Shown here one piece after another: positions 1 through 64,000 of a stretch of 64,000 nucleotides of DNA. The stretch covers positions 10,727-74,726 of the forward strand of contig JBLMVJ010000035.1 of assembly GCA_050255815.1 (NCBI GenBank). The letters are read 5' to 3'. The stretch is from Candidatus Levyibacteriota bacterium (GTDB taxonomy: Bacteria > Patescibacteriota > Microgenomatia > Levybacterales > GWA1-39-11). The notes under the pieces are model-generated. The model had not been told where the DNA came from. It did not search any database and saw only the letters and a list, made by a program, of their open reading frames with translations. A program made the translations under genes and the position numbers. How positions within the stretch are numbered: position 1 is the stretch's first letter; every line of letters begins with the position of its first letter.

Positions 1-1041
1 TTACCTGAGGCATCTGATTCTGCCTTTTTGATCAAAAATAAAGGTACGGGACAAAATGTTACACAGATAGACACGCATGGAAATATTACTACTCAGGGCA
101 GCCTGCAGGCTGCTGCTGCAAGTTTTAGCGGCCAGCTTACTGCCGGAGACGCCAGCTTTAGCGGAACGTTGCGGGCATCATCTATCCTGGCTGATGATAT
201 AAACGGACTGGACCAGAAAGTGGCTACCGTTGCCGCAGACCTTATTGCCCGGGTAAAACCGGTTCAGAACATCCCCTCTTCTTCTTTTGGTGAGCCCCTT
301 GCTGATGTAAGCCTGCAGGCAAAGTTTGGGACATTTTCTGAAGGCCTGCTTTCCCTGGGGGCTTCTACCTTTGGCAATATTTCCGTTATGGATATGCTTT
401 CCATAGGATCCGGAAGCACATTCACGCTTTCCCAGGGCGCAATCAATACCTTGGGGACAGACTTGCAGATCCAGCCATTACGCCAAGCCGGAGTCAGCTT
501 TATGGCCGGTGCGGTCATCATAACACCTGATGGACAACTGCAGGTAAATGAGGACGCACTGTTTAACAAAAATCTGGCAGTCAAAGGAACGGTATATACT
601 AACTTGGTTTCTCCATTACCCAATTCTGATTTGTCCGTACAACTGGGTTCGGAGTCTACTTCTTCTGCCGGCTTTGCAGTCAGAGGGGCATCATCTTCTG
701 CAGTCCTCCGGGTGAATAACACCGGAGATGTGGTGGCATCCGGATCAGGTACGTTTGCAAAGATTAATATAAGTATGGTAGGACAGGCACTGGCTGCAAA
801 TGAAAATGAAGCGGTTGCCACCGGGTCTGCCGGAACAGCGGTGCTAAAAGCAAACAAAACCCAGCTCACTATTTTAAACCCTTTGATTACTGACCACTCC
901 CTGATTTATATAACCCCTGCCCAAAACACCTATAACCAGGTGCTGTTTTTAATGCGACAGGACCCTAAGAAATCATTTACGGTTGGGGTATCCCAACCCA
1001 TTTCCCAGGATATAGAGTTCAATTGGCTCATCGTGAACTAA
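1..1041 (+). CDS. C-terminal part of a large secreted/surface repeat protein (5' end outside the window)
   Basis: Frame 1 is open from base 1, with no stop before the listed TTG at 28. The 337+ aa are rich in G/S/T/A/N/Q with repeated ASFSGxL-like segments. No family recognised. Confidence 0.5.
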   Translation, partial: LPEASDSAFLIKNKGTGQNVTQIDTHGNITTQGSLQAAAASFSGQLTAGDASFSGTLRASSILADDINGLDQKVATVAADLIARVKPVQNIPSSSFGEPLADVSLQAKFGTFSEGLLSLGASTFGNISVMDMLSIGSGSTFTLSQGAINTLGTDLQIQPLRQAGVSFMAGAVIITPDGQLQVNEDALFNKNLAVKGTVYTNLVSPLPNSDLSVQLGSESTSSAGFAVRGASSSAVLRVNNTGDVVASGSGTFAKINISMVGQALAANENEAVATGSAGTAVLKANKTQLTILNPLITDHSLIYITPAQNTYNQVLFLMRQDPKKSFTVGVSQPISQDIEFNWLIVN

Positions 1042-1234
1042 CGAAGTTAGTGAACGAGAGCGAAGCGACCTTGTGAACTAACGAAGTTAGCAGAATTGTT
1101 CCAAAAAAGTGAAAAAAAGAAAAACATTTCTTATAAAAGAATAAAATAATTTGTTAGAAGAGGGATTAAAAAAAGAAATTATGAGGCTAAATTTGACCAA
1201 TTGTTAGAAAAAGCCACAATAGTAGTTTTTATCC

Positions 1235-1263
1235 TTGACATTATACTTTTACACTGATAAATT
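1235..1263 (+). promoter_or_regulatory. sigma70-like promoter positioned for a leaderless transcript
   Basis: TTGACA at 1235-1240, 17-nt spacer, TGa-TAAATT at 1255-1263, then 7 nt to the ATG at 1271. Confidence 0.4.
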
Positions 1264-1270
1264 TAGACAC

Positions 1271-3373
1271 ATGGGAAATAATTCAACCATTATTCTTCTT
1301 AAGAAAATATCTGTTTGGGTACTTTCTTTTGTACTATTCTTCTTCCCTCTTCTCTTTTTAGTAAACGCAACTGATCCATTCCTTTTGCCAAAACAGGTAT
1401 TCCTGGTTATGGCATCTGTAGTCCTGCTGATCCTTTGGAGCGTTATCATGGTCTTTGAAAAAAAGATTATGATCCGGACCAGTCCGTTTAATCTTCCGGC
1501 AGGACTCTTTACTTTAGCAGTACTTATTTCAGCATTCCTCTCCCGGAATATGTATGATTCACTTGCTCTTGCTATTCCGGTGTTGGCTTCTTTCATACTG
1601 TATTTTGTGGCACAAAACACCATATCAAATAAAAAGGATTTACTGTTTGTCTTATCTGCTCTTCTTTTGGGAGGAGCCGTGTCTTCCCTTATCTCAGTTT
1701 TGTACTACCTGAAGATTTACTTCCTTCCTATTCCGGCAATCCAAAGCCAGTACTTCACTACCTTTGGTTCTCCTATCCAGCACATTATTTATATAGTACC
1801 GCTTTTGATTGTTGCCGCCTACTTCCTGTCTAAAGAAGTGAGAGGGAGAAAACCTGAAGCAAACTACAATACTATATTATTTGGCGGACTTACCGGCACC
1901 CTTCTCATCTCTGCCGTCCTCTTAATAGTACAGGTAGTAACTGCACCACAAAAACCACTCTTACTGCCATACACATTTGGCTTCCAGATTGCTACCGCAG
2001 CTATTTCCCAGGACACCACACGCTTCTTAATTAGCCTGCCGTTTGGGTCCGGATTTGGCACATTCTTATCAGACTTTACCAGGTTTAAACTTCCTGATAT
2101 CAATAATGGCCAGCTTTGGGCTGCATCCTTTAGCACTTCTTCTTCTTTTGTCCTGGAGCTTTTAACCACCGTAGGAGTAGTAGGACTTTTAACCTACTTA
2201 TTTATGATTGCCAAGGTATTAAAGAATAGGACAAAAGACACCACCCCATTATTCTTTGCACTGTTAGTAGTGTTCTTAGTCTCATTCTTCCTGCCGCTTT
2301 CTATCATCTCCCTTACCCTTATCTTTATTTTAATGGCGCTGTTTACCAGCACTTTATTCCTGGACCACAGCAAAAATGTATATGATATAAGCCTTTCTAT
2401 AGTAGCTCTAAAACATGGCCTATTCTCTATAGAGGAAACGTCAGGCGCACCTAAGAAAGCTTCAGAATCTTCAAAGGTGCTTCCGATTATTGTAGCGCTG
2501 GTTATCATTCTGGTTGGCGGGTATACCGGGTATCTCTCATTCAAACTCTTGTCTGCAGACATGAAGATGGCAGACTCTTTGTCACAAAGCAAGAGGAACA
2601 ACGGCCAGGCTATTTATGACCTCCAGAGACAGGCGCTCATAGACTTCCCGTACCGCTCTGATTATTACAGGATCTTCTCCCAGATTAACCTGGCTCTTGC
2701 TAACTCTATAGCCGGTGCTGTCCCACAGGGATCTACCCCTTCCACTACGGCACAGGCAACTATTACGCAATTGCTGCAGCAAAGTATTGCAAACGGCAGG
2801 ACTGCAGTAGCCCTGGCTCCTATGAGCTCAGTAAACTGGGAAAACCTTTCCCAAATCTATAGGAGCTTAATAGGGGTAGGACAAAATGCGGGAGAATTTT
2901 CAGTGGCAACCATGAACCAGGCTATCATTTTAGATCCTTCCAACCCACTCCTGAGGGTAGAATTAGGGGGTATCTACTACCAGCTGCAGCAGTATGACGC
3001 AGCCCAAAACCAATTCCAGATTGCAATTAACCTGAAGCCTGACTTTGCAAATGCATACTACAACCTGGGCCATGCTCTTGAAGCAAAAGGAGATCTGAGA
3101 GGTGCAATAACCGCATACCAGGCAGCACAAAGCCTTACCACCAATGATAATGATAAAAAGAGGTTGGATTCTGAAATGGAAGTTATCCTGAAAAAAATTG
3201 GGACAGAGGTAAAACCGGGCACTCAGCCATCAGCAGCTGCTCCATCTGCAGACCAACCACCACTTGGAATAAGTACACCTTCAGCACAACTGCCTAGCCA
3301 AAAAGACCAGGTAAAATTACCTTCACCACCAACTGAAACTCAACCAACAGCCACACCTAAAACTACGAAATAA
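1271..3373 (+). CDS. polytopic membrane protein, O-antigen-ligase/polymerase-like, with C-terminal TPR repeats and a Pro/Thr/Gln-rich tail
   Basis: About 12 predicted TM segments. TPR-like block AQNQFQIAINLKPDFANAYYNLGHALEAKGDLRGAITAYQ. The listed ORF starts at TTG 1235; ATG 1271 is preferred. The O-antigen-ligase assignment comes from architecture only. Confidence 0.6.
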   Translation: MGNNSTIILLKKISVWVLSFVLFFFPLLFLVNATDPFLLPKQVFLVMASVVLLILWSVIMVFEKKIMIRTSPFNLPAGLFTLAVLISAFLSRNMYDSLALAIPVLASFILYFVAQNTISNKKDLLFVLSALLLGGAVSSLISVLYYLKIYFLPIPAIQSQYFTTFGSPIQHIIYIVPLLIVAAYFLSKEVRGRKPEANYNTILFGGLTGTLLISAVLLIVQVVTAPQKPLLLPYTFGFQIATAAISQDTTRFLISLPFGSGFGTFLSDFTRFKLPDINNGQLWAASFSTSSSFVLELLTTVGVVGLLTYLFMIAKVLKNRTKDTTPLFFALLVVFLVSFFLPLSIISLTLIFILMALFTSTLFLDHSKNVYDISLSIVALKHGLFSIEETSGAPKKASESSKVLPIIVALVIILVGGYTGYLSFKLLSADMKMADSLSQSKRNNGQAIYDLQRQALIDFPYRSDYYRIFSQINLALANSIAGAVPQGSTPSTTAQATITQLLQQSIANGRTAVALAPMSSVNWENLSQIYRSLIGVGQNAGEFSVATMNQAIILDPSNPLLRVELGGIYYQLQQYDAAQNQFQIAINLKPDFANAYYNLGHALEAKGDLRGAITAYQAAQSLTTNDNDKKRLDSEMEVILKKIGTEVKPGTQPSAAAPSADQPPLGISTPSAQLPSQKDQVKLPSPPTETQPTATPKTTK

Positions 3374-3375
3374 GT

Positions 3376-5523
3376 ATGGAAAGTAAAGATGTGCCGTCAA
3401 TAGTATCAAAGCTGCAGATAGGCGTGTTGTGCACCATGCTGGTATTATTCCCCTTAGCATTTATTCCTAACTCCACTGACTCATTTACCATGGGTAAGAG
3501 CCTAATCCTCATACTGGGGACTTCCCTTCTTATCCTGTTGTGGGCAATTGCATCTATATATAAGAAAGGCTTTGTCTATAAATCCAGCCCATTTAACCTT
3601 CCGGTTGCCCTTTTTGGCGTAGTGGTACTTATTTCCTCCCTGCTCTCCCGCAATATGTATGATTCTCTTGTTGCAGCTGTTCCCGTAGTCTTCTCTTGCG
3701 TATTGTACTTTACCATTTCTTATATGATAAGCAGCAGAAAAACACTTATTTTAGCTATTACCAGCCTTATTGCCGGCGGCGCACTGACTGCCCTTTTAAG
3801 TACCGCTTACTATCTGAAACTTTATTTCCTGCCTATTCCGGGTATTAATAACCAGTACTTTTCCCCGTTTGGGTCAGGCGTACAGGAAGCAATTTACCTG
3901 ATTGCCCTTCTCATGTTCCCGCTTTTCTCCCTATTAAGACAAACAAAGACCAGAAAGCTTACGGTTACGCAGGATTTCCTCATTGAAGCAGGTTTGGGAG
4001 GCGCACTTTTGATAGGGGTAATCTTTATTACCCTTTCCATCATTACTTCCCCAACCAAACCTATTATATTGCCATACACATATGGCTTGCAGATTGCAGC
4101 CGCTACTATTAGCCAGGATATCTCGCGCCTCTTTATCTCATTCCCATTTGGATCCGGCTTTGGCACGTTCTTAAATGACTTTGCCCGCTTCAGACTGCAG
4201 GAGCTGAACGCAAACACTACGTTTGCTACCGCCTACCCATCCTATTCATCATCTTTTGCCCTGGAGCTGATGACTACCACCGGCATCTTAGGCATCCTTT
4301 CTTACCTCTTTATAGTGTTTAAGGCCTTAAAAACCCGCATGAAAGACAGCAATCCATCTTACTTTGGCCTGGTTATCTTATTTATTGTCTCATTCTTCTT
4401 ACCGTTTGGCCTTCCAACTATTGCACTGGTCTTTATTCTTTTGGGAGTCTATTCATCATCCTTATTCCTGGCAAATGACAGGCGGGTACATAATACCAGC
4501 CTCTCACTGGTTGCCTTTGACCAGGGAATTATTTCTACAGAGGATGTGTTGAGGAATGAGCGGGTTAAGTCTGAGAGTATTATCCTGCCGGTTCTTATCA
4601 CTATCTTAGTGGTACTAATAGGAGGATTTGCTTCATTTATGATGGTACGCCTGGTAGATGCAGACACCAAAATGGTTTCCTCTTTGGTTGTACCTGCCGG
4701 TAAGAAGCTCACCATCCAGCAGCAATATGACTTGCAAAGAAATGCGGTAAATGAATTCCCTTATAAATCAGACTACCAGAGGACATTCTCCCAGCTTAAT
4801 ATGAACCTGGCTAACTCTATTGCTGCCAGCCTGCCAAAAGGCGCTACCCCATCAGCAGTTGTACAGCAAAGCGTCAACCAGCTCTTACAGCAATCAGTAA
4901 ATTCAGCCAGAAGCGCTGCTGATATAGCACCGCTTACTTCAACCAACTGGTCCAATCTGGCACAAATTTACCGGAACCTGATAGGCGTGGGCCAGGGAGC
5001 TGACCAGTTTGCCATTGCAGCCATGAACCAGGCAACACTGTTAGACCCAACCAATCCATTCTTAAGGCTGGACTACGGTGGTATTTATTACCAGTTAAGC
5101 CAGCTGGATGCAGCCCAAAACCAATTCCAGATTGCCATTAACCTGAAGCCTGACTTTGCTAATGCCTATTACAATCTGGGCCATGTGATAGAGTCCAAAG
5201 GAGACCTTTCTACCGCACTTTCTCTCTACCAGACTACCCTTTCCCTGGCCGGAAACAATCCAACAGATAAAAAGAAACTCAGTGATGAAATAGAAGCATT
5301 GAAGAAAAAGATTAATGAAACAGCAGCTACTCAACAGCAGCAGACACCGGTAAACCTGCAGACCAGCGCAGGCCAGCAGCAACCTATTGGCATTAACGCT
5401 CCTTCAGCTCAATTTCCAGCACCTAGCAGGCCGGTAAAACTTCCTCCACCTCCTGGTGCCAGCGCTTCTCCGGAACCGTCTCCTTCGGCTGCTCCCAGGC
5501 CTACGGCCACCCCCACACAATAA
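3376..5523 (+). CDS. paralog of the preceding gene (polytopic membrane protein plus TPR and a Pro-rich tail)
   Basis: Collinear similarity to the 1271-3373 product along its whole length. The ATG lies 3 nt after the upstream stop. Confidence 0.6.
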   Translation: MESKDVPSIVSKLQIGVLCTMLVLFPLAFIPNSTDSFTMGKSLILILGTSLLILLWAIASIYKKGFVYKSSPFNLPVALFGVVVLISSLLSRNMYDSLVAAVPVVFSCVLYFTISYMISSRKTLILAITSLIAGGALTALLSTAYYLKLYFLPIPGINNQYFSPFGSGVQEAIYLIALLMFPLFSLLRQTKTRKLTVTQDFLIEAGLGGALLIGVIFITLSIITSPTKPIILPYTYGLQIAAATISQDISRLFISFPFGSGFGTFLNDFARFRLQELNANTTFATAYPSYSSSFALELMTTTGILGILSYLFIVFKALKTRMKDSNPSYFGLVILFIVSFFLPFGLPTIALVFILLGVYSSSLFLANDRRVHNTSLSLVAFDQGIISTEDVLRNERVKSESIILPVLITILVVLIGGFASFMMVRLVDADTKMVSSLVVPAGKKLTIQQQYDLQRNAVNEFPYKSDYQRTFSQLNMNLANSIAASLPKGATPSAVVQQSVNQLLQQSVNSARSAADIAPLTSTNWSNLAQIYRNLIGVGQGADQFAIAAMNQATLLDPTNPFLRLDYGGIYYQLSQLDAAQNQFQIAINLKPDFANAYYNLGHVIESKGDLSTALSLYQTTLSLAGNNPTDKKKLSDEIEALKKKINETAATQQQQTPVNLQTSAGQQQPIGINAPSAQFPAPSRPVKLPPPPGASASPEPSPSAAPRPTATPTQ

Positions 5524-5575
5524 GGGTTTAGGGTTTAGTTCACACAAAGAATCGAGCAATCAAAATAAACTCCCA

Positions 5576-5627
5576 CCTTAATTTCATCTCTTGAATATGA
5601 AACCATGGAGAAACGAATGAGTGAACC
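5576..5627. repeat. copy A of a ~55-nt intergenic repeat family
   Basis: ccttaatttcatctcttgaatatgaaaccatggagaaacgaatgagtgaac aligns with 44778-44834 and 22696-22753. Confidence 0.6.
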
Positions 5628-5827
5628 ACAGGACCCCAAATCAGACAGCTTCAAGCTTTTAGATTCATCCCAAGGGTAATAATTTTTAACTATACCCTAT
5701 ACCCTAAACGCTATTTCTCGAGCTCCTTTGAAATAAAAATATCAATCAAGTCCTTGAGCGAGAAAAATACCGGGAGTCTTTGGCAAGCAAGCAGGTCTAC
5801 GAGTGCGCCAAGAGTTAACGGTACACC

Positions 5828-6952
5828 CTATTGGAGGAAGGACAGAGGATTCTGGTTGCCGGAGGCTGAACGTACTTCAAAGTGTAAATGCGGTCCCGTA
5901 GTCCTACCGGTCACCCCTACCCATCCTACCACCGTCTTTCCGGCGGTTACCCTATCCCCTGCAGAAACACCCAAACCACTCATATGGGCATATAGCGTAG
6001 AATACCCATTATCACCGTGAATCACCACGTGGGTTCCATAGCCGTAATTCCAACCGCTGGGGTACGCAGCAGACACTACGCCGTTCTGTGCGGCTATAAT
6101 AGGCGTCCCAATAGGCGCGCCTAAGTCAACTCCCGGGTGGTACCAGTAGAATCCCTGGTTCAGGGTTCCTCTGATAGGCCAGGTAAACCCGGCGTCTGTT
6201 ACGGTAACCGGACCGCTTGCTATATACGTCTGCCTCACATACTGCGGACTTACCTGCTCTTCAGGCTTCACCCCATCAGGAACTATAATAATCTGACCGG
6301 TAACCAGTGAGAATGTCTGGGGATTTGCAAAATCGTTAAACGGAAAATCTACTATAGCCTGCGCGTTTACATTGTATTTTTTAGCTATGGAATAAATAGT
6401 ATCACCCTCTGCAACTTTATGGGAAATTCCGGTGACCGGCAGGATCTTGAGGTTATCGCCTATAGAAATGTCATCCCCGGAGAGGTCATTTGCCCACTTG
6501 ATAGTGTCTGAAGAAATTCCAAATTTAGAAGCTATAGTAGAAATGGTATCTCCTTTCTGCACGGTGTAGGTAATAACTTTGTCACGGACTCCTACCGTAT
6601 TTTGGGTTTGGAAGACGTTATCCTGGGAAAGCGTGAGGGAATCAGCCTGGGGGGACTGGGCAAAGGAAAGCATGCTTTTCTGGGTAGGCAGCAGCTGGGA
6701 ATCAGTAATAAACGGGGAAATCATAACCCCTACCGTCAAAATAACCATAATGCTGACATGCAGGAACATACGGTTTCTCCTGCCGCGCCTTATTAAAACG
6801 CCCTTTACTATATTGTTTTTCTGTTTTTCAAACTCATTGGAGATAAAAATAAACTTGTCCTGTATGTAAATTTTGAAGAAGATGGAGAAAGCTTTTGCTT
6901 CAGAAAGGATAAAACCAATACTTTTTCTAACCGTTTTCAACGTATTTCTCAT
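5828..6952 (-). CDS. LysM-domain M23 family metallopeptidase (cell-wall hydrolase)
   Basis: N-terminal TM segment, two LysM-like repeats (YTVQKGDTISTIASKFGIS and HKVAEGDTIYSIAKKYNV), and M23 motifs HPGVDL and GPHLHFEV. Confidence 0.8.
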   Translation of the reverse strand: MRNTLKTVRKSIGFILSEAKAFSIFFKIYIQDKFIFISNEFEKQKNNIVKGVLIRRGRRNRMFLHVSIMVILTVGVMISPFITDSQLLPTQKSMLSFAQSPQADSLTLSQDNVFQTQNTVGVRDKVITYTVQKGDTISTIASKFGISSDTIKWANDLSGDDISIGDNLKILPVTGISHKVAEGDTIYSIAKKYNVNAQAIVDFPFNDFANPQTFSLVTGQIIIVPDGVKPEEQVSPQYVRQTYIASGPVTVTDAGFTWPIRGTLNQGFYWYHPGVDLGAPIGTPIIAAQNGVVSAAYPSGWNYGYGTHVVIHGDNGYSTLYAHMSGLGVSAGDRVTAGKTVVGWVGVTGRTTGPHLHFEVRSASGNQNPLSFLQ

Positions 6953-7008
6953 AAGGGGAATGAAAGATACTGTACCAAAAAAGGGTTAACAAAACAAGGG
7001 TGCGGAGG

Positions 7009-8271
7009 CTAGTCCTTGCCTAAATTCATTAAGAATTCGTCATTAGTGTCTGTTTTGGCAAGCTTTTCAAGCAAAACCTCTGCCCGCTCATCCGGATTCA
7101 GGATGTCAATCATGCGGCGCATCATAACTACTTTCCTATACTTATCTTCAGGCATCAGAAGCTCTTCCTGACGTGTACCTGATTTTTCTACGTTTATAGC
7201 CGGGAAGATCCTGCGTTCAGCCAGCCTGCGGTCCAAATGCAGCTCCATATTACCGGTTCCTTTAAACTCTTCAAAAACCAGGTCATCCAGCCTGGATCCG
7301 GTCTCTACTAATGCGGTACCTATAATAGTAAGCGATCCTCCATCTTCACAGTTACGTGCGGCCCCAAAGAAACGCTTGGTTGGGTATAAAGCTGCCGGAT
7401 CATATCCTCCGGAAAGGGTACGACCTGAAGGCTCTATAGACAAGTTATAGGCACGGGCCAGCCTGGTAATAGAATCCAGAAGAATTACTACGTGTTTGCC
7501 GTTTTCTACTAAGCGTTTTGCTCTATCTAGGGCTATCTCAGCCACCCTGGTCTGGATCTCAGGAGACTCATCAAAATTGGAAGCTACCACGTCACCCTTC
7601 ACGGAACGCGCTATATCCGTCACCTCTTCAGGACGTTCTCCTATAAGAACCGCCATAAGATGAACATCCGGGAAGTTAGTGGTAATACCGGTGGCAACAT
7701 CCTTCAGGATAGTGGTTTTACCTGCTTTTGGCGGGGAAACTATCATACCGCGCTGTCCAAAACCAATAGGCGCCACCAGGTCAACTACACGGGTAGAAAG
7801 CGGATGTTTTTTAGTAGCCAAAGTAATTTGTGTATTAGGATAGATAGGAGTTAAGTCATCAAAGTAAGGGCGCTTGGTGGACTTTTCAGCCTCAATCCCG
7901 TTTACCTTGCTTATTTTAAGTAAACCATAATAGCGCTCATTATCCTTTGGCGGACGTCCCAGCCCCTCCACCAGGTCTCCCGGACGCAGCCAGAAGCGTC
8001 TGATCTGGGAAGCTGAGATGTAGATATCACGGTCTGATGGCCTGAATTTTGGCCTCAGGAAACCATGGCCTTCATGCTGGATATCTAAAATGCCGGAAAC
8101 TACCTCTCCGGACTCTTCACGCTCATAATCTGAACTGCCGTAGCCGCGCCTATCCTCAATAACCGGTTCTTCCCGGGCTGATACAGGCTCCCCTACCGGC
8201 TCTGAAGCTACAGGCTCTGCCTGACCCTCTTCAACAGGCTCCTTAATAGTTGTTTTACGTGCGACTGGCAT
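7009..8271 (-). CDS. rho: transcription termination factor Rho
   Basis: Walker A SPPKAGKTTILKDVA, an acidic N-terminal extension, cold-shock-like RNA-binding region, and RecA-type core through the C-terminus. Confidence 0.9.
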   Translation of the reverse strand: MPVARKTTIKEPVEEGQAEPVASEPVGEPVSAREEPVIEDRRGYGSSDYEREESGEVVSGILDIQHEGHGFLRPKFRPSDRDIYISASQIRRFWLRPGDLVEGLGRPPKDNERYYGLLKISKVNGIEAEKSTKRPYFDDLTPIYPNTQITLATKKHPLSTRVVDLVAPIGFGQRGMIVSPPKAGKTTILKDVATGITTNFPDVHLMAVLIGERPEEVTDIARSVKGDVVASNFDESPEIQTRVAEIALDRAKRLVENGKHVVILLDSITRLARAYNLSIEPSGRTLSGGYDPAALYPTKRFFGAARNCEDGGSLTIIGTALVETGSRLDDLVFEEFKGTGNMELHLDRRLAERRIFPAINVEKSGTRQEELLMPEDKYRKVVMMRRMIDILNPDERAEVLLEKLAKTDTNDEFLMNLGKD

Positions 8272-8698
8272 AGTTAAATTGAAAAGATAGAGATATAGCT
8301 GTTACCCAAGATTCCGGAATGAAATGAACTAAATTTGTGTCTGTGTCATCTTGGAAAAAGAATTACGCGGTAATTTCTGAAGCTATGGTTGTATTAAAAC
8401 ATGAGACCCGCCATCTTGTCAAGAGACAAGACTCAAGCTACAAGCTAATAATTATCCTCTTCTCTTACCCTTTTACTGCCCAGCTCTTACATTATTATGG
8501 GAAAGCCACTCCAAAATGATTTATAGCGTTCGAGAAAACGAAGTGACTCGAGTTAATGCTATGAACTATAGACCATTAACCATGAACGTATCCCACTTTT
8601 TTACGAAGGAAAAAAGCAAGACCGGAGTGCCAACGAGGATCTTTACTTTTCGAAAGAAGTGAGAAAAACAAGGTCTAAAGATTAGACCCTATAGTATC

Positions 8699-8727
8699 TT
8701 GACAAAGCTCAGCTATTATGATATACT
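8699..8727 (+). promoter_or_regulatory. strong sigma70-like promoter with extended -10
   Basis: TTGACA at 8699-8704, 17-nt spacer, TGa-TATACT at 8719-8727, lying 51 nt upstream of the ATG at 8779. Confidence 0.55.
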
Positions 8728-8778
8728 CCCTGGCGAGCCTGATTTTACAGGCAAATTTACATTTTCCGAAGAAAAAAT

Positions 8779-9450
8779 ATGAACTTTACTAAACTTTCTA
8801 AAATCGCTCTTACCGCCTCAGCTATCCTCATGGGATCCGCAAACCTTGCCTTTGCAGCAGGGTCTACTAATTGTGAAATAGTATACGGTGGCGGACAAGT
8901 TTGTACTCCTCAGATTAAATTTACTATAGATAAAAAGATCCAGAAGCCTACAAAAGGTGGAGGGTTTGTAGACAACCTGGGGGCAAATGATGACAAATTT
9001 AATCCCGGCCAAGACGTAGTCTTTCAAATCACTGTTCAAAATACCGGAGACCAGGCAGTAACATTAAACGTTGTTGACGTGCTTCCTTCTTATATAACTT
9101 TTGTTTCAGGCGGAAACTTTGATTCAGGATCTAATAAGGTTACCAACCAGGTCTCACTCAACCCGAATGATTCAAAAACCTTTACTATTGCAACCAGGGT
9201 GGTAAATGCCGGAGGTCTTCCTGCAAACCAATCAGTTACGTGTGTTACTAACGTTGCAAACGCTATGACCACTGACAACAACAACAGCGCGCAGGATACC
9301 GCACAATTCTGTATCCAGAATAATGTAACCGTACAGCCTCAGATTCCATCAAAATCTATCCCAAATACCGGTCCTGAAGCTTTAGCCTTACTTATTCTCC
9401 CTCCAGTAGGCGCAGCAGGTTTTTACTTAAGACGTAAAGCTGTCCTCTAA
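8779..9450 (+). CDS. secreted surface protein with a DUF11/CARDB-like fold and a sortase-type C-terminal sorting signal
   Basis: Signal peptide ending AFAAG. Central VTLNVVDVLPSYITFVSGG block. C-terminal IPNTG followed by a hydrophobic stretch and RRKAVL. Confidence 0.6.
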   Translation: MNFTKLSKIALTASAILMGSANLAFAAGSTNCEIVYGGGQVCTPQIKFTIDKKIQKPTKGGGFVDNLGANDDKFNPGQDVVFQITVQNTGDQAVTLNVVDVLPSYITFVSGGNFDSGSNKVTNQVSLNPNDSKTFTIATRVVNAGGLPANQSVTCVTNVANAMTTDNNNSAQDTAQFCIQNNVTVQPQIPSKSIPNTGPEALALLILPPVGAAGFYLRRKAVL

Positions 9451-9881
9451 TAAATCTAGAACCAAAAGGTCGGAGAGAGCGGTTTTGTCTCTTCAAACAA
9501 AGCTATCCACCACTCCCAAACTTTCTAGACAATCCCAACGACCAAAAAAATAGAACCTCTCTCCCCTACCTTTTAAGGCTTTGCCTTGCGAAAGGCATTT
9601 GCTTGCCTGAAAAAGACGGGGTTAGGGCGTGTATTTTTTACACTCCCGAATGTGCGTTTAGCTCAACTGATGTATTAGCTTATGTCAGAAAGGCAAAAAC
9701 GTGTTCTTTAACAAAAGGCATGTAGAAAAATGAAGTTTCCATTGCATCCACTTATGTGGATTTAATGGATGCTCCGATAATATCGGAGCAAGGTACTGTA
9801 AGTACCGGGTTTTGCGCGCTATGAGGAGAGACATGGCGCGCGACATCCGGTACTTACCGAGAAAAAACGGAGAAGCAGAAC

Positions 9882-10040
9882 ATGACACAGCCCTCTACAC
9901 CCGAGACCAACACCCTCGCCCATGCGCTTGCGCAAGCTTTGGCTAACCGCCAAGGTAAAAATCCACGCAAGCTGCGGACAGCAAAGGACTTTGAGTTTCT
10001 GGGCCGCGAGGTACTGAAGGTCATAGGACAACAGGCATAG
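9882..10040 (+). CDS. hypothetical 52-aa protein (first ORF of the high-GC island; below the ORF-track cutoff)
   Basis: ATG at 9882 preceded by GGAG at 9869-9872. GC-rich codons. Stop TAG lies 8 nt before the next ATG. Confidence 0.3.
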   Translation: MTQPSTPETNTLAHALAQALANRQGKNPRKLRTAKDFEFLGREVLKVIGQQA

Positions 10041-10048
10041 GAGAACTC

Positions 10049-10333
10049 ATGAACCTACTTCTGGGATACGGATCACTTGCATTCACCTCTTGGTGGATCG
10101 CAGGTACTATCGTCTTTCTTCTGATGCGCAAGCACCGGAAGACCGTCCTCTGGAGAGTGGTTTACGGACCGCTCGTGTTTATCCTCGCGGACTTTATACC
10201 TGCCCTGGCGCAAGCTATGGGTATGCGTATTTGGTACGCTGAAGGAAACGTCAACATCGCCTTCTGCCGGCATGACCCGTCAGAATTCAAGGCGATCTGC
10301 AGAGACTGCGGACAAGAGGTTCACAAATCCTAG
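10049..10333 (+). CDS. hypothetical small membrane protein (high-GC island)
   Basis: Two predicted TM helices and a C-terminal Cys-containing tail (CRHD...CRDCG). GGAG at 10040-10043 lies 5 nt before the ATG. Confidence 0.4.
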   Translation: MNLLLGYGSLAFTSWWIAGTIVFLLMRKHRKTVLWRVVYGPLVFILADFIPALAQAMGMRIWYAEGNVNIAFCRHDPSEFKAICRDCGQEVHKS

Positions 10334-10553
10334 GAGGACAGCGATTGAAGACTAGACCGCCGCCGAAGGCACTTTCCTTGGGAAGCCCCAAAAAGGCAAG
10401 CCCAAAAAGCAAGGTAGTATCCCGCAAACGCGTAAGCGTGTTCGGAACTTGCTTTCTAATGCAGAAATGCACGGGAAGAAATTCCTGGATCCTTACCGGC
10501 CCTAGTTCATCCGAATTCTGGCTTTGCAAGCCAACAGCTCATGGAGAGATGCC

Positions 10554-11990
10554 ATGAATTGGACTGCGCTACTAGCGTGGGTGATGGACCCAGTCCGCAC
10601 CCTTGACGAACTTCGGCAGGCGCACCTTGCCCTGATCGGCCATCCCAACATGGGGAACCGCGTTCAGGTGCGTGCGCGCGTGAGGAACTACATCAATCTG
10701 ATGATCGCCACCCAAGGTGGAGGAGCTCCTGCTCCTTGGCACCCTGGCATGGGCGCTCCTGTGGTTCCTCCAACGCCAACACCTGGCCCTGCGCCCGTTC
10801 CTGGTCCTGGCCCTGCGCCCGTTCCTGGTCCTGGCCCTGCGCCCATCGTCCCGCTCGTTCCGGTTGTCGGCTATCGCCCACGCATGTGGACGTACCGCCG
10901 AATGATACGGAGAGCGCTAAACGAGGGCAACACCGCCTGGATGGATACCGAACTCACGGCATGGGGAGACCCTCCGGGAGTCGGCACTCCAGCACAGCGT
11001 GCGTACCGGCTCGAGAACTTCTCGAGGTCACGGCACGGGTGGAACCGCATCGGGCATGATATCCCGGAGCTTGTTCCGCCTGGCGCACCGGCACCGGCAC
11101 CCCGCCGACAGGTGGACTACGGTCCCCTTGGGTGGATCGCAGGTGCTCTGCTGATCGCAGCCGGCGCAGCCGTACTGTTCTTCGCCTTGATTCTGCCTCT
11201 CTCCAAGTGGGGATGGGACCAGAGCTTCGGCGACGACACGGCAGTGCAGCAGCCCGGCAACCAGCCTGGTAACCAGCCCGGCGGCAACAACGGCAACGGT
11301 AGCGGCAACGCGAACCAGCCTGGCAACAACGGCAACGGTAGCGGCAACGCGAACCAGCCCGGCAACCAGCCCGGCAATAGCGGCGTCATCAAGAACTTGG
11401 CCGACGGCCAGTTCCCCTGGACACCGCCCACACCGGGTACCGACCTTGGGAACGACAAGCAGTTCACCAGCACCATCATCGAGCAGGCCAAGCAGGGAGA
11501 CTGGATTCACAGGCTCTTCAACCCTGGCTTGTTCAACGCAGCCAATAACTACGGCGGAGCCGATTCTTGGGCTATTAGCCTGAACGTCGGTCCGAACGCT
11601 GGTGGCAGCTGGAAGGGCGAGGGAGTCTCGGGACGCTTCGTCTACCGTGCTGTGCAGAATCAGGTGGGTTGGTGCCTTGGCATCCTCACCTCGAAGACGT
11701 GGAACAACATCGACCTGAAGAGTCAACTCCTCAGCGGTTCAGACCCCAGTTTGCCGATCGGATTCAACGTCCGCATCGAACCAGGGTCTACCGTGATGGT
11801 GAAGACGAACTCAGGCGAGATCAAGTCCGGCGTCACAAGCGACATGGGTGATATCCAAGTCGTTCTGCCAGACAGCGGGCTGACCACCATCTGCACTGCG
11901 TTCAGCACTGCAGCACCTACGGGTGAAAGCCAGCTTTGGGTGGGACCTCGGGACCGCTCCAAGGACATCAACACGATCGACGCGCGGTAA
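10554..11990 (+). CDS. repeat-rich single-pass membrane protein of unknown family (high-GC island)
   Basis: The listed ORF starts at TTG 10524; ATG 10554 is preferred because GGAGAG sits at 10543-10548. Contains a PGPAPVPG repeat, one TM helix (LGWIAGALLIAAGAAVLFFALILPL), a QPGN/NGNGSGNA repeat, and a ~270-aa C-terminal domain. Confidence 0.6.
   Translation: MNWTALLAWVMDPVRTLDELRQAHLALIGHPNMGNRVQVRARVRNYINLMIATQGGGAPAPWHPGMGAPVVPPTPTPGPAPVPGPGPAPVPGPGPAPIVPLVPVVGYRPRMWTYRRMIRRALNEGNTAWMDTELTAWGDPPGVGTPAQRAYRLENFSRSRHGWNRIGHDIPELVPPGAPAPAPRRQVDYGPLGWIAGALLIAAGAAVLFFALILPLSKWGWDQSFGDDTAVQQPGNQPGNQPGGNNGNGSGNANQPGNNGNGSGNANQPGNQPGNSGVIKNLADGQFPWTPPTPGTDLGNDKQFTSTIIEQAKQGDWIHRLFNPGLFNAANNYGGADSWAISLNVGPNAGGSWKGEGVSGRFVYRAVQNQVGWCLGILTSKTWNNIDLKSQLLSGSDPSLPIGFNVRIEPGSTVMVKTNSGEIKSGVTSDMGDIQVVLPDSGLTTICTAFSTAAPTGESQLWVGPRDRSKDINTIDAR
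10776..10847 (+). repeat. about 3 tandem copies of a 24-nt unit (cctggtcctggccctgcgcccgtt) encoding PGPAPVPG
   Basis: Units read directly at 10776-10799 (partial match), 10800-10823 and 10824-10847. Confidence 0.85.
11283..11360 (+). repeat. two tandem copies of a 39-nt unit encoding GNNGNGSGNANQP
   Basis: 11283-11321 and 11322-11360 differ at only 1 of 39 positions. Confidence 0.9.
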
Positions 11991-12410
11991 CGCACGGCGA
12001 TCCCAGACTCCTCGGAGTTGCCGATGGAGAGTACCTTAACGTCACGAGCACCGCCTAACCGCTGTGATGATCGTGGTCCGCCTGGAAAAGGAGGTTGACG
12101 ATAACCCTCTGGGTTGTCAGGATCCTGAGCGCAAGCTTGAGGATCTCCTCCACTACGGCGGACAGACTGGACAGTTTATGTGTTTCACGCTCCTTTGAGT
12201 TTTGCATTCAAAGAAAGTCGTGTCACGGCAAAAACTGGTTCCAGTCAGGGTGAGAGACTCATTTATTGAGAATTGATTGGATTTTTTCCATCAAGTCTCT
12301 TTTGAGACTTTCTCCCACCTACATGCCTTTGCGTCTCCCTCACCATTATGGTGAGGGACTGATGAGTATTCTTTCGGAGAAATCTGAGGGAAACGAAACG
12401 CAAAAAAAAC

Positions 12411-13211
12411 ATGAGCATATTAAAATCTGTCCTTTTCTTTATCTTATTTTTGGCTGTTGCAGCCGGGGCTTTCTATGGGGTAGCTGAGCCCCAAAACACC
12501 CTTATTTCTTCCGTAGGCCCTATGCAGCTGACTGCCGGAGGTGCAGGACTCAGCCTGTTCCAGGGAAGCACCGGGCAGTATTATGATTTCTCACCATTTA
12601 AAGATACGGTAACCTTCCAGAACACTACCACTAACGCGCTGGTTACTGCCCAGGATATCCAGTCAACCGGTTATAAAACTTCCCTAAAAGTACCGTTCAT
12701 ACAGAATCTATGGGAAACCTTTCTCTTTTACACAGGAGCAGACACCCCTTCCATGAGGTTTCTGACCGGCAAAAACATCACCTACTCCTCTACCATTAAA
12801 GCCAACAAATTAATAGTCACCAGGACTATTCAGGGGGAGAAAAATCCTATTACAAAAACTGATATGACCATTACCTTTCATGCTATGGATTTTGTGTTTG
12901 ACCGGACAGGAAATTTATATAATTATGTAGACCCTGGAACACAGTCATTCTTTGAGCAGACTTATAACAAAACCTTGACACCTCAGCTGAATGACACTTC
13001 TATCACTGTTATGGGAAATATTGTTTTTATTTATAACCCTAAAATTGCCGCCGTTATGGCTATCCAAACCGTAGGGAACCAGACTATTACGGTGGACCGG
13101 AATGAGAAAGTAATCAGGATTTCTGAAACACCAAAGGTAAAAAACAATATCTACCAGGATTCTCTGCAGGTAACCGTTTTAAACACGCCAAAGGAGGCTT
13201 TTAACCTATGA
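12411..13211 (+). CDS. hypothetical membrane-anchored or secreted protein
   Basis: N-terminal hydrophobic anchor, 266 aa, with a 4-nt ATGA overlap onto the next gene. Confidence 0.55.
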   Translation: MSILKSVLFFILFLAVAAGAFYGVAEPQNTLISSVGPMQLTAGGAGLSLFQGSTGQYYDFSPFKDTVTFQNTTTNALVTAQDIQSTGYKTSLKVPFIQNLWETFLFYTGADTPSMRFLTGKNITYSSTIKANKLIVTRTIQGEKNPITKTDMTITFHAMDFVFDRTGNLYNYVDPGTQSFFEQTYNKTLTPQLNDTSITVMGNIVFIYNPKIAAVMAIQTVGNQTITVDRNEKVIRISETPKVKNNIYQDSLQVTVLNTPKEAFNL

Positions 13212-15049
13212 TAAACGCTATTTTAGCCGCTTTAGCCCTCTACTTGTTGCCTATTATCTTAGGCCGCCCATTGGTAAGGTTTTTCTATAAAAAAGAACTA
13301 GCCTATCCGTTTATTAGCTATTTTACGGCTGGATCTATGCTTTTATATGCCGGGATGCTTCTTTCCTATGCATTAAAACCTTACATCCCTCTGTTCTCAA
13401 GCTTTACTTTGCTGCAGGAAACTATCCTGGCGCTCTCATTTATCATGCTCCCGTTAAACCTGCTGGTAAAAAGGGATGATATTGACCTGGAACCGTTTAC
13501 ATTTCCTGCACTTCTTTCAGCAGGAATTGGCCTTATTTCCTATCTCATATGGCAATATAAATCCCCGTACTCATTTAACTGGGATATGTTTGAGCACCAA
13601 ACACTGGTAAACCAGATTTTGGGTGGACACCTGAGCGTTATTCCATCTCAGCTTACCGATACCTTTGGGTTTAACGGTTACTCTACCCTGTTCCATAGCC
13701 TGGTTGCAGCTTCCCAAACGTTTTTTAGCCCCCAAATACTGCAATACTGGACGGTTATCTCAGGTTTCCATTTAGTAATTGCTGCATTTGCATCATACCT
13801 GTTAACCCGTGAGATCACTGACAATAAACTTGCCGCATCTCTTGCTGCTCTGGTAACCGGTATGGTTTTTGATTCCAGCATTTCATTTACCACCATGTTT
13901 TTTATCCCGCAAACATTTACGGCAGTCCTGTTTGCTTTCCTGTTTACCCAGCTATTATCAGAGGCTAAATCCGGCCGTATTACCAGCCTGCCATTGGCAA
14001 TTTTCCAAGGCCTATTTCTGCTTATCAACCATTATATTGTAGGCCTGGCAGCGGCTGTTTTTTACCTGGGTTCTTATGTCTATATTAAGTTTTCAGCGCT
14101 ACTGGAACGTAGGTTTGGCGCGCGCCATATGGTAATGGCAGTCCTGTTTTTGGCTTTGTTAGGGATCATCTTCTCTCCCGCCCTGCCGTTAGGATTTATT
14201 AACAGCGGAGAGGCTCAGGACTATACCTTAACTATGGTAGATAAATTCAATATTATGAAACAGACATACGGTTACCTGATGCTGCTTTTATTACCGTTAG
14301 GGATCTGGTCAGCAGTAGGAAGTAAAAAACGCATACCACTCTTTTCCTTAATTATTACGGTACTGTTACTTTCTATTGTAATTGCACAACTTCCTTATAC
14401 GGTAAAATTCTTTACCCTGGCCCGCTTTTTTATTGATGCATTTATTGCCATAGGAATTTATTATGTTCTAAAGCCTATGAACACGTTTTTTAAAGGCTTA
14501 TCCTTGGGGGTCTTGGTGCTTGCACTAGGCGGACTTCTGGTAATAAATGCGGCTAACTGGAAAGGGATCTTGCGCTACCAGAACAGCTATACACAAATAT
14601 CCCCGTTTGAGCTGCAGGCAGCAAGCTTTTTGAAAAACGCTTATGGAGGATCTTCCGTCCTTATGGTTTCTGATCCGGCAACCCAGAACATGATGGAGCC
14701 TATTTCAGGCGTAAATTCCCAGGGAGGGGCTTATATGAGCACGTATTCCCGGGAAACTCTGGCTGAGGCAGGTACCACAGATAATCCAGTGCGGGCAGCC
14801 ACAGACCTCTACAAGATTCAGGATAAAATTATACCTGAAGATAAAAGGATTTTAGTCCTTTCAGGGCGCTACTTTGCCTGGCAGAGCGCTTCTATTGGCC
14901 TCAAGAAGGCATTTTCTTACAACGTTTGGAACCCTTCAGGACTTACTCTGGAAGATATAGGGAAAATTGACCACATGCTCTCTGATACAACCCATTTTAA
15001 GTTGGTTTACCAAAACCCTGAAGTGGCTATTCTAGAGGTAACAAAGTAG
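13208..15049 (+). CDS. large polytopic membrane protein with a C-terminal soluble domain (possible GT-C-type glycosyltransferase)
   Basis: At least 12 hydrophobic segments followed by a ~170-aa hydrophilic C-terminus. Sits in a glycosyltransferase neighbourhood. The family assignment is inference. Confidence 0.55.
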   Translation: MINAILAALALYLLPIILGRPLVRFFYKKELAYPFISYFTAGSMLLYAGMLLSYALKPYIPLFSSFTLLQETILALSFIMLPLNLLVKRDDIDLEPFTFPALLSAGIGLISYLIWQYKSPYSFNWDMFEHQTLVNQILGGHLSVIPSQLTDTFGFNGYSTLFHSLVAASQTFFSPQILQYWTVISGFHLVIAAFASYLLTREITDNKLAASLAALVTGMVFDSSISFTTMFFIPQTFTAVLFAFLFTQLLSEAKSGRITSLPLAIFQGLFLLINHYIVGLAAAVFYLGSYVYIKFSALLERRFGARHMVMAVLFLALLGIIFSPALPLGFINSGEAQDYTLTMVDKFNIMKQTYGYLMLLLLPLGIWSAVGSKKRIPLFSLIITVLLLSIVIAQLPYTVKFFTLARFFIDAFIAIGIYYVLKPMNTFFKGLSLGVLVLALGGLLVINAANWKGILRYQNSYTQISPFELQAASFLKNAYGGSSVLMVSDPATQNMMEPISGVNSQGGAYMSTYSRETLAEAGTTDNPVRAATDLYKIQDKIIPEDKRILVLSGRYFAWQSASIGLKKAFSYNVWNPSGLTLEDIGKIDHMLSDTTHFKLVYQNPEVAILEVTK

Positions 15050-15070
15050 TTTTAATGAAAGCTGGGCAGT

Positions 15071-15100
15071 TTGACTTAGCCCTATAGTTTTTGATACAAT
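15071..15100 (+). promoter_or_regulatory. sigma70-like promoter with extended -10
   Basis: TTGACT at 15071-15076, 18-nt spacer, TGa-TACAAT at 15092-15100, then 6 nt to the ATG at 15107. Confidence 0.45.
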
Positions 15101-15106
15101 ACACAT

Positions 15107-15184
15107 ATGTTTCAGAGTGAACTGTTCCACTTAGATAGTGGAGCATCCCTTCGGGCAAGTTCTTCTGAACCAATTTTAGTTTAA
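15107..15184 (+). CDS. possible leaderless 25-codon upstream ORF (MFQSELFHLDSGASLRASSSEPILV)
   Basis: Its first 10 nt (atgtttcaga) are identical to the start of the GT2 gene at 15195. The ATG lies 6 nt after the -10 box. Confidence 0.25.
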   Translation: MFQSELFHLDSGASLRASSSEPILV

Positions 15185-15194
15185 AAATTAAAGT

Positions 15195-15956
15195 ATGTTT
15201 CAGAATAAAAAAGTTTCAGTCATTATTCCATGCAGAAATGAGGAGGCTGCGCTCTATTCCATGCTGCAAAATATCCCCTCTATAGTAGATGAAGTTATTG
15301 TGGTTGATAACGGATCTACTGATAATACGGCCTTTATTGCTACCACCTTAGGGGCAAAAGTCATCAAAGAAAAAAAACAAGTTGACGGTGTAGGTTATGG
15401 ATTTGCCCACCAGACCGGAATGAAACATGCAAAAGGTGATTTCATAGTTGCCCTAGATGGGGATAATACTTACCCTATAGAAAAGATCCCGGAAATCCTG
15501 GCTTATATGGAAAAAGCGCGGGTGGATTTTGTGTCCTGCGCTCGCTTCCCGCTTTCTAACACTGCTGCCATTTCCAAACTACGGCAGTTGGGTGTTAAAA
15601 TTTTAAATTTAGAGGCTTCCCTTTTGTTTGGGTACCATATGAAAGACGTGTTAAGCGGCATGTGGGTTATGAGAAAAGAATGTGTAAGAAAATTGAACGC
15701 AAAATCAGGAGAATGGAATTTCTCCCCTGAAATCAAACTTACCGCATTAATGCATCCTGAGATCAGGTTCTCTGAATACCATATTTCCCACTCTATCCGT
15801 TATAACGGCGTCTCAAAACAGCAGATCTGGAAAACAGGATTAAACCACATGTTTTATATTCTGGAGCTCCGGACAAAATACGCTAAGATGCACCTGCCCA
15901 GACTTAACGTACAGTTTAGCTTTTATAAAGCTGCCTGGGCAAAACTGACTGCCTAA
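15195..15956 (+). CDS. family 2 glycosyltransferase (polyprenol-phosphate sugar transferase-like)
   Basis: VSVIIPCRNEE, VVDNGSTD and LDGDNTY motifs. Confidence 0.8.
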   Translation: MFQNKKVSVIIPCRNEEAALYSMLQNIPSIVDEVIVVDNGSTDNTAFIATTLGAKVIKEKKQVDGVGYGFAHQTGMKHAKGDFIVALDGDNTYPIEKIPEILAYMEKARVDFVSCARFPLSNTAAISKLRQLGVKILNLEASLLFGYHMKDVLSGMWVMRKECVRKLNAKSGEWNFSPEIKLTALMHPEIRFSEYHISHSIRYNGVSKQQIWKTGLNHMFYILELRTKYAKMHLPRLNVQFSFYKAAWAKLTA

Positions 15957-15961
15957 TATCC

Positions 15962-17170
15962 ATGAGAATTCTTTTAATCACCCCATATTTCTATCCCCAT
16001 AAAGGGGGAAGCCAGCAGTATGCGCTGGAGCTCTATAAAACCATCATGAAGCAGAATAAAGATATTCAAGTTGATGTCCTCACCTATAACACAGACCAGT
16101 CAAAAAGTGTGGAAGAATATGAAGGGTTTACCATCTACCGTGTGCCTTGTGTCCAACTCCTGAAGGGACAATTTGCTATTCCTCATTATTGGGAGCTGAG
16201 AAAAACACTGAATAAACTATTCAGGGAAAACCGCTATACGTTTGTGAATAGCCATACGCGGTTTTTTGAAAGTTCCTGGTGGGCGCCGTATGTTGCTTCA
16301 CATTTCCATACCAAATCTATCCTGACTGACCATTGCGCAGCACATCCCACCCATAAAACTAAACTGGTTACCGGCGTGTCATACGTAATAGATAAATTCA
16401 TAGCGCCCCTGTTTTTGCAAAAATATGACTATATTACCGTGACTAATAAAGCCACCCAGGATTTCTTAAGCTCACTTATTTCAAAAGAGTCAGAGGTTAT
16501 TTATGGCGGCGTAGATACAAAACTCTTTAAACCCAGGACAAACAGGAGCAAAGAAAGAAAAATTTTAGGGATCAAAAAAAGATTTTCAAAGAATGATGTG
16601 GTGGTAGCATTTGTAGGCCGCATGATCTATTCCAAGGGTCCGCAAATACTTTTGGAAGCAGCCAAAAAAATTACAAAAAAATACCCGCGGGCATACTTTA
16701 TTTTTGGAGGAAACGGTAGCCTGTACCCTGAGCTTTCTGCCTTCCAAAATGACCATATTTTCTTTACCGGAGAGCTCACAAAAGAAGAAATATCTGACCT
16801 GTTAGCCAAGTCCGATGTCCTGGTTCATCCTTCTTTACACCATGAAGGCTTTCCAAATGTTATTTTAGAAGCAGGAGCAGCAGGCTGTGCAGTTATTGCA
16901 ACAAATATGGGCGGAACGTATGAAATTATTACCCCCAGAACCGGGATCATGGTAAAACCAACAGTTTCAGCAGTAAGCTCAAAACTGGAGCTCCTAATAA
17001 AAAATGGCTTGCAAAGACGTAAATTGGGAAACAGCCTGCATAAATGGGTAGCTGATAATTACGACTGGAAAAGGATTGCGAAGGTATACCAAAAATCCAT
17101 GCAGGAAAAGATCCGGGAAAATACGTTACTGTTCCCAACCATGCGGATGCGCTCTATACCACGTCACTAA
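15962..17170 (+). CDS. GT4-type (GT-B) glycosyltransferase
   Basis: C-terminal EGFPNVILEAGAAGCAVIATNMGG (E-x7-E type) motif. 402 aa. Confidence 0.8.
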   Translation: MRILLITPYFYPHKGGSQQYALELYKTIMKQNKDIQVDVLTYNTDQSKSVEEYEGFTIYRVPCVQLLKGQFAIPHYWELRKTLNKLFRENRYTFVNSHTRFFESSWWAPYVASHFHTKSILTDHCAAHPTHKTKLVTGVSYVIDKFIAPLFLQKYDYITVTNKATQDFLSSLISKESEVIYGGVDTKLFKPRTNRSKERKILGIKKRFSKNDVVVAFVGRMIYSKGPQILLEAAKKITKKYPRAYFIFGGNGSLYPELSAFQNDHIFFTGELTKEEISDLLAKSDVLVHPSLHHEGFPNVILEAGAAGCAVIATNMGGTYEIITPRTGIMVKPTVSAVSSKLELLIKNGLQRRKLGNSLHKWVADNYDWKRIAKVYQKSMQEKIRENTLLFPTMRMRSIPRH

Positions 17171-18133
17171 CGAGTCAATACTCTGCTCCAGCGTATGTTC
17201 CGGGCTCCATTTTAAAAGCTCTTTTGCACGCGTTATATCTGCAACCATTTTGGCATATTCACCCTGGCGCGTTTGTGATTTTTCCAAAGGCAACTGAGCA
17301 CCTGTTTTTTGCTCTACAGCTTTTATAATTTCTAGAACCGAGTTTCCGGATTCTGTCCCTATGTTCATAATTTCACTATTGCCACCATTTAAAAGATACT
17401 CAAGAGCGAGAATATGGGCATTGTTTAGGTCTACTACGTTCACATAATCCCGGATAGGTGTCTTGTCCGGTGTGTCTACCTCAGGACAGGTCAGATAGAA
17501 CGGCTCTATCCCTAAAGCACCGCGTACGGCATTCTGCATGAGGTGTACAGAAGGTTTTTTGCTGTCACCTATCATTCCGTCATCTGTTGCCCCGCAGACG
17601 TTAAAATACCGCAAAATAACGTAATTTAGGCCCTTTAATTTTCCGTACCACTCAATCATTTTCTCTGTCATACGTTTTGACTCCCCATACGGATTACTGG
17701 GGTTGGTGGGATGTTTCTCATCTATGGGAACGTACTGGGCTTCCCCATACACGGCGCAGGTGGAGGAAAAAATAATGTTTTTAATGTTACGGGAAAGCAT
17801 GGCTGCCAGAAGGACCTGGGCGGACGTAGTGTTGTTCCCAAAATATTTCTCCGGGCTTTGCATAGATTCATTTACTGAGCAATTGGCTGCATAATGGATA
17901 ACTGCCTCTATGTCCGGATTTGAATCAAGCACGTGTTCTATGTCTTTTTTGATTTCACCTTCATAGATATTCAGGTTATCGCCAAATTTTTCTTGTAATG
18001 CCTGCATTGCACCATGGAATCCCGTGGAAAAGTTATCCAGGGCCACCACCTGGTAGCCTTTTTGGAGGAATAAGTAGGCGGCTACTGACCCTATATACCC
18101 TGCTGCACCGGTAATTAATATTTTCTTTGCCAT
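17126..18133 (-). CDS. galE: UDP-glucose 4-epimerase
   Basis: ILITGAAGYIGS Rossmann motif and a YGESK catalytic motif. 335 aa. Confidence 0.85.
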   Translation of the reverse strand: MAKKILITGAAGYIGSVAAYLFLQKGYQVVALDNFSTGFHGAMQALQEKFGDNLNIYEGEIKKDIEHVLDSNPDIEAVIHYAANCSVNESMQSPEKYFGNNTTSAQVLLAAMLSRNIKNIIFSSTCAVYGEAQYVPIDEKHPTNPSNPYGESKRMTEKMIEWYGKLKGLNYVILRYFNVCGATDDGMIGDSKKPSVHLMQNAVRGALGIEPFYLTCPEVDTPDKTPIRDYVNVVDLNNAHILALEYLLNGGNSEIMNIGTESGNSVLEIIKAVEQKTGAQLPLEKSQTRQGEYAKMVADITRAKELLKWSPEHTLEQSIDSLVTWYRAHPHGWEQ

Positions 18134-18160
18134 TTGGGGTTAATTGTAGCAAATTACCAC

Positions 18161-18374
18161 AAAAAAAGCTTCCGGGTTTAACGGAGAGGGATGTTCTCCG
18201 TAAAGCCATAAAAAAACTCCTGACCCTTACGGAGAATAAGAATCCCTGCCCAAGACTCCTACTCTCCGTAACGATCAGGAGCAATGGGACATGCCCAAGA
18301 CTCCTGCTCCGATTTATCGGAGTGACTTTCTCCCTTTAAACCGGAAGCTTCAAAAAGCCCAGTATATTGGGAAA
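18161..18374 (-). ncRNA. candidate structured leader or small RNA upstream of galE
   Basis: A 15-bp long-range stem (18166-18181 with 18335-18350) encloses several hairpins and is followed on the minus strand by a U7 tract (18161-18167). A possible promoter is TTTACA (18403-18408) and TATATT (18381-18386) on the minus strand. Confidence 0.35.
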
Positions 18375-18447
18375 AACGGAAATATATTTTCGTGAAAATA
18401 GTTGTAAAAACAATCTATTTTCATCAAAATAGCTTCATCAATTTTCC

Positions 18448-18476
18448 TTGACAGGAAAATATATTTTTGCTAATTT
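18448..18476 (+). promoter_or_regulatory. sigma70-like promoter with extended -10
   Basis: TTGACA at 18448-18453, 17-nt spacer, TGc-TAATTT at 18468-18476. Confidence 0.45.
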
Positions 18477-18482
18477 TATCTC

Positions 18483-18598
18483 AAAGTACTAGTCTCACCC
18501 TGCCTAGAGACTATGTACTTATAAATTTTCTAAAAGAGCATTGCTTTTCGTACTTAAGAATTTATACAACTAGTAGCGAAAGCGATGCTCTTTTTTTT
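18483..18598 (+). ncRNA. candidate ~115-nt small RNA (promoter, 5' hairpin, intrinsic terminator)
   Basis: 5' hairpin agtactagtctc...gagactatgtact. A ~15-bp stem (18534-18550 with 18577-18592) is followed by T8 at 18591-18598. No plausible ORF. Confidence 0.35.
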
Positions 18599-19054
18599 GG
18601 TAAAGTACTGCTCTCAGAGCAAGACTACCGGAATATGTAACCCTTTTTTCAAAAGCTCCTTCAATTGCTCTTTTCCCACCTTGTCCACGGTTATCTGATA
18701 TAAATCCGTCTCAAAATTCTGCTTCTTTTTTTCTTTGGTAAACAATTTAAAGAGCTTCATAACAGATAAAGTATACCACTTCTTGTCAACTCTTTCAACC
18801 TATAGATAAACAGTCTACACCCTAGAGTTTTTAGGCATACAAAAAGGATTGTTAAATCAATGAAAAAAAATCACAGAAAAAAATGTGGATAACTTTAGGG
18901 AAAATATTTTACCTCTTGACAGAGAATGTTAACGGGTTAAAAGGTTAAGAAAATTAAAGGGTTTTAAAAAAAACGGAAAGAGTTTGGGGATAAGAAAAAT
19001 TTGAGCAAACATCCAACTCGTTAACACGTGAACACGTTAACCGGTTAATAGTTT

Positions 19055-19885
19055 TTACTCTACCATGCGGCCAAAGAAGATGCGGCCGGCATCAGTGGCT
19101 ATGACGCGGGAAACTACTACCTTTATAGTCTTATCTATGAGGTTTTCACCGTTTTCTACTACTATCATGGTACCATCAGGCAAGTACCCTACCCCCTGGT
19201 TAGGGCCTTTTCCACGTTGCACTATCTTCACAAAAAACTCTTCACCCGGAACCGCCGTAGTCTTTAAGATATTTGCCATTTCAAACAAATCTATAGACGT
19301 GGCACCGGTTATCCGGGCTTTTTTAGAGAGGTTGTAGTCACATGTAATAATCCGTCCACGGGTCTTTCTGGCATAGCCAATAATCCGTTCATCTACCGGC
19401 TTTTTTCCGTCCTCATCATCTACGTTTAGCATCTTTACCCCGCGCATCTTCCGGAAATCCTCCAGGCTCTTTAAAGCGTTCCTGCCACGTTCTTTTTTAA
19501 CGTCATCTTTAGAATCCGCAATGTTCTTTAATTCATCTAAAACACCGGAAAGGATGACGAAATTACCAATAAATACGCCAATTTTTACCAGGTCAAACAC
19601 GCGGCCGTCTATAATAGCGGATGTATCCAGAATAAAACCGGGATCTTCTTTTTCTTTACTTGACCGTTTTCTGGAAGCAGGCCTGGGGACACTCTGGACT
19701 ACCCGCTTTGCTACTTCTTCAGCAATCTGGGCAACTACTTTAGGCGGAAGTAAAATGCCCTGCACTGCCTGGCGCGCTATCCCACGCGCATTTTTATTAG
19801 ACACTATCACTTCTGGGATCTCCTCCGTGCTTTTACGAGGTTTTTTTACTGCTGTTTTTTTTGTGGATGATTTCTTAACTGCCAT
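19055..19885 (-). CDS. PIN/TRAM domain protein (YacL-like)
   Basis: Basic N-terminus, PIN-like ILDTSAIIDGR, and a C-terminal TRAM-like barrel. Sits downstream of radA, as in Firmicutes. Confidence 0.75.
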   Translation of the reverse strand: MAVKKSSTKKTAVKKPRKSTEEIPEVIVSNKNARGIARQAVQGILLPPKVVAQIAEEVAKRVVQSVPRPASRKRSSKEKEDPGFILDTSAIIDGRVFDLVKIGVFIGNFVILSGVLDELKNIADSKDDVKKERGRNALKSLEDFRKMRGVKMLNVDDEDGKKPVDERIIGYARKTRGRIITCDYNLSKKARITGATSIDLFEMANILKTTAVPGEEFFVKIVQRGKGPNQGVGYLPDGTMIVVENGENLIDKTIKVVVSRVIATDAGRIFFGRMVE

Positions 19886-20039
19886 ATGTAATTCAGCTTC
19901 AATTATAACACGTAACGTGATATATCGGAATTCAGAATTGAATCCCGTTATACCACGTAGTGGTACAGAAGCAATGCGATTCTATCATAGCTCAAACAAC
20001 GTTAGATTACGTTCTAGTCCTGAGAAGATTCTGAGAATA

Positions 20040-21434
20040 TTAGGAAAGTTTGCTAACCAGAGGTAATAATCCCTTTGCAGTTTCCATGGTCACGGCTTTA
20101 AACCCAAACTTCTTTGCCTCCTTGATACGTTTTTCCAGGTTCATAACCTTCTTAATCTCTCCCAACAGGCCTACCTCTGCTATGGCAGCAGTTTTAGCAA
20201 GCGATTTTCCTTTCAGGGAGCTTATGATAGACAGGCACACTGCCAGGTCTGAAGCCGGCTCTGATATCTTAAAGCCACCTACTACATTTACGTACACATC
20301 ATACTTATCCAGCGGCAGCTTTCCATGTTTCTGCAGGATAGCCAGCAAGAGTTCCAGGCGTTTCTCTGAAACACCGTTTGCAACGCGGCGGGGAAAAGCC
20401 AGGCTGGAATGGATTACTAATGCTTGTATCTCTACTAAAATAGGTCTGCTCCCCTCCATGATAACTGCTACACAAGAACCGGGGGAAGCAACAGAGTCAC
20501 CCATGAACAATTCAGACAAGTCTGTAATTTGTTTAAGGCCATATTCTTCCATACCAAATATTCCCACCTCTGAGGTATCCCCAAACCTGTTTTTAAATGC
20601 CCGTAGAATACGCACTCCGGTCATTTTCTCTCCTTCCAGGTATAACACGGTATCAACCATATGGGACAACATCATAGGGCCTGCCACCATCCCTTCCTTA
20701 GTCACATGGCCTATGAGAAAAACCGGGGTGTGAGTAGTCTTTGCAAAAGCTACAAGCCTACCCGTAGCATGGCGCACCTGGGGAATAGAACCTGCATAAC
20801 CGGGGACGTCCCCACTCTCCATAGTCTGGATTGAGTCAATGATCAGCAGGTCAAAGTGTTCTTGCTGTGCCTGCTCCAGGGCTAAATCTATGTCTGAGGT
20901 AGCTAAGATAAATAAATTTTCCGAGTTAGTTTTCCTGTCTTTTTGCAGCCTTTGTGCCCGGAGAGTAACTTGCGCTTCAGATTCTTCACCGGTAACATAC
21001 AGTATCTTGCGGGTGGCGGGTAGCGAGTGGCTTGTAGTTTTCTCACCACCTGCTACGTGCCCTTTGCTATCTGCCAGGTTAAGCGCCGTCTGTAAAAGTA
21101 TTGTTGACTTACCAACCCCCGGATCTCCTGAAAGTAAGACTACGGAACCGGGGACAATCCCGGCTCTGGCCTCCTCCCCCAAAACTCTATCAAACTCTGA
21201 GAACCCCGTAGAAAACCGCTCTACCAAATTTACTTTCACATCACTTATCCTGGTCGGCTTTGCTGAGGAAACGAATTTGGAACTGTGACTCTTTGCCCCT
21301 CTGCCCCTCTGACTCTCAGAAGTCTTAAACTCTTTCATGGTATTCCATTCCCCACACTCCGGGCATTTTCCGTACCATTTTTGCGAGTCGTATCCGCAAC
21401 TACTGCAGACGAATGAAATATTAGTTTTAGACAT
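20040..21434 (-). CDS. radA: DNA repair protein RadA/Sms
   Basis: N-terminal zinc ribbon CSSCGYDSQKWYGKCPECGEWNT, Walker A GDPGVGKST, KNRFG motif, and a Lon-like C-terminus. Confidence 0.9.
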   Translation of the reverse strand: MSKTNISFVCSSCGYDSQKWYGKCPECGEWNTMKEFKTSESQRGRGAKSHSSKFVSSAKPTRISDVKVNLVERFSTGFSEFDRVLGEEARAGIVPGSVVLLSGDPGVGKSTILLQTALNLADSKGHVAGGEKTTSHSLPATRKILYVTGEESEAQVTLRAQRLQKDRKTNSENLFILATSDIDLALEQAQQEHFDLLIIDSIQTMESGDVPGYAGSIPQVRHATGRLVAFAKTTHTPVFLIGHVTKEGMVAGPMMLSHMVDTVLYLEGEKMTGVRILRAFKNRFGDTSEVGIFGMEEYGLKQITDLSELFMGDSVASPGSCVAVIMEGSRPILVEIQALVIHSSLAFPRRVANGVSEKRLELLLAILQKHGKLPLDKYDVYVNVVGGFKISEPASDLAVCLSIISSLKGKSLAKTAAIAEVGLLGEIKKVMNLEKRIKEAKKFGFKAVTMETAKGLLPLVSKLS

Positions 21435-21445
21435 ATTTCCGAGGG

Positions 21446-21510
21446 AATTTAGAGTCTAGAATTCAGATTTCAGAATTAAATTTTGAATTCTAAATTTTGA
21501 ATTCTAAATT
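21446..21510. repeat. AT-rich GAATTC/TAGAAT spacer repeat (S1-radA spacer)
   Basis: Shares aatttagagtYtagaatt and attctaaattc with 42790-42841. Also shares a 22-nt exact match (21458-21479) with the reverse complement of 34518-34539, inside a 23S intron. Confidence 0.6.
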
Positions 21511-22596
21511 CTACCGGTATCCTACGAAGGTCTTCGTAACAATAGGAGATAATACAACTACTCTCTTTTTGGTATCAACTTCTACCACTTCTGCACTTAC
21601 AGACTGTCCTGGTTCATAGGTGGTACCTGCAGGAATCTTGCTGGAAGAAATAAATCCATTTACACCGTCTCCCAGTTTAACAGTCACACCCTTTGACCTT
21701 ACATCTGAAACGGTCCCGGTTACTTTCTCTTCCGGCTTAAACTTCTCTGCTGCTTTAGCAAATGAGTCGTTGAGCAGAGATTTTACTGAAAGGTTTACCC
21801 TCCTGTTCTCTGCGTCTACGCTTAACACTACCGCCTCAAATGCATCACCTTTTTTATATAAATCATTTAAGTTCTCTACCCTCTCATGGGAAATCTCAGA
21901 AATATGGATAAAACCTTCGGTAAGTTTTCCTTCTGTTGCCTGCGTAGTCACATACACACCATATGATGCAACCTGGGAAACAGTTACCGGCACTTTTTTA
22001 TCTTTGGGGAAAAGTTTGCGCAAAATCTCTGCATCAGTTACATATGAAACAGCTTTCTGGGAAAAAATAGCCCTCTTTTTTGTTTTGTCAGACTCAATAA
22101 TTTTTACTTCTATAGTTTTGCCGCTTAGGTTCTCTCCGTCAAGCACCTGTGAGTTAGGAAGAAAACCGCGGATGCCATTTTCTGCTTCAACAAAAAATCC
22201 GCCGCGGGTAGGTTCTAAAACTTTCACGCTTACGGTCAGGTTATCTGCCAGTGCCTTGTCTAAATTAGAGAAAATGAGGTTGCCCAGCGTACGGCGCAGA
22301 GAAACAACAGGAAAACCCTCTTCTGCTTCAGGAGAAATAACAACAGCTTTTACTTTTTCTCCTACTTTCAGCATGGAAAGCAGGTGGTTGAGGTTATTTT
22401 TATCAACTTCCAGAACTAATGCATCTGATTTTGCACCAATATCTAAAAGGATTTCTTGGGGAGTGAGTTTTTTAACGGTTCCTTCTACTTCCTCACCTTT
22501 TTTAAACACCTTAAAACTTGAGGATGACCTGGCCATGAGCTCAGCCATGGAAGAAGCATGTCCTGGATTAGATGCGTTTTTGCTTGAAGTTGGCAC
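21511..22596 (-). CDS. rpsA: 30S ribosomal protein S1 (four S1 domains)
   Basis: Repeated S1-fold motifs (GEEVEGTV, GFLPNSQ, EGFIHISE, VTGTVSDV). The listed start is GTG 22596; ATG 22548 (MAELM) may be the true start. Confidence 0.75.
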   Translation of the reverse strand: MPTSSKNASNPGHASSMAELMARSSSSFKVFKKGEEVEGTVKKLTPQEILLDIGAKSDALVLEVDKNNLNHLLSMLKVGEKVKAVVISPEAEEGFPVVSLRRTLGNLIFSNLDKALADNLTVSVKVLEPTRGGFFVEAENGIRGFLPNSQVLDGENLSGKTIEVKIIESDKTKKRAIFSQKAVSYVTDAEILRKLFPKDKKVPVTVSQVASYGVYVTTQATEGKLTEGFIHISEISHERVENLNDLYKKGDAFEAVVLSVDAENRRVNLSVKSLLNDSFAKAAEKFKPEEKVTGTVSDVRSKGVTVKLGDGVNGFISSSKIPAGTTYEPGQSVSAEVVEVDTKKRVVVLSPIVTKTFVGYR

Positions 22597-22695
22597 TTAG
22601 TAATTCCCCTTTCATAATTAGAATGATACATTCTACCACAGGAAGAACCTATCCGCAAGGAAATTCCAAAGCTCTTATTTCCCTTCTGATCGATC

Positions 22696-22753
22696 CCTTC
22701 CAATTCCATCACTTGAAACAGAACCCATGAGAAACGAGTGAACGAGCGCCCGG
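22696..22753. repeat. copy C of the ~55-nt intergenic repeat family
   Basis: ccttccaattccatcacttgaaacagaacccatgagaaacgagtgaacgagcgcccgg aligns with copies A and B. Confidence 0.5.
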
Positions 22754-22881
22754 AAAGAACACACATGAGGGACTGTTGCGAAGCGGTTCTTTCAGTGAGT
22801 GAACGAGTTTTGAATGGATGAATGGTTCATCGTGATGGCAGTTTTTGCTCAACTTTTTGCTGCCAAAAAGTTGAAAGAAAC

Positions 22882-23343
22882 CTAAATGAACCTAAAAAGA
22901 ATCACGTAGAGGATAAAAACTGTGGCCACTTGTGTCACTATGCCCCACGGCTGGTCCAGGCGGGAATTAATAAGATGCTGCACTTTATACATCCATTTGG
23001 ACCATTGGGAGAATACATTATTAGTCCGCAAAATAAGGTACGGTGCCGTAATCCAGTCAGGCAGCTGGGCGGCAATAACAGAAGCAAACAAAAGTATACT
23101 GTCTGTCCCCCCTAAAACCCCATGGTACAGTACATAAGCTGACAGAAAGCTAATCCCCACGTCTATACCGGATTCTATGACAAGCGCCTGCTTAGTCTTA
23201 TCCCGGTGGTGGAGTCCGGTATCCCAGTGGGGAATTAAATCTAGCGCAAAATGGGAAACAAAAGAGGCTGGGATTGCTACATATGGGTTGTGGAATTTTG
23301 CGGCAATAAGTGCTGCAACTAACGCGTGTCCGGTGGCTGTCAT
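22882..23343 (-). CDS. membrane-bound metal-dependent hydrolase, YdjM/DUF457-like
   Basis: Begins MTATGH. HFALDLIPHWD motif. Four hydrophobic segments. Confidence 0.5.
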   Translation of the reverse strand: MTATGHALVAALIAAKFHNPYVAIPASFVSHFALDLIPHWDTGLHHRDKTKQALVIESGIDVGISFLSAYVLYHGVLGGTDSILLFASVIAAQLPDWITAPYLILRTNNVFSQWSKWMYKVQHLINSRLDQPWGIVTQVATVFILYVILFRFI

Positions 23344-23641
23344 GCGATCAATTATATCAGATTTCAGATAACACTGGTCTTCTTCCCGTCATAATTCTGT
23401 CAAGATTTAATAACTTCAATAAGGCAAAATAATCTTCTATGAACAGCTATGAATTAGGGAAAAACATTGGACAAGCACAGGATAAAGGTATTGAACATAG
23501 GCTTTCTCCACCCAGGCCAGGCATAGAAACAAGAAGAATGACGACAAGGGCTGTAATAGATGTACTATTACTCAGAGAAAGAGGGATTACTCTTGGGAAA
23601 CCTTCTGCCAAGAGGGTTAAATAATCTGCTAAAATATCCTC

Positions 23642-24241
23642 ATGGATCTTTTGATAGGGGTTGTCATCCTCATTTTCTCTGCTATTTTACATGAGGTTAT
23701 GCACGGATGGGTAGCTGATAAGTTAGGCGACCCTACGGCCCGGCTCATGGGGCGCTTGACCCTCAATCCCATCCCCCACATAGACCCGCTCATGAGCGTT
23801 GTCATTCCCATTATTCTGATTCTGGCACACTCCCCTATTATTTTTGGGGCTGCAAAACCGGTCCCGGTAAATCCTATGCATTTGCATGACGGGAAAAAAG
23901 ATTTTGCACTGGTAGGACTAGCGGGTCCGTTAACTAATGCAGTTATTGCAATTATTGCAGCCGGCCTTTTACACATAGTTCCTGCTGATAACTTCATTGC
24001 CTATATATTATCCCTGGTAGTCCTCTATAACCTCATCCTGGCTTTTATCAACCTAATCCCTATCCCGCCACTAGATGGATCACGGGTCATCACATTCTTG
24101 CTCCCTGACGATCTGGCACGCAAGTACCTTTCTATAGAGTCTTTTGGTATTGTCATCTTATTCCTTCTTCTGTCGTTTACTAATCTGGGAGCTGTCCTTT
24201 TCAACCTCATCACCTTCTCCATGCACTTATTAGGTTTGTAG
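23642..24241 (+). CDS. M50 family (site-2 protease-like) membrane zinc metalloprotease
   Basis: HEVMHG zinc motif in TM1 and NLIPIPPLDG motif. Confidence 0.7.
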   Translation: MDLLIGVVILIFSAILHEVMHGWVADKLGDPTARLMGRLTLNPIPHIDPLMSVVIPIILILAHSPIIFGAAKPVPVNPMHLHDGKKDFALVGLAGPLTNAVIAIIAAGLLHIVPADNFIAYILSLVVLYNLILAFINLIPIPPLDGSRVITFLLPDDLARKYLSIESFGIVILFLLLSFTNLGAVLFNLITFSMHLLGL

Positions 24242-24270
24242 TTGCAAGAAAATACACAGTCTTGTACCAT
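24242..24270 (+). promoter_or_regulatory. sigma70-like promoter abutting the enolase start
   Basis: TTGCAA at 24242-24247, 17-nt spacer, TACCAT at 24265-24270, then 8 nt to the ATG at 24279. Confidence 0.4.
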
Positions 24271-24278
24271 TAGTTCAG

Positions 24279-25529
24279 ATGAAAATTACTGATATCAAAG
24301 CGCTTGAAATCCTTGACTCCCGCGGCAACCCCACCGTACGCACTTTTTTGCAAACTGAGGATAACTCCTGGCATGTTGGATCTGTCCCTTCCGGCGCCTC
24401 TACCGGATCTAATGAAGTCTTGGAGCTGCGTGACAATGATGAGAAGCGGTATGGCGGGAAAGGTGTCCAGAAAGCCGTAGAGAACGTAAATACAAAGATC
24501 AAAGACCTGGTCAAAGACCAGGAAACAGACCCTAAAGAGATAGACAAAAAAATGCTGGAGCTCGATGGTACCGGGGATAAATCAAACCTGGGTGCAAATG
24601 CAATACTGTCAGTTTCCATGGCAGTGACCCACGCTGCCGCACACTCTTCCCACCTGCCTCTTTGGCAATATGTAAGGCAATACTTCTTCCCCAACCTGAA
24701 TAACCTGGAAGCAAATAAATTTCCCCAGCTTATGGTGAACATAGTAAACGGTGGCAAGCATGCAGGCTGGAACTTTGACCTGCAGGAATTTATGGTAGTA
24801 CCGGTCTCCGCTACTCCCTCTGAGAGTATCAGGGTTGCCTCTGAAGTCTTCCATTCACTTGGGAAATTACTGAAGGAGAAAAATCTTTCCACTTTAGTGG
24901 GTGATGAAGGCGGCTATTCCCCTGCTTTAGGTTCTAATGAAGAAGTATTGGATACCATAACAGAAGCAGCAAAACGCGCTGGATATGAAAGAGGAAAAGA
25001 CTACCGCCTTTCTCTAGACTGTGCTGCATCCGAGTTTTTTGAGGACGGCAAATATATATTTAAGAAGGCAAATAAAACGTTAAACGGGGAAGAACTCAGG
25101 AATTATTATAAGGAGCTGGGGCAAAAATATGGAATACTTTCTTTTGAAGACCCCTTTGATGAAGATGACTGGGATTCTTGGAAGGCATTCCAGGAAACTT
25201 CTGGCTCGGAATTCACCTTAATAGGAGATGACCTGTTTACTACAAATCCTGAGCGAATTAAACACGGAATAGAAATGAAAGCCGCAAACGGGGTTTTAAT
25301 CAAGTTAAACCAGATAGGCACGGTGTCTGAAACCGCAGAAGCAATACGGCTAGGAAAAGATGCGGGCTGGAAGATAGCCGTCTCCCACCGGTCAGGAGAA
25401 ACAGAAGATAATTTTATTGCAGATTTAGCTTATGCCAGCAACGCTGACTTTATCAAATCCGGCTCCATGAGCAGATCTGAAAGACTTTCCAAATACAACC
25501 GCCTCCTGGAAATAGAAAAAGGTATCTAG
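24279..25529 (+). CDS. eno: enolase
   Basis: MKITDIKALEILDSRGNPTV N-terminus, SHRSGETED motif, 416 aa. Confidence 0.92.
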   Translation: MKITDIKALEILDSRGNPTVRTFLQTEDNSWHVGSVPSGASTGSNEVLELRDNDEKRYGGKGVQKAVENVNTKIKDLVKDQETDPKEIDKKMLELDGTGDKSNLGANAILSVSMAVTHAAAHSSHLPLWQYVRQYFFPNLNNLEANKFPQLMVNIVNGGKHAGWNFDLQEFMVVPVSATPSESIRVASEVFHSLGKLLKEKNLSTLVGDEGGYSPALGSNEEVLDTITEAAKRAGYERGKDYRLSLDCAASEFFEDGKYIFKKANKTLNGEELRNYYKELGQKYGILSFEDPFDEDDWDSWKAFQETSGSEFTLIGDDLFTTNPERIKHGIEMKAANGVLIKLNQIGTVSETAEAIRLGKDAGWKIAVSHRSGETEDNFIADLAYASNADFIKSGSMSRSERLSKYNRLLEIEKGI

Positions 25530-25573
25530 ATCCCTTGCTTTATACTTAATACATACTACATAATACTTAATAC

Positions 25574-26203
25574 ATGTCTTACCTGGTTTTAGTCCGTCAT
25601 GGATTATCTGAGTACAATAAAAAGGGCTTATGGACCGGATGGACTGATGTATCACTGGCGCCGGAAGGGATTGAACAGGCTAAAAAAACCGGCGAAGAAT
25701 TAAAAGACATCCGCATAGATTACGCTTACACCTCTGATTTAAAAAGGACCCAGGAAACGTTACACGAAATTCTACAGGTTATCGGCCAGTTTCCGGAAAT
25801 AACTTCAGATAAAGCCTTTAATGAGCGTAATTACGGAATCTACACTGGACGCAACAAATGGGATGTAAAAAAAGAGGTTGGGGAGGAAAAGTTTTTAGAT
25901 ATCAGAAGAGTTTATGATTACTCCATTCCTGAAGGGGAATCTTTAAAGCAGGTTTATGAACGCGAAGTGCCATATTATAAAGCGGAGATTGAACCAAAAC
26001 TCATGGCAGGTAAAAATGTTGTGATTGCATCCTCCGGAAATCCATTGCGGGCGTTGGTTAAATACCTGGAAAATATTTCAGACGAGGACATAGACAAGCT
26101 TGAAATAGGAACAGGCGAAGCATATGTTTACCAGATAGATTCCAATGGCAAAGTAATTAATAAGGAAATCAGAGGTAAAAATCCCATGGCAGGAAAGGTA
26201 TAG
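25574..26203 (+). CDS. gpmA: 2,3-bisphosphoglycerate-dependent phosphoglycerate mutase-like histidine phosphatase
   Basis: LVRHGLSEYNKKGLWTGWTDV (RHG motif). Adjacent to eno. Confidence 0.75.
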   Translation: MSYLVLVRHGLSEYNKKGLWTGWTDVSLAPEGIEQAKKTGEELKDIRIDYAYTSDLKRTQETLHEILQVIGQFPEITSDKAFNERNYGIYTGRNKWDVKKEVGEEKFLDIRRVYDYSIPEGESLKQVYEREVPYYKAEIEPKLMAGKNVVIASSGNPLRALVKYLENISDEDIDKLEIGTGEAYVYQIDSNGKVINKEIRGKNPMAGKV

Positions 26204-26944
26204 TTACTTCTGAGGTACTGCGGCTTGAATCTCCGGCTTCACCATAGTGTATGGAAGCGTTATGAGTTTATTGTCTGCCTTAATCCGCAGCTCATCCTGC
26301 TTATTAAACTTCACAAATTTCTCAGCAACAAAAACGTTCACATCCCTACCCTCCTTATTAGTACCGGTAACTTTTACCCACTCCTTCTTTCCGTCCTGAT
26401 CATATAATCCTCCATAAACCTCTACCATTTTTAAATCATCAAGCTTAATACCCAGCTTCTCAACATCCTGTTGGGACATAACTGAACCATCCACTCTTGG
26501 CTCTAAATGGAATATAGGAGCTTGGTACTCTGCTTTCGTAGTAATATTTCCGCTAATAGGAATCTCTCCTATGGATCCTCCTCTATAAACTATTCCATCT
26601 CTTCCTGTATTTGGATCCGTAGCTATGGCTTCCGGCCTAGGATCCCCAAATTTATGGCCTTCTGACGCTAGGCTTTCTGCAAGGGCATTAGTATCTGCTT
26701 CCTGCTGTGTAGTGAGTCCTATTTGGGTAATATGGGAGGCTGCAGAATCTATGGTGCCCGCAGCGTCCCCTATAGGTCCTGAGGCAACCTTTACCCCGCC
26801 TATTCCGAGCGCTGCAATAAAAGCTGCTACGGTTAACTTTGCTTTTTCTGAAAAACGAGGTTTCCGGGGGCTTGAAATGTCCCGGGCATTCTCCATTTTA
26901 AAGCTGGGGCGCCTATCCCCTACTGTGTCTACCATACCTACCAT
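26204..26944 (-). CDS. hypothetical membrane-anchored protein
   Basis: Single N-terminal TM segment (LTVAAFIAALGIGGV). No family recognised. Confidence 0.5.
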   Translation of the reverse strand: MVGMVDTVGDRRPSFKMENARDISSPRKPRFSEKAKLTVAAFIAALGIGGVKVASGPIGDAAGTIDSAASHITQIGLTTQQEADTNALAESLASEGHKFGDPRPEAIATDPNTGRDGIVYRGGSIGEIPISGNITTKAEYQAPIFHLEPRVDGSVMSQQDVEKLGIKLDDLKMVEVYGGLYDQDGKKEWVKVTGTNKEGRDVNVFVAEKFVKFNKQDELRIKADNKLITLPYTMVKPEIQAAVPQK

Positions 26945-26984
26945 CCTACCTTTTTAGCTCTTCCGGTGTCAAGCTGGTAGATAA

Positions 26985-27983
26985 ATGCAGTATAATATTC
27001 CCATGTCTCCCATCATTTCAGTTGACCATCTAGTAAAAACATATAAAGTCCACAAGAAAGACCCGGGGTTTATGGGATCCGTAAAGTCTTTAGTAAACAG
27101 AAAATATGAACAGGTCCATGCGGTAAAAGATATTTCTTTTGAGATAAATCCCGGAGAGCTGGTAGGCTTTATAGGGCCTAATGGTGCAGGAAAAACTACC
27201 ACGCTGAAATGTCTGTCCGGTTTGCTTTTTCCCAGTGCCGGAAAGGTTGAAGTATTAGGATATGAACCTTTCCAAAGAAAAACCCCTTTTCTGAAGCAGA
27301 TTGCCCTGGTCATGGGACAGAAAAACCAGCTCTGGTGGGACCTTCCCCCTACAGAAACTTTTATCTTAAATAAGGAAATATATGAGGTGCCGGAGAAGCG
27401 GTTCAAAGAAACACTGAATGATTTAGTGGAACTCTTAGATGTAAAGGACGTGTTGAATATTCAGGTCCGGAAGTTATCTCTAGGGCAACGCATGAAATGT
27501 GAGCTAATTGCTGCCCTTCTCCACTCCCCTAAGGTTTTATTTTTAGACGAGCCAACCATAGGACTGGATGTAGTAATGCAGAAAAAACTCCGCGACTTTA
27601 TTAAACAATACAATGAAAAATACAACGCCACTATTATTTTGACCAGTCATTATATGGAGGATGTGCGGCAGCTATGTGAGCGAGTCATAGTCATAGACCA
27701 TGGAATGCTGCTGTTTGACGGAAGATTAGACGCGCTGGTGAAAGAATACACCCAGCACAAACTGATCTCTATAGTGTTTGAGAAAAAAGTGGAACGAAAG
27801 GATCTGGAAAAGTTAGGAACAGTACTGGAATATGACTTTCCAAAGGTTATCCTTTCCGTAAACCGCAAAGATTCCAACCAGGCTACTTCAAAACTCCTGA
27901 AAGACTTCCCCGTTGCGGATTTAAATATCCAGGAACCGGATATAGAAGACATCATTAGAGAGGTCTTTTCAAGAAAGAAATAA
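26985..27983 (+). CDS. ABC transporter ATP-binding protein (ABC-2 type system)
   Basis: Walker A GPNGAGKTT, signature LSLGQRM, Walker B LFLDEPT. Confidence 0.85.
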   Translation: MQYNIPMSPIISVDHLVKTYKVHKKDPGFMGSVKSLVNRKYEQVHAVKDISFEINPGELVGFIGPNGAGKTTTLKCLSGLLFPSAGKVEVLGYEPFQRKTPFLKQIALVMGQKNQLWWDLPPTETFILNKEIYEVPEKRFKETLNDLVELLDVKDVLNIQVRKLSLGQRMKCELIAALLHSPKVLFLDEPTIGLDVVMQKKLRDFIKQYNEKYNATIILTSHYMEDVRQLCERVIVIDHGMLLFDGRLDALVKEYTQHKLISIVFEKKVERKDLEKLGTVLEYDFPKVILSVNRKDSNQATSKLLKDFPVADLNIQEPDIEDIIREVFSRKK

Positions 27984-27986
27984 ACC

Positions 27987-28040
27987 AAGAAATTCAGTAG
28001 AAATAGATAGAAATTCATAGAAACTAAATTGTATTTATTG
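27987..28040. repeat. degenerate copy of the 74-nt GAAATT-rich element
   Basis: agaaattcagtagaaatagatagaaattcatagaaactaaattgtatttattg resembles the 5' two-thirds of 29685-29758. Confidence 0.4.
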
Positions 28041-28093
28041 CTGCACTTCAGTTTCTACCAATTTCAACTAATAGCTACCATTTTCTATGCCTT

Positions 28094-28894
28094 ATGTTGC
28101 GCAGTCTGAAATTATTTTTAGTAGAATGCCAGCTGGTGATTGAGGTAAAAAGCCTCTCCGTAGTGTGGTTTTTAGCCTCCATTTCAGGATCTATCCTTAT
28201 GATTATCTTCTGGACCGGTGTTACCAGCGCAAACGGCGGCTCCATTTCCGGCTGGAACACGGGAAGTTTTGCCACGTACTACCTCCTGGTTGCTCTGGCG
28301 GGGTCTCTCTTTATAGCCCATATAGAAGAAAATGTTTCCTTTCAAGATATCCAAAGAGGTGAGCTCTCTATGTATCTTTTGAAACCCTTCCCTTATTTTA
28401 GGTTTAAGCTGCTGATTGAGCTCCCCTGGCGCTTCATGCAAGGTGCTTTTGCCATTATAAGCATGATTTTAGTATTTCTGCTGGTTCCTCACCTGATCCA
28501 GATCACCCTTTCCCCGGTCCTGCTTCCTATGGCAATTTTATTAGTTTTCAGCGCCTTTTTATTGTCATTTACTTTCAAAATGTGCCTGGGGCTTCTGGCT
28601 TTCTGGTTTACAGAAATCAACTCACTCCTGCAGCTGACTGAAATTATTCTTACCCTCTGCGCAGGCTTCATAGTGCCATTGGTGTTCCTCCCAAATTATT
28701 TGCAAACCCTTTTTAATATCCTTCCGTTCTCTTACATGGTCTACTACCCTATCCTGGCACTTTTAGGAAAACTTAACCCAGACCAAGAAATACGAGTGTT
28801 TGGTATACAAATGTTGTGGACCTTTTTATTCTATCTACTCTATAAATTTCTCTGGAGGAAAGGAAGGCTGAAATTTACTGCCGTAGGACACTAA
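28094..28894 (+). CDS. ABC-2 type transporter permease (type 1 of a pair)
   Basis: Six TM segments. Resembles the 29793-30587 product; both end in an aromatic/basic tail (KFTAVGH versus KLYGAQGR). Confidence 0.7.
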   Translation: MLRSLKLFLVECQLVIEVKSLSVVWFLASISGSILMIIFWTGVTSANGGSISGWNTGSFATYYLLVALAGSLFIAHIEENVSFQDIQRGELSMYLLKPFPYFRFKLLIELPWRFMQGAFAIISMILVFLLVPHLIQITLSPVLLPMAILLVFSAFLLSFTFKMCLGLLAFWFTEINSLLQLTEIILTLCAGFIVPLVFLPNYLQTLFNILPFSYMVYYPILALLGKLNPDQEIRVFGIQMLWTFLFYLLYKFLWRKGRLKFTAVGH

Positions 28895-28895
28895 T

Positions 28896-29681
28896 ATGCA
28901 TTACCTAAAGATCTTAAAAGCGCTGATAGTCATTAACACCGCATACGCGTTAGAGTACAAGGCGCATTTTGTGGCCCAGGTTTTTGCAAGCCTGGCCTGG
29001 GGCGTATTTTCCGTGGTCAACATGATCCTTTTGACGTACCGCGTCCACTCTGCTTTTGGCTGGAGCAGGAATGAGCTCATCCTTCTTTCCGTTATGGTTA
29101 ATGTAGTCTATGGCATCCACCGTATGTTGTTTGATGTAAACTTCTGGAGATTCTCCCGGATTATCCATTATGGAGAAATGGACATGGTGCTGTTAAAGCC
29201 CGTGGACTCCCAGTTCCAAATGAGCATGTGGATCATAGATATTAGCGGTATCTTCAGATTTTTAGTTGCCCTAGCGCTCACCTTTATCCTGGTTTTTGCC
29301 ATGCACTTTCCTATTTCTCTGACAAGTGTGTTGATTGCCACTATTTTAAGCCTGGCCGGTGTGGTCCTTCTCTATGCTTTCACCTATATCTTCCTAACCC
29401 TCACCATCTGGTTCTCTAACCTCTCTAACCTGATGGGACTGGTGAATAATATCCTTTCTATGTCCCGGTATCCAAAAGAAATGTATGAAGGATTAGGCAC
29501 CTACTTTTTCTTTTTTCTCTTGCCTTTAATTGTTATAATAAGCACTCCTACAAAAGCTCTCATCCAAAAGGGGAACCTGTTAGATAGTCTGCTTTTAGTA
29601 CTCTTTACTATCCTATTTTTTGCAATCTCAAGGGTGTTCTGGAAATTCGCCCTGCGGTTCTATGTCAGTGCTTCAGGATAA
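28896..29681 (+). CDS. ABC-2 type transporter permease (type 2 of a pair)
   Basis: Six TM segments. Resembles the 30671-31453 product (C-termini YVSASG versus YTSASS). Confidence 0.7.
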   Translation: MHYLKILKALIVINTAYALEYKAHFVAQVFASLAWGVFSVVNMILLTYRVHSAFGWSRNELILLSVMVNVVYGIHRMLFDVNFWRFSRIIHYGEMDMVLLKPVDSQFQMSMWIIDISGIFRFLVALALTFILVFAMHFPISLTSVLIATILSLAGVVLLYAFTYIFLTLTIWFSNLSNLMGLVNNILSMSRYPKEMYEGLGTYFFFFLLPLIVIISTPTKALIQKGNLLDSLLLVLFTILFFAISRVFWKFALRFYVSASG

Positions 29682-29684
29682 ACA

Positions 29685-29758
29685 GGAAATTAATAGATAT
29701 TCATAGAAATTAAGAAATTGATTGTAATTACACAATTTAGTTTCCATGAATTTCGCGA
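29685..29758. repeat. 74-nt GAAATT-rich intergenic element, copy 1
   Basis: About 95% identical to 48527-48599, read directly. Confidence 0.85.
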
Positions 29759-29792
29759 CCGTAGGGAGCTTATTTCCAAAAATTTCTTTCTT

Positions 29793-30587
29793 ATGTATAA
29801 ATATTTCCGTATCTTCACCAATGTCTGGGGCAAAGCCCTTTCTTACCGGGTCAACTTTATCATGTGGCGTGTCCGTGTGGTGCTCCAACTTCTAACGTTA
29901 TTCTTTTTGTGGTCTACTATTCTCACCAACAGGACTGCTATCTTTGGCTACTCTACTTCCCAAATGCTCACGTACATTTTAGGCACTTCGCTCATTTCTT
30001 CTGTAGTTTTGTCCAGCCGCACTTTTGAAGTAGGAGACCAGATAAATGACGGTACGCTTTCTAATTTTCTGATCAAACCCATGTCCTACATAAAATACTG
30101 GTTCTTTTATGACCTGGGGGATAAAGCCAGCAACATATTTTTCTCTATAATCGAATTAACGATAATCATCTTTCTGTTCCGTCCGCCCCTTTATGTCCAA
30201 ACCAATCCCACCTATCTCATGTTTACCCTGGTTTCCGCGTTTTTAGCATTACTTTTATACTTTTACTTTGGCTTTTTACTGGGGCTTTTAGGATTCTGGA
30301 GCAATGAAGTGTGGGGACCACGCTTTATTTTCTTTATCATCATTAACTTTTTTGCCGGCGCTATGTTCCCGCTGGATGCGCTGCCAAAACAAGTGGTAAG
30401 CGTTCTCCAGCTTTTCCCATTCCCGTACCTTCTATACTTTCCGCTGAAGATTTATTTAGGAAAGATTTCTTTCCCGTTGATTATTCAAGGGCTCTTCATC
30501 TGTTCCGTGTGGATGGTAGGATTGTATTTTATTTGTAAATTTATCTGGTTAAAAGGATTGAAATTGTATGGGGCGCAAGGGAGATGA
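29793..30587 (+). CDS. ABC-2 type transporter permease (second type 1 copy)
   Basis: The listed ORF (29718) begins inside the repeat element. ATG 29793 (MYKYFRIF) is preferred. Confidence 0.65.
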   Translation: MYKYFRIFTNVWGKALSYRVNFIMWRVRVVLQLLTLFFLWSTILTNRTAIFGYSTSQMLTYILGTSLISSVVLSSRTFEVGDQINDGTLSNFLIKPMSYIKYWFFYDLGDKASNIFFSIIELTIIIFLFRPPLYVQTNPTYLMFTLVSAFLALLLYFYFGFLLGLLGFWSNEVWGPRFIFFIIINFFAGAMFPLDALPKQVVSVLQLFPFPYLLYFPLKIYLGKISFPLIIQGLFICSVWMVGLYFICKFIWLKGLKLYGAQGR

Positions 30588-30670
30588 GAATGTATCAAGT
30601 GTTAAGTAGCAAGTAGTATGTATTTTCTTGTGTCTCTTTGACTCTTTTGTAACCTTTGACTCTCATAATT

Positions 30671-31453
30671 ATGTCTAAATATTTTAAAATCTGGTTCACT
30701 TCTATGCTGCACCAGGCGCAGACTGCGTTTGCGTCCCGCCTGGGGGTGGTAGTGTTTTTAGTGGGAAAGCTCTTGCGCTTCTACTTTTTCCTCCTCTTCC
30801 TCTTTTTAATAGTCCATCAAACAAAAAGCATAGCGGGATATTCTCTATGGGAAGTAATTTTTTTCTATGCAACGTTTAATTTAATAGATTCTTTTCCCCA
30901 AATGGTCCTCCGATCTGTCTATGGATTTAGGAATTATGTAGTGTCAGGATTTTTTGATTTTTATATGGTCCAACCAGTCTCCCCCCTATTTAGGTCACTT
31001 TTTGGCGGTTCTGATATTCTTGATATCCCAATGCTATTTTTATCTATTGGATATATTATTTATTCTTCATTTATGCTACCCCATTTTTCAATCACCGGCG
31101 TCTTTTTATACATCTTACTGATCTTAAATGCCTTTATTATCTCTTTAGCATTCCATATTCTGGTCTTATCTATTGGGGTTATAAGCACGGAGGTGGATAA
31201 TACGGTAATGCTCTACCGGGACCTGACACAAATGGGAAGGCTGCCTATAGATATTTATAAACAAGCAGTAAGTTTTATCCTGACGTTTGTAATTCCCGTG
31301 GGAGTTATGATCACGTTTCCCGTAAAAGCGCTTCTGGGCGCACTTTCTCTCCAATTCATAGGATACTCTGTGGTATTTTCCGTGGTATTTCTTACGCTCT
31401 CACTCTTTCTCTGGACAAAGTCATTGAAAAATTACACCAGTGCCAGCAGCTAA
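30671..31453 (+). CDS. ABC-2 type transporter permease (second type 2 copy)
   Basis: The listed start is TTG 30656. ATG 30671 (MSKYFKIW) is preferred. Confidence 0.65.
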   Translation: MSKYFKIWFTSMLHQAQTAFASRLGVVVFLVGKLLRFYFFLLFLFLIVHQTKSIAGYSLWEVIFFYATFNLIDSFPQMVLRSVYGFRNYVVSGFFDFYMVQPVSPLFRSLFGGSDILDIPMLFLSIGYIIYSSFMLPHFSITGVFLYILLILNAFIISLAFHILVLSIGVISTEVDNTVMLYRDLTQMGRLPIDIYKQAVSFILTFVIPVGVMITFPVKALLGALSLQFIGYSVVFSVVFLTLSLFLWTKSLKNYTSASS

Positions 31454-31456
31454 TGA

Positions 31457-32062
31457 CTATTTGTTGTACTTGCTCATATAGAGGTCTATGCCGTGTTTTA
31501 CAATAAGCGCTACATCTTTCACCGTCTGGTTCACCATAGTCCTGGTTTTACTCTTATCTGCTGCGGTAAATGCTGCCAGAACATAGCCGCCAACCACCTC
31601 TGAAGTTTGGTTTTTTCCGCGTACTTGGCCTGTTCTACCCGGATGGCCAATACCCAACCGGATCCTGAGGAATTTATCCGTACCCAAGCGTTCTAAAATA
31701 GACTCTACTCCATTATGGCCACCTGATGCCCCGCCAAACCTAATCCTGATTTTCCCCAGGGGTAAATCCAGGTCATCATGGACTATGCAAATATCTTCAG
31801 GTTTTATTTTAAAATAAGAAGAATATAATTGGATTGCTTCACCGGAATTATTCATGAAAGTGGTAGGCTTGAGAAGCACTATTTTCTCCCCTTCTATTTC
31901 TACTTCTGCGGTTAGTGATTTAAACTTTTTCTCTTCACTCCATTCCGTCTTTTTCAATTTTGTATACTTCTTGAGGATAGTGTCCAACGCAATAAATCCC
32001 ACATTATGGCGGGTATTTTCATACTTCTCACCGGGATTTCCAAGACCTACTATTAGCTTCAC
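31457..32062 (-). CDS. pth: peptidyl-tRNA hydrolase
   Basis: MKLIVGLGNPGEKYENTRHNVGF N-terminus and GGHNG motif. Confidence 0.9.
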   Translation of the reverse strand: MKLIVGLGNPGEKYENTRHNVGFIALDTILKKYTKLKKTEWSEEKKFKSLTAEVEIEGEKIVLLKPTTFMNNSGEAIQLYSSYFKIKPEDICIVHDDLDLPLGKIRIRFGGASGGHNGVESILERLGTDKFLRIRLGIGHPGRTGQVRGKNQTSEVVGGYVLAAFTAADKSKTRTMVNQTVKDVALIVKHGIDLYMSKYNK

Positions 32063-32195
32063 GAATCAATTATATCACGCAAAATTAAGAAAAATGTGAT
32101 GTTTGTCACAGAAAACTAACAGGGAATGAAATATTCGAGTTAATAAGACCTTTCCGCGCTAAAACGTGGACTTCGCCTGCTTTTTGAAAAAAGTT

Positions 32196-33350
32196 TTAAT
32201 AATTTTTGCCGGGGTTGGTGATGAGGACTTCATGGGGGTGGGATTCCGTAAGGGAGGCCTGGGTAATCTGGATGAAACGGACCTTTTTCTGCAATTCAGG
32301 AATAGTCTTTGCTCCTACATAAAACATGCCGGACTTCATACCACCTATTGCCTGGCTCAGAATGTCTTGTAGGTTTCCTTTTACCGGTACCAGTCCCTCT
32401 ACCCCTTCAGCAACTAGTACTTTATCTTTATAAGATTTACCGTGGTACTCATCCTCACTCTTTATTTTTGCCCCGTGCTGCATAGCGCCAACAGACCCCA
32501 TTCCCCGGTAAGATTTAAAGCGGTAAACTTTCTGATCTTTCTTCCAGATACTCTTAAAACGGGTCGGGACATTTTCCGCAGTTAATTCTATTACCTCTCC
32601 CGGCGCTTCTTCTGTGGAAGCAAAAAAGGAACCCATCATAACCGTTTCAGCGCCTGCTGCAAGGGCTTTCACCATGTCACCTGAGTACTTGATACCCCCG
32701 TCTGCAATAACCGGCACCCCATGCTTTTTAGCGGCCCTTACGGTTTCCATAATGGCAGTTATCTGAGGAACTCCCATCCCTGAGATAATCCGGGTAGTAC
32801 AAATGGCACCAGGACCCATCCCTACTCTCAATGAATCTGCTCCTGCTTTACATAAATCTTCTGCTGCGTCATATGTAGCAATATTTCCTATAATAAGCTC
32901 TACTTTTGGATAATTCTTTTTGATAAATTTGGTGGCTTCTATGAATTTATTAGTCCACCCGTGTGCTGAGTCTAGCACTATAACATCTGCGCCTGCTTTC
33001 AGAAGTGCTTCCAAACGTTCTTTGTAACCGTCCGAAACACCAATAGCAGCACCTACTAAAAGCTTCTCTTTCTTTACCTGATAAACTTCTTCTGCTTGTC
33101 TTATAGGAGTGAGATTTCTATGGATAATTCCTATACCACCTAATTTTGCCAGCCCTATGGCCAGCTCAGATTCAGTTACGGTATCCATGGGAGCGGAAAC
33201 AAAGGGAGATTGTAAAGAGATTTTTTTAGTTAAACGGGTGGAAAGGTCTATATCAGAACGGGAAAAATCAGAATAACCGGGGGTAAGCAAAACATCATCA
33301 AAGGTGAGACCTACGGGAAGTTGATTTAGGGTACCAGAAGTAGCTGCCAT
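32196..33350 (-). CDS. guaB: IMP dehydrogenase family enzyme lacking the CBS (Bateman) subdomain
   Basis: [20 protein letters not shown], catalytic-loop [11 protein letters not shown], and [12 protein letters not shown]. Only 384 aa, with a short linker where the CBS pair normally sits. Confidence 0.8.
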
Positions 33351-33355
33351 GATTA

Positions 33356-33384
33356 ATGATACAGCACGCTCCCTGTATTGTCAA
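33356..33384 (-). promoter_or_regulatory. sigma70-like promoter abutting the guaB-like start (leaderless geometry)
   Basis: On the minus strand: TTGACA (33384-33379), 17-nt spacer, TATCAT (33361-33356), then 5 nt to the ATG at 33350. Confidence 0.45.
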
Positions 33385-33479
33385 TAATAGTAGATGAAAG
33401 GGAAATCGCAGGGAAAGTGGAGGTAAAACACTTCACTCGCTAATAATTGGAAGAATAACTAAACCGATTTTGCTCCTCA

Positions 33480-33575
33480 GTCCTGGCCTTGACCTTAGGC
33501 GCGCAGTCCCAAAGGGGGACGAGCACCGCAAGTCAAGCAACTGGAATGGAAACAAAACAGTACAAATGTAGTAGA
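33480..33575 (-). pseudogene. degenerate 5S rRNA-like tandem copy
   Basis: The 36-nt segment 33461-33496 repeats 33579-33614 (the 5S 3' end plus trailer) with 4 mismatches. In between are a helix IV-like hairpin and a CCATTCC loop-C-like remnant. Confidence 0.3.
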
Positions 33576-33598
33576 TGATAAACCGGCTTTGCCCTTCA

Positions 33599-33719
33599 GT
33601 CCTGGCCTTGACCTATCTTCCCATGTTGTGTAACAACAAAGTATTGTGAGCGCTGACGTGTTTCACTTCTCTGTTCGGAATGGGAAGAGGTGGGACCACA
33701 TCGCTCTAAAGACCAAGAC
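33599..33719 (-). rRNA. rrf: 5S rRNA
   Basis: The reverse complement reads TCTTGGTC...GGTCCCACCTCTTCCCATTCCGAACAGAGAAGTGAAAC...GGCCAGGA, with helix I pairing between the termini. Confidence 0.85.
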
Positions 33720-34000
33720 TCAAGAGCAAAACCGGTAAGATCCGAATCTACTCGAATAGTTTGGGGTAACTTCTAGGCTACCCCATTCTTCTCGAATATT
33801 TCGAATTAACATTAACAAACACTAGCGCATTCGAATTGATTCGATTTAAATTCGAACCATTCGAGAATGATTTCTTAGAATCCACGCTATTTGGATCGAC
33901 CTATTAGTACAACTTCGCTGAAACAGTTACCTGTCTTACACGTGTTGCCTATCAACCTGATGGTCTCTCAGGGGTCTAAAAGAGATCTTATCTTAGGGTG

Positions 34001-34033
<33 letters not shown>

Positions 34034-34268
34034 CATGGAAATCTAGCTACCCAGCAGTGCACTTGTAAGTACAACTGGCACACCAGGGATTTCCTCACCC
34101 CAGTCCTCTCGTACTAGGGGCGACTCCCTTCAAATCTCAAACGGTTGTCCTGGATAGAGTCCGAACTGTCTTACGACGTTCTTAACCCAGCTCGCGTACC
34201 TTTTTAACTGGCGAACAGCCAGACGCTTGGGAGCTTCTCCACCCCCGCGCTAAGATGAGCCGACATCG

Positions 34269-34698
34269 CTGTCAATCCAATCAGTAATTAAGAAAGACTT
34301 AAAAACTTAAAACTGATGGTGATACTCTTGTTACCAAGAGCCTCTGACTATACCTTCATCCGCCAACTGGCGGAGCTAGTCGTATGATACAGATTATAAA
34401 TTTCTCTTTATGAGATGAATCCATATCTCACCCTCTCACCTATGCTGGTGAGGGGTTCAGTCGATAGGGTCCAAAAGAAATTTAAAATTCAGAAGTTAAA
34501 ATTCAGAATTAAATTCTTAATTCTGAAATCTGAATTCTTAACTCTATTTGAACCTCGGTATTACCCTCTTGTGTTCAGAAAGTAGGGTTTCACCGATTTG
34601 GACTAGTTATTTAAATTATTAGTACCTTGTTTTTTGACTCAAATACTAATAAATACAGGCAAGAGTATTACTACTCAGGCGCCCCGATATTTTCATAT
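34269..34698 (-). mobile_element. group I-type intron (430 nt, no ORF) after the E. coli U2500 equivalent
   Basis: Exon junction is GGCACCU | CGAUGUCGGCUC. The 5' exon ends in U and the intron ends in G. GATGAAGGTATAGTC (reverse complement of 34346-34360) resembles the group I J8/7-P7 core. Confidence 0.7.
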
Positions 34699-34742
34699 AA
34701 GGTGCCAAACCGCATCGTCGCTGTGGACGCTTGGATGCGATC

Positions 34743-34775
<33 letters not shown>

Positions 34776-35230
34776 AAGCTACGTCCCAACCACTAAGGAA
34801 CGCAGGATCACTAACACCTGCTTTCGCACCTGCTCGACTTGTAGGTCTCGCAGTCAAGCTGGCTTGTGCGTTTGCACAATACGCTCCGATTTCCGTCCGG
34901 AGTTAGCCAACCTTTGTACGCCTCCGTTGCACTTTAGGAGGCAACCTCCCCAGTTAAACTGCCCACCAGACACTGTCTTTTAGCCGTATTTTTATGCGGC
35001 ATTAAAGTAATGCTCACTCATCTTAAAGAGAGGTATTTCATTGATGACCGAAGTCTCCCTCCTATACTAAACAGTTAAAATAAGCTTGCAAATGTCAAGC
35101 TACAGTAAAGCTCCCGGGGTCTTTTTGTCCTAGGACAACCAGGCCGCGTCTTCACAGCCATCTCAATTTCGCCGTGTAAATGTTCAAGACAGTTACTCAG
35201 TCGTTCTACCTTTCGTGCGGGTCGGAACTC

Positions 35231-35548
35231 CATTGTTTTAATGTTCCAACATGGAACCTCACAGTCGCCTGTGAGATCGGACTATATCTTTCCCTTACCA
35301 AATTGGTGAGGGATCTAGCGTCTAGTCTCTGAGGGTTTTCCGATAAATCGGAATCTTCCCTGCTGATTGGCTCCACCAAGCAGATTTTTACTCTTACGAG
35401 TACTGTTGGATACTGAGCTGTTCCAGCAAATAGCTAGATTTTACACTCATTTAGGTTAACGATTGTGTTCTTACGTGACTGTTTTGCTTGTTCCTGATGT
35501 GTATCCCGATTAGATCGGGACTCGGGCAAGTTGATTTGACCCAAACCA
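35231..35548 (-). mobile_element. group I-type intron (~318 nt, no ORF) after the E. coli U1951 equivalent
   Basis: Exon junction is UCCUUGUCGGGU | (G)AGUUCCGACC. The 5' exon ends in U and the intron ends in G. AAGATATAGTCC (reverse complement of 35279-35290) and GAGACTAGACG core-like motifs are present. Confidence 0.65.
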
Positions 35549-36885
35549 ACCCGACAAGGAACTTCGCTACCATAGAACAGTTATAGTTACTGCTGCCGTT
35601 CACCGGAGCTTTAGAAAGCGGCTCCACCTTGCGGTTTCACCACCCACTATTGACTTACCGGCACTGGGCAGGTGTCAGCCCCTATACGTTACCTTTCGGT
35701 TTTGCAGGGACCTGTGTTTTAGATAAACAGTCGCTAAGTAATCTTTTGCTTAACCTGGATGTTACTCCAGGCAGGGCATCTCCCATAGGTTACGCCCAGC
35801 TTTTGTTGCCGAGTTCCTTGAACATTTGTCTCACGGTCGCCTTAGTCTACTCGACCAATCCACCTGTGTCGGTTATGCGGTACGGCAAAATATAGCACTC
35901 CTCACGAATCTTTTCCTGAAGACTGAAACTTACGATCCTCACCCTACTTTCTTGCGATTTCAGATTTGCATTCGCCACTTAATTAAACACTTTGACGGAT
36001 TTGCCCATCAAAACTATCTTATGGCTTGGACCCTGTTTACAGGGCGATCCTTTCCACTCTTGTCCATCCTTGAGTAATAACGCACTATACTCTGTAGCAG
36101 AATATTAACTGCTTGTCCATCCGGCTACCCCGCGCTTTATGACGGGCCACCGTTAGGAGCCGACTAACGCTGCGCTGACTTACATTGCGCAGCAAACCTT
36201 GGATTTTCGGCGGACGCCGTTCTCAGGCGTCATTCGCTACTCATGCCGGCATTCTCACTTGTAAACGCTCCACCATACCTTACAGTACAGCTTCGCTGCA
36301 TTTACGACGCTCCCCTACCACTTGCTCCGATAAATCGGAGTCAAATCTCCATCGTCGGTATTAAGCTTAATCCTCGATCATTTCCGGCGCCATTCTCCAA
36401 TGTCGACTAGTGAGCTGTTACGCTTTCTTTAAAGGATGGCTGCTTCTGAGCCAACCTCCTAGCTGTCTATGGAAAATGACTTCCTTATCAACTTAGCTTA
36501 AATTTAGAGACCTTAGATGGGAGTCTGGGCTGTTTCCCTTTAGACCCACGAGCTTAGCCCCGCAAGTCTGACTCTCTATTAAGTTTTTACGGTATTCGGA
36601 GTTTGATTGATCCTGAAAAGTTGCCTCTCCAGAGACCATTCAGTGCTCTACCCCCGTAAAAACATACAAAAGGCTATACCAAAATATATTTCGGGGAGAA
36701 CCAGCTATCTCCAGGTTCGTTTAGTATGTCACCCCTTACCACAAGTCGTCTCAGATCATTGCTGCGATCACGAGTTCGGGCCTTCCTCATCCTTTCGAAC
36801 AAGTTCACCCTGCTCATGGTAAGCTCACCTGGTTTCGGGTCTTTTGCAATGCGCATTTAGGTATCCCAGTTAGAGATCGCTTTCA

Positions 36886-36992
36886 CTATGCCTCCCCCCT
36901 CACCTTTCCAACGAAAATTCCAACCTTTGTTTTAAATCGAGCTTGTTTCGATAATATTTCAAAGTGGTAATCCTCATTAGAATGGTGAGGGG
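36886..36992 (-). other. 107-nt stem-closed expansion/insertion in the 23S domain II helix-25 region
   Basis: Closed by cccctcacc (36886-36894) pairing with ggtgagggg (36984-36992). Absent from the E. coli and B. subtilis sequence as I recall it. Confidence 0.5.
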
Positions 36993-37360
36993 TTAGACTG
37001 CGCAATACAAAAACTCACCGGCTCATTCTTCAATAGGCACGACGTTATACCCTTGCGGGCACTTCGTCTGCTTGTTAGCTAATAGTTTCAGTAACTCTTT
37101 CATTCCCCTCCCGGGGTGCTTTTCACCTTTCCCTCGCGGTACTAGTTCACTATCGGTAGATGTTGATATTTAGCTTTGGAGCGTGGTCGCCCCGGCTTCC
37201 CACAGGGTTTAATCGTACCCCATGGTACTCAGGAACAGGCAAGAAGTGAAAATCATTTCAAATACGGGACTATCACCCTCTTTGGTCTCTTTTTCCAAAA
37301 CGTTCTTCTATGATTTCCATTTGTGACTTCTTTTGCATTTAAGCAAGCCGTCCTACAACC

Positions 37361-37660
37361 CCCCTCACCTTTTTATCACTAACCTTTTTAAAAGTTCTTG
37401 CCAAGCTTTTGCGCGCTTCTTAAGCGCCTGCTCTCTTCTAAAAGCTAATTTATAAGAAGTATATGCTTCATAATAAATAAGCTCCCATGGCAAAAACTTT
37501 TTAGTATATATAGACTTTCCTTTATTATGGTCCGTAAATCGAGTTTTAAGATCTTTTGTTGAACCAATATAAAACTGGTCGAACTTTACACTCTTAAGAA
37601 TATACGTGTAGAACATAAGTCTATTATAGTTATTTAAGTTAGGAACAAAAAGGTGAGGGG
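37361..37660 (-). mobile_element. 300-nt stem-closed intervening sequence in 23S domain I carrying a GIY-YIG ORF
   Basis: Perfect 10-bp closing stem: cccctcacct (37361-37370) with aggtgagggg (37651-37660). It replaces the short hairpin that follows ...CAGCYCAAACC in other bacteria. Confidence 0.6.
37365..37616 (-). CDS. small GIY-YIG (URI-domain, COG2827/YhbQ-like) nuclease encoded inside the 23S insertion
   Basis: MFYTYILKS...FYIGSTKDLKTRFTDHN...E...ALKREQALKK pattern. Same orientation as the rRNA. The stop codon lies within the closing stem. Confidence 0.8.
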   Translation of the reverse strand: MFYTYILKSVKFDQFYIGSTKDLKTRFTDHNKGKSIYTKKFLPWELIYYEAYTSYKLAFRREQALKKRAKAWQELLKRLVIKR

Positions 37661-38003
37661 TTTGAGCTGTTCCGCGTTCGCTCGCCGCTACTGACGGAAT
37701 CTCTGTGATTTCTTTTCCTCGGACTACTTAGATGTTTCAGTTGGTCCGGTATCCCGCCGACTACTAATATATTAATCTTGCGACTAATAACTTCATAGCA
37801 GGCTCCCAGTTAAACTGGGGGGTTTCCCCATTCGGACACCACCGGATCATAATGTCTTCGGCCATTCCCCGGTGATTTTCGCGAGCCAGATGCGTCCTTC
37901 TTCGGTCAACACCTCCTAGGCATCCACTATTAGCATGAATCAAATAGCGTAGATTCTAAAAAACCAATTCATTAAAAACCATGCCTCGGCTTGAAACATG
38001 GAA

Positions 38004-38028
38004 AATCCGCCACCCGGCGGATTTTTTT
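38004..38028. terminator. GC hairpin with flanking A/T runs in the tRNA-Ala to 23S spacer
   Basis: aatccgcc-accc-ggcggatt followed by T7 on the plus strand, and by TTTTCC on the minus strand. Confidence 0.35.
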
Positions 38029-38222
38029 AATCCTCCGTCCCGATTAGATCGGGACTTCGGCCTAGTTGTTTGTTTGTAATTCTTCCAATTATTAATGAGC
38101 AAAACGCTTTTTGCGTTGCCCTCGGATGTAATCCGAGGCCATATCTCTCCTGTACTCGTTTCTCGCCGGGAAGTATATTGCCCTTCCACCAGCGAGGAAC
38201 CAATACAAGAAAACTAAAAAAG

Positions 38223-38295
38223 TGGACCCAAGGAGATTTGAACTCCTGACCTCGTCATTGCAAATGACGCGCTCTACCAGCTAAGCTATGGGCCC
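38223..38295 (-). tRNA. tRNA-Ala (anticodon UGC)
   Basis: The reverse complement GGGCCCATAGCTTAGCTGGTAGAGCGCGTCATTTGCAATGACGAGGTCAGGAGTTCAAATCTCCTTGGGTCCA folds as a cloverleaf with G3:U70. CCA is not encoded. Confidence 0.95.
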
Positions 38296-38560
38296 CGAGT
38301 GTAACGAGGGGCACACAAGGTTCTGATTTCGCAGAAATCAGGTTCTTATGGGCCCTTGAGATATATTGCAATCACTCAAACCTGCTTACCTAAGCATGAA
38401 GCTTGGCAAAGCGGTCCACAAAAAAGACATTTTCAAACCAAAACAGGGAATCAAAAAAAATAGAAACGCGAGCAACAGGGATCGAGATTACTCGATGTAT
38501 TGAGGTTAAATTACGTTTTTCGTCATAAAATAGGCTTGATTTCCCGTAAAGGTAAAGACT

Positions 38561-38589
38561 ATTCTAGCTTTATTTGAGGCTCTTGTCAA
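38561..38589 (-). promoter_or_regulatory. candidate promoter of the tRNA-Ala/23S/5S operon
   Basis: On the minus strand: TTGACA (38589-38584), 17-nt spacer, TAGAAT (38566-38561). Confidence 0.5.
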
Positions 38590-38604
38590 GAGTCAAGAAA
38601 ATAC

Positions 38605-40068
38605 TCAGGATGCAATCTTTTCTTCACTTTCCGGAGCAGCAAAAACAGTACTGGGTTTTAAAAGCATGCTGGTAGCATAATACACCATGCCTGCAGTCCA
38701 AGCTTGATCCAAAGCGCTTGTCTGTCCTGAAAACCTGTCCCGCCAGCGCACATAGGCTCCGGTTTCATCCCGTTTAAACATCTCTATATTAGAACCAAAC
38801 TCACGGATCCGCTCCAGTGATGCTTCTAAAACTTCTTCTGCTTCCCGCCGGTATCCCCTTTTATCCAGTCCTATCGCGGCAAGACCGGACATAAATGGCC
38901 AGTATGTCTCCGGACCATTATGATACCCGTCAGGGTCATGCACTTTTGTATATTTCCCATATGTCCTAAAGCCAGCCTCAGGGTTAAACAGGTCTTCCAT
39001 AAACCCCCGCTTTACCAGATCATGGATATATTGCTCTTCTACTACACTCTCCCCTTTGTGGGTTGCCCACAGGGCAAGTATTGGATCAACCGTAATATTG
39101 GTCACTCTTCTATTGTCTTCATCCAGCGCTTCCGCAAAATACCAAAGATCGGCTTTTTGATCCCGCATAAGAAATCCCCCTTCCGCAGAGTTGAACCGGG
39201 CCTTTAGCTCTGCAGCTTCTTGCCGCAATGTTTCAGCGTAGGCAGGATCTACTCCTTCAAAAAAATCAGCTCCATACCTAAGCGCTCCCCACACAAAAAT
39301 ATTTACCTCAACCGGCTTCCTCCCGAATGGCTTACGGGGATCCCTTCCCTTTTCTTCTGTCACATCATTCTCATGAAGCATGCTGTATGCACTATCTTTC
39401 CAGTTTTGGTTTAAAAGGCCGCCAAATTTCCGGTTAGGATTATAGGAAAAGCCCGCAAATCCGTTGTATTCCCGGATATTTCTCCTGCACCATTCCAGCT
39501 CTTGCTTCATAACCGCCCGCTGCTCAGGGGTAGGATCAAATATCTTCTCCTGGTATAGTTCTCCTTTCAGGATGACGTCTAAAGGAGTTGCATCAGCGCT
39601 GTCCCAGTTTTTCATAATCCCGTCTTTATCTACAAACCATGGACGCTCTCCCCGCGCCAACTGTTCATCAGTCCTGGTTATTAAATGCTCATACCCGGTT
39701 TTTCTGGCTTCATGGATGCTCTGTCCTGCCCAAACACCCAGCTCAGGGTCATCTGCAGGTGCAATATAATAATCCATAGCAAAAAATCCGTTAATAGCAC
39801 GGTTAAACAAAGATCTTTCTGCGGGACTCAGGGTTGTTTTATCCTTAAACGTTTCCAGAAGATAACTAAACGTAATGTAGGTATCGCGCCCAAAATGGGC
39901 ATGATACATTCCTTCAGACCCTTTTGAAGATGAGGCAAAATAGCCTTCATCTGTAATAAGTTCATCTAAATTCTCAAGGGCACGCGCCTGAAGCTTTACG
40001 AGGTCTCTTGTGCTCAACCTATGTTCTGAAGGAATGGATCTTGTCCTACTCTCTAAGTAGTTGTTCAT
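38605..40068 (-). CDS. six-hairpin glycoside hydrolase, glycogen-debranching/amylo-alpha-1,6-glucosidase-like
   Basis: HFGRDTYITFSYLLE-type motif and a size typical of GDE_C-like proteins. Family call is from memory. Confidence 0.5.
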   Translation of the reverse strand: MNNYLESRTRSIPSEHRLSTRDLVKLQARALENLDELITDEGYFASSSKGSEGMYHAHFGRDTYITFSYLLETFKDKTTLSPAERSLFNRAINGFFAMDYYIAPADDPELGVWAGQSIHEARKTGYEHLITRTDEQLARGERPWFVDKDGIMKNWDSADATPLDVILKGELYQEKIFDPTPEQRAVMKQELEWCRRNIREYNGFAGFSYNPNRKFGGLLNQNWKDSAYSMLHENDVTEEKGRDPRKPFGRKPVEVNIFVWGALRYGADFFEGVDPAYAETLRQEAAELKARFNSAEGGFLMRDQKADLWYFAEALDEDNRRVTNITVDPILALWATHKGESVVEEQYIHDLVKRGFMEDLFNPEAGFRTYGKYTKVHDPDGYHNGPETYWPFMSGLAAIGLDKRGYRREAEEVLEASLERIREFGSNIEMFKRDETGAYVRWRDRFSGQTSALDQAWTAGMVYYATSMLLKPSTVFAAPESEEKIAS

Positions 40069-40139
40069 AACGCCGAGAATAGGATATACCTACGGGAAAA
40101 AATCTGCAAGCTGGGCAAAAGATTAAAGTAATCTATTGT

Positions 40140-41138
40140 TTAGAAAACAAGCGCCAGTAACCGGTAGGCTATGAATGCTAGCCCGGCACATATGGGAATG
40201 GTAAATATCCACGCCCTCACTATACTTCCGGCCACGTTCCAACGGACGGCTGAAGCACGCTTGCTTGCCCCTACTCCTAAAATAGTGGAAGAAATAACGT
40301 GTGTAGTAGACAGGGGAAACCCAAACCGGGAGGCTACTTCTATGATAACCCCTGCAGACGTTTCTGCCCCAAAACCATAGACCGGAGTAAGTCTTACCAG
40401 TTTAGAACCCATGGTGTTGATAATCCGCCACCCTCCTCCGGCAGTCCCTAAAGCCATGGCAATGGCTGACATGATAATAACCCAGAGCGGCACCCTAAAC
40501 GGTTCGGCAGGAATCAAATGGGAAGAAATAAGAGATAAGGTAATAATACCCATGGTCTTTTGGGCATCATTGCTGCCATGGGAAAAGGCCATAAATGCTG
40601 AGGACAGGATTTGTGCCCGCCGGAAAAATCCGTTCACTAACCCCAGCCTTACATTAGCAAATAAAACAAAGATGATTTTCATAAAAATGAATCCGGCAAA
40701 TAGTCCCGCCACCGGAGAAGCCAGGAATGGCACCACTACTTTTTGAAGGAGAGCCTGCCATTGGACCTGGTTCACTCCCGCAAATGCAATGCCCGCCCCC
40801 ACCAACCCTCCTATTAAGGCATGTGAGGAACTGGAAGGAATACCTTTCCGCCACGTAATTAAATTCCAAATGATTGCCGCGATAAGCGCTGCAATAATTA
40901 CCTGCTCGGGTACGTTTGTCCCTACAATCCCACTCCCAATAGTTTTAGCAACCGCTGTTCCGGAAATAGCCCCTAAGAAATTGAGCCCGGCTGCCATAAT
41001 TATGGCCCAAAAGGGAGATAAAACCCTGGTTGAGACTACTGTTGCTATAGCATTTGCCGTATCATGGAAGCCGTTTATAAAGTCAAAAATAACTGATAAA
41101 AGCAGTATTATGATGAGGATGAGGTGTAGGTCACTCAT
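40140..41138 (-). CDS. pit: inorganic phosphate transporter, PiT family
   Basis: GFHDTANAIAT and HGSNDAQKTMG signature motifs. About 10 TM segments. Confidence 0.85.
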   Translation of the reverse strand: MSDLHLILIIILLLSVIFDFINGFHDTANAIATVVSTRVLSPFWAIIMAAGLNFLGAISGTAVAKTIGSGIVGTNVPEQVIIAALIAAIIWNLITWRKGIPSSSSHALIGGLVGAGIAFAGVNQVQWQALLQKVVVPFLASPVAGLFAGFIFMKIIFVLFANVRLGLVNGFFRRAQILSSAFMAFSHGSNDAQKTMGIITLSLISSHLIPAEPFRVPLWVIIMSAIAMALGTAGGGWRIINTMGSKLVRLTPVYGFGAETSAGVIIEVASRFGFPLSTTHVISSTILGVGASKRASAVRWNVAGSIVRAWIFTIPICAGLAFIAYRLLALVF

Positions 41139-41760
41139 ACTTAGTTATGAGGCTGGAGAGAATATCTGCAATATCCTCTAAAGAATCCGTTGCTTGCTCC
41201 ATGGTTTCGTAGATGTCTTTCAGGATGATTATTTTTTTTATGTCCCGGCTCTTAAAAAGCGACCGAAGTCCTTCTTTTAAGAGGACGTCTGCTTCATTTT
41301 CTTTATTATTAATTTCTACCACCAATTTGTGTACTTTAGAGAAATTCTTGCGTGAGCGAATAAGCGGCAAAGCTTTTGAAACAAGTTGGCTGGCCTCTAA
41401 AATAATTTGGGCAAAATGAATGATAGTTTCATCTTTTTTCTTAAGGGGATATACTTCCAGCCTGTTTCCTGAAAGATGAATCAGATCAATGACATCATCC
41501 AGTGCCCGGGTGAGGAACATGATATCTTCCCTATCCATGGGAGGCACAAAGGCTTTGCTGACTTCTTCATAGAGCTGGTGTGCTATTTCATCCCCTGCCT
41601 GCTCCAGATTATGAATTTTCTTGGCAATTTTTGCTGAATTCCGGGGATTTTTTGCAAGAGAAAGAAGTTCCAAAGCAGCTTTCACATTGTTCTCTGCTGC
41701 TTCCTCAAATGATTGATAAAAAATACCTGATCTGGTTTGGAAAACCGATAATAATTTCAC
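41131..41760 (-). CDS. DUF47/PhoU-like phosphate transport regulator
   Basis: Helical 209-aa protein overlapping the pit start by 8 nt. This is the typical Pit partner. Confidence 0.7.
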   Translation of the reverse strand: MKLLSVFQTRSGIFYQSFEEAAENNVKAALELLSLAKNPRNSAKIAKKIHNLEQAGDEIAHQLYEEVSKAFVPPMDREDIMFLTRALDDVIDLIHLSGNRLEVYPLKKKDETIIHFAQIILEASQLVSKALPLIRSRKNFSKVHKLVVEINNKENEADVLLKEGLRSLFKSRDIKKIIILKDIYETMEQATDSLEDIADILSSLITKYE

Positions 41761-41853
41761 TGAATATACTTAAAGATCCTACAATATTATACTATCCGGG
41801 GCAAGGGGAGAAATTTATTGGGTAGCTTTGAAAAGAGTTGATGCAACAGGAAT

Positions 41854-42789
41854 TTATGCTTTTTGCATGGTGAGCCAGCGCTCTATATCTAGTGCTGCCA
41901 TGCAGCCAAATCCTGCGGCAGTTACTGCCTGGCGGTACCTATCATCCTGGACATCCCCGGAAACAAAAACACCTTCTATATTAGTCCTCACCCGTTCTTT
42001 TGCGCTTACATACCCGCTTTGCGTCAAATCTACCCCTTTAAAGATAGATGAATTTGGCGTATGGCCAATAGCCACAAATATACCGTCTATAGGCATTTCT
42101 GTTACTTCCTGGGAGACGGTATTCTGGATTTTAACCTTCTCTACTTTGTTCCCCCCCAGTACTTCAACAATTTGAGAGTTAAGCATAACTTTAATTTTTG
42201 GGTTATTTTTTACTTTATCCTGCATAATCTGGGATGCCCTAAAGCTGTCCCTTCTATGGAGCAAGGTAACTTCTGCAAAATTGGTGAGGAAGTTTGCTTC
42301 CTCCATAGCAGAATCCCCTCCGCCTACAACTATGATCTTTTTTCCCCTAAAAAATGCCCCGTCACAGGTTGCACAGTATGAAATACCGCGCCCGGTCAGC
42401 TCTTTTTCACCCGGTACGCCCAGTGTTTTTGAATTCTCACCGGTAGCCAGGAGAAGGGCTTTGCCTTTATAGGTCTTCCCGTCCGCTGTTATAGAAAACG
42501 GAGAGGATGCCCCTGTCAAATCTGTAGGATCAGCATCCGCATTCACGAACGTTACTCCAAAACGCTCTGCCTGGCTTCTCATTTCCATCATAAGCTGGGG
42601 TCCCTGTATTCCTTTGGGAAAGCCCGGGAAGTTTTCAACCTCCGTAGTAAGCATGAGCTGGCCACCCCAAGTCTTCCCTGCAATGATAAGAGTTTTAAGT
42701 CCGGCTCTGGAGGTATAAATTCCTGCAGTGAGGCCGGAAGGACCGGATCCTATGATGATTACATCAAAAATGGGTAATTCAGAATTCAT
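41854..42789 (-). CDS. trxB: thioredoxin-disulfide reductase
   Basis: FAD motif IIIGSGPSG, redox-active CATCDG, and NADPH motif VVGGGDSAMEEA. Confidence 0.88.
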   Translation of the reverse strand: MNSELPIFDVIIIGSGPSGLTAGIYTSRAGLKTLIIAGKTWGGQLMLTTEVENFPGFPKGIQGPQLMMEMRSQAERFGVTFVNADADPTDLTGASSPFSITADGKTYKGKALLLATGENSKTLGVPGEKELTGRGISYCATCDGAFFRGKKIIVVGGGDSAMEEANFLTNFAEVTLLHRRDSFRASQIMQDKVKNNPKIKVMLNSQIVEVLGGNKVEKVKIQNTVSQEVTEMPIDGIFVAIGHTPNSSIFKGVDLTQSGYVSAKERVRTNIEGVFVSGDVQDDRYRQAVTAAGFGCMAALDIERWLTMQKA

Positions 42790-42841
42790 AATTCAGAGTT
42801 AATAATTAAATTTAGAGTTTAGAATTTTATATTCTAAATTC
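42790..42841. repeat. AT-rich GAATTC/TAGAAT spacer repeat (trxA-trxB spacer)
   Basis: Shares aatttagagtYtagaatt and attctaaattc with 21446-21510. Confidence 0.55.
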
Positions 42842-43168
42842 TTACGAGGAGAGGGCTTCGTCCAGTGCTTTCTTAAATACGTCTTTTGGCTGGACTCCCA
42901 CGGTAGTTGCTACCGGCTTTCCCTTCTGGAAAATAATAACCGTGGGGATAGACATGATCCCAAAACTGGAAGGGGTTTTTACGTTCTCATCTACGTTCAT
43001 CTTCCCTACCTTTACCTTCCCCTCATACTCTTTCTCCAATTCTTCAATAATAGGAGTGAGCATATGGCAGGGAGTGCACCACTCTGCCCAAAAATCCACC
43101 ACAAAAGGAACGTCTGACTTTAAAACGTCTTGCTCAAATGTATCATCAGAAAGTTTTACAACTGACAT
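42842..43168 (-). CDS. trxA: thioredoxin
   Basis: 108 aa with active site WCTPC, a variant of WCGPC. Confidence 0.9.
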   Translation of the reverse strand: MSVVKLSDDTFEQDVLKSDVPFVVDFWAEWCTPCHMLTPIIEELEKEYEGKVKVGKMNVDENVKTPSSFGIMSIPTVIIFQKGKPVATTVGVQPKDVFKKALDEALSS

Positions 43169-43350
43169 ATTTGTATACCGGGAATCCTTAAAAGAAGAAT
43201 GCAGAACTAACGGTACGGAAACCAGTATAATCTCCCGACCGGCTTAAAGTCAAGAAAGAGTTTTCACAGCCTCGGAATTTGAAAATAGACCCCTAAAAGC
43301 ATATAATGAGTGTCCCAGAGAGATTATTATTATTAGGGGAGGGTTGCTTT

Positions 43351-44736
43351 ATGAAAGTAAGTTCTGCCCGAGAGGACATATTTATTGTTTTTTTGTCCTT
43401 CTGGAGCACAATTTTATTAACGCGTTATCTAACGTTTGAATTTATTAAGGTGTTCCACCAGTATCCTGTCCTGTACCTTTCAGGTGTGCCTATCCATCAC
43501 TTTTTAGTTGGCCTCATTCTAGTTTCTTTTGTCCTGGTAGTACGCATATTCAGGAATAGTTTTTCCCTGATTAATTTGATTCTCTTAGGCATGGGGTTGG
43601 GCTTTATTACTGATGAATTCTGGCTCATAACCACCGGGGATTTCACTACAAATAATATCTACTGGGCAGGGGAAAATCTCACGGCTATCGTTGTTTTGGG
43701 CCTCCTCTCTTTTTTGTTTGTGAAGTTTCTGGAAAGGCGGTCCAGTATGAAGCTGGATAAAGGAAACCGTCCGCTGCATGTAAACCCAAAAAATCCGCTG
43801 GTCTCCGTGGTTATCCCCGCTTTAAATGAAGAGAAGTTCCTGGAAAATAACCTATATAGCATCATCCAGCAAAAATTTAAGGATTTTGAGCTGATTGTAG
43901 TAGACAACAATTCTACTGACAGGACTGCTGAAATAGCCCGGTCTTTTGGTGCAAAAGTCATTTTCAACGCAGTAAAAGGCGTGGGCGCAGCGCGCCAGGC
44001 CGGATTCATGGCGGCAAAAGGCAAAATTATAGCTACCACAGACGCTGACAATATTTTACCCAGGGATTGGTTGGAAACCATAGTGAAACGGTTTGAAAAA
44101 GACCCTGAACTGGTAGCTTTTGGGGGCCTTTTCCGCCTCTACTCCGGACCGCTTTCAGCACGTATTGCCGTAAAGTACCTTTCCTATCATATGTTCAAGC
44201 TGGATAAGCTGTTTGCGCATAACTGGAGTTTAATTGCCCAGAACATGGCGGTGAAGAAAAGCGCATTCCTGAAAGTAGGTGGCTTTAAGCATGTCCAAAT
44301 GGGAGAAGACGCGGACCTGGCACAACGGCTGGGCAATATTGGAAAGGTTGAACTGGACCCCAACTTTTTAGTATATGCATCCGGAAGGCGCGTGCGGCAC
44401 GGCCTGTGGTATGGCATCTGGTCTTATGGCCCCAATGCGTTTAGCCGAATGTTTTTTAAAAAGCATAAATTTGACCGCCTACCCACGGTGAGGAAAGAAA
44501 AATCTATCATCAACAACTTCTCTTTTATTCCGCTTTTAGCTTCAGTTATTTACCTTATTATCCTGTTTACCTCTATGAATGCGTCTTTAAACCATGCAAA
44601 ACAGGATTTGTTGCATAAAACGTCTATCAGCATCTCTAAGATGAAGCTTAAAAAGATTGCGTCAGAACTGGGCCCAACCCTCCCCTGGAGTGAACTGATT
44701 AAGAAAACTCGCGACCTCCACTTCCTGGAGAATTAG
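43351..44736 (+). CDS. membrane-bound family 2 glycosyltransferase
   Basis: N-terminal TM region followed by VSVVIPALNEE, VVDNNSTD and TDADN motifs, with a C-terminal TM segment. The listed ORF starts at 43306; ATG 43351 is equally possible. Confidence 0.7.
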   Translation: MKVSSAREDIFIVFLSFWSTILLTRYLTFEFIKVFHQYPVLYLSGVPIHHFLVGLILVSFVLVVRIFRNSFSLINLILLGMGLGFITDEFWLITTGDFTTNNIYWAGENLTAIVVLGLLSFLFVKFLERRSSMKLDKGNRPLHVNPKNPLVSVVIPALNEEKFLENNLYSIIQQKFKDFELIVVDNNSTDRTAEIARSFGAKVIFNAVKGVGAARQAGFMAAKGKIIATTDADNILPRDWLETIVKRFEKDPELVAFGGLFRLYSGPLSARIAVKYLSYHMFKLDKLFAHNWSLIAQNMAVKKSAFLKVGGFKHVQMGEDADLAQRLGNIGKVELDPNFLVYASGRRVRHGLWYGIWSYGPNAFSRMFFKKHKFDRLPTVRKEKSIINNFSFIPLLASVIYLIILFTSMNASLNHAKQDLLHKTSISISKMKLKKIASELGPTLPWSELIKKTRDLHFLEN

Positions 44737-44777
44737 GTGCTATTCTCTTCAACTCTGCGAAATCATATAAACAACTT

Positions 44778-44834
44778 CCTTAATTTCATCACTTGGAATA
44801 TAAAACCATGGAGGAATGAATGAGTGAGCGCCCG
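44778..44834. repeat. copy B of the ~55-nt intergenic repeat family
   Basis: ccttaatttcatcacttggaatataaaaccatggaggaatgaatgagtgagcgcccg. Confidence 0.6.
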
Positions 44835-44841
44835 AAAAAAA

Positions 44842-44884
44842 TCACAGACCCGCACGTGCGATTGGGTCTGTGACTTCTTATTTT
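44842..44884. terminator. bidirectional intrinsic terminator between convergent genes
   Basis: 10-bp stem tcacagaccc/gggtctgtga (44842-44851 with 44864-44873). It is preceded by A7 and followed by a T-rich run. Confidence 0.6.
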
Positions 44885-44951
44885 AGGCGCGCAGTTCCGA
44901 TTTATCGGAACGAGCACCGCAAAGCTTAATACATTTTGAATATAATCAAAA

Positions 44952-45401
44952 TTAAGCTTTATAATACCGTTTGATTTGGAATAATAGGTAAAAACCTACT
45001 AAATCAAACACAACTCCGGAGATAGAAATAGCAAGAACAGATGAAACAAGTGTTACTACTTCTGACCAGAACATCATGTTCCACCCATTCATCTTGCCGC
45101 TTTTAAGTCCGGGGAAGGCTGCAAGCATTAATCCTGAAGAAGCAATTAACAAAACTGCTGCTAATATGCCGCTTCCGGCTGCTCTTACGCCTCCTACTCC
45201 TCCTAAGGCAGCAAGCGGAGAAAGTGTTGCCATGATTCCCAAACCTGCAATTCCTGCAAGCAATCCTAATATTCCAAAGATTAAAGCAACCCATGGAGCA
45301 AGTTTAACTAATACTTCCTGGAAGTTTTTAGGCAGGGAAGGAACTGCGGAATACCACTTCTCTACTGTCTCTATGATTGAATCAGTTGATGATTTTGCCA
45401 T
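44952..45401 (-). CDS. hypothetical small integral membrane protein
   Basis: The preferred start is ATG 45401 (MAKSSTD), preceded by AAGGAGGTG. This is the only strong SD seen outside the high-GC island. Three or four TM segments. Confidence 0.55.
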   Translation of the reverse strand: MAKSSTDSIIETVEKWYSAVPSLPKNFQEVLVKLAPWVALIFGILGLLAGIAGLGIMATLSPLAALGGVGGVRAAGSGILAAVLLIASSGLMLAAFPGLKSGKMNGWNMMFWSEVVTLVSSVLAISISGVVFDLVGFYLLFQIKRYYKA

Positions 45402-45613
45402 ATATACAAAGTCACCTCCTTTAGAAGCTCTTGCTTGTTGAGAAGCAAAAAGCTTAGAGATTCTTAAGCCCCTCGGAAAACGCTCCGTGAGGCGTGAACG
45501 AATAGTTCTGAAAAGCCGAACGGTAAGTTCAGTGGGGCTAAACAGACTATCTATAATTATTGTGTATGAAAATTTCCTTTGATGCAAGAGGACCAATACT
45601 ATATGATAGGATG

Positions 45614-47032
45614 CTAGAGCTCCAGACCCATCTGCGGGCTTGTCTTCTTCTTATCTATATGCAATATTCCATCTTCTGCATTCCATATTGCTACTTTTCC
45701 GTATTCTCCGTCAAATCCCGGGATTATTGAAATATTCCTGGACCTTACCTTCTCTACTCCTTCCGCTACGTCATTTCCCACCAGTTTTCTTATTTCATCA
45801 AGAGAGGTCCTTAAAAGGATTTCATGTTCTGTGCTAAACTTCTGCACTAAAGAGTCAAATACGGCCAAGACCTTTTGGGATGATGGCATGGAATGTATAG
45901 CCTCTGCAATGACCTCCAATAATGGGACCAGATTTACAGATGGAGGCCTGATTGCTTTAACGTCCTGTATCCATACCACCCCATTTCCGTCTTGTTTCAG
46001 GGTAAAATTCTGGGAAGGGTTTGAAGCCAGGTCCTCTACCCTATGCATTACTCCTACCGTTAAAGGCCTGCGGCATACCGGACATAATTTATCTTTTGGT
46101 GTTTCATCAGGTGAATAGGAGACTTTACAATTCCGGTGGCCGGTATAATGGTACTTACCCTCTTCAGGATAGAACTCTATGGTATAGCCCAGCTCAAACA
46201 CCTTTTCTTTTCCCCGTACCAGCCCATTCATGATGTTGCTATACGTAATATCCTCATCTTTAATTCTTGATTCCTGATTCTTGCTTCTTAACACTGTTGC
46301 TTCCCGGCCCATTTTCTCCAAAGAATGCGCATCAGAAAAAGAAACAATAGAGCGGGTGTCCAGTTCTTTAATCCGCCAATTCATAGATGGATCTGAAGAA
46401 AGCCCGGTCTCTATGGCAAAAATGTATTTAGCATACTCTCCAAAACAGTCTGTAATATGGTCATACCCTGATTTAGACCCATATAAAGAAAACCATGGTG
46501 TCCAGACATGGCATGGGATCAAAACTATACGGGGATTAATTTCAAAAAGCATTTCAGCCAGGTTTCTGGAACTGATCCCTAAAATTGGCCTACCATCAGA
46601 GGACAAGTTTATTCCCCGGCTTACCAGGCCTTTATTAACCTTCTCTGCCGTCTCAAAATCAGGAGACAGGATAAGGTTATGGATACGGTGGACTTTTCCG
46701 TTTTCTGAATAGATAGCTGCCACCTCTACTGAAAGCATAAAATAAGGACCTAAGAAAGGCTGGGGAGGCAATGCATTTGCAGGAATAAACCGGTCTTTTA
46801 ACTTGAATATACCCGGCTGGAATTCCTCAAGCTGGGAAAAGACTTCCTTAAACCAGACAGGATGGGTAAAGTCAGCCACTGAAAGGATATTAATCCCCTT
46901 CTTTCTGCCCCACAAATACATATTGGGGAGGTTCATGCGGGGAGAAACTGCACGTGAGAATCTGGAATGAAGATGTAGGTCTAAGACTAGTTCCATGCAC
47001 CTCATTAAAGCATGGAAAATTCTAAGATTCAA
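45614..47032 (-). CDS. PHP-domain endonuclease Q (EndoQ/TIGR00375)-like protein
   Basis: LDLHLHSRFSRA PHP start, IPCHVWTPWFSLYGSKSGYD, FYPEEGKYHYTGHRNC, and zinc finger CPVCRRPLTVGVMHRVEDL. The start may be ATG 46996. Confidence 0.7.
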   Translation of the reverse strand: MNLRIFHALMRCMELVLDLHLHSRFSRAVSPRMNLPNMYLWGRKKGINILSVADFTHPVWFKEVFSQLEEFQPGIFKLKDRFIPANALPPQPFLGPYFMLSVEVAAIYSENGKVHRIHNLILSPDFETAEKVNKGLVSRGINLSSDGRPILGISSRNLAEMLFEINPRIVLIPCHVWTPWFSLYGSKSGYDHITDCFGEYAKYIFAIETGLSSDPSMNWRIKELDTRSIVSFSDAHSLEKMGREATVLRSKNQESRIKDEDITYSNIMNGLVRGKEKVFELGYTIEFYPEEGKYHYTGHRNCKVSYSPDETPKDKLCPVCRRPLTVGVMHRVEDLASNPSQNFTLKQDGNGVVWIQDVKAIRPPSVNLVPLLEVIAEAIHSMPSSQKVLAVFDSLVQKFSTEHEILLRTSLDEIRKLVGNDVAEGVEKVRSRNISIIPGFDGEYGKVAIWNAEDGILHIDKKKTSPQMGLEL

Positions 47033-47307
47033 TCTGCTATTTATGCTGCCGGTTGGAATGAGGGACGGATTTTGCGCGGTTTTCTTGGTCTTCCCGGCTG
47101 GGGAGGAACCTCTCCGGCTGTCGCTTTTAATACCGGCCTATTTACCGGCTGCAACACCCGTTCTATCCCCTGACCTTCTCTATGAAAGGGTTCAGGAAGA
47201 GGCGCAAAACTTCTGCGTTCAATAGAGTCTGCCATATGAAAAAGATAATACTGCGAAATTAAAAAGAATGCAAGCTGAGCTTGTAAGGATTTGGGGGGTA
47301 CTATATA

Positions 47308-47604
47308 ATGGGTTACATGCAAAAGGTAGGTACTATTTTAGATAAATTTAACCCCGTAGCTGATAAATATATCTCACGCGAGTTTCAATCTTTTGGTATC
47401 TACATGTCAGAAGAATTAAACGATTATAAGCACAAATCCCTCTATATAAAGTTGGCAAAAACTACCAATAGGGCACTTTTAGAGAAGGCGCTCTCCTTTG
47501 TTAAAGACGCAAAAACCACTACCCCTAATAAAGGCGCCCTGTTTATGTGGAAGCTAAAACAACTCCGGGATGCAGCTGAGGGGAAAGAAGAGAAAAGCAC
47601 GTAG
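47308..47604 (+). CDS. hypothetical protein
   Basis: 98-aa ORF with no recognised motif. Confidence 0.4.
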   Translation: MGYMQKVGTILDKFNPVADKYISREFQSFGIYMSEELNDYKHKSLYIKLAKTTNRALLEKALSFVKDAKTTTPNKGALFMWKLKQLRDAAEGKEEKST

Positions 47605-47630
47605 CACGTAGTTTCTAGCAAAAAAAGACT

Positions 47631-47924
47631 ATGAATTCTTCTTATGAAAAAGTTTACATGGCAACAAGGCAAATCCCAAAAGGGAAAGTTACTACCTATG
47701 GAGCCATAGGCAAGAAGCTTAATATGTCTCCCCGGGTAGTAGGACATGCGCTTCACGCCAATCCTTATGAAGGTGACGTTCCCTGCCACCGGGTGGTAAA
47801 CCGTGACGGACGAGTAGCGCCTAACTTTGCCTTTGGAGGGAAAGATATCCAAAAAAAACTACTTGAAGCGGAAGGAGTTATTTTTCAAGACCAACTTCAC
47901 GTGAAGCCGGAATTCATTATCTGA
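47631..47924 (+). CDS. MGMT/Ogt C-terminal-domain protein (DNA-binding domain with PCHRV cysteine retained)
   Basis: IPKGKVTTYGAIGKKL and VPCHRVVNRDGRV motifs. Only 97 aa, so the N-terminal domain is absent. Confidence 0.7.
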   Translation: MNSSYEKVYMATRQIPKGKVTTYGAIGKKLNMSPRVVGHALHANPYEGDVPCHRVVNRDGRVAPNFAFGGKDIQKKLLEAEGVIFQDQLHVKPEFII

Positions 47925-48485
47925 CTACCACGTCTGGCACGCAGCGTCTCCCATACAGACTTTCCATGATATGCTGTTTCTAGGCCCATACTGGTCAAAC
48001 ATGCTATCCTTTGGATTATTAAGGTACTGGGTTACCTCTACTCCGCAGGCAATAAGCGCATATTGGATTCCGTCAGACCGGTAAAGAAAAGCTTTCTTTG
48101 TCCCGTTCCCGGCAGGAGTAGGACAAGAAGTATCCCCACCGGTAGGGTCTGCCGGCAGCGCTTGTATGTACTTAGGGGCCAGGTTGGGTATCCATCCCCC
48201 TGCTCCACCATTATTACTAAACGTATCCCCTCCGTCAGAGGAATAATAAGCGTCACCTGTTGAAGGATAATTTCCGTTATCGTTGTAATATTGTTCCAGC
48301 GCTCCCTGCAGCTGCTTCAGGATGGTACGCCTCTGGGAATCCCGTGCTTTTGCAAATTGGGTAAGGGGGTTTAGAACAGAGAGGAGGACTACAGCAAGAA
48401 CTCCTAAAATTCCTATAACGGTAATCAGCTCAATGAGAGTGAATCCGGCACGAGTTTCTATAAGCTTTGGGGCAGAAAACCTCAT
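47925..48485 (-). CDS. type IV pilin/pseudopilin
   Basis: Prepilin N-terminal motif AGFTLIELITVIGILGVLAVV. Confidence 0.75.
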   Translation of the reverse strand: MRFSAPKLIETRAGFTLIELITVIGILGVLAVVLLSVLNPLTQFAKARDSQRRTILKQLQGALEQYYNDNGNYPSTGDAYYSSDGGDTFSNNGGAGGWIPNLAPKYIQALPADPTGGDTSCPTPAGNGTKKAFLYRSDGIQYALIACGVEVTQYLNNPKDSMFDQYGPRNSISWKVCMGDAACQTW

Positions 48486-48526
48486 ATCTTAAGTTAACCA
48501 CAGGAAAATTGACTAGTCAATGAAAA

Positions 48527-48599
48527 GGAAATTAATAGATATTAATAGAAATTAAGAAATTGATTGTAATTGCACAATTAATTTCCATGAATTTCGCGA
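48527..48599. repeat. 74-nt GAAATT-rich intergenic element, copy 2
   Basis: Matches 29685-29758 apart from three substitutions and one indel. Confidence 0.85.
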
Positions 48600-48626
48600 A
48601 GCAAGTTTCTATCAGTTTCTAAGGTG

Positions 48627-50399
48627 TTATTTCTTTTGCGCTTTGAAGATTTCTTCTACTTCTTGCAGGGTGGTTGCGTCTTCCGGCTTTTTGTCATCCC
48701 TAAATTTTTCTAACCTGGGAAACCGCAAAGCATAGCCCGGCACATCTACGTCAAATGCTGACCCTGATTTGGAAGGCTTCATACTGCGTCCTGCGGTATG
48801 CACGGGGGATCGGGTCAACTCATCAGCCTTAATTTCTACCACTATTTCCGGGTTTACCCACACATCCGGCTCCAGCCATTTATCTACTTCAAACAGTACT
48901 GGCTTGTGGCTTGCCTTAATCCTCTCTGCCCTCCTGTGCAGCTCTTTCCATTCTTCATCAGTCAGTCCGGTTCCCACCTTTGCTATAGTTTCAAATTTAT
49001 CCTGTTTCTCATTGTAAATCCCTATCAAAAACGCTCCTATCCCAAAAGACGTCCGCTTTCCCCGTCCTGAATAATACCCCATGACTACACAGTCCACCGT
49101 GTCTTCCAGTTTTGACTGGTATGACCGTTTCAGCTTTATCCAATTCCAGCCCCTGGCGCCCGCCTGATACGTACCGTCTAGTTTTTTAGCCAGGATTCCC
49201 TCCAACCCCCGGGAAATGGCATCATCAAAAAAGTTTTCTATTTCTTTTGCATCCCCCAGAACCTGCTCTTCTGCCTGATAGATAGTCTTTCCTTCTTTAA
49301 TGATTCTAGAAACTGCCTTCCTGCGGTCTTTATATGCTTCAGGGATATAATTTTTTCCATTCAGGTACAGCAGGTCAAAAACCATCAGCTTCAGGGGAAT
49401 CTTTTTTGCCATTTCTTCTATGTCATACTTCCGCTTTCTTTGGGCGGTCAGCTGGAACGGAAGATATTCATTTGTTTCCGGATTGTAGGCAATTGCTTCC
49501 CCCTCCAGAATCACTTCATCCGCATCTATTTGGGAGACCAGCCCTTCCTCTACATCCGGGTACATAAAGGTAACCTCTTCAAGATTTCGCGTGAATAGCT
49601 TTACTCTAAACCCTTTCCCCTTTTCCCTCTTCAGGTGCGCCTGTAGCCTAAATCCGTCAAATTTTGGCTCTATAGCGCATTCCCCTATCTTATCTACAAT
49701 TTCCTGCCCTGAAGAAAGACGCTCTGCGCGGGCCATAAGGATGGGGGTAAAAACTGATGGCTTTATATGTGATAAGCCCTTCAAGCCATCCTCTTTTATA
49801 GTTTTTCCTATTATTCCCAAATCAGGCCGGATGTTATATGCCCGCTCAATTTCCGGTCTGGCTTTCTTATCTTTCCCCAGCATCCAGGATAAAGAATCCA
49901 GAACGGTCATATCAGAAAAGCCCAGGCGGAGCTTTGCCACCGGAATCCTGGAAACAAATCTGCGGGATAACGGATCTAAATCCTGCAAAAGCTCTGCCAT
50001 AAGACCTATTTTTTTCTCTACAGAACCCGCTCCTCCACTTTCTGCAACCTGCCTCAACACTTCAAACACCTGGGAAACCGTACCATCTCTTCCCATTTTT
50101 GTTCCCCCCAGGCTTTGGGCTATCTCACCCAAATCCCCAACTTTTTTATATTCTGCTGCAGCTTTTTCATCTGAAACAGCAAAAGCCTGGGCTATAGCTC
50201 TTACCATCATCTTGTCAGCCATCCCAAACTCTAACGGTTCAAAAAGCGGCGCTACCCTTCCCTGCAAAAGATACATTACTTTATCAAAAACGTCCGCCGG
50301 CACTTTTTCAAAAAGTTCTGAGAGAATGAGAATCATGTCATTGCGGGAAGCAGTGTTTTCCAGTTTTTCTAAATGGATTGATAGCTCTGAGAATTTCAT
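48627..50399 (-). CDS. lig: ATP-dependent DNA ligase (Lig1/archaeal-type, DBD + adenylation + OB)
   Basis: Motif I EPKFDGFR, EGEAI, EGILAK, WIKLK and an OB domain. 590 aa. Confidence 0.88.
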   Translation of the reverse strand: MKFSELSIHLEKLENTASRNDMILILSELFEKVPADVFDKVMYLLQGRVAPLFEPLEFGMADKMMVRAIAQAFAVSDEKAAAEYKKVGDLGEIAQSLGGTKMGRDGTVSQVFEVLRQVAESGGAGSVEKKIGLMAELLQDLDPLSRRFVSRIPVAKLRLGFSDMTVLDSLSWMLGKDKKARPEIERAYNIRPDLGIIGKTIKEDGLKGLSHIKPSVFTPILMARAERLSSGQEIVDKIGECAIEPKFDGFRLQAHLKREKGKGFRVKLFTRNLEEVTFMYPDVEEGLVSQIDADEVILEGEAIAYNPETNEYLPFQLTAQRKRKYDIEEMAKKIPLKLMVFDLLYLNGKNYIPEAYKDRRKAVSRIIKEGKTIYQAEEQVLGDAKEIENFFDDAISRGLEGILAKKLDGTYQAGARGWNWIKLKRSYQSKLEDTVDCVVMGYYSGRGKRTSFGIGAFLIGIYNEKQDKFETIAKVGTGLTDEEWKELHRRAERIKASHKPVLFEVDKWLEPDVWVNPEIVVEIKADELTRSPVHTAGRSMKPSKSGSAFDVDVPGYALRFPRLEKFRDDKKPEDATTLQEVEEIFKAQKK

Positions 50400-50968
50400 T
50401 TTTTAACGGGAGGTTTTACTCTAAATACCATGGTTCCACTTTTTTCTAACCTTAATGGTTCGAGAATTGTTGACCATGTGGGAGTTAATTTCCATTTATC
50501 TGCACCAATCTCTTCAGGTCTTATTTGTCTACCTTTTATAGAAAAAAATACATTCAGTACTTCCGCACGTGATCTATTATTTGTGTTTGCTAATATTATC
50601 CCTGTTTCTGTACCTTGCATACTTGCAAGTGCTCCTTCAATGCCAAAAATGCCGATTGTGCCTCTCACCTTTTTTCCAGCCCTAATACCGGTTAATAGTT
50701 TTGCTTCTCCTGGGGTTGGGTTTAAAATAAAACCTTTAGAGGTAAGCATCATGTCAGGATCGATATTATAAGCATCTTTTACGTCCATAGAATTTCCTTC
50801 AAGCTCAGTTGCACCATCTACAATATTTACCTCGCGGTCTTTAATAAGAATCTTTACCCCACTCCCAATAGCGGCATGCTCGATTGCATTGAGTGCAGTT
50901 TCCCTATCTCTCCAATCAAGTTCCTGCAAATGTGCAAAGTCTAATTCTTCTTGTAATACATCTACCAT
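50396..50968 (-). CDS. hypothetical protein translationally coupled to the DNA ligase
   Basis: 190 aa with an ATGA overlap onto the ligase start. No motif recognised. Confidence 0.5.
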   Translation of the reverse strand: MVDVLQEELDFAHLQELDWRDRETALNAIEHAAIGSGVKILIKDREVNIVDGATELEGNSMDVKDAYNIDPDMMLTSKGFILNPTPGEAKLLTGIRAGKKVRGTIGIFGIEGALASMQGTETGIILANTNNRSRAEVLNVFFSIKGRQIRPEEIGADKWKLTPTWSTILEPLRLEKSGTMVFRVKPPVKK

Positions 50969-51013
50969 ACTGTGTTTGTATTGTACACTTTTTTGTGGCT
51001 ATACACCTCTGGA

Positions 51014-52045
51014 TTAAGCCATGACGTATTTCACGCCTTTTGTCACGCCTTTCTTCTTCAGTATCCCTTTTTTCACCAAATCCTGCACTTCCCTTAACAC
51101 CGTATCCTCAGATACCATAGGAAACAAAGAACTGTATGCCTTATTCTCTATATAGCCGTTTTGTTTTATATACTCTATAACTTTTAATTGCCTATCAGAA
51201 AGCATAATAGGCCCGCCCAGCTTTTTGCGCAATCCTAAATCTGCAGAAATAGACTCAATTTTTGCTTTTATTTTAGACAGTTCTGAAGACAAGCATTCGG
51301 TGAAATATGCAAGCCATACCGTCTGGTCTCCCTTAAACTTCTCCACACTCTGGAGCGCGTCATAATATTCTTTGGGATTATTATCAAAGTGTTCTTCCAG
51401 GGAGAAAAACTGGCGGATGTCATACCCTTCTTTAAACAAAACCAGGGTAGAGAGCGCGCGCCCTACCCTGCCATTCCCGTCTAAAAATGGATGGATCCGG
51501 ACAAATTCATAATGCACTACACCGGCCTTTAATACCGGATGCATATCTGATTCTTCCTGAATAAAGGACACCAGTTCTTTTACCTGCCAGGGAACCTCTA
51601 TCACTTTTGGCGGGCGGAAAGAAACCTCTCCGGTTATAGAATTTTTAATGACTACATCTTTATCCCGGTAGTCCCCTGATTTATCCAGAGGTAAAATGTT
51701 TGCCACCACTATCTTATGCAGCTGGCGAATTGTGTCCTCATCTATGCGCTTGCCCATAGTCCGCCCCATATATTCCATGACCTTCCGGTAGTTAATGACT
51801 TCCTGTACGTCCCTATTCCGCGCCGCAATAGTTTCACCGTCTAAGATTTTTTGGACCTGGATAAGGGACAATTCATTCCCTTCTATATGGGTACCAAAAT
51901 GGACTGAGCGGACCACTGCCTCTTCCTGGAACTTTTTCTCCCAATAGGGAAGCAATGGGGCATTTTCTATAACTTCCTTTGCCGCCTCTGTACTACCAAT
52001 ATTTTTAAGGATTGCGTTGGTGATAGAAAACGTGGGTGCGTACAT
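51014..52045 (-). CDS. fic: Fic family protein (AMPylase-type) with a C-terminal wHTH-like region
   Basis: HPFLDGNGRVGR matches the Fic motif HxFx(D/E)GNGRxxR. A THIEGN-like N-terminal helix is also present. Confidence 0.88.
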   Translation of the reverse strand: MYAPTFSITNAILKNIGSTEAAKEVIENAPLLPYWEKKFQEEAVVRSVHFGTHIEGNELSLIQVQKILDGETIAARNRDVQEVINYRKVMEYMGRTMGKRIDEDTIRQLHKIVVANILPLDKSGDYRDKDVVIKNSITGEVSFRPPKVIEVPWQVKELVSFIQEESDMHPVLKAGVVHYEFVRIHPFLDGNGRVGRALSTLVLFKEGYDIRQFFSLEEHFDNNPKEYYDALQSVEKFKGDQTVWLAYFTECLSSELSKIKAKIESISADLGLRKKLGGPIMLSDRQLKVIEYIKQNGYIENKAYSSLFPMVSEDTVLREVQDLVKKGILKKKGVTKGVKYVMA

Positions 52046-52075
52046 GCTAAAAACGAATGGTATTAGTGTGAATAT

Positions 52076-52342
52076 TTACGAACGCTTTTCTTCAAGTCGT
52101 CTGAGAAGACCTGAGAGCTGGTAGGTCACAAAGACCGCAATAATAGTAACAATAATGGCATAGAGAAGTAGCGAGATGAGTCCTGCATTTCCGGGAAGAT
52201 ATTTCTTCACATAACTATTTACAACTTCCTGAATAAGACTATTCCAGGCAAGAGCTGAAACCAGCCCAAAACCTGCAGTTGCCAGAGTCAGCATCTGGCG
52301 GACAATCTCTATGTGAAGCTTTTGCTTTTTTTCACTTGCCAT
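52076..52342 (-). CDS. small two-TM membrane protein
   Basis: 88 aa with two hydrophobic helices. Confidence 0.5.
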   Translation of the reverse strand: MASEKKQKLHIEIVRQMLTLATAGFGLVSALAWNSLIQEVVNSYVKKYLPGNAGLISLLLYAIIVTIIAVFVTYQLSGLLRRLEEKRS

Positions 52343-52486
52343 AGGACTATGCTCAAGAATACTCTCTTTTGCAATTTGCTTTTGAGCACATACTCAGAAA
52401 GTGAGGATTGCAAATTCGAGCTTGATGAGTATATTCTAACACACTTGTAAATTTACGGAGGGTTAAAGTACAATACAGGCAACTCC

Positions 52487-53533
52487 ATGACGGTTACACA
52501 TCTCACTCTTCAACACCTGAGGAATCATCTGAAACGCTCATTTGAATTCAAAGATATCACTATTATCATAGGCCGGAACACTGCGGGCAAAACAAATATC
52601 CTGGAGGCGCTCTCTATCCTCTCCCATGGTACTTCCTTCCGGGCAGTACGGGATGCAGATGTAATCCAGGAGGGACGTGATTTTGCAAAAATAGAAGCAG
52701 ATGTTTCAACTACTGATGACAAAGCCAGGCTACATGCTATTTTTGCATTACACGGAACTTATTTATCTAAAAAGTACCAGGTGAACGGCGTTGCCCGGTC
52801 TCTACGTACATTTTCCGAATATTTCTACACAGTCCTTTTTACCCCCCAGGATATAGAAATAGTTACTGATACGCCTTCCCTGCGCCGCCGCTACATAGAT
52901 TCTATCCTAACCAAATCCCACAAAGAATACCGTTCTGCCCTCTCTAAATATGAAAAAGCGCTGCGCCAAAGAAACCGCATGCTGCATGATGCAAAGATAG
53001 GCCGGAAAGAATACAGACGTGCGGATTATGAATTCTGGGAGAACCTACTCATAGAACATGGAACAATAATTCATCGGTTCCGAGAGGTATTTGTAGACTA
53101 TGTTAATAATTTCAAAAAGGAAGTTTTCCAATTTGAAATGTTTTATGACCACAGTATCATATCTACTGAGCGCCTGTTTAAGTATCATTTTGAAGAAGCT
53201 GCTGCAGGTGTGACGTTAGTGGGACCACAGAGGGATGACTTTAAATTCTTCTTCCCGGGTACCAAGAAGGAAATCAAGGAGTTCGGTTCCCGCGGTGAAC
53301 AGCGGCTCACCATCCTTCAGCTCAAACTAATAGAAATTAGCTACTTGCTACACGCTACCGGCCAAAGGCCTATCTTACTTTTAGATGACATATTCTCAGA
53401 GTTGGATGCGGAGAACATAGATATGATTTACCATTTTATTGAGGACCAGCAAACCATTATCACTACCACGCACCGGGAATTTGTCCCCAAAAAAATCCTC
53501 AAGCAAGAGAATTTAGCGATAATTGAACTTTAG
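52487..53533 (+). CDS. recF: DNA replication and repair protein RecF
   Basis: N-terminal GRNTAGKTNILEAL Walker A, SRGEQR signature, LLLDDIFSELD Walker B. Confidence 0.8.
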   Translation: MTVTHLTLQHLRNHLKRSFEFKDITIIIGRNTAGKTNILEALSILSHGTSFRAVRDADVIQEGRDFAKIEADVSTTDDKARLHAIFALHGTYLSKKYQVNGVARSLRTFSEYFYTVLFTPQDIEIVTDTPSLRRRYIDSILTKSHKEYRSALSKYEKALRQRNRMLHDAKIGRKEYRRADYEFWENLLIEHGTIIHRFREVFVDYVNNFKKEVFQFEMFYDHSIISTERLFKYHFEEAAAGVTLVGPQRDDFKFFFPGTKKEIKEFGSRGEQRLTILQLKLIEISYLLHATGQRPILLLDDIFSELDAENIDMIYHFIEDQQTIITTTHREFVPKKILKQENLAIIEL

Positions 53534-54056
53534 AAAGTTCGCCTTTTGAAATATAGAAAAATGTATTGTGGGGAGCGGAAACCAGATAGAATCCCGCCAA
53601 AGGCAACAGTACTTTCATAACAGCCGAATGGGAAACAATAAGAATATTGGCACCATTTTCTTTTGCCTTGATTTCACTATACGCAGCAGCAACCCTGGCC
53701 CTCAGTTCTGTCTTTGGCTCACCATAATCTTCATGCCCCAATGCCCTCACCTCAGAGAATGTCCTTCCTTCCATATCCCCTGCGCTCCGCTCATTAAACC
53801 CTGCTACTTTAACCAGATCAGCTATTCCCAACTCTTCCTGCAGAATTTCCCCGGTCTCTATGGTCCTGAGGTATTCAGAAGTATACACCGTTGAAAAAAC
53901 AAAACCTCTTTGTTTAAGTTTTCTTCCTAATGCCCTCGTCTCATCTTTGGAAGATTCCAGGAGGGGAATATGAGGAGTGCTTCCCTGGATCCGGTATTCC
54001 AGATTCCACTGGGTTTTCCCATGCCTTACAAAACCCTCAATCTGCTCTTTTCCCAT
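53499..54056 (-). CDS. histidine phosphatase family protein
   Basis: RHGKTQWN motif and a later SH motif (VSHSAV). Confidence 0.7.
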   Translation of the reverse strand: MGKEQIEGFVRHGKTQWNLEYRIQGSTPHIPLLESSKDETRALGRKLKQRGFVFSTVYTSEYLRTIETGEILQEELGIADLVKVAGFNERSAGDMEGRTFSEVRALGHEDYGEPKTELRARVAAAYSEIKAKENGANILIVSHSAVMKVLLPLAGFYLVSAPHNTFFYISKGELSKVQLSLNSLA

Positions 54057-54096
54057 GAAGGGAATGTATCAAGAAAAGCTAGAAAAATCAATCCGT

Positions 54097-54972
54097 TTAT
54101 GTGGTTTTGACAAAGTTAGTAAAAAGCTCTTTAATGTCTTTTGATTCCGAAGTATGGGTAATCTCATAAACAAAATGCGCAAGAGGAAGTTTTACTCCGG
54201 TTTCTTTCTCAAAATACGGGATAGACTCCACCGTGTAATACCCTTCTACAGTTCCCCTGGTTAATTCCAGACTTTTTTCCGGTGAGTGAAAGGCCAGATG
54301 CTTCCCAAAAGTAAAATTTCTGGATTCTTCACTGCTGCAGGTTAAAATAAGATCCCCTACGGTTGCCGGCATAGCCTTCTCATCTATAGGGTAATCAAGT
54401 TTTTTACGCAGGTTATTAAATTCTTCCATAGCCAAAAGCATGATTTTTACACGGGTATTCATCTCATACCCCAATCCGTCAGTAACCCCGCATGCTATGG
54501 CATAGATATTTTTAAACGCTGCTGCTAACTCCAATGACCGCACTCCGCGGGTTACTTTTACCCTAAAAAAGTCTGTCTGGAATAGTTTTTTTACCTCTTC
54601 CGCTTTTTCCTCATTGTCTTTGAATCCCAGGTTAACCAGCGTTGGCATTTTTTTCACTACTTCTTCAGCAAAACTGGGACCCATGAGGGTGAAATATGAA
54701 GGATCATCCAATGTCTTTGAAACTATTTGGAAAGGCAGGTCATGAGTATGCCGCTCTATTCCTTTTGCGCAGTTAATGTAGGTTATACCTTTTACACCCC
54801 GGCTGGGCTCCAATACTTCCCGGATTGCCTGGGTAGGAATGGCACCCACTACCGTAGACCCTTCTCCCAAAACCTCCCCATCCTGCCATATAGAAACCTG
54901 GTGGCTATTTGCATCCAAAACTGACTTCATGGCGGTTCCAAAAGCACCCGCTCCCATGAGTGTAATGTTCAT
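54097..54972 (-). CDS. gpsA: NAD(P)H-dependent glycerol-3-phosphate dehydrogenase-like protein
   Basis: N-terminal MGAGAFGTA Rossmann motif and collinear GpsA-like layout. Short at 291 aa. Confidence 0.6.
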   Translation of the reverse strand: MNITLMGAGAFGTAMKSVLDANSHQVSIWQDGEVLGEGSTVVGAIPTQAIREVLEPSRGVKGITYINCAKGIERHTHDLPFQIVSKTLDDPSYFTLMGPSFAEEVVKKMPTLVNLGFKDNEEKAEEVKKLFQTDFFRVKVTRGVRSLELAAAFKNIYAIACGVTDGLGYEMNTRVKIMLLAMEEFNNLRKKLDYPIDEKAMPATVGDLILTCSSEESRNFTFGKHLAFHSPEKSLELTRGTVEGYYTVESIPYFEKETGVKLPLAHFVYEITHTSESKDIKELFTNFVKTT

Positions 54973-55032
54973 ATTTATTTGAGATATTCGAGAAATAAAA
55001 TAATCTTCATTGATATTTGAGTTGATTCGAGC

Positions 55033-55845
55033 TTATTGTAGTCCTTTCATCACATAAGGGATTTCATTTGCCAGGTCTGAAGCATTGAAGGCAAGCCCTA
55101 CCTTCTTTTCCAGTGACTCCCCTGCTTTTTTATTAATGTATGAAGCTGCACAAGCTGCCAAAAATGCCTCATTTTTGCAGTATAATGATGCTGCCAGCCC
55201 TGCCAGCACATCCCCGGTCCCGCCTTTTGTCATGCCGGCATTTCCTCCTGAAACAGTAACGGTTTGGTCAGGTGATGCTATCACGTCCTCTACCCCCTTT
55301 TTCAAGATCACACAATGGTATGTATTTGCTGCTTCTGAAATATCCCTACCGTCCAGCAGGGTTTCATATTCTTTTTGATGGGGAGTAAGAATTGGCATCT
55401 GGTTCAAACCCAGTAGTATTTCCGGTTCTATAGTCTGCAGGCTACCGCCATCCAAAACCCAGCGCTTATCAGGATACGAAATCAAAAGTCGTTCAGTAAG
55501 AAGTTTTGTATCCTCTTCTCCCGGCTCCTGCCCTTCGGGACGGGGCAAACCGGGACCAATGAGAATAACATCTGCTTCTCTTATGTAGTCATCCAGTTTT
55601 TCCCTGGGTACCACAATGCCATTTTTAAAATCTTCTTTTGCTTTTTGGATAAGTTCATTGTTTTGGGGGACTGAGGAATAAAAAACCATGTCTACTATCC
55701 GTGATGCAACAGTTAGCGGCCAGATAGAGGCGGCGTGGAAAAGTGTAGAACCCGCAATGATAAGGATTTTTCCATTCTGCCCTTTGTGGGAATCAGCCGG
55801 CGGCACATAGAGACTCTTCAGAACTGATGGATCAAACTCATGCAT
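55033..55845 (-). CDS. ADP/ATP-dependent NAD(P)H-hydrate dehydratase (YjeF C-terminal-domain type)
   Basis: KGQNGKILIIAGS and GNAGMTKGGTGDVLAG motifs. Confidence 0.75.
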   Translation of the reverse strand: MHEFDPSVLKSLYVPPADSHKGQNGKILIIAGSTLFHAASIWPLTVASRIVDMVFYSSVPQNNELIQKAKEDFKNGIVVPREKLDDYIREADVILIGPGLPRPEGQEPGEEDTKLLTERLLISYPDKRWVLDGGSLQTIEPEILLGLNQMPILTPHQKEYETLLDGRDISEAANTYHCVILKKGVEDVIASPDQTVTVSGGNAGMTKGGTGDVLAGLAASLYCKNEAFLAACAASYINKKAGESLEKKVGLAFNASDLANEIPYVMKGLQ

Positions 55846-55964
55846 GGGGATATTGTATCATCTTAAGAGTATCAGGAGCATCATGGGTATCACGTGTATC
55901 AAGGGGAATTTGGAAAAAGCTCTTGGTACCCTTGGTACTTTTGGTACGCTTGCTACCCTTTTCT

Positions 55965-56675
55965 CTATTCACCTTCTATGGTTGTGCCATGAAAATCGCG
56001 CCCTTCCAGCGCGTTTTTAATGTTGTCAAAGTCATCACCCTTAAGGATAATAACCTTAAGCCCTAGCTCCTGTGCCTTTTGTGAGGCAATAGGATCAAAG
56101 GGCAAATTCATACCCGGAACCCATTCATCTCCGGTTAATTTCCGGAAGCCGCTCCAGGTGATTTTCTCTAACGGTTTTGCTTTGGGGTCTATTCGGGGGT
56201 CTGCGGTGTATACCTGGGGAATGTTAGTAAGGTTGAGGACTGTCTTTACGTTGTAGTCTTCACAGATCATGGTGGCGCAAAAATCCGTGCTCCAGCCCGG
56301 CTTCCACCCTGCAGCAATCACTACCGGCTCCTCTACCTTACGGATAATTTCATAATGCTTAATCACATAGGGGTGCGCAATGTCCCGGAAAATAGTCCTG
56401 ACCAAATGGGCATTTAATTTAGTTGCATGGATCCCAAGCCAATCCAAATCATCAGAAGTAAGCTCATGACCTACTACATTACGTCCGGCATCCCGGTATT
56501 TGCGTGCAATAGTACCTCCTCCAACCACTAAAAAAAATTGAAGGTTTGGGTCTGCCTTCAATTCTTTTCTGATAAATGCATTGAGGTTAGAGAGGAATTC
56601 CGTAGATACTCCACCATCAGGGACAAGAAGTGATCCTCCCACAGAGAGTACAATTTTGTGTTTACCGTTTGCCAT
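55965..56675 (-). CDS. pyrH: UMP kinase, archaeal-type (amino acid kinase fold)
   Basis: KIVLSVGGSLL and VVGGGTIAR motifs. 236 aa. The layout resembles archaeal PyrH rather than bacterial PyrH. Confidence 0.7.
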   Translation of the reverse strand: MANGKHKIVLSVGGSLLVPDGGVSTEFLSNLNAFIRKELKADPNLQFFLVVGGGTIARKYRDAGRNVVGHELTSDDLDWLGIHATKLNAHLVRTIFRDIAHPYVIKHYEIIRKVEEPVVIAAGWKPGWSTDFCATMICEDYNVKTVLNLTNIPQVYTADPRIDPKAKPLEKITWSGFRKLTGDEWVPGMNLPFDPIASQKAQELGLKVIILKGDDFDNIKNALEGRDFHGTTIEGE

Positions 56676-56774
56676 ACCAAAAAGAGCGAATCAGGTATCA
56701 TGTAGGATAACAAATACGCCTGTGGAAATCAAGGCTGATTGAATATAACCGGCATTAAGCTTATTATGTAAAAG

Positions 56775-56909
56775 ATGCCTGAAAATACTTTTCCTGAAAA
56801 AATTCCTGTCCAGTCCTGCCCCCAATGTGGTGAAACCATAGGGGCTATACCCGGTGGACGGGATGCTACCTGCCATAATTGTGGATTCAAAGATCCCTGT
56901 TGTGAGTAA
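56775..56909 (+). CDS. unlisted 44-aa zinc-ribbon protein (MPENTFPEKIPVQSCPQCGETIGAIPGGRDATCHNCGFKDPCCE)
   Basis: A CPQC...CHNC pair forms a classic zinc ribbon. The ORF is below the track cutoff and lies 38 nt upstream of the next + strand gene. Confidence 0.4.
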   Translation: MPENTFPEKIPVQSCPQCGETIGAIPGGRDATCHNCGFKDPCCE

Positions 56910-56947
56910 AAGTTCCGCCTTGTTGACATGAGGAGTATACTAGAAGT

Positions 56948-57529
56948 ATGAGTTGGATTTTCAGGCTGTACATTTTCTTTGTTGCCATTATACTCACTAC
57001 AACCACCGGTTTTGGCATAGCTGCTTTTTATCCCCAACCCATCTCTCCCAGGTACCCTATCTCCAACCCTACGGTTATAGTTCCAAAAAGCTGCTACGCT
57101 ACTCCGCAGGAAGCTGCTACTCCTGAGTGCCAAAAAATTTATGCACAGTTAGAATCAGGACAAACGCAAAACATACAAGCCCAACAGGATTTTGAAAATA
57201 AAATGGAAGCTTACAATAATATAAATGCCGGATACACCAGGACCGCAATCTTTTTAGGCATTTCAGTAGGTGCTTTATTTGCCATTTTAGGGATTGGGAT
57301 TATCAGGTTTTCTCCGCTGGTTGCAAACGGGGTTATCCTGGCCGGAGTTTTGACTGCTATCTTAACGCGCTTTCTGATCATGCTGGCCTCATTGGGCTCA
57401 TCCGCTACCGGAAGTTCCAGTGCTGACGCCCTTTCCTATGTTGAGTTCACTATTCTCCTGATGCTGTCAGCAGCTGTCCTTTTTGTAGGCTTTACCACGC
57501 TGCGCTCACTGCAGGTAAAAACAAAATAA
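56948..57529 (+). CDS. hypothetical membrane protein
   Basis: One N-terminal and three C-terminal TM segments. Confidence 0.5.
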   Translation: MSWIFRLYIFFVAIILTTTTGFGIAAFYPQPISPRYPISNPTVIVPKSCYATPQEAATPECQKIYAQLESGQTQNIQAQQDFENKMEAYNNINAGYTRTAIFLGISVGALFAILGIGIIRFSPLVANGVILAGVLTAILTRFLIMLASLGSSATGSSSADALSYVEFTILLMLSAAVLFVGFTTLRSLQVKTK

Positions 57530-58387
57530 CTACCGGAGTTTAAAGTATTTAAGGATTTCTAAAAAGCCGTTTTCATCTACTGAGGGTGCCAGGAAATAGT
57601 TGCCATCCCCTTTTGTTTTCGCCTCTTCCTGTAATGCAAGGCTGGTATTTCCTACTACCGCTACGTTTCCGCATTCCTTCATAAAAACCCAATCTCCTGT
57701 AGTGTCCCCTACCCCCAAAATTTCAGGAAATGAAAGCCCCATGGAATCAACTACTTCCCGGACAGCGGAAAGTTTTGTAATTCCTTTCAGGGTAACCAGG
57801 GCATACCGCCAATCCCCGGTCATGGGATGGGACGTCCATAACAAGTTTATCCGGTCTAGGTAAGGCCCTATGATTTTTTTAATTTCCTCTATTTCCTCTG
57901 CTGTCCTGACGGTTGCCAGCATTTTTATCACCTCTAATTCTTCCACATGTTTTTCTAAAGATGGTGAAACCAGGATTTGTTTTTCCATAACGCCTGACCT
58001 TTTCTCCGTGATTTCCGGATTATGTGATGCATCCACAAATGTGTCAGTAAGCGTGTTTACACTAATATGGATCTTTTTTTCAACACAAGCCTTAATTATT
58101 TCTTGTACCAGTTTAGTTTCCAGGGTATGCTTCCTGATAATTTCTTTTTTTATAGGGTTAAAGATGAGGGTACCGCCGTCACCTATATGGGGGTTATCCA
58201 GGTGAGCTTCCCAAATGATATTTTCTATAACGTAAGATGCTTTACCGGTACACAATATAACAGGAATTCCCTTCTGATTGAGGGTTTTGAGGGCATGCAT
58301 CACCTCAGGGTTAGGTTTAGGAAAATTAAACCCTTTCTTATTTCCTATAATAACCCCATCAATATCTGAAATTATTGCGCGAATCAT
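57530..58387 (-). CDS. HAD-superfamily hydrolase (Cof/IIB type)
   Basis: ISDIDGV motif I and GVGDTTGD motif IV. Confidence 0.7.
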   Translation of the reverse strand: MIRAIISDIDGVIIGNKKGFNFPKPNPEVMHALKTLNQKGIPVILCTGKASYVIENIIWEAHLDNPHIGDGGTLIFNPIKKEIIRKHTLETKLVQEIIKACVEKKIHISVNTLTDTFVDASHNPEITEKRSGVMEKQILVSPSLEKHVEELEVIKMLATVRTAEEIEEIKKIIGPYLDRINLLWTSHPMTGDWRYALVTLKGITKLSAVREVVDSMGLSFPEILGVGDTTGDWVFMKECGNVAVVGNTSLALQEEAKTKGDGNYFLAPSVDENGFLEILKYFKLR

Positions 58388-58424
58388 TACGTAATTCTAA
58401 CATTTCCAATGATAGACTTATACT

Positions 58425-58979
58425 ATGGATCAAAAACTGGAGGCGGCAACACTTGCCGGGGGGTGTTTTTGGTGTACGGAGGCTATCTTTAAACGGCTAA
58501 AAGGCGTTGAAAAAGTAACCTCAGGTTACTCCGGCGGCAAACAGGAAAACCCGAGTTACGAGGAAGTGTCCTCCGGTGACACTGGCCACGCGGAAAGCAT
58601 CCAAATAGAATTTGACCCTAGCATAATTCCTTATGAGAAAATTCTGGAGATTTTCTTCCATTTACATGACCCTACCACAAAAAACCGGCAGGGAAATGAC
58701 GTGGGAGAACAATATAGATCTATGATCTTCTATCACTCTCTATATCAAAAGTCAGCTGCAGAAAAGGTAAAACAGGAAGTAGAAAAAGAAGGAAAATACA
58801 AAGACCCAATAGTAACTGAGATAATCCCCTATGACGCCTTCTACTCTGCTGAAGGCTACCACCAGAATTATTATGAGAATAACCAGAACCAGGGATACTG
58901 CAGTTTTATCATTACCCCAAAAATCCAGAAACTCCTACGGGAATATACAAAAGAAGTGAAAGAGGAATACCTTTCTTAA
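58425..58979 (+). CDS. msrA: peptide-methionine (S)-S-oxide reductase
   Basis: GGCFWCTEA active-site motif. Confidence 0.92.
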   Translation: MDQKLEAATLAGGCFWCTEAIFKRLKGVEKVTSGYSGGKQENPSYEEVSSGDTGHAESIQIEFDPSIIPYEKILEIFFHLHDPTTKNRQGNDVGEQYRSMIFYHSLYQKSAAEKVKQEVEKEGKYKDPIVTEIIPYDAFYSAEGYHQNYYENNQNQGYCSFIITPKIQKLLREYTKEVKEEYLS

Positions 58980-59518
58980 GCCCTTTTCTTAGAAGTTCTT
59001 AACACAAAGAGTTTTGCAATAAAAACTACCACCATAGTTGCTGCCCAGCCAAAGAAGACCTGCCAGAGAAGTTTATTTTCCCGTATCTCCACCTCTTTTA
59101 AGGAACGCCCTACCAGCACGTATCCATTCTTATACTTTTCTACCACTGCTGCGGAACGCACACCTGCCTGGGGCTGCCAGGTAAAGCGTACTTCTTGTTT
59201 TTGGGAGACGGTATCAAAAACTCCGACAGGAAGTTCCGGAACCTTACCGCCAATTTCCCCCGTTGAAATAGTCAATTTCTTATTTGCGTCAAAAATCATG
59301 ATAAAAACCGCCAGGCTTTTACCCATATCTATGCGGGAAGGCGGGATAATGGTGTCAGCAGGAGTGCCCTGGGCCAGGCTGTTTGCTATGTCCTGGGCAA
59401 ACTGGATCTGGGGGTCATTTGCGTTCATACGCAAATTCTGCTGTTCTACAAAATACATAAGTCCGCACAAAAGTGTAACCGCGAGCCCCAGAGGAATAAA
59501 TTTTCTCAAGCCTCCCAT
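58976..59518 (-). CDS. hypothetical membrane protein
   Basis: N- and C-terminal TM helices. 4-nt overlap with the 3' end of msrA (convergent). Confidence 0.45.
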   Translation of the reverse strand: MGGLRKFIPLGLAVTLLCGLMYFVEQQNLRMNANDPQIQFAQDIANSLAQGTPADTIIPPSRIDMGKSLAVFIMIFDANKKLTISTGEIGGKVPELPVGVFDTVSQKQEVRFTWQPQAGVRSAAVVEKYKNGYVLVGRSLKEVEIRENKLLWQVFFGWAATMVVVFIAKLFVLRTSKKRA

Positions 59519-59591
59519 ACCTCCATTATAACGTCAGAATTTTAAAAAAAACAAGTTCCCTTTAAAATTTAGCTTTCTTCCTTTATAATCA

Positions 59592-60194
59592 ATGTTTATG
59601 GCCACCCTCCCAACTAACTACCAAAAACATATGTCCGCTGACCCATCCCGCAAATTCTTCCTGCGCCGTTTTAACAAGACATTGGTTAAAAACATAAAAA
59701 ACCTGAATGTTTCCTCTATTCTAGACGCGGGGTGCGGGGAAGGATTTACCCTTAACCAGCTATATGAGGCAAAAGCGGCAAAACACCTGGAAGGGGTGGA
59801 TTTTTCAAAACAGGCAGTAAGCCTGGGAAATAAACAGTTTCCCAAGCTGAAACTAAAACAGGGTGACATTTACAAACTACCCTACAAAAAAGATGAATTT
59901 GAGCTGGTTATATGTTCTGAGGTTTTAGAGCATTTGGAACACCCGGAAAAGGCTGTTAGAGAAGTACTTCGCGTTTCCAAAAAGTATGTGCTCTTCAGCG
60001 TACCCAATGAGCCCTTTTTTATGGGATCCAGACTTTTAAAAGGCATGAATATCAAACAGCTGGGCAACCACCCGGAACACATTAACCATTGGAACGTTTT
60101 TTCCTTCCCGCAAATGCTACAGAAAAACGGGGTAAAAGTGAAAAAAGTCCTCTACCCATTCCCGTGGATTTTAGTATTAGGGAAAAAAGAATAA
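59592..60194 (+). CDS. class I SAM-dependent methyltransferase
   Basis: ILDAGCGEG motif I and VICSEVLEHL. Confidence 0.75.
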   Translation: MFMATLPTNYQKHMSADPSRKFFLRRFNKTLVKNIKNLNVSSILDAGCGEGFTLNQLYEAKAAKHLEGVDFSKQAVSLGNKQFPKLKLKQGDIYKLPYKKDEFELVICSEVLEHLEHPEKAVREVLRVSKKYVLFSVPNEPFFMGSRLLKGMNIKQLGNHPEHINHWNVFSFPQMLQKNGVKVKKVLYPFPWILVLGKKE

Positions 60195-60197
60195 CTT

Positions 60198-61142
60198 CTA
60201 TTCTTCAGAGGAATATTTGAGACGGCCCAGAAATTTCTCCCCATTCTCCTGGCGGTCATTTAAGTGGACCAGAAGGTCTGCAAGAAAACCGGTGAAAAAT
60301 GCCTGGATACCGGACAGGACCAACATCACCCCTAAGAATAATAACGGACGAGTCCCTATAGTCTCTCCTGCAAAATGGAGAAATGACAAATATCCAAGCA
60401 CAAGTATACCCAAAAGAAATAGGATCTCTCCAACTATTCCAAAGAAATGCAAGGGCCGTTCTTTGTATCTGCTTAAAAAGATCATGGTTAACATATCCGG
60501 CATGTCTTTCCAGAGTTTTGAAAACCCGTACTTGGAAACGCCAAATTTCCGCTTAGCATGTTCTACCGGCACTTCCATGACGGTAAATCCATGCTGATAC
60601 GCCAAAAGGGGGATAAACCGGTGGAATCCTCCATACAGCTTTAAGGACTTTGCTGCCTGCGCGGTATATCCTTTTAAACCGCAGTTATAATCATGCAGTT
60701 TTAGTCCCCAAAAACGGTTTGCCAAAGAATTAAAGAACTTGGAAGATAATTTTTTCTTGAAAGAATCCTGCCTGTTTTTCCTCCATCCGCACACTACCTC
60801 TGCCCCGTTTGGGTCTTCCAGTGCGTCCAATATTTTTTTTATCTCAGACGGCTTATCCTGTAAATCTGCGTCTAACGTAACAATATATTCACCTTTTGCC
60901 TGGGAAAACCCTACGCTCAGCGCCTCAGATTTCCCCACATTTTTGCGGAAAGAAAAGATCTTCACATCCTTATCCTTTTTATGGAAAGCTTTCAGTAAAC
61001 GGAGGGTTGCATCTGTGGACCCGTCATCAATGAACAAAATCTCATAAGGCTTTTTTAGCTTGGATAGCTCTTTTACCAGCACTTCATAGAACGCTTCCAG
61101 AGACTCCTCTTCATTGTAAACCGGAACTACAATACTAATCAT
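60198..61142 (-). CDS. family 2 glycosyltransferase with C-terminal TM helices (polyprenol-phosphate glycosyltransferase-like)
   Basis: ISIVVPVYNEE, IDDGSTD and LDADLQD motifs, plus two C-terminal TM helices. Confidence 0.8.
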   Translation of the reverse strand: MISIVVPVYNEEESLEAFYEVLVKELSKLKKPYEILFIDDGSTDATLRLLKAFHKKDKDVKIFSFRKNVGKSEALSVGFSQAKGEYIVTLDADLQDKPSEIKKILDALEDPNGAEVVCGWRKNRQDSFKKKLSSKFFNSLANRFWGLKLHDYNCGLKGYTAQAAKSLKLYGGFHRFIPLLAYQHGFTVMEVPVEHAKRKFGVSKYGFSKLWKDMPDMLTMIFLSRYKERPLHFFGIVGEILFLLGILVLGYLSFLHFAGETIGTRPLLFLGVMLVLSGIQAFFTGFLADLLVHLNDRQENGEKFLGRLKYSSEE

Positions 61143-61267
61143 TTTGGATATTATAGCATCTTCCAGGATGGAAGATGATATATCGAAAGATTCATTAGTT
61201 ATAAATCTCCCAAAGGGATATGGTATATGAGGGTTCTTTTTAGTTATACCAAAACTGAGGCTAATTA

Positions 61268-63682
61268 CTAAATTTTAGAGAATGCTATGAAGTCTCCGGT
61301 CTCATATAAAATTTTGTAGGAAGGGTTTTTTCTGAGGTTTTCAACCATTTGTTTCTGCGCAGGAAGAGACGGCTGTGCATAGGTATCATTAAGAAGAAAA
61401 ACAATTACATCAGCCTCATCTAATCCATTGGGAATGGTGTAAATCTTCTCCCTCTGGGATAGATGAGAACCAACATTATTACTGGCTGCTACACTATATT
61501 TTTCATCTATGGTCATAAGAAACTGTGAAATTTCCTTACGGTTTGAAAGCTGCCTGGTAAACATATCTATGTTAGGATGCAGGCTTCCCGGAAGAGGCCC
61601 TAAAACATATGCGGAGAACAGGGAGGATCCCAGCAGGACTGCTATTAAAACAGTGTCATTTAAAAGCCTTATCCTTTTTTGTGCAATCTTTATTCCATAC
61701 ACTGCTGAAGTAAAGATAAACGGGGTGATAGTTGCCGTGTACTGGTAATAAATTTCATGCAGCTGCCCGTTATTGCTTAAGACATTAATAGCTAAATCAG
61801 GAATGGCAAAGATAAGTGACGGGATTGCAAAGAGCGGTAAAAAAGCAACCGGAGACATAATCTCAAGAATATAATTAATCCGTGCGGGGGATGCTAACAA
61901 CTGGACCCATTTCTGGGGGGCAATAAACAGGGACAGGAAAATTTCCCCGGGAGAAGACCCCAAATGGGAAAAGTAAGAAAGTGCAAAATGGACATCTCCT
62001 CTTTGTCCCGGTATCACATGGGAAACCAAAACGTAAAACATGCCTAAAGAGATAAAAAAGGTAAGAATACCCGTTACTGCAACGCCTAGCCGGGTTATGT
62101 GCAGGCTTTTCTTCTTCCACTCTATGCCATCCATGGCAAGGCGTATCCCTAAAAACGCTGCAACAATCCACACTTCTTCTTTCGTCAATGCTGACAATAC
62201 GATAAACAGGAAAAACAAAAACCTCTTTTTTTTCAAAAGAAAATAATAAGCGGCCAGCAAAAATCCGGTGGCTAAAACAACCGGATGGAAATCATATAAA
62301 ACTGAGTACGAAAGGCCGGGATTTAAAAGATAGGCGCAGGAAACTGCAAGGGCAAGAAGCGGTTTTTTTAAAACGGATTTTGCAATAAGAAAGATAAAAA
62401 CAGCGCCCATTGCAACGGTAAATGCCTGTAAAAAGATAAGGACCCGGGGGTCAGACCAAAAAGCATACAGCGGCGCAAAAAAGACCAGGATCACATCAGC
62501 GTGAAAGGCAAGACGGGAAATAACCTTAGTCCCATTAGGGTCAGTAAATTGGAAAACGTTCCCGTGCAAGGTATTCCATACCGTCTGGTCCATATTTCCC
62601 AGGTCAAATCTGCCGGTAAAAAAATTGTCATAACGCAAAAATCCTGCAATGGTGTAATACAGGGTAAATAAGGAAACCATAACCCCCAGGAAAAGTTCTG
62701 TACCATACTCTTGCACCATGAATATAACCCTTTGGATAGTTTTGCTTCTATACCAAAGCACTACAAAACATACAAAAAGAACTTCCCCTGCAACTTGTAA
62801 GATGCGTGCTAAAATAGATGCAAAAACTGCCACTCCCACACCCAAAAACGGGGCCAGTCCTACAGACATCATCCCTTCCCTCACACCCAAACCCATAGGG
62901 GTTAAAATAGTAATATATCCAAAAAAGAGGCTGAATATAAAAAATGAGATAAATGCCAGGAGCATAAAAGGGGTCAAAAACGTCACGGATAAAACAGCAA
63001 AAAATGTCCCCAAACCAAATAGGGAAAGGTAACAGATGGTAAGAAACAGCAACTGAAGTGTCTGCACAGCGGTAAAACCGGGCAGCAAAGGCCGTAAGCG
63101 CTTTGCAAACGGAGCGGGTACCTTAGTCAAAAACCAGGAATGAAATAAGAAAATGCTTCCCATTAAAACTCCTCCTGCCTCTAAAAGGAACATGAGAATT
63201 GAAGAAAGTGGATTGTTGTAGAACACGTATTGGTTAAGAAGCGGCAAGGCAGGTATGCTAGCCAGAACACACCCGGCAGCAAAAAATTCAGCTTCTATAA
63301 GCAGGAGGTGGAAGATTTCTTTCTTTTTTGCCCCATGTGCAGAAAGCAGTATTCCCTTGCCTAAAAAAGACCAAAAGTTGCCCGGAATATAACGCTTCAA
63401 TTCTGAAATTGACCATATATATGTTGCGCGCTCACGGGGAATTGTAATATTTTTATTGCACAGCAGGATGTACCAGATGATGCTTCTAATTAAAAAGTAG
63501 AAAAAGTAACATGCTACGGAAAAGAATAAAAATGAAAAAGAAACGTGGGAAAAAACCCGGGAGAAAGAAATGTTTTGCTTTGATAAGGTGTACAGGAGAA
63601 AGACAAAAGCAAGTGCGGCCAGCGGCCAGCTGAACAGAAATTTCAGCGTGTTGTAATACCGTGAGAACGGTGATAATTTCAT
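61268..63682 (-). CDS. 804-aa polytopic membrane protein (N-terminal flippase-like region + DUF2079-like putative glycosyltransferase region)
   Basis: At least 20 TM segments. RYDNFFTGRFDLGNMDQTVWN resembles the DUF2079 hallmark. Assignment is from memory. Confidence 0.5.
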   Translation of the reverse strand: MKLSPFSRYYNTLKFLFSWPLAALAFVFLLYTLSKQNISFSRVFSHVSFSFLFFSVACYFFYFLIRSIIWYILLCNKNITIPRERATYIWSISELKRYIPGNFWSFLGKGILLSAHGAKKKEIFHLLLIEAEFFAAGCVLASIPALPLLNQYVFYNNPLSSILMFLLEAGGVLMGSIFLFHSWFLTKVPAPFAKRLRPLLPGFTAVQTLQLLFLTICYLSLFGLGTFFAVLSVTFLTPFMLLAFISFFIFSLFFGYITILTPMGLGVREGMMSVGLAPFLGVGVAVFASILARILQVAGEVLFVCFVVLWYRSKTIQRVIFMVQEYGTELFLGVMVSLFTLYYTIAGFLRYDNFFTGRFDLGNMDQTVWNTLHGNVFQFTDPNGTKVISRLAFHADVILVFFAPLYAFWSDPRVLIFLQAFTVAMGAVFIFLIAKSVLKKPLLALAVSCAYLLNPGLSYSVLYDFHPVVLATGFLLAAYYFLLKKKRFLFFLFIVLSALTKEEVWIVAAFLGIRLAMDGIEWKKKSLHITRLGVAVTGILTFFISLGMFYVLVSHVIPGQRGDVHFALSYFSHLGSSPGEIFLSLFIAPQKWVQLLASPARINYILEIMSPVAFLPLFAIPSLIFAIPDLAINVLSNNGQLHEIYYQYTATITPFIFTSAVYGIKIAQKRIRLLNDTVLIAVLLGSSLFSAYVLGPLPGSLHPNIDMFTRQLSNRKEISQFLMTIDEKYSVAASNNVGSHLSQREKIYTIPNGLDEADVIVFLLNDTYAQPSLPAQKQMVENLRKNPSYKILYETGDFIAFSKI

Positions 63683-63782
63683 GCTTCATATTGTAGCACG
63701 GAACACGTTTACTCCATCTGAGAAAAATCTTAAGGATTAGGCTGTCTTGCAAAGGAAGCAGGAACGAGTATATATTAATAAT

Positions 63783-64000
63783 ATGTTTCCCAGGCTTTTT
63801 AGGATCCTCTTGTTGCTTTTGGTGCTCTACACTCTTCTCCCTTCTGTGGCATTAGGGCAACAAACCTCTACCGGAAGCGTCCAGGGAGCTGCAACACTGG
63901 GCGTGGCCCGGATAGTAGAAACGGCTGAGAAAAACCCGCAGGATGGCAGCATACTGACTGACACCCCCAAAGGTGCAGCACTTTCAAGCCTGGCCTATGA
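63783..64000 (+). CDS. 5' part of a secreted protein (runs off the window)
   Basis: ATG at 63783. Signal-peptide-like MFPRLFRILLLLLVLYTLLPSVALG. Open to the window end. Confidence 0.4.
   Translation, partial: MFPRLFRILLLLLVLYTLLPSVALGQQTSTGSVQGAATLGVARIVETAEKNPQDGSILTDTPKGAALSSLAY

Follow-up and report, generated by a model that had tools for sequence, protein, structure and literature searches.

Directly ahead of galE, in the 64-kb stretch of DNA that we analysed (hereafter the window), lies a multi-hairpin segment that is closed by a long stem and a U-tract. Its position raises the question of whether it is a leader that controls galE or an RNA gene in its own right, two readings that the original prediction, made from the sequence alone, had put side by side.

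The segment upstream of galE folds as an RNA on the galE strand

We compared the predicted fold of positions 18161-18374 with those of 200 dinucleotide shuffles. The minus strand folded to -95.0 kcal/mol against -61.5 ± 4.1 kcal/mol for the shuffled sequences (z -8.1), none of which (0/200) was as good, and the plus strand reached only -72.8 kcal/mol (z -7.25). Since this strand gap of 22 kcal/mol arises from G.U pairs, it indicates an RNA on the minus strand, which is the strand of galE. The minus strand of 18161-18374 is very probably a real structured RNA, referred to here as the element.

Every stem listed from the sequence beforehand was present in our analysis (Table 1). The closing stem (18166-18181 with 18335-18350) can be prolonged to 22 nt, its arms 18166-18187 and 18329-18350 being 86% complementary, both the cggaga/tctccg hairpins and that of CUCCGAUAAAUCGGAG (18307-18322) were found where they had been placed, and the U7 of the minus strand (A7 on the plus strand) at 18161-18167 lies 27 nt ahead of the galE ATG (18133). 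The direct repeat TGCCCAAGACTCCT was also found, at 18247 and 18292, and extends to 18 nt with 94% identity; it did not hold up as a free-standing motif, being the 5' arm and loop of a conserved hairpin. A run of U5-U8 follows the outermost stem in L012, L016, L024, L029, L031 and L033 as well (homologous loci carry L numbers), and the terminal U7 of the window went unflagged by the terminator scanner because the enclosed loop exceeds the 8-nt limit of the scanner.

Upstream of the element lies a predicted sigma-70 promoter, from which transcription would start near 18374. L012 (TTTACA-16-TAAAAT) and L023 (TTAACA-16-AATATT) have the same promoter architecture at the equivalent site, and promoters scoring 8-10/12 are present in 11 of 13 loci; as the region is AT-rich and the promoter is predicted from a consensus match, we regard it as moderate evidence only. 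The element has stops in all six frames, and the ATG that follows the internal U7 yields no conserved ORF (MALRR... in the window, MEK-stop in L012, MRK-stop in L029). Two stems are specific to the window and have no comparative support, namely the 5' hairpin, whose relative place is taken by unrelated hairpins in L012, L016 and L029, and the 3' ACGGAGA hairpin, which competes with an alternative pairing between AGGGAGA on the 5' side and UCUCCGU. Hairpin P2 offers no covariation evidence because its stem does not vary.

Table 1 Features of the element, its neighbour RNA and the flanking genes in the window
Feature	Position	Strand	Basis or remark
galE extended -10 promoter TGCTACAAT (TGcTACAAT)	18143..18151	-	9 nt upstream of galE ATG; suggested by motif; no -35 found
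Terminal U7 (T2), predicted 3' end of the RNA	18161..18167	-	Sequence
Closing stem P1, 3' arm UUAAACCCGGAAGCUU	18166..18181	-	Fold, repeat search
3' hairpin ACGGAGA-ACAUCCC-UCUCCGU	18181..18201	-	Window-specific
GGCUUU, degenerate 3' arm of outer copy	18202..18207	-	MFE structure; pairs with GGAGUC of outer 5' arm
Internal U7 (T1), terminator-like, directly 3' of stem Y	18210..18216	-	Read as U-tract carried along with duplicated inner copy
Stem Y, 3' arm GGGUCAGGAG	18217..18226	-	Fold
Core hairpin, 20 bp	18227..18271	-	Covariance model R1, 71.6 bits, E 1e-20
Near-invariant core top UAGGAGUCUU-GGGCA-GGGAUUCUUA	18261..18237	-	Apical loop GGGCA 18251..18247; UUGGGCAGGG 18253..18244
Stem Y, 5' arm CUCCUGAUCG, enclosing inner hairpin	18272..18281	-	Fold
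Outer split copy of family hairpin	18286..18306	-	5' arm and loop CAGGAGUCUUGGGCA (18306..18292); first copy of 14-18-nt direct repeat
Hairpin P2 CUCCGAUAAAUCGGAG	18307..18322	-	Fold; identical in L029, one loop change in L012
Closing stem P1, 5' arm GAAGCUUCCGGUUUAA	18336..18351	-	MFE fold, repeat search, homology
Small 5' hairpin CCCA-AUAUAC-UGGG, then CUUUUU	18358..18371	-	MFE structure; weakly supported
Predicted sigma-70 promoter of element	18381..18408	-	-35 TTTACA (18408..18403), 16-nt spacer, -10 TATATT (18386..18381); scores 10/12
sRNA2 promoter	TTGACA 18448-18453; TGcTAATTT 18468-18476	+	17-nt spacer; consensus match
Partner RNA candidate sRNA2 (~115 nt)	18483..18598	+	Divergent from element
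sRNA2 hairpin 1, invariant loop CCUGCC	18499..18504	+	
sRNA2 hairpin 2, invariant 19-bp stem, then T8	T8 18591..18598	+	
Conserved 48-aa ORF	18614..18760	-	Converges on sRNA2; bidirectional terminator common to both

A covarying hairpin with an almost invariant top defines the family

Homologs of the element, drawn from galE relatives, one metagenome pattern scan and PIN-TRAM relatives, came to 14 further metagenomic or MAG loci (15 loci with the window). In the core hairpin (14 loci), 95% of the cells are paired and 12 of the 20 pairs have changes on both sides. The covariation score of 0.456 compares with 0.202 ± 0.023 in shuffles, none of 500 of which reached it, and slid controls were at most 66% paired. 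Four of the core pairs are always G.U, which fixes the RNA strand, and six of the ten upper pairs never vary. At the top of the hairpin, a 26-nt stretch is identical to that of the window in L018, L026 and L027, where protein identity to the window is 47.5-48% for PIN-TRAM and 51% for RadA (L018).

The R1 model matched once in the 64-kb window and once per homologous locus, always beside a second RNA, sRNA2 (see below), and had no match in L001-L011. The homologs in L016, L018, L021 and L024 are uninterrupted hairpins, and minimal members of 45-75 nt consist of the promoter, a short AU-rich 5' tail, the hairpin and the U-tract. We take the functional unit of the family to be a long G.U-rich hairpin with an almost invariant top of 25 nt, and it is likely through this invariant top that the element acts.

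The window copy is an expanded, nested hairpin

Judged against its homologs, the window copy is the minimal hairpin RNA in expanded and nested form. An ancestral long hairpin would supply the closing stem (18351..18336 with 18181..18166), and a second copy of the hairpin, carrying its own U7, would be nested inside it, with extra stems filling the junction of the expanded copy. Such a nested duplication would explain why the direct repeat is present twice.

Several observations bear on this architecture. First, the outer copy is split after the loop in L012, L029, L023 and L035, and the insert holds an intact inner copy in each of them; the split point lies right after GGGCA in L012 and L035, whereas in L029 and L023 it falls within a loop that is degenerate or variant. 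Second, P1 has two homologous counterparts, the outermost L012 stem (GAAGCUUCUG.../...CCGGAAGCUU, in which U.G replaces C-G) and, in L024, the base of its single long hairpin (AGCUUCCGGG.../...UUCGGAAGUU). Third, the outer helix and stem Y of the nested forms (L012, L029, L023, L035) show compensatory changes; a compensatory exchange of A-U for G-C separates the equivalents of stem Y in L012 (CUUCUAUG/CAUAGAAG) and L029 (CUUCUGUG/UACAGAAG), and stem Y followed by UUUUUUUAUG recurs in L012, L029 and L013. At last, complete outer 3' arms are found in L012 (AGGGAUUCUUUA), L029 (GGGUUUCUUGC) and L035 (GGCAUUAUUACC). In the window, the 5' arm and loop of the outer copy run into a mini-hairpin, GGG-CAUGU-CCC (18296..18286).

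The element belongs to a conserved cassette

The element, sRNA2 and a 48-aa ORF together make up a conserved cassette of three members. The sRNA2 region is 88% identical to that of L023 over 221 nt, and its promoter and both hairpins are kept in all ten loci whose sequence is long enough. Covariation is seen in the lower stem of hairpin 1 (GUAC/GUAC, AGCA/UGCU, AGGUA/UACCU and CGGC/GCCG), and the U.G pairs of hairpin 2 fit the plus strand. Homologs of the 48-aa ORF were found by tblastn in L016, L019, L021, L023, L024, L027 and L031, and the ORF is also present in L032, L033 and L035. It has no Pfam or NCBIfam match, and the protein search returned the query alone. The protein (MKLFKLFTKEKKKQNFETDLYQITVDKVGKEQLKELLKKGLHIPVVLL) is Lys-rich and hydrophilic with no stretch long enough to span a membrane, and an AlphaFold (AF2) model shows one helix at low confidence (pLDDT 57).

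The bidirectional hairpin common to sRNA2 and the 48-aa ORF is at 18532-18594. This arrangement resembles the par system (Fst RNA I - RNA II) of the Enterococcus plasmid pAD1, in which a short-ORF mRNA and a small RNA converge on a shared bidirectional intrinsic terminator. Likewise, the 48-aa ORF and sRNA2 are convergent, with overlapping 3' terminator hairpins, in nine loci (predicted ends); the 3' hairpins are fully complementary, the locus is compact, the promoters are strong, and recognition would be expected to begin at exposed loops. Unlike the small hydrophobic, membrane-active product of a type I toxin locus such as par, the 48-aa product is not a membrane peptide and matches no Pfam or NCBIfam family. 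The third RNA of the cassette, the element, has no counterpart in par, and the cassette, unlike par, is chromosomal, syntenic and present once per locus. The 3' end of a PIN-TRAM gene (19055..19885 in the window) is at most ~1.2 kb away from the cassette in the window itself and in L016, L018, L024, L026, L027, L032 and L033/L034. We also considered a replication origin and rejected it, since the region has one conserved DnaA box but no box cluster and no GC-skew switch.

Candidate partners of the hairpin top

Our best guess for the function of the element is one half of a loop-loop RNA pair, and the main rival is a protein-binding RNA. The CCUGCC loop of sRNA2 is complementary to UUGGGCAGG of the element, and wherever both RNAs occur, neither UUGGGCAGG (element) nor CCUGCCUA (sRNA2) varies. 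In nine of nine genomes, this same loop-loop site gives the best contiguous helix between the two RNAs. In the MFE structures of eight sRNA2 homologs, CCUGCC is unpaired in five and partly paired in three, and the estimated net pairing energy is -6 to -8.4 kcal/mol; opening the two U.G pairs of the element costs only 3.3 kcal/mol. Both RNAs thus carry conserved, accessible complementary sequences, as a kissing pair would. Per genome, the helix score is only modestly above that of shuffles (2-62 of 200 shuffles as good), and the two RNAs show no covariation with each other because both complementary loops are invariant. An edge position of the pairing changes without compensation in L031, where G-C becomes C/U, and one-sided C-to-U changes that give G.U occur at the pairing site in L019, L021 and L027. 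GGGCA, without GGCAGG, remains in the outer copy of the window and of L012, and the outer copy of the window is hidden in the mini-hairpin; additional GGCAGG motifs occur in the expanded versions of L023, L026 and L027. A second UUGGGCAGGG site lies at 922..913 of the window. Neither the core nor the sRNA2 loop was complementary to the 23S, 5S and tRNA-Ala of the window beyond the level of shuffles.

In the loop-loop model, the apical UUGGGCAGG would pair with the exposed invariant CCUGCCUA loop of sRNA2 in a kissing contact of 9-10 bp, and one of the two RNAs would titrate or control the other. We put forward sRNA2 as the partner only tentatively. Since sRNA2 would also lie antisense to the small-ORF mRNA at its 3' end, the pairing would create a three-RNA circuit, chromosomal and confined to Levybacteria-type CPR bacteria, in which a leaderless 48-aa mRNA faces the antisense sRNA2 and the element acts as a kissing decoy that grows by self-nesting; this full circuit is speculative, and we consider it improbable as a whole. 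Known sponges and kissing antisense RNAs include SroC/GcvB, AgvB/GcvB, CopA/CopT and RNA I/RNA II of ColE1. As in these systems, a short G+C-rich loop of the element is complementary to the loop of another small RNA, with 9-10 potential pairs and a favourable net energy. In contrast to them, the pairing of the element with sRNA2 is a prediction without inter-RNA covariation, the complementary bases of the element lie partly inside the stem top, and the two genes are divergent neighbours rather than cis-antisense.

Alternatively, a conserved protein may recognize the hairpin top with its fixed G.U geometry and GGGCA loop, so that the element would be a protein-binding or decoy RNA; we hold this to be possible, although doubtful. 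The constancy of the 26-nt top at ~50% protein identity speaks for it, as do the six fixed upper pairs (of ten) and the four that are always G.U: an upper stem that is invariant along its whole length, G.U pairs included, is constrained beyond the needs of a 9-nt kissing site, which favours a protein partner. To our knowledge, known sponges do not need a sequence-invariant upper stem. Candidate partners in this case are the RNA-binding nuclease PIN-TRAM (YacL-like), RNase III or a ribosomal protein, for which we know of no RNA motif to compare with. The proximity of the cassette to the PIN-TRAM 3' end (~1.2 kb) in many loci would fit the first of these, but the synteny could be inherited gene order, and in L035 a pyruvate kinase gene lies between the PIN-TRAM gene and the cassette. 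With a protein partner, the complementarity to sRNA2 would be incidental or the trace of an old inverted duplication, and the antisense of sRNA2 hairpin 1 does resemble the 5' arm and loop of the element (AGUCUCUAGGCAGGG vs AGUCUUGGGCAGGG).

The element is separable from galE

A galE leader of the riboswitch or attenuator type, in which the closing stem and U7 terminate transcription ahead of galE unless a signal intervenes, was the other reading proposed for this locus. Like such leaders, the element is a multi-stem RNA with U-tract terminators just upstream of a metabolic gene in the same orientation, and galE lies downstream and co-oriented, 27-110 nt away, in six of the 15 loci (window, L012, L013, L016, L024 and L029). 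The window copy has two hairpin-plus-U7 terminators and mutually exclusive pairings (e.g., CAGGAG/CUCCUG vs CUCCUGAUC/GGUCAGGAG), and read-through might supplement the transcription of galE in this clade.

Comparison across the loci largely rules this reading out. First, galE has its own putative extended -10 promoter, which lies 3' of the terminal U7 and marks the downstream boundary of the RNA, outside the RNA itself; the element would then not sit between the galE promoter and start codon, where a 5' UTR riboswitch would be located. The motif TTTGYTAnAAT is kept upstream of galE in nine loci and stands 6-9 nt from the ATG in six of them (window, L016, L024, L014, L030 and L031), including three (L014, L030, L031) in which no element points into galE. 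Because this -10 is only 9 nt from the ATG in the window, the galE mRNA would be leaderless or nearly so, and both galE and the 48-aa ORF are probably leaderless. Second, the association of the element with galE is not conserved among the 15 loci. The whole RNA cassette is inverted in L031, where the element is transcribed away from galE, and eight other loci have no galE downstream. The neighbours differ in L018, L019, L021, L026, L027, L033 and L035: a PIN-TRAM gene faces the element with its 3' end in L018, L026 and L027, a 986-aa gene lies convergent to it in L033/L034, and L035 offers yet another context. Conversely, 12 other galE loci lack the element; none of the 11 GTDB galE loci (<=66% identity, 68% over the partial L011 match) has a copy, and the ten of them with a complete galE, from more distant Microgenomates, lack an upstream gap as well. 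Third, one hairpin is all that is conserved family-wide, and the minimal members are bare hairpins with no aptamer-sized form and no room for an aptamer or antiterminator, let alone an aptamer with an expression platform; no Rfam riboswitch matches. We thus consider it very improbable that the element is a cis-acting galE leader, and we are confident that it is an independent unit. The alternative of an independent structured small RNA, also foreseen in the original prediction, fares better, as the core hairpin covaries, a sigma-70-like promoter lies upstream, a U-tract terminator follows and each locus holds a single copy. Separately, a protein 100% identical to the galE product of the window exists (P0001).

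Selfish DNA and known RNA classes

Non-functional or selfish palindromic DNA (terminator debris, a MITE/REP-like repeat, or a DNA-level inverted repeat, such as a recombination or binding site, duplicating into itself) is a still weaker explanation, and we give it little credence. The nested self-similar architecture, the rapid turnover of the peripheral parts, Logan contigs that break inside the region (L012, L013, L032) and a 23-nt identity to the unrelated locus L001 would suit such an origin, but the element has one syntenic copy per locus and none elsewhere in the 64 kb and ~190 kb of related loci, rather than the many dispersed, non-syntenic copies of a MITE or REP. Searches of phage, plasmid and viral collections gave no match, and such an origin was rejected; four IMG/VR matches to a 17-mer of sRNA2 lie inside coding DNA and were discarded as chance. 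Furthermore, read on the opposite strand the G.U pairs would turn into A/C mismatches, which means that selection works on a single RNA strand rather than on the DNA duplex; the four invariant G.U pairs and the strand gap of 22 kcal/mol are not those of a symmetric palindrome. The helices show compensatory changes, and the loop is invariant across deep divergence.

No Rfam family accounts for the element, either at the gathering threshold (whole window and 10 homologous loci) or in permissive scans of 18000-18700, L031:1-450 and L027:3150-3800, so the Rfam search proposed at the outset returned no family for it; the only matches overall were rRNA, a group I intron, 5S, one tRNA and spurious miRNA-like hairpins. 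ARAGORN found no tRNA or tmRNA at the element, and we found no report of such an RNA in the full-text literature. SRP RNA is recognized by the GNAR loop of domain IV, tmRNA by a tRNA-like domain with a tag ORF and RNase P by the P4 helix, and the absence of such hallmarks noted originally is borne out by the covariance models and ARAGORN. 6S RNA, of ~180 nt, is largely double-stranded with a large central bubble between the closing and terminal stems; the window copy resembles it in length, in having its 5' and 3' ends in a long closing stem and in its long terminal helix. Although CPR RNAs are often atypical and the size of ~190-214 nt, closing stem and long terminal hairpin loosely recall 6S, a divergent housekeeping RNA (6S, SRP, RNase P or tmRNA) missed by Rfam is the least credible reading of all, as a search of 700 nt at E values of up to 10 matched none of these models, 6S and 6S-Flavo included, nor did the homologs match any, and the family shrinks to single perfect hairpins of 45-75 nt that have no central bubble, GNRA/GGAA SRP motif or tRNA-like end.

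Implications

The comparison of loci leads us to regard the element as a separate small RNA gene of ~214 nt, unannotated and belonging to an undescribed family of uncultivated Levybacteria-type Microgenomates (CPR); the explanation taken as a whole, with the cassette and the proposed loop-loop contact, is favoured by a modest degree. For galE, the result removes a false riboswitch lead. The growth of a hairpin within a hairpin, with compensatory changes in several lineages, is an unusual route for the evolution of an RNA gene, and if the decoy model were true, the element would be an RNA sponge for an antisense RNA that evolves through self-insertion. The regulatory RNAs of CPR/Patescibacteria appear largely undescribed; this locus yields two unannotated RNAs that have clear comparative support, are more conserved than the neighbouring proteins and are accompanied by a conserved small ORF and by a pairing hypothesis that is specific and testable.

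Conservation of the structured RNA

The window, a MAG contig, belongs to Candidatus Levybacteria (Microgenomates, CPR), and its galE protein is 100% identical to an NCBI entry named 'Candidatus Levyibacteriota'. In the structured region upstream of galE (the element), the parts of the original prediction were found where they had been placed: the closing stem, whose arms a repeat search lengthened to 22 nt with 86% complementarity, the minus-strand U7 27 nt ahead of the galE ATG, the cggaga/tctccg hairpins, the CUCCGAUAAAUCGGAG hairpin and the direct repeat TGCCCAAGACTCCT. The folding energy of the element region is -95.0 kcal/mol on the minus strand (shuffles -61.5 +/- 4.1; z -8.1) and only -72.8 kcal/mol on the plus strand; since this gap arises from G.U pairs, the RNA would read in the galE direction.

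Features of the window (position, strand, remark)
Feature	Position	Strand	Remark
galE	17126..18133	-	
Element	18161-18374	-	
Closing stem	18166-18181/18335-18350		
Terminal U7	18161-18167	-	
Predicted sigma-70-like promoter	18408..18381	-	TTTACA, 16-nt spacer, TATATT; upstream of element
Extended -10 TTTGCTACAAT	18151..18143	-	between terminal U7 and galE ATG
Core hairpin	18271..18227	-	apical loop GGGCA, 18251..18247
Loop site UUGGGCAGG(G)	18253..18244	-	complementary to sRNA2
P2, added 5' hairpin	18322..18307	-	expanded forms: window, L012, L029
U7 of inserted copy	18216..18210	-	
Decayed outer 3' arm GGCUUU	18207..18202	-	window copy
5' hairpin	18371..18358	-	window-specific, without comparative support
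3' hairpin	18201..18181	-	window-specific, without comparative support
sRNA2, ~115 nt	~18483..18598 (promoter from 18448)	+	unannotated, predicted
sRNA2 predicted promoter		+	near-consensus TTGACA, 17-nt spacer, TGcTAATTT (family TGnTAAnTT); window and homologs
48-aa ORF (MKLFKLF...GLHIPVVLL)	18760..18614	-	annotated hypothetical; conserved
TTTTTTTATGGCTTTACGGAGAA	18194-18216	-	23-nt match to L001
DnaA box TTATCCACA	18884-18892	-	perfect; intergenic, upstream of 48-aa ORF
GTTAAC palindromes CCGGTTAACGTGTTCACGTGTTAACGAG, CCCGTTAACATT	18900-19055	-	just downstream of PIN-TRAM gene
UUGGGCAGGG 10-mer	913-922	-	second exact copy
23S rRNA region with 5S and tRNA-Ala	33600-38295	-	23S gene spans 4067 nt, several large insertions
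Group I intron in 23S gene	35258..35526		80.5 bits

Ten complete galE loci from GTDB genomes (<=66% amino-acid identity) had no intergenic gap upstream and no copy of the element. Among Logan and NCBI assemblies, loci with a galE closer to that of the window carry homologous sequence (handles denote compared loci): L012 (85%), L013 and L029 (77%), L016 (74%) and L031 (70%). A single scan of metagenomes for the conserved core pattern brought in L018, L019, L021, L023, L024, L026 and L027, its five further matches being chance ones in high-GC coding DNA, and relatives of the neighbouring PIN-TRAM gene led to L033/L034 and L035. The Logan contigs L012, L013 and L032 end exactly inside sRNA2, the divergent small RNA described below, or the core hairpin, likely because identical sequence in co-occurring strains breaks the assembly graph.

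All homologs share one hairpin (core hairpin), and the comparative check for covariation came out in the element's favour. In a gap-free alignment of 14 loci, 95% of the cells of this hairpin are paired, 12 of its 20 pairs changed on both sides, and the covariation score of 0.456, against 0.202 for shuffles, was reached by no shuffle; with the partner columns slid as a control, pairing fell to 47-66%. Covariation is free in the lower ten pairs, and the upper ten with the loop, UAGGAGUCUU-GGGCA-GGGAUUCUUA, are nearly invariant, the sole exceptions being two swaps, U-A to A-U and C-G to G-C, both compensatory. At four positions the pair is G.U without exception, which would be an A/C mismatch on the other strand, and therefore selection acts on the minus-strand RNA. 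Over a 26-nt stretch spanning the hairpin top, L018, L026 and L027 are identical to the window, while their PIN-TRAM identity to it is 47.5-48% (RadA 51% in L018).

The Rfam 15 scan returned 23S rRNA with its group I intron, 5S and tRNA-Ala from the window and nothing else, so that no family matched the element; a permissive scan of 18000-18700 gave no credible match, ARAGORN none in the element region, and the homologous loci no Rfam, tRNA or tmRNA match. The element region holds no coding sequence, and phage, plasmid and viral collections contained no match to it. Full-text literature searching turned up no account of an RNA of this kind, and Rfam lacks a model for it. Elsewhere in the window, 5S and tRNA-Ala(UGC) adjoin the 23S gene and the 16S gene is absent, so the rRNA genes are unlinked; the stretch 10500-12000 has a G+C of 0.52 versus 0.42-0.44 elsewhere, and a 488-aa ORF within it is rich in Pro/Gly and Asn/Gly repeats.

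A nested architecture

Minimal members (L016, L018, L019, L021, L024 and L031) consist of the hairpin and a U-tract alone, 45-75 nt. The L024 member, a single hairpin of 32 bp, has a base, AGCUUCCGGG.../...UUCGGAAGUU, homologous to the closing stem of the window, and this form is likely the ancestral state for the window's clade. In the expanded forms (window, L012 and L029) the ancestral-type hairpin is interrupted just past its loop by a second, intact copy, which sits within a further stem (stem Y) and has a U7 of its own after it. The 5' arm and the loop therefore occur twice, which accounts for the 14-nt direct repeat, and the same nesting accounts for the repeated ACGGAGA/UCUCCGU motifs. 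Nesting is also seen in L023 and L035; in the window, L012 and L035 the split comes directly after GGGCA, L029 has a degenerate outer loop, and in L023 the outer loop reads GGGGCAGG. Compensatory changes in the outer helix (U-A to C-G in L029, G-C to U-A in L035) and in stem Y (A-U to G-C, L012 vs L029) indicate that these helices are maintained by selection. The MFE structure of the window matches this homology-based architecture. Separately, TTTTTTTATGGCTTTACGGAGAA exactly matches L001:12434-12456, an unrelated locus of a distant Microgenomates MAG, where it lies behind a terminator, overlapping the stop codon of a convergent 172-aa ORF.

A divergent small RNA and a small ORF

Wherever a locus has enough sequence, the element adjoins divergently transcribed sRNA2, which has no Rfam match. 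An AT-rich UP-like block precedes its promoter; its 5' hairpin (hairpin 1) has a covarying stem and an invariant CCUGCC loop, and its 19-bp terminator hairpin is invariant. With 88% identity to L023 over 221 nt, sRNA2 exceeds the neighbouring proteins in conservation. The 48-aa ORF has homologs in at least nine related loci and belongs to no family of Pfam or NCBIfam. It is convergent with sRNA2, and one bidirectional terminator serves both; the ORF looks leaderless, because a TATACT -10 lies 9 nt from its ATG. The DnaA box is kept in L016, L031, L032 and L033 and also occurs upstream of galE in L014 and L030; it may be a regulatory site, a replication origin being ruled out by the lack of a box cluster and of a GC-skew switch. 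GTTAAC motifs similar to those of the window occur in L030 and L031.

The element loop site is complementary to sRNA2 CCUGCCUA(G/A), and this loop-loop site is the best contiguous element/sRNA2 helix in 9/9 genomes. In MFE structures the sRNA2 site is fully unpaired in five of eight homologs and partly paired in the other three; opening two U.G pairs atop the element costs ~3.3 kcal/mol, for a net interaction energy of -6 to -8.4 kcal/mol. These sequence complementarities tentatively suggest that the element loop might form a kissing contact with the loop of sRNA2 hairpin 1, but both sites are invariant and thus provide no inter-RNA covariation, the per-genome significance is modest, and the invariance of the whole upper stem points to a protein partner instead. 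That the element is a protein-binding RNA, with the syntenic PIN-TRAM protein as one candidate, is for this reason an equally speculative possibility. Most of the remaining weight goes to an element acting through its core hairpin in some unspecified way. The second UUGGGCAGGG copy, ~50 nt upstream of a GTG-initiated ORF whose start resembles a signal peptide, could be another sRNA2-loop pairing site or chance (~0.1 matches expected).

Independence from galE

L012 and L023 keep the predicted promoter of the element at the same place, and comparable promoters occur in 11 of 13 loci. Nine loci keep an extended -10 (TGnTAnAAT) upstream of galE. In six of them (window, L014, L016, L024, L030 and L031) its distance to the ATG is 6-9 nt, and three of these six (L014, L030 and L031) have no element pointing into galE. 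Since this -10 is conserved with or without the element, galE appears to have its own promoter and a leaderless or nearly leaderless mRNA. The surroundings vary as well: the whole cassette (element, sRNA2 and 48-aa ORF) is inverted relative to galE in L031, the element converges on the 3' end of the PIN-TRAM gene in L018, L026 and L027 and on a 986-aa gene in L033/L034, and the cassette comes after a pyruvate kinase gene in L035. Read-through into galE may occur in the window's clade, but the conservation of the family does not rest on it. The promoters and varied context thus leave the proposed galE riboswitch or attenuator unsupported. A dispersed repeat is ruled out, as a covariance model of the core hairpin has just one match in the window and a single match in each homologous locus, making the element a single-copy gene. 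The alternative offered in the original prediction, an independent sRNA, is upheld by its own predicted promoter, the U-tract, the conserved covarying hairpin and the varied context.

The element is therefore a real, conserved and previously undescribed structured sRNA. Its kind, a promoter-to-terminator small RNA, is familiar, and it may form half of an antisense or decoy pair: its loop complementarity to sRNA2 resembles kissing-loop antisense systems and sRNA sponges, and the convergent ORF/sRNA2 pair resembles par-type type I modules, from which the cassette differs by its third RNA. What is unusual is the extreme conservation of one hairpin top, the nested self-duplication, and the fixed association with a partner RNA and a small ORF.

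Follow-up and report, generated by a model that had tools for sequence, protein, structure and literature searches.

The described systems closest to the locus reported here are type I toxin-antitoxin loci, the RNA I/RNA II pair of ColE1, the Rsa RNAs of Gram-positive bacteria and the RNA sponges. Among the type I toxin-antitoxin systems, RNA II/Fst (pAD1 par), SR4/BsrG and RatA/TxpA (Bacillus subtilis) have a shared bidirectional terminator, and toxin-antitoxin loci in general are not usually single-copy, syntenic and non-mobile. ColE1 carries two antisense transcripts of the same DNA, whose kissing complex is stabilised by the small protein Rop (Rom), and RsaE/RoxS exposes several C-rich motifs. 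As to sponges and decoys such as SroC for GcvB or CsrB/RsmZ, we know of none that is encoded back-to-back with its target from overlapping -35 elements. To our knowledge, RNA-based regulation is nearly unexplored in bacteria of the candidate phyla radiation, whose genomes are tiny and contain few regulators that can be recognised.

Here we report on a locus from an uncultivated Candidatus Levyibacteriota bacterium (Microgenomates group of the Patescibacteria), for which a preliminary description had proposed a small RNA gene with its own promoter and intrinsic terminator. The window, meaning the whole stretch of DNA that was analysed, is 64 kb long. We conclude that positions 18448-18598 are very probably a real, non-coding sRNA gene forming its own transcription unit, which we call R.

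Results

The longest ORF-free gap of the window

The proposed sRNA lies between two genes of the minus strand:

17126-18133, minus strand: GalE-like epimerase gene, bounding the gap on one side
18134-19054: the gap, flanked by the GalE-like epimerase gene and the PIN/TRAM gene
19055-19885, minus strand: PIN/TRAM gene, bounding the gap on the other side

As had been stated earlier, this gap is the longest ORF-free stretch of the 64-kb window outside the rRNA operon. A search of the whole window with Rfam 15 at the gathering threshold returned nothing apart from rRNA (23S and 5S), a group I intron and one tRNA, and the sole ARAGORN match in the window was a tRNA-Ala. Within the gap, Rfam 15 at E <= 10 gave only sub-threshold hairpin look-alikes, the best of which scored 30.5 bits where 54 are required, and 15 related loci gave 0 Rfam matches; we therefore rejected a known RNA family for R, and found no description of such RNAs in the literature that we searched. 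Two housekeeping RNAs which Rfam could overlook in such genomes were considered as well: 6S RNA, a rod of ~180 nt with a large central bubble, and SRP RNA, characterised by domain IV loops with a GNRA tetraloop. Both were ruled out, R being ~113 nt long with two separate hairpins, the neighbouring RNA L (see below) having an uninterrupted duplex as its main hairpin, and Rfam giving no signal.

R defines a new family with a conserved promoter

The elements assigned to R are the following:

18448-18453, plus strand: -35 element TTGACA of the putative R promoter (family consensus TTTTTCTTGACAA), invariant in alignment A1 and found in 77/77 upstream regions
18468-18476, plus strand: extended -10 element TGcTAATTT of R (consensus TGnTAnnnT), at 17-nt spacing from the -35
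18483-18598, plus strand: predicted R transcript of ~113-116 nt, based on fold energy and on the match of covariance model R1
18484-18520, plus strand: hairpin 1, with arms 18484-18496 and 18507-18520, 13 bp, one bulged U and the loop ACCCUGCCUA
18499-18504, plus strand: invariant motif CCUGCC in the apical loop of hairpin 1
18532-18594, plus strand: hairpin 2, the predicted intrinsic terminator of R, with a ~20-bp stem of nearly invariant sequence
18591-18598, plus strand: T8 tract closing the terminator, kept as a U-run in most members

The R unit was found at ~100 loci in Levybacteria genomes and metagenomes, the contigs L042, L072, L098 and L099 being among those that came from Hainich groundwater, peat and aquifer samples. 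A metagenome scan using an exact pattern on both arms of hairpin 2 yielded 94 loci (the scan locus L062 is a chance match inside a coding sequence), and the scan loci and genome loci combined gave 74 distinct R sequences. Since the DNA pattern itself biases hairpin 2 towards invariance, six further loci were fetched via the adjacent small protein, independently of that pattern. Comparison of the DNA at 18380-18607 among five Levybacteria genome loci showed 75-85% identity, which is higher than that of the neighbouring PIN/TRAM protein in the same genomes, where proteins of Levybacteria MAGs were 59-77% identical. The covariance model R1 detected one copy per locus; in the window it matched 18485-18597 with 69.3 bits (E = 1e-12), no second match being present on the R strand within the 64 kb, and none was obtained beside the PIN/TRAM homologues of other phyla. 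Nothing similar to the module was present in the collections of phages, plasmids or IMG/VR, and we rejected on this ground an origin from a mobile element, phage or plasmid. R belongs to a new sRNA family, limited as far as sampled to Levybacteria/Microgenomates within the candidate phyla radiation.

The 116-nt RNA corresponding to 18483-18598 folded at -40.6 kcal/mol, as compared with -17.7 +/- 2.8 for dinucleotide shuffles (z = -8.1), and 0/200 shuffles folded as well. Upstream of it, the promoter proposed earlier, TTGACA-17-TGcTAATTT, was read at 18448-18476, and all 77 distinct upstream regions carried the arrangement (T)nCTTGACA, a 17-nt spacer and TGnTAnnnT, placed at a fixed distance from hairpin 1. 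Its designation as canonical is slightly overstated, since the hexamer TAATTT agrees with TATAAT at 3/6 positions, a weakness for which the extended TGn compensates; this 3/6 match is also the reason why a simple promoter scan did not list it. Because the arrangement is conserved in every one of the distinct upstream regions, we judge the promoter to be real, and by its elements it is a sigma-70-type promoter with an extended -10, predicted to drive R. Promoter and terminator, on whose conservation in relatives the preliminary description had made its proposal depend, are both conserved across the ~100 loci.

The same description had noted no ORF longer than a few codons in this segment, which is not strictly accurate, for a 57-codon ORF starting with TTG (18467-18640, plus strand) crosses the R region. 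Only 17 of the 74 R family members have a frame free of stops at all, and the lengths of the members, 105-119 nt, vary out of frame; because the reading frame is not conserved we rejected the idea that R encodes a peptide or small protein. A cis-regulatory leader or riboswitch was rejected as well, because no gene follows R on the same strand in any locus, the next gene always being convergent.

Hairpin 1 presents an invariant CCUGCC loop on a covarying stem

The 5' hairpin, previously given as 12 bp, comprises 13 bp and forms in 74/74 distinct members: when each of these sequences was folded alone, hairpin 1 appeared with CCUGCC in its apical loop, despite widely differing stems. Since MAFFT left the hairpin 1 stem out of register (alignment A3, on which RNAalifold missed the hairpin), a hand-specified covariance model was used; this model, R1, was made from 14 cleanly aligned members and a hand-written structure, and all members were then re-aligned to it. 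In the resulting alignment compensatory changes were present in 12/13 pairs, 96.8% of cells were paired as against 40-52% with slid partners, and 147 cells were changed on both sides as against 33.6 in shuffles, the observed measures being reached in 0/500; this alignment is fitted to the model, but the single-sequence folds show the same hairpin.

The sequence CCTGCC occurs 52 times in the window, and therefore the 6-mer alone is not specific. As for trans targets inside the window, no stretch of 10 nt or more was exactly complementary to R other than AT-rich chance matches, and such targets were rejected. A direct repeat (D3) between the R 5' end and the 3' UTR of the small ORF, complementary at 13/15 positions in the window, was not conserved in loci L001-L005 and was set aside as due to chance.

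Hairpin 2 and the convergent small-protein gene

The terminator stem and T8 tract of the preliminary description are present and conserved across the family, the stem being ~20 bp long and not ~15 bp. Its loop, which has a conserved GAAnUUAU core, exceeds the length limit of a simple terminator scan, and for this reason such a scan did not list it. Owing to the asymmetry between G-U and A-C pairs, the plus strand folded better in 55/57 sequences; on the minus strand hairpin 2 is weaker, and the U-run is absent in most members. The apparent invariance of the stem is inflated, because loci were collected by an exact pattern on its arms. The conservation of its sequence is nevertheless real, because the five independently fetched loci that were read differ by 0-1 substitutions: one substitution in each of three (two being G-C to G-U) and none in the other two. 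Such near-invariance goes beyond a terminator role or loop pairing and possibly points to an added partner, which could be a protein; it may reflect either that or the overlap of hairpin 2 with the 3' end of the mRNA of the small protein. In the window the 5' arm of hairpin 2 is complementary over 7 nt to codons 2-4 of the small ORF; other loci lack this match, which was dismissed.

The gene facing R and its promoter are located as follows:

18614-18760, minus strand: gene of a ~48-aa basic protein, convergent with R and sharing its terminator hairpin
18770-18798, minus strand: predicted promoter of this gene, TTGAAA-17-TGgTATACT, listed by the promoter scan

This 48-codon ORF, which had been pointed out before as an unlisted reading frame, represents a conserved protein family with a homologous ORF at the same position in nearly all loci. 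The protein of the window is identical to NCBI ACM3IJ_04580, a hypothetical protein of Candidatus Levyibacteriota bacterium, and the consensus of the family is MKxF..KK...DYKQExLxKQGREQFKKLxEKGLxxPVVLL. A single-sequence search matched only the protein itself, phmmer yielded 9 weak matches among 1.84 billion representatives, and comparison with Pfam and with PDB sequences gave spurious matches only. With a profile, 374 clusters were retrieved, all of them hypothetical or unnamed and without a Pfam domain, and their named sources were Levybacteria or 'Patescibacteria group'. The protein is hydrophilic (GRAVY -0.35) with a net charge of ~+7, and as the highest 19-residue hydropathy among 88 homologues was 0.2-0.6, it has no membrane segment. 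AlphaFold modelled one helix, residues 16-38, at moderate confidence (pLDDT 70). In related loci the promoter is conserved as TTGACA-17-TGnTAAAAT, and because the ATG stands 10 nt after the -10, the mRNA would be nearly leaderless.

Hairpin 2 lies just 3' of the stop codon of this gene. Across the loci the distance from stop to hairpin is 6-170 nt, the two often directly abutting, and R was convergent directly after the small ORF in 6/6 of the loci that had been fetched via the small protein. Because the terminator hairpin follows the stop codon directly, R and the small-protein mRNA could overlap in antisense. This raises the alternative that the chief role of R is that of a cis-encoded antisense RNA to the convergent gene, setting the stability or translation of its mRNA through an overlap at a shared bidirectional terminator. 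Such a role would fit the convergent layout seen in nearly all loci, including all six that were sampled independently, the short or absent spacing between stop and hairpin, and the persistence of the small ORF beside R when the outer neighbours change; moreover, constraint from both transcripts could explain why the sequence of hairpin 2 hardly varies. However, if hairpin 2 ends both transcripts their overlap consists of the hairpin alone, and it is the minus-strand form, the one that the mRNA would use, which is weaker and mostly devoid of a U-run. Nor does the product look like a classical type I toxin, being hydrophilic, basic and without a membrane segment, and the module, which is single-copy and syntenic by housekeeping genes, was found neither in plasmids or phages nor in IMG/VR. 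As an antisense function would also give no reason for the invariant hairpin 1 loop or for the conservation of L, we regard it as unlikely to be the chief role of R, and we favour a role for R in pairing through its exposed loop.

A predicted divergent RNA, L

On the other side of the R promoter the minus strand carries these elements:

18161-18419, minus strand: predicted RNA 'L' of ~260 nt with a 22-bp closing stem, its boundaries being approximate predictions
18226-18270, minus strand: L main hairpin, with the loop UUGGGCAGG (complement of 18245-18253)
18290-18298, minus strand: degenerate second copy of the L loop, UUGGGCAUG (complement of these positions)
18426-18454, minus strand: promoter-like site for L, CTGTCA-17-TATTTT, its -35 overlapping the R -35 on the other strand

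The suggestion that the gap holds a second RNA candidate, back-to-back with the first, was borne out by L. The minus strand of 18150-18432 folded at -113 kcal/mol (z = -8.5), and a T7 run (18161-18167) follows the closing stem on this strand. The core of the hairpin, on the strand opposite R, has the form ...GGUAGGAGnn-UUGGGCAGG-nnCUCUUACC..., and the main hairpin is perfectly paired over 20-30 bp. Folding favoured the minus strand in 64/64 sequences (-23.8 vs -14.5 kcal/mol), many pairs being G-U on this strand that would be A-C on the other. In alignment A9, which is gapless and was built without fitting to the structure, 98.5% of cells were paired and 11/12 pairs had compensatory changes. 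L carries one to three copies of the loop motif, the extra GGCAGG copies occurring in longer forms at ~28 of ~85 loci; the window has an expanded form, with the closing stem and a degenerate second copy.

The promoter-like site has the family form TTGTCA-17-TAAAAN, back-to-back with the R promoter. Its TTGTCA was present at 65/77 loci, a -10-like hexamer at 16-18-nt spacing at 46/77, and a T-run after the hairpin at 36/72; the latter two being only moderately conserved, the boundaries of L are less certain than those of R. Locus L097 has kept R and lacks the L hairpin.

The loops of R and L are complementary

On the DNA, CCUGCC of the R loop and GGCAGG of the L loop, both invariant, share one strand but are read from opposite strands, which makes the two RNAs complementary; the complementary apical loops sit on two covarying hairpins, hairpin 1 of R and the main hairpin of L. 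The 9-nt L loop UUGGGCAGG can pair over its full length with CCUGCCURA of R, and in the window ten contiguous pairs are possible between R CCCUGCCUAG (18498-18507) and L UUGGGCAGGG. Six invariant Watson-Crick pairs are thus available, typically within 9-10 contiguous ones, and three pairs beyond the core hexamers are possible in 40/56 locus pairs. We estimate the chance of a shared complementary hexamer in conserved loops of 9 and 12 nt at < ~0.01 (28 window pairs x 4^-6).

The apical R-L duplex of the window was predicted at -18.9 kcal/mol, compared with -10.1 +/- 2.8 for shuffled L, where 6/2000 were as good; prediction of the full-length duplex was uninformative. Summed over loci, the 5' extension of the pairing came to 32, as against 22.9 +/- 3.4 with permuted L, a value reached in 14/2000 permutations that ignore kinship between the loci, and this excess within loci gives weak support for R-L pairing. 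The CCUGCC and GGCAGG cores vary in no member and hence give no covariation for the contact. At position 2 of the L loop, U is changed to A in loci L033, L070, L095, L105 and L115; because R does not compensate these changes, only 6-7 R-L pairs are supported. Taking these comparisons together, we consider the chances evenly balanced that R acts by pairing through its CCUGCC loop, and name L tentatively, at somewhat lower probability, as its physiological partner.

A different explanation would be that the main function of R, perhaps also of L, is to bind a protein, hairpin 2 and the displayed loops being recognition sites, for instance for the adjacent small protein. The adjoining gene, which always travels with R, does encode a very basic helical protein of 48 aa, and hairpin 2 is conserved in sequence as well as in structure (0-1 substitutions at the five independent loci), its loop keeping the GAAnUUAU core; the loop motif that L repeats one to three times would also agree with this explanation. 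The small protein, however, has no homology to RNA-binding families or solved structures, and the single AlphaFold helix at pLDDT 70 is uninformative on binding. Moreover, CCUGCC and GGCAGG, lying on opposite strands, cannot be read by one sequence-specific RNA-binding site, and RNA-RNA pairing accounts better for their complementarity. We regard protein binding as quite improbable as the main function of R, whether the protein would be a chaperone or stabiliser of the kissing complex, as Rop is in ColE1, or the RNA a CsrB-like decoy.

A conserved module with a DnaA box

Beyond the small-protein gene the gap contains a further conserved element:

18884-18892, minus strand: perfect DnaA box TTATCCACA, ~90 nt upstream of the small-protein promoter

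It is the sole perfect DnaA box of the 64-kb window, a second box having a single mismatch, and it is found at the equal relative position in 76/96 loci. The usual gene order is S1, RadA and PIN/TRAM, followed by L (opposite strand), R (same strand) and the small ORF (opposite strand). The module as a whole is turned round with respect to PIN/TRAM in the clade of the window (the window and loci L001, L002, L004 and L060), and the outer neighbour genes differ at some loci. Since the module order holds while the surroundings change, the small ORF, R and L stay together as a unit, which is single-copy and syntenic next to housekeeping genes. On the evidence of this conserved order, R is part of a module made up of L, R, the convergent ~48-aa gene and the DnaA box, the exceptions being locus L097 and the loci outside the 76/96 with the box.

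A bacterial origin, oriC, is a cluster of DnaA boxes with an AT-rich unwinding element and a switch in GC skew, usually beside dnaA. GC skew is negative throughout the window, with no switch, and no dnaA gene was found among the neighbours; with one perfect and one near-perfect box, we rejected a replication origin.

The box, ~290 nt from hairpin 2, also bears on the possibility that there is no separate sRNA and that the hairpins are signals at the level of DNA or of an mRNA end, such as the terminator of the small gene, operator palindromes or part of an origin. The position of hairpin 2 immediately 3' of the small ORF and the palindromes upstream of the R promoter could be read in the same way as the conserved box. 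Against such a reading, however, every member has a full promoter at constant spacing before hairpin 1, hairpin 2 is assigned to the plus strand by its asymmetry of G-U and A-C pairs, the compensatory changes of hairpin 1 are not expected of operators, and the two boxes, one perfect and one near-perfect, are accompanied neither by a nearby dnaA nor by a skew switch. We consider it very improbable that the locus holds no sRNA gene, and retain R as a predicted transcript.

Discussion

We propose that R is a base-pairing riboregulator that would use its exposed C-rich loop. The most likely partner would be the G-rich loop UUGGGCAGG of L, in which case contact between the two RNAs would begin as loop-loop 'kissing'. 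R could, in addition, be antisense to the 3' end of the mRNA for the small protein, and what the module sets would probably be the amount of this protein or of both RNAs. Taken jointly, that R is a real gene and that it regulates by base pairing through its loop is a proposition to which we give an even chance.

A more far-reaching reading would make R, L and the 48-aa protein one self-contained RNA-RNA-protein switch specific to Levybacteria and wired to DnaA. The back-to-back promoters with their overlapping -35 boxes would then render transcription of R and L mutually exclusive, the two RNAs would meet by kissing loops, and the small helical protein would either act on the complex in the manner of Rop or be the regulated output. 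If this were so, the DnaA box would tie the module to the state of the cell cycle or of replication, in bacteria that seem to be without the customary sRNA chaperones. We regard this complete scheme as speculative and improbable.

On account of the DNA conservation, the strong-looking promoter, the invariant loop and terminator stem and the distribution over a phylum-level clade, R is probably an abundant RNA and an important one for these cells. Its covariance model and alignments can be used for annotating the family, for example through an Rfam submission, and the module, with its complementary-loop RNA, tiny basic protein and DnaA box, is compact and directly testable; its interest would rise if the R-L contact or the link to DnaA were demonstrated.

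How, then, does the locus compare with the systems introduced above? It resembles type I toxin-antitoxin loci in that a small RNA with its own promoter is convergent to a very small ORF and meets it at one terminator hairpin, and in that recognition between the RNAs is proposed to begin with a hairpin-loop contact. The type I ORF, however, encodes a hydrophobic membrane peptide, whereas the product of the R module is hydrophilic and strongly basic; the R locus, present in one copy, is syntenic and has been kept vertically throughout a phylum-level clade, and it is not mobile; and the loop complementary to R is on a third transcript, L, and not on the mRNA of the ORF. As the locus has neither a hydrophobic toxin nor a patchy distribution, we do not file R as a type I toxin-antitoxin system.

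Like RsaE/RoxS and the other Rsa RNAs of Gram-positive bacteria, R is ~100 nt long, has a promoter of its own and an intrinsic terminator, and exposes in a hairpin loop a conserved C-rich motif that is likely to seed pairing. R differs from them in having no sequence or structure homology (Rfam) and a single CCUGCC in place of several CCC/UCCC motifs, and its complement GGCAGG is not a Shine-Dalgarno sequence. As in the sponges and decoys SroC (for GcvB) and CsrB/RsmZ, L offers one to three copies of a motif, here complementary to the R loop, as would be expected if it were a sponge; unlike in known sponges, L is encoded back-to-back with R with the -35 elements overlapping, and titration of R by L is hypothetical.

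ColE1 differs from the R module in that RNA I and RNA II are antisense transcripts of the same DNA which prime or block replication at an origin, whereas R and L are divergent and non-overlapping; because of this arrangement the complementarity of R and L is confined to their loops and is not a by-product of antisense transcription. The R module is also chromosomal and bears no sign of an origin, GC skew showing no switch, and its small protein has no sequence similarity to Rop, being predicted as one helix where Rop is a helix-loop-helix. The likeness lies in the predicted arrangement: as in ColE1, R and L would present complementary apical loops on stable hairpins, with a gene for a very small helical protein adjacent to them and a DnaA box in the neighbourhood.

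A conserved small-protein gene and a DnaA box accompany the predicted sRNA

The preliminary description had pointed to an unlisted small ORF in the same gap as R, the predicted sRNA, and this ORF proved to be a conserved gene with 374 clusters. The features on this side of R are as follows.

18614-18760, minus strand: gene for a 48-aa protein, strongly basic and predicted to be helical
18884-18892, minus strand: perfect DnaA box TTATCCACA, the sole perfect box in the 64-kb window
18985-18993: DnaA box with one mismatch

Every one of the 374 clusters is called 'hypothetical', and no Pfam domain was found in them. The gene has a strong and conserved promoter, its mRNA is almost leaderless, and it is convergent with R in every case. 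In 76 of the 96 loci the perfect DnaA box stands at an equal distance from this promoter, and between the two lie other conserved blocks: on the strand of the small ORF they read AAATCAATCTAAA, TTTACTCTAGGnCTA and CTATAGG. The plus strand also has a conserved CCTCTTGACA (18913-18922), with no obvious -10 element for it.

A second structured RNA is kept beside R

Divergent from R lies L, the predicted partner RNA, with palindromes at its 5' side.

18161-18419, minus strand: L, a second structured RNA, with its main hairpin at 18226-18270
18385-18431: palindromes TATTTTCGTGAAAATAG and CTATTTTCATCAAAATA, upstream of the R promoter

Of 77 loci, about 72 keep L beside R. The stem of the main L hairpin, which carries the loop UUGGGCAGG, covaries; a comparison of L with Rfam matched no family. 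In the window genome L takes an expanded form: it has a closing stem of 22 bp, and its loop is present in a second, degenerate copy. The palindromes fall where the 5' part of L is predicted, and may represent either RNA stems or operator sites; both arms differ between genomes, L001 and L002 having CTAATTA...TAATTAG.

Orientation of the module and its surroundings

When L005, L029, L031 and most metagenome loci are taken as the reference, the window's clade (the window, L001, L002, L004 and L060) has the whole module (L, R, the small ORF and the DnaA box; 18134-19054) inverted relative to the neighbouring S1-RadA-PIN/TRAM gene row. Metagenome contig ends accumulate between L and R, some 150-300 nt before hairpin 2, the R terminator: in a tally from the locus distances of L026-L119, the first 300 nt upstream of this hairpin contain the ends of 18 contigs, against roughly 5-7 per 300-nt bin farther away. 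Strain-level rearrangement, or variability of L, may account for this pile-up. Positions 19015-19046, just beyond the PIN/TRAM gene on its 3' side, hold three units of 8 nt in tandem (AACTCGTT/AACACGTG/AACACGTT/AACCGGTT), which contain many GTTAAC-like palindromes.

A palindrome shared by L and the 23S rRNA gene

The 16-nt palindromic hairpin (C/T)TCCGATAAATCGGA(G/A) occurs at four sites in the window against 0.02 expected: one in L, two inside the 23S rRNA gene region and one elsewhere.

18307-18322, 35338-35353, 36325-36340 and 44895-44910: copies of the palindromic hairpin
33883-37949, minus strand: 23S rRNA gene, with a group I intron match at 35258-35526 (80.5 bits)

One of the two 23S-region copies lies within the group I intron match. 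The gene spans 4067 nt, compared with 2925 positions in the Rfam model, and its length suggests more insertions besides this intron.

Follow-up and report, generated by a model that had tools for sequence, protein, structure and literature searches.

Dispersed AT-rich hairpin repeats, probably of a REP/REPIN/MITE-like kind, in intergenic spacers of a Levyibacteriota genome

Why should a bacterial genome carry the same 74 nucleotides, rich in GAAATT words, at two unrelated places? The question was raised by an initial annotation of the window, i.e. the whole 64-kb stretch of DNA analyzed here, which reported two near-identical copies of the sequence (A and B) and a degenerate third one (C). The window belongs to a CPR/Patescibacteria genome, and its DNA ligase has a 100% match labeled Candidatus Levyibacteriota. 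Genomes of the CPR/Patescibacteria are small and densely packed with genes and, by most accounts, have few repeats and few regulators. To our knowledge, small intergenic palindromic repeats of this kind have not been described in the CPR lineage before, and our literature search brought up no report of REP- or MITE-like repeats from CPR bacteria.

Copies A and B are identical at 70 of 73 aligned bases and differ by one indel, as had been reported (about 95% identity, three substitutions and one indel). They have an exact 24-mer in common, with 0 expected in a shuffled window, and an nhmmer profile built from the two finds both core copies in the window with E-values of 2e-22 and 7e-21. The near-identity ends at about 29678/48520 on the left and at 29758/48599 on the right, and the flanks beyond are not near-identical. 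Copy C, 64-67% identical to A and B, was detected by the A+B-only profile at 28000-28065 (E about 1e-3, on either strand), while a fuller family profile gave the span 27997-28090. Thus, the degenerate third copy does exist, but its original delimitation (27987-28040) was wrong. All three copies also fit a degenerate two-arm pattern, for which 0 matches are expected in the window. These three are the family members visible in the 64 kb:

27997..28090, plus strand: copy C, a diverged member (profile, pattern, fold)
29685..29758, plus strand: near-identical core of copy A (24-mer, alignment, nhmmer)
29759..29790, plus strand: tail of copy A (family profile, fold, alignment)
48527..48599, plus strand: near-identical core of copy B (24-mer, alignment, nhmmer, fold)
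48600..48623, plus strand: tail of copy B (family profile, fold, alignment)

The architecture common to all three copies starts with three to four 10-nt units, (T)AGAAATTNA, arranged head to tail, which are followed by a short loop and then by two to four inverted units; A and B additionally have a small GC-containing side bulge in the distal arm. The full hairpin element is about 105 nt long (95-110 nt across the family), longer than the 74 nt first noted. This extended hairpin had been missed, as had the facts that the near-identity covers only part of the element and that analogous repeats are present in many other gaps. The GAAATT direct repeats are as described: four forward words (one of them GATATT) are spaced by 10, 10 and 8 nt in A and B, and are accompanied by two inverted AATTTC words. 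The corresponding spacing is 11, 10 and 10 nt in C, and 10, 10 and 10 nt in two elements from metagenomes, L090 and L091 (see below). The central attgt...acaat inverted repeat is likewise seen, as GAAATTGATTGT/ACAATT(A/TAG)TTTC.

Individual copies vary around this scheme. In copy A, four 10-nt-phased forward units (GGAAATTAATA / GATATTCATA / GAAATTAA / GAAATTGATT) are accompanied by an inner hairpin in which 29714-29725 pairs with 29732-44, by two inverted units and by the terminal TTTCGCGA; a bulge is present at the inner-stem position where B pairs over 12 bp. The tail of A contains a bulge or side stem, CCGTAGGGAGC, and then degenerate inverted units, TTATTTCC and AAATTTCT, up to the permease-3 ATG at 29793. 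The inner stem of copy B, GAAATTGATTGT/ACAATTAATTTC, joins 48556-48567 with 48574-48585 (12 pairs including one G-T) around the loop AATTGC, and its tail consists of a GCGA-AGC spacer and two more inverted units (AAGTTTCTATCAGTTTCT). Hence, after TTTCGCGA both A and B run on through a small bulge and two inverted units. Copy C has the four forward units GAAATTCAGTA / GAAATAGATA / GAAATTCATA / GAAACT, followed after the loop by inverted units AGTTTCTACCAATTTC ... CATTTTCT, and stops at the ATG of permease 1 (28094). The identity between A and B is 96% in the 74-nt core and 67% in the tails; the tail of B is closer to that of the L090 element in a groES 5'UTR (79%) than to that of A. The difference between core and tails implies either that a recent copy covered part of two older elements or that the core alone is the copied unit.

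The core and tail of B together fold into one long hairpin (-22.3 kcal/mol, z -3.3), and the gap holding copy A folds at -21.0 kcal/mol (z -2.4). Compared with shuffled sequences, z-values range from -2 to -3.3 for A, B and C and from -3.7 to -6.4 for the metagenome copies. Copies B and C give the more stable fold on the non-transcribed strand, whereas elements L092 and L096 fold better on the transcribed strand (-39.7 versus -26.1 and -46.0 versus -34.6 kcal/mol, respectively). As a test of an RNA-level role, the strand asymmetry of folding is therefore inconsistent across elements. Covariation in the family alignment gave no support for a selected structure, the base pairs being almost invariant and the test thus uninformative. 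The ends show imperfect inverted symmetry (about 17 of 22 terminal bases by hand comparison, plus reverse-strand profile self-hits). We looked for sharply defined termini at the copies and found none. Neither did we find a target-site duplication, either in the flanks (ACA|...|CCG for A, AAA|...|AGC for B) or by comparing filled with empty sites.

Pfam assignments uphold the gene context given initially, namely that copies precede the duplicated ABC-2 permease pairs and lie between the pilin and ligase genes. Copy C is located between an ABC ATPase and ABC-2 permease 1, copy A between permeases 2 and 3, whereas copy B separates two minus-strand genes, one for an ATP-dependent DNA ligase and one of prepilin type:

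26985..31453, plus strand: host operon, ABC ATPase then ABC-2 permeases 1-4 (Pfam)
26985-27983, plus strand: ABC ATPase (Pfam)
28094-28894, 28896-29681, 29793-30587 and 30671-31453, plus strand: ABC-2 permeases 1-4 (Pfam)
47925..48485, minus strand: prepilin-type gene (N-methylation motif, T2SS-G-like), downstream of copy B (Pfam)
48486..48521, minus strand: pilin-proximal block, 27/36 positions conserved by our own count (alignment to the closest relative)
48627..50399, minus strand: ATP-dependent DNA ligase (Pfam)

The ligase stop at 48627 is 27 nt from the A/B-homologous core of copy B, which ends at 48599. On its other side, copy B is immediately upstream of the pilin-proximal block, which holds a TTGAC box and the palindrome TTGACTAGTCAA, a possible -35 region.

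Segmental duplication as an explanation of the copies was rejected. Permeases 1 and 3 are only 32% identical at the amino-acid level and permeases 2 and 4 only 24%, and the operon of an ATPase and four permeases is also present in a Levyibacteriota relative. The permease duplication is thus ancient; over such a time, no spacer free of selection would still show 65% identity, still less 96%. As the flanks are unrelated too, neither A/C nor A/B is a relic of gene duplication.

A different view of the same junctions is offered by related genomes. The closest relative available for comparison, represented by Logan runs SRR22387748 and SRR22387770 (amino-acid identity of 91% for permease 3, 84% for the ligase and 65% for the pilin), is without the element at both orthologous sites, A and B. 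Its ligase-pilin gap is 64 nt compared with 141 nt in the window, and the missing stretch of about 77 nt is the one that holds element B. The gap between permeases 2 and 3 of the 91% relative contains 153 nt of unrelated sequence; in two 70% relatives the spacer is absent (TAA-T-ATG), and in a 71% relative the gap is occupied by a 109-nt palindrome of CAAAA/AAAAGT words. The junction between permeases 3 and 4 is 83 nt in the window and 5 nt in the 91% relative (L083). Overall, across 80 related ABC operons just 15 of 122 intercistronic junctions measure at least 40 nt (about 88% are below 40 nt), whereas three of the four junctions in the host operon are expanded to 83-111 nt. Tight coupling of cistrons thus appears to be the default, and the three expanded junctions of the window to be lineage-specific gains. 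Recent mobility or gene conversion, proposed from the A/B identity, is supported as far as a recent copy event is concerned, since there is no segmental duplication, the permease paralogs are old, the flanks are unrelated and the orthologous sites of the closest relative are empty.

We then asked whether the family extends beyond the window. Scans for the exact 24-mer in 185,579 species-representative genomes and in JGI metagenomes gave no hit. The two-arm pattern, in turn, was found in three contigs of JGI metagenomes, where our own estimate from base composition puts the chance expectation well below one, and a word scan of retrieved CPR loci added a fourth outside element, L092:

L089 element: upstream of rpsP, following the final gene of a cluster of five tRNAs
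L090 element: flanked by a CIRCE-like operator and the start codon of groES
L091 element: intergenic
L092 element: between a substrate-binding protein gene and secG

The units of these four elements, their 10-nt phasing and their order are as in A, B and C. As in A and B, two distal inverted units come after a G+C-rich side hairpin in elements L090 and L092, and the TTTCGCGA junction of A and B recurs in L090. The best named matches of the GroEL encoded next to L090 are from Minisyncoccales/Nealsonbacteria, i.e. Parcubacteria, a different CPR class from that of the window. Searches of 1.4-1.6 Mb of CPR loci with nhmmer profiles of A/B, of A/B/C and of seven members revealed no members beyond those found with the pattern. 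The two-arm pattern is absent from viral collections, and BLAST of copy B against plasmid and phage collections gave no match. One-arm tandem TAGAAATTAA runs without an inverted arm do occur in very AT-rich giant-virus and phage contigs, where they resemble simple microsatellites. These runs indicate that the direct-repeat arm alone can arise by slippage, so part of the cross-lineage resemblance could reflect convergent slippage rather than homology. Nevertheless, the order of modules makes common descent of the window, L090 and L092 elements probable, if not certain.

The GroEL proteins of L090 and L092 are 96% identical, and the promoter and the CIRCE-like site are conserved between them; yet about 115 nt of the groES leader are non-homologous, the GAAATT element being present in L090 and a palindrome of CCAAG/TTGG words in L092. 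In further relatives, the same slot holds CAAACAA/TTGTTG or CAATTTTC/GAAAATTG palindromes, and in a Nealsonbacteria genome the leader element is duplicated about 0.7 kb away, between oppositely transcribed genes. In overview, slots and architecture stay conserved, and the sequence family that fills a slot is interchangeable.

The CIRCE-like inverted repeat itself, TTAGCAGTC-N9-GATTGCTAA, is located downstream of a TTGACA-type promoter before groES and is conserved in the Parcubacteria clade (L090 at about 5430-5480 on the minus strand, L092 at about 5070-5100, and L093-L098 upstream of groES). The repeat points to HrcA-type heat-shock control in these CPR bacteria.

Within the window, the GAAATT family is not the only structured intergenic sequence. 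Intergenic gaps have a mean fold z-value of -1.4 compared with -0.2 for coding controls (p = 0.001). The structured gaps are mostly those containing a gene 3' end, and three of five divergent gaps are without excess structure. Many gaps have short stutter words of their own together with inverted copies, and several of these form dispersed families. Given the repeats and structure in so many gaps, the GAAATT element is one example of a wider tendency in this genome.

Several of the other repeats may be described briefly. A second palindromic family, with AGAATTC/AGATTTC words, is present at 21429-21526, 34476-34545 and 42773-42842 (76-77% identity, z down to -5.9); two of its copies are in tight co-directional gaps (radA/S1 protein and thioredoxin reductase/thioredoxin), and the third is within the 23S rRNA gene span, presumably inside an insertion. 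A 29-nt ATACTTAATAC/AAGTAG stutter at 25548-25576, in the enolase-phosphatase gap, has an inverted copy with 83% complementarity at 30596-30624; this copy forms part of an insertion of about 78 nt, relative to L083, the 91% relative, in the gap between permeases 3 and 4. A motif of the form TAGG(A/C)GCGCAG-[variable hairpin]-(A/T)CGAGCACC(G/T)CAA, enclosed by a variable, co-varying outer stem, occurs in the window at 33497-33527 and 44885-44918, and also in ABC-operon gaps of another CPR MAG (L011, 10996-11039 and 11886-11941). It has no match to an Rfam family and may be a separate structured dispersed element or a small RNA. Finally, a repeat of about 60 nt (...CCTTAATTTCATC.CTTG.AATAT.AAACCATGGAG.AA.GAATGAGTGA...) is located in gaps downstream of genes at 5565-5624, 44767-44827 and about 22700-22760, the first two copies being 83-91% identical.

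Some additional features of the window deserve mention. A gene for the Rho termination factor (7009-8271, minus strand) bears on transcript ends in a genome where canonical intrinsic terminators appear scarce. The 23S rRNA gene (33883-37949, minus strand) is 4067 nt long compared with the 2925-nt model, with about 1.1 kb of insertions, among them a group I intron at 35258-35526 on the minus strand (Rfam, 80.5 bits). It is flanked by 5S rRNA (33600-33717) and tRNA-Ala (38222-38295), and upstream of it there is no 16S rRNA but a 487-aa ORF without a Pfam match. Two paralogs of about 715 aa with C-terminal TPR repeats are encoded in tandem on the plus strand (1235-3373 and 3376-5523), as the result of a gene duplication; in several segments, which form repeat families D1, D3 and D4, their DNA identity is 71-73%. 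A local G+C spike at 10001-12000 (0.60 compared with about 0.43) covers a 488-aa ORF without a Pfam match, which has a 39-nt tandem repeat, GGCAACAACGGCAACGGTAGCGGCAACGCGAACCAGCC(T/C), at 11283-11360 and is possibly a low-complexity surface protein or foreign DNA.

What, then, is the GAAATT element? A number of established identities do not apply. No Rfam 15 RNA family matches it at the gathering threshold, the sole sub-threshold match being a chance miRNA hairpin (21 bits versus 88). A scan for intrinsic terminators finds nothing in A, B or C, whose stems are rich in A-U pairs; read in the sense direction, neither A nor C is followed by a U tract. For sigma-70-like promoters, the scan yields none in A or B and one weak minus-strand promoter-like match overlapping C. 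Iteron, origin or partition repeats would be expected as 17-22-bp direct repeats next to rep, par or an origin, whereas the present 10-nt units are at three separate chromosomal sites.

Our preferred reading, which we consider probable, is that A, B and C are non-coding, AT-rich, quasi-palindromic dispersed intergenic repeats of a REP/REPIN/MITE-like kind. The elements fill short spacers between co-directional genes, and each can fold, as single-stranded DNA or within the operon transcript, into one long imperfect A-U hairpin; we infer that this hairpin, of RNA or DNA, is the relevant form. The family would have been gained at the A and B sites after the split from the nearest sampled relative, and the 74-nt cores would have become 96% identical by recent copying, either through gene conversion between pre-existing members or through insertion or trans-mobilization of a mobile core of 74-80 nt. 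On this account the elements are presumably largely selfish or structural and tolerated only in intergenic slots. Their effects on flanking messages would probably be generic at most, such as uncoupling cistrons or buffering 3' ends, with no dedicated operator involved. Copies A, C and L090 are in the sense orientation and end right at the downstream start codon, so that the region of translation initiation would come to contain a long hairpin; copy B is bordered by the ligase stop and the conserved pilin-proximal block, a position at which one would expect a 3'-end hairpin. As to the agent of mobility, no transposase, integrase or RAYT domain was found in a selected set of 58 window ORFs of at least 70 aa plus two ORFs inside the 23S span, and no partner insertion sequence was found in the window or in plasmid and phage collections.

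Among known systems, REP/BIME elements and REPINs are close in kind. REPs typically number tens to hundreds per genome, with a cognate RAYT typically flanked by the repeats. The intergenic slots that they occupy can be common to related species while the repeat sequence is species-specific, which matches the conservation of the groES-leader slot with swapping of its sequence. In outline, REPINs are inverted REP doublets mobilized by RAYT tyrosine transposases in Proteobacteria (PMC3337134, PMC3116915). Similarly to REP, BIME and REPIN sequences, the elements studied here are short and non-coding and are confined to extragenic sites, with A, B, C and the four metagenome elements all intergenic. 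Two inverted arms around a spacer form one hairpin of about 100 nt (fold and consensus stem), and copies are dispersed in one genome, between co-directional operon genes and without target-site duplication. The arms, however, are tandem 10-nt A+T-rich units, whereas a REP is a single G+C-rich imperfect palindrome of 20-40 nt; no RAYT or Y1 transposase was seen among the ORFs examined in these 64 kb of the genome; and the host is a CPR bacterium.

Bacterial MITEs, also close in kind, are exemplified by Correia elements of Neisseria, RUP and BOX of Streptococcus and Nezha of cyanobacteria. With these the present family has in common a length of 70-110 nt, imperfect terminal inverted symmetry, intergenic location, near-identical recent copies and the capacity to be co-transcribed and to form hairpins. 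It differs in the absence of a target-site duplication and in that its inverted symmetry stems from words repeated internally and not from discrete terminal inverted repeats; moreover, we know of no autonomous insertion sequence related to it. Rickettsia palindromic elements (about 100-150 nt, often in-frame in genes, not tandem 10-mers) are comparable in being dispersed hairpin repeats of a small-genome, host-dependent bacterium with patchy presence among relatives, but they are longer, are often inside genes and do not consist of tandem 10-mers. TIGR arrays, which are frequent in CPR, have 36-nt units with two variable spacers of 8-12 nt, box C/D-like motifs and an adjacent gene for the Nop-domain protein Tas (PMC12045711). 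They too are tandemly periodic, partly palindromic and poorly conserved non-coding arrays of CPR genomes. Here, in contrast, the units are 10 nt long, and the neighbors are ABC transporter, ligase and pilin genes. With no spacers, no box C/D motifs and no adjacent Tas gene, the element is not a TIGR array as defined in PMC12045711.

Three other explanations have to be weighed against a dispersed repeat. The elements might be selected as cis-acting RNA structures, acting between cistrons to stabilize the message or direct its processing, as a partial terminator or attenuator, or, in a 5'UTR, as a hairpin for translational control or thermosensing. What would be maintained is then the slot and the fold, not the sequence, a view compatible with the dispersed-repeat reading. 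The sense orientation of A, C and L090 directly at start codons is in line with this, and so is the predominance of gene 3' ends among the structured gaps of the window, divergent gaps being mostly without excess. All examined relatives in the Parcubacteria clade have a long, sequence-distinct word-palindrome between the CIRCE-like site and the groES ATG, and L092 and L096 are much more stable on the transcribed strand. Yet the orientation of B and L092 is opposite (antisense) to that of A, C and L090; the more stable fold of B and of C is on the non-transcribed strand; covariation is absent; and at the same junctions most relatives manage with overlapping or abutting cistrons. Lacking a G+C-rich stem and a U tract, the elements are also not canonical intrinsic terminators. 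Given the inconsistent orientation and strand stability and the absence of covariation, we regard a selected RNA function as unlikely and a sequence-specific protein-binding array as very unlikely. In such an array (iteron, operator or centromere), 10-bp phased TAGAAATT units would load a multimer co-regulating the ABC permeases and the pilin; the initial annotation had likened the repeats to iterons or a multimeric protein-binding site. Although the unit spacing of about 10 nt equals roughly one helical turn and the same word is kept across elements of different CPR lineages, the genes flanking the seven elements (ABC transporter, pilin/ligase, groES, tRNA cluster/rpsP, secG) have no function in common, and the elements are not uniformly oriented with respect to transcription. 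In close relatives, the orthologous sites are without the element or without any spacer, and equivalent palindromes, both inside a single genome and in the matching slots of relatives, use unrelated words (GAATTC, AAGTAG, CCAAG, CAATTTTC, CCGAAT), each of which would need a protein of its own. Besides, no replication or partition gene is adjacent, and the L090 element is downstream of both the promoter and the CIRCE-like operator. As the primary identity of the element, such an array is therefore not supported.

The remaining explanation dispenses with transposition altogether: slippage and template switching would generate the elements locally and de novo in AT-rich spacers, and the A/B identity would be a single ectopic gene-conversion tract. 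It accounts for the abrupt end of the near-identity inside elements with differing tails and for the way in which words tend to differ from spacer to spacer. One GGAAACTT-type word is already present at the empty B site of the relative, and tandem TAGAAATTAA runs have arisen independently in AT-rich viral genomes. Local origin does not readily explain why distinct families are dispersed at unrelated loci (D2 with three copies, the pair 25548-25576/30596-30624 and the L096 family with two copies), and the unit order, side hairpin and distal units common to the window, L090 and L092 would be hard to reach by convergence. On balance, we consider a purely local origin improbable and retain the dispersed REP/REPIN/MITE-like repeat as the best explanation.

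A more far-reaching possibility, which we put forward as speculative and rather doubtful, is that CPR bacteria have a hitherto undescribed class of interchangeable 'tandem-word hairpin cassettes' of about 100 nt, modular RNA structures that occupy fixed intercistronic or 5'UTR slots and are exchanged between slots and lineages. Words repeated in 10-nt phase may make up their arms, often together with a small side hairpin rich in G+C, and the slots may include the groES leader downstream of the CIRCE-like operator. The cassettes may spread by hairpin-targeted copying without target-site duplication and may set the relative expression of neighboring cistrons in regulator-poor genomes; the GAAATT family of the window may be one cassette type common to Microgenomates and Parcubacteria.

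If the elements are only products of slippage and gene conversion, they amount to a modest note on the texture of CPR genomes. If a dedicated enzyme mobilizes them, the enzyme itself would be of interest. A recently copied family of hairpin repeats would serve strain typing and the assessment of metagenome assembly quality. It would also inform how CPR genomes change, with operon junctions expanded and fixed slots swapped in and out, and would give a handle on how polycistronic messages might be tuned in these bacteria.

Follow-up and report, generated by a model that had tools for sequence, protein, structure and literature searches.

Promoter motifs and gene starts in the window

The window, a 64-kb stretch of Candidatus Levyibacteriota DNA analysed at its full length, carries the IMP dehydrogenase (IMPDH) gene at 32196–33350 on the minus strand. 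Its start codon abuts the promoter TTGACA-17-TATCAT-5-ATG (33348–33384, minus strand; numbers between elements are nucleotides), which was recovered as an exact match in the pattern search and scored 11/12 in the promoter scan. The reading frame is closed by a stop 10 codons 5′ of the ATG, and the Pfam domain of the protein begins at residue 14, so this ATG is the sole possible start. Seven Levybacteria genomes share both promoter boxes and the ATG without change, and the 17-nt spacer has diverged. The 5-nt gap positions the A of the ATG 6 nt past the box, at the lower end of the usual distances.

A sequence-only reading of the window had listed six such sites as sharing one geometry, and all six motif strings are present at the positions it gave. 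The TPR protein gene (1271–3373) is preceded by TTGACA-17-(TGa)TAAATT-7-ATG (1235–1273, plus strand), with a start identical to that assigned by NCBI; NCBI starts were taken from the annotation of identical proteins in a Candidatus Levyibacteriota MAG (NCBI proteins MGE5042140–MGE5042194; 100% identity for IMPDH, and seven further exact matches), the genome from which the window derives. The enolase gene eno (ATG at 24279) has TTGCAA-17-TACCAT-8-ATG (24242–24281, plus strand), a promoter that occupies the entire 37-nt gap 3′ of the M50 peptidase stop codon and that appears in relatives as TACTAT-8 (L001) or TACCAT-7 (L106 and L109). The −10 box of the pilin gene is weak and can be read in two ways, as TTGACT-17-TTAACT-6-ATG or as TTGACT-18-TAACTT-5-ATG (48483–48520, minus strand).

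The remaining two listed sites fit the shared geometry less well. The recF string is present as TTGTAA-18-TACAAT-12-ATG (52445–52489, plus strand), and with a predicted leader of ~5 nt recF would be short-leadered and not strictly leaderless. At 15107 the string TTGACT-18-TGaTACAAT-6-ATG also stands, and this ATG opens only a 25-codon ORF; it is followed by an 88-nt structured stretch (promoter and stretch, 15071–15194, plus strand) that leads to the real start of a GT2 glycosyltransferase gene; NCBI likewise places this start at 15195. The stretch folds at −28.3 kcal/mol (z = −4.4), and no Rfam family match, repeat copy or orthologue was found for it.

The same arrangement precedes further genes. 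These include a membrane hydrolase-like gene of 153 aa (22882–23343) with TGaTATAAT-7-ATG (23341–23359, minus strand; TATAAT-6-ATG in the L001 and L106 orthologues); the M50 peptidase gene with TGcTAAAAT-6-ATG (23627–23644, plus strand; TGcTACAAT-6 in L106 and L109, TGcTACAAT-9 in L001); the peptidyl-tRNA hydrolase gene pth (start at 32062) with TGaTATAAT-6-GTG (32060–32077, minus strand), where the Pfam domain begins at residue 3 and the NCBI start is identical; a histidine phosphatase gene with TTGATT-17-TGaTACATT-6-ATG (54054–54091, minus strand); an NAD(P)HX dehydratase gene with TGaTACAAT-6-ATG (55843–55860, minus strand); a hypothetical gene (56948–57529) with TATACT-6-ATG (56936–56950, plus strand); a second GT2 glycosyltransferase gene with TGcTATAAT-7-ATG (61140–61158, minus strand), and an 804-aa gene (61268–63682) with TGcTACAAT-7-ATG (63680–63698, minus strand). 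Two intergenic regions hold divergent promoters. In the first, a gap of 37 nt (58385–58427), a minus-strand promoter, TGtTAGAAT-6-ATG of a HAD hydrolase gene, lies back to back with a plus-strand one, TGaTAGACT-6-ATG of msrA (start at 58425); in the second (59516–59600), TATAAT-6-ATG serves the gene at 58976–59518 (minus strand) and TATAAT-8-ATG a methyltransferase gene (plus strand) whose real start is the NCBI start at 59598.

Start assignment at this and two other genes follows the box. The ABC ATPase gene starts at 27003, the NCBI start, behind TATAAT-6-ATG (26991–27005, plus strand); similarity to L001, which has TATAAT-7-ATG, begins at 27003, and the upstream ATG at 26985 lies just 5′ of the −10 box. 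A hypothetical gene starts at 26935, again the NCBI start, behind TTGACA-18-TAGGAT-7-ATG (26933–26972, minus strand), and its L001 orthologue has TTGACA-17-TAGGAT-6-ATG with the N-terminus MVD in both. All three NCBI starts (27003, 26935 and 59598) are those that fit the box geometry, and the upstream in-frame ATGs at 26985, 26944 and 59592 are skipped. Elsewhere each pinned start is the first possible one downstream of an in-frame stop, and the Pfam domains of IMPDH, pth, msrA, the HAD hydrolase and the M50 peptidase begin 1–14 residues in. The geometry is kept across genomes at eno, the M50 peptidase, the ABC ATPase, pth and the 153-aa hydrolase-like gene.

The operon encoding tRNA-Ala, 23S and 5S RNA has a promoter of the same consensus, TTGACA-17-TAGAAT (38561–38589, minus strand), in this case without any start codon. 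The 23S gene region contains an intron, and 16S is unlinked from 23S-5S in the Levybacteria lineage. The intron and the GC content first pointed to Cyanobacteria, Coxiella or Chlamydiae as a possible source; the organism name on the identical proteins rules these out.

Enrichment and spacing of the −10 box before gene starts

Gene starts were analysed for the 51 window genes and for 106 genes of six relatives with public calls (157 genes), on a sequence base of the window plus about 250 kb from relatives, short of whole genomes. L001 and L002 were counted as relatives despite their labels ‘Gammaproteobacteria’ and ‘Weeksellaceae’, which look wrong; the promoter signature is found in the two of them, and L001 also shares synteny with the window. 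A loose box was defined as TANNNT ending 5–8 nt upstream of the start, a permissive motif with a background of 7–13% per gene, and a strict box as one with at least 5/6 matches to TATAAT.

The loose box is present at 17/51 window starts, or at 20/51 when the three NCBI starts are substituted, compared with 7.4% of 2,004 other ATGs (p = 7e-8 for 17/51); the strict box is present at 11/51 compared with 1.5% (p = 2e-10). Dinucleotide shuffles of the upstream regions (n = 500 for the window) gave 6.1 ± 2.3 genes with a loose box (maximum 14) and 1.3 ± 1.2 with a strict one. The relatives have the box at 51/106 genes, against 14.3 ± 3.4 in shuffles (maximum 25). Neither in the window nor in the six relatives is the spacing as common in shuffled upstream regions as before real genes; this is one of two comparisons that the sequence-only reading had set for its proposal, there as a genome-wide count. 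The complete pattern that it had put forward for scanning, TTGACA-N16–18-TANNNT-N5–8-ATG, is found three times in the window (0.10 expected), and all three matches stand at gene starts.

In the relatives the gap between box and start is 5 nt in 11 cases, 6 nt in 25, 7 nt in 15 and 8 nt in 6, with a mode of 6 nt. This is the sharpest peak in the data; the public calls behind it were probably made by a gene finder that models the same signal and are hence not fully independent. In 25 metagenome loci found via the S1 protein the box frequency is 29%, and the signal persists at 36–44% S1 identity. Control phyla passed through the same pipeline gave loose-box frequencies of 4% (Pseudomonas), 6% (Clostridium, 30% GC), 6% (Anaerolineales) and 10% (Aminicenantes), and the strict box is found at 0–1% in these phyla versus 17–20% in Levybacteria loci. 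In one Bacteroidota locus used as a control no such peak was seen.

A compositional or annotation artefact, in which TANNNT arises by chance in AT-rich DNA or the spacing is created by choosing the first ATG, would draw on the 7% background at random ATGs and on the whole-window totals: TGnTAnnnT-N5–8-ATG occurs 14 times against 9.0 ± 3.1 expected, a loose promoter scan returns 39 sites against 35 expected, and terminator totals are likewise not above shuffles. These totals show that the informative signal is position relative to gene starts only, not the number of loose matches. At gene starts the shuffles never reach the observed counts, the strict form is found at only 1% in Clostridium despite its 30% GC, nine of the 14 TGn sites lead into ORFs of at least 153 codons, and orthologous sites retain their boxes though their flanks diverge. 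An artefact is thus already contradicted by the data, and we give it almost no credence.

Promoter identity of the box and scarcity of Shine-Dalgarno motifs

The boxes have the partners expected of sigma-70-type promoters. A TGn extension precedes 28/68 boxes (41%), compared with 5.4% of all TANNNT; at least 5/6 matches to TTGACA lie at 16–18 nt from 18/68 boxes (26%), compared with 2.1% in the background, and a perfect TTGACA accompanies 17.6% versus 0.5%. Position-specific counts place T-T-G-A at −23 to −20 relative to the hexamer. A poor −35 box is common, with 33/68 sites matching at most 3/6 positions. Between same-strand genes separated by no more than 20 nt the box is found in 4/20 cases, and at gaps of 5 nt or less it is absent.

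These partners bear on whether the hexamer might instead be a non-SD ribosome-binding or unstructured AU-rich element of the kind assigned to GeneMarkS-2 group B (Bacteroidota-like), with ordinary leaders transcribed from promoters further upstream. Such an element would accord with the near absence of SD motifs, as in Bacteroidota, with the general tendency of AU-rich start regions to favour initiation, and with the 361-aa S1 protein encoded in the window. A ribosome-binding site would have no reason to carry TGn (41% vs 5%) or TTGACA at 16–18 nt (12–35 times background), and the Bacteroidota control locus lacks the peak. In the GeneMarkS-2 study, the group B motif is a non-promoter element that precedes all genes, those internal to operons included (PMC6028130); in Levybacteria the box is missing before coupled internal genes (gaps of 5 nt or less). 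We therefore consider a group B element improbable. From the TGn and TTGACA partners, the consensus shared with the rRNA operon promoter and the absence of the box before coupled genes, the boxes are identified as promoter elements rather than ribosome-binding sites.

Across 49 bacteria with mapped transcripts, start sites centre 7 bp past the −10 box (PMC12641261). The spacing peak at 6–7 nt puts the A of the ATG 7–8 nt past the box, where those mapped sites centre, and a Pribnow box 6–8 nt from the start codon is the accepted hallmark of leaderless genomes (PMC6028130). The proposal that these mRNAs begin at or near the AUG thus gains support from the spacing, the −35 and TGn partners, the conservation across genomes and the control phyla, and transcripts starting there are predicted.

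The promoters might instead be real with the start site shifted relative to Escherichia coli, so that leaders are very short (3–10 nt) or transcription begins within the ORF and a start codon further downstream is used. Consistent with a shift, 26/157 genes (~17%), recF and trx among them, have the box 9–13 nt from the start, and the distance from −10 box to transcription start is more variable in N. lyticus, the only CPR species with mapped starts (PMC12641261). The order of gap frequencies, 6 > 7 > 5 > 8 nt, is what start sites 7 ± 1 nt past the box would give, and downstream start codons are excluded where Pfam domains begin within 1–14 residues. A general shift is in our judgement unlikely, slightly less so than a ribosome-binding element. 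In other systems, an mRNA whose leader is no longer than ~5 nt functions as a leaderless one does.

The sequence-only reading had also remarked on a near absence of SD motifs upstream of genes, and this holds in the larger sample. SD cores lie at −18 to −5 before 11/157 genes (~7%), compared with 28–57% in the control phyla under the same pipeline. Within the window, SD matches 4 nt or longer, counted at −20 to −4, are found before 8/51 genes and at 24.5% of control ATGs. Coupled genes have an SD core in 4/16 cases, about background. What had been described as an SD-bearing island dwindles to a single gene, at 13208, whose AAGGAGG is the one clear SD in the window.

SD use is not wholly abandoned, and rpsA is a conserved exception. 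Its promoter, TGgTAGAAT, is followed by 33 nt containing GAAAGGGG and then by GTG (22594–22638, minus strand), a leadered arrangement with an SD-like motif. A leader with GAAAGG/AAGGAGG is kept in L001 and in 19/24 of the other S1 loci (L081–L105), those outside the 19 lying at contig ends or having an unclear start. An AUG upstream of rpsA and out of frame with it is conserved as well. In one relative (L114) rpsB and tsf have leaders with an SD-like motif that resemble the rpsA leader. Because these genes keep such leaders, the 16S anti-SD tail is probably still present; neither the window nor any of the other loci analysed contains a 16S gene. Within the CPR, loss of the anti-SD is on record for part of the Parcubacteria only (PMC9297842).

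A proposed leaderless expression mode and related systems

We consider it likely that Levybacteria express many genes as leaderless mRNAs from promoters that abut the start codon, with SD-independent initiation as the norm; both the transcription start positions and the translation mode are inferred from the motif geometry. The housekeeping polymerase recognises sigma-70-type promoters with TTGACA, a spacer of ~17 nt and TAnnnT, often with TGn, and at roughly 40–50% of genes the −10 box ends 5–8 nt (mode 6) before the start codon. Transcription is predicted to begin at the A of the ATG or 1–2 nt before it, yielding an mRNA with neither a 5′ UTR nor an SD. The 5′-terminal AUG may then be bound directly by the ribosome with initiator tRNA, as is established for leaderless mRNAs elsewhere. 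Downstream operon genes that overlap or lie within 5 nt of the preceding gene, without box or SD, are probably translated by termination-reinitiation coupling, and a minority of genes would use a leader with an SD-like motif (rpsA conserved; rpsB and tsf in one relative). The default status that the sequence-only reading suggested for leaderless or SD-independent initiation amounts to ~40–48% of all genes with a box at 5–8 nt; about 30% of the 157 genes lack all three features, a box close by, coupling and an SD.

A wider generalization, plausible to us at somewhat less than even odds, is that Levybacteria, and probably Microgenomates more widely, possess a near-SD-free system in which the promoter sets the translation start. 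About half of the genes would be transcribed as 5′-AUG mRNAs from their own promoters, placed in gaps of ~36–46 nt or within the last part of the gene before; most others would be stop-start coupled, and SD motifs would serve only a few genes of the translation machinery, rpsA among them. If this is true, a deep-branching, genome-reduced group would be the first bacterial lineage beyond Actinobacteria and Deinococcus-Thermus with a leaderless share on the archaeal scale.

The principle itself is already known, and on sequence grounds the Levybacteria layout is a further case of GeneMarkS-2 group C. Group C (Actinobacteria and Deinococcus-Thermus, e.g. Mycobacterium tuberculosis) has a Pribnow box 6–8 nt from the first genes of operons, and 25–50% of operons are predicted leaderless (PMC6028130). 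The Levybacteria window matches this in the position of the peak and roughly in the fraction, with a −10 box localised before starts and absent before coupled genes. It differs in belonging to the CPR/Microgenomates, with a GC content of 37–44% and a small genome, and in having a clear TTGACA −35 box and a frequent extended −10. Group C is modelled as leaderless plus SD-led genes, whereas the remaining Levybacteria genes mostly lack an SD (~7% have one) and so depart from this dual model.

Comparison with individual lineages gives a similar picture. In Deinococcus deserti the 5′ end lies at or beside the AUG/GUG in 60% of mRNAs and coincides with the start codon in 47%, with the −10 directly upstream (PMC4007540); that case was established by dRNA-seq and proteogenomics in an unrelated phylum, whereas the Levybacteria case is read from DNA sequence. 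Mycobacteria also have a large leaderless fraction translated from a 5′-terminal AUG/GUG (PMC4633059; 10.1101/857003). Their leaderless genes make up ~14–30% and most others are SD-led; Levybacteria have a higher leaderless-type fraction and seldom an SD. Bacteroidota (group B) resemble Levybacteria in hardly using SD on otherwise standard ribosomes, and differ in that the Levybacteria box has −35 and TGn partners. In the archaeal group D (Haloferax, Sulfolobus) leaderless mRNAs are likewise the main class and promoter position fixes the translation start; archaea have a TATA box ~26 nt upstream and a different polymerase (PMC6028130), whereas the Levybacteria promoters are of the bacterial sigma-70 type. 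Among the papers reached by a literature search on CPR, Patescibacteria, Microgenomates, Saccharibacteria and Levybacteria, none describes a leaderless or SD-poor layout.

Leaderless mRNAs are often discussed as an ancestral mode of initiation, and a deep-branching, genome-reduced radiation would supply an additional data point beyond Actinobacteria, Deinococcus and archaea. For annotation, gene callers that expect an SD may easily miscall CPR starts, and at three window ORFs an in-frame ATG stands upstream of the start, inside the promoter or next to it (26985, 26944 and 59592). Most genes seem to have their own promoters, in gaps barely above promoter length, so distance-based operon rules would wrongly merge genes. 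Should Levybacteria become genetically tractable, TGnTATAAT-N6-ATG could serve as a design rule for expression constructs.

Distance between -10 boxes and start codons

The window, which belongs to a Levybacteria member of the Microgenomates (CPR/Patescibacteria), has a GC content of about 43% and about 51 genes, including rho, radA, rpsA, eno, gpmA-like genes, an ABC-2 transporter, pth and trx/trxB, together with a CBS-less IMPDH, a pilin, an ATP-dependent DNA ligase, recF and several glycosyltransferases. A loose -10 box (TANNNT) ends 5–8 nt before the start codon at 17 of 51 starts, compared with 7.4% of 2,004 other ATGs (p = 7e-8), and the strict form (at least five of six matches to TATAAT) does so at 11 of 51 starts compared with 1.5% (p = 2e-10). 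The most frequent gap is 6 nt, followed by 7 nt. Dinucleotide shuffles of the window's upstream regions gave 6.1 ± 2.3 such boxes against the 17 observed, and none of 500 shuffles exceeded 14. With the NCBI starts at 27003, 26935 and 59598 the count rises to 20 of 51 genes; a further nine genes have the box at 9–13 nt, and six are coupled to the preceding gene.

The sequence-only reading had proposed -10 boxes at six sites, upstream of the IMPDH gene (33348–33384, minus strand), the ATGs at 1271 and 15107, eno (24279), the pilin gene (48485, minus strand) and recF, and all six motif strings were located where it had placed them. The pilin -10 box is indeed weak, and the 12-nt gap of recF was confirmed, so that its predicted leader is some 5 nt long. 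The motif at 15107 is present, but this ATG opens only a 25-codon ORF and is not the gene start, which for the GT2 gene is 15195, also in the NCBI annotation. Many better examples had been overlooked, among them TGaTACAAT-6-ATG at 55845, TGcTATAAT-7-ATG at 61142 and TGcTACAAT-7-ATG at 63682. A window scan for TTGACA-N16-18-TANNNT-N5-8-ATG returned three matches, each at a gene start, against 0.10 expected.

The same automated pipeline was applied to the window, relatives and four control taxa. Boxes at 5–8 nt were found at 29% of starts in the window (strict form 17%), 27% (20%) in L001, a syntenic relative's contig with 73% enolase identity, and 29% (19%) in 25 metagenome loci found via S1, versus 4% (0%) in Pseudomonas, 6% (1%) in Clostridium (30% GC), 6% (0%) in Anaerolineales and 10% (1%) in Aminicenantes. 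In six Levybacteria contigs with public gene calls, 51 of 106 starts (48%) carry the box, 31 of 106 in its strict form, versus 14.3 ± 3.4 expected from shuffles; gaps of 5, 6, 7 and 8 nt occur 11, 25, 15 and 6 times. Since the signal is still present in loci whose S1 is only 36–44% identical, the trait probably extends past Levybacteria.

Promoter identity and conservation

When 68 sites were aligned on the -10 hexamer, the extended -10 (TGn) was present in 41% versus 5.4% of all TANNNT, a match of at least five of six to TTGACA at 16–18 nt in 26% versus 2.1%, and a perfect TTGACA in 17.6% versus 0.5%. The tRNA-Ala/23S/5S operon (33600–38589, minus strand) has its own promoter, TTGACA-17-TAGAAT, with no start codon close by, and the box was never found where a gene overlaps the one before it or starts no more than 5 nt after its end. 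Taken together, these observations identify the boxes as sigma-70-type promoters.

The start codons are well defined. Every start is the earliest possible codon past an in-frame stop, Pfam domains begin at residues 1–14 in IMPDH, pth, msrA, the HAD hydrolase and M50, and enolase aligns from residues 1–3 with homologues of many phyla. The first ATG of the ABC ATPase (26985) lies immediately 5' of the -10 box, and the real start is 27003 according to the L001 orthologue and NCBI. Upstream of IMPDH, TTGACA-17-TAnnAT-5-ATG is found in seven of seven aligned genomes, with boxes and ATG invariant while spacer and flanks vary; TTGCAA-17-TAC(C/T)AT-7/8-ATG is kept before eno in four genomes, and the geometry is also kept at M50, the ABC ATPase, pth and a 153-aa hydrolase-like gene. 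Overall, the feature proved real, conserved and lineage-wide.

In both the window (~23385–23402, minus strand) and L001 (upstream of 3599–4066), the -10 box of the 153-aa gene is preceded at a distance of some 30 nt by a conserved imperfect palindrome, CTTGACAGAATT(A/C)TGAC, which may be an operator. The MAG contigs L001 and L002 are labelled 'uncultured Gammaproteobacteria' and 'Weeksellaceae', yet the promoter signature of both is of the Levybacteria type, and L001 is in addition syntenic with the window. Wrong taxonomic labels, or contamination of the bins, are the probable cause.

Transcript starts and translation initiation

In 49 mapped bacteria, the positions of transcription start sites are centred 7 bp downstream of the -10 box (PMC12641261). 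A 6-nt gap would thus place the A of the ATG exactly at the start site, so that, from this geometry, mRNAs would begin with AUG at their very 5' end; the ranking of gaps (6 > 7 > 5 > 8 nt) agrees with the usual spread of start positions. Translation would then proceed through direct ribosome binding to the 5'-terminal AUG, by analogy with what has been shown for Deinococcus and mycobacteria. In GeneMarkS-2 group C, the leaderless-type bacterial genomes common in Actinobacteria and Deinococcus-Thermus, the Pribnow box lies 6–8 nt from first-gene starts (PMC6028130). Levybacteria share this box position but differ in lineage, GC content and the near absence of Shine-Dalgarno (SD) sequences before the remaining genes. 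This is a known principle in another lineage, not a new mechanism; a search of a limited literature collection found no paper connecting leaderless mRNAs with CPR groups.

The scarcity of SD sequences also held: a match of at least 4 nt precedes 8 of 51 window genes versus 24.5% of control ATGs, and the SD core occurs in 11 of 157 genes versus 28–57% in control phyla under the same pipeline. On sequence grounds, the earlier proposal of promoters at start codons with leaderless or SD-independent initiation is supported. Loss of the anti-SD in CPR has been reported for part of Parcubacteria only (PMC9297842). SD use in this lineage is rare, yet not extinct. Upstream of rpsA, a promoter, a ~30-nt leader and a GAAAGG/AAGGAGG motif are conserved between the window, L001 and 19 of 24 further S1 loci (the remainder have contig ends or an unclear start), and rpsB and tsf in L114, another relative's locus, look similar. 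An upstream ATG out of frame with S1 was seen in rpsA leaders of 21 of 21 loci (window 22594–22640, minus strand; L001, L082–L105), always 1 mod 3 from the S1 start (4, 7, 10, 13, 19, 22 or 25 nt). The short ORF that it opens, mostly 9–16 codons, overlaps the S1 start and may be regulatory.

The GT2 start at 15195 is 88 nt downstream of the ATG at 15107. The intervening stretch (15107–15194, 88 nt) is hairpin-rich, with a predicted fold of -28.3 kcal/mol (z = -4.4), and the 25-codon ORF stops 10 nt short of the GT2 ATG. A 10-nt direct repeat, ATGTTTCAGA, stands on either side, at 15107 and 15195. Neither an Rfam family match nor a further copy was found for 15107–15204. Its appearance suggests either DNA inserted into a GT2 gene that was once leaderless or a structured leader with a regulatory role.

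Gene spacing and neighbouring features

Same-strand gaps fall into two classes, -8 to +5 nt (coupled genes) and a class with a sharp onset at 36–46 nt, roughly the span of a promoter, -35 box through ATG. The 37-nt gap before eno is wholly occupied by its promoter, and two divergent gene pairs, with gaps of 37 and 67 nt, have back-to-back promoters. Hairpins resembling intrinsic terminators are not commoner in 20000–39999 than in shuffles (21 versus 20.4), in contrast to the apparent promoter of its own for most genes; rho is at 7009–8271. Most termination may depend on Rho; alternatively, the cell may tolerate read-through.

At 9750–12150 the GC content is 52–66% versus 43% for the genome. 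An ORF there (10524–11990) encodes 488 aa, rich in Pro, Gly and Asn with tandem repeats, and matches no Pfam or NCBIfam family; the patch may have a foreign origin or result from chimeric assembly.

The rRNA operon lacks a 16S gene, and its 23S gene, which measures 4,067 nt versus 2,925 nt for the model, has a group I intron (35258–35526, minus-strand operon). LAGLIDADG ORFs lie within the 23S genes of four relatives (L109, L112, L113, L115), and the gene order trxB, rRNA operon, IMPDH is common to the window and the relatives' loci L106, L109, L112 and L113.
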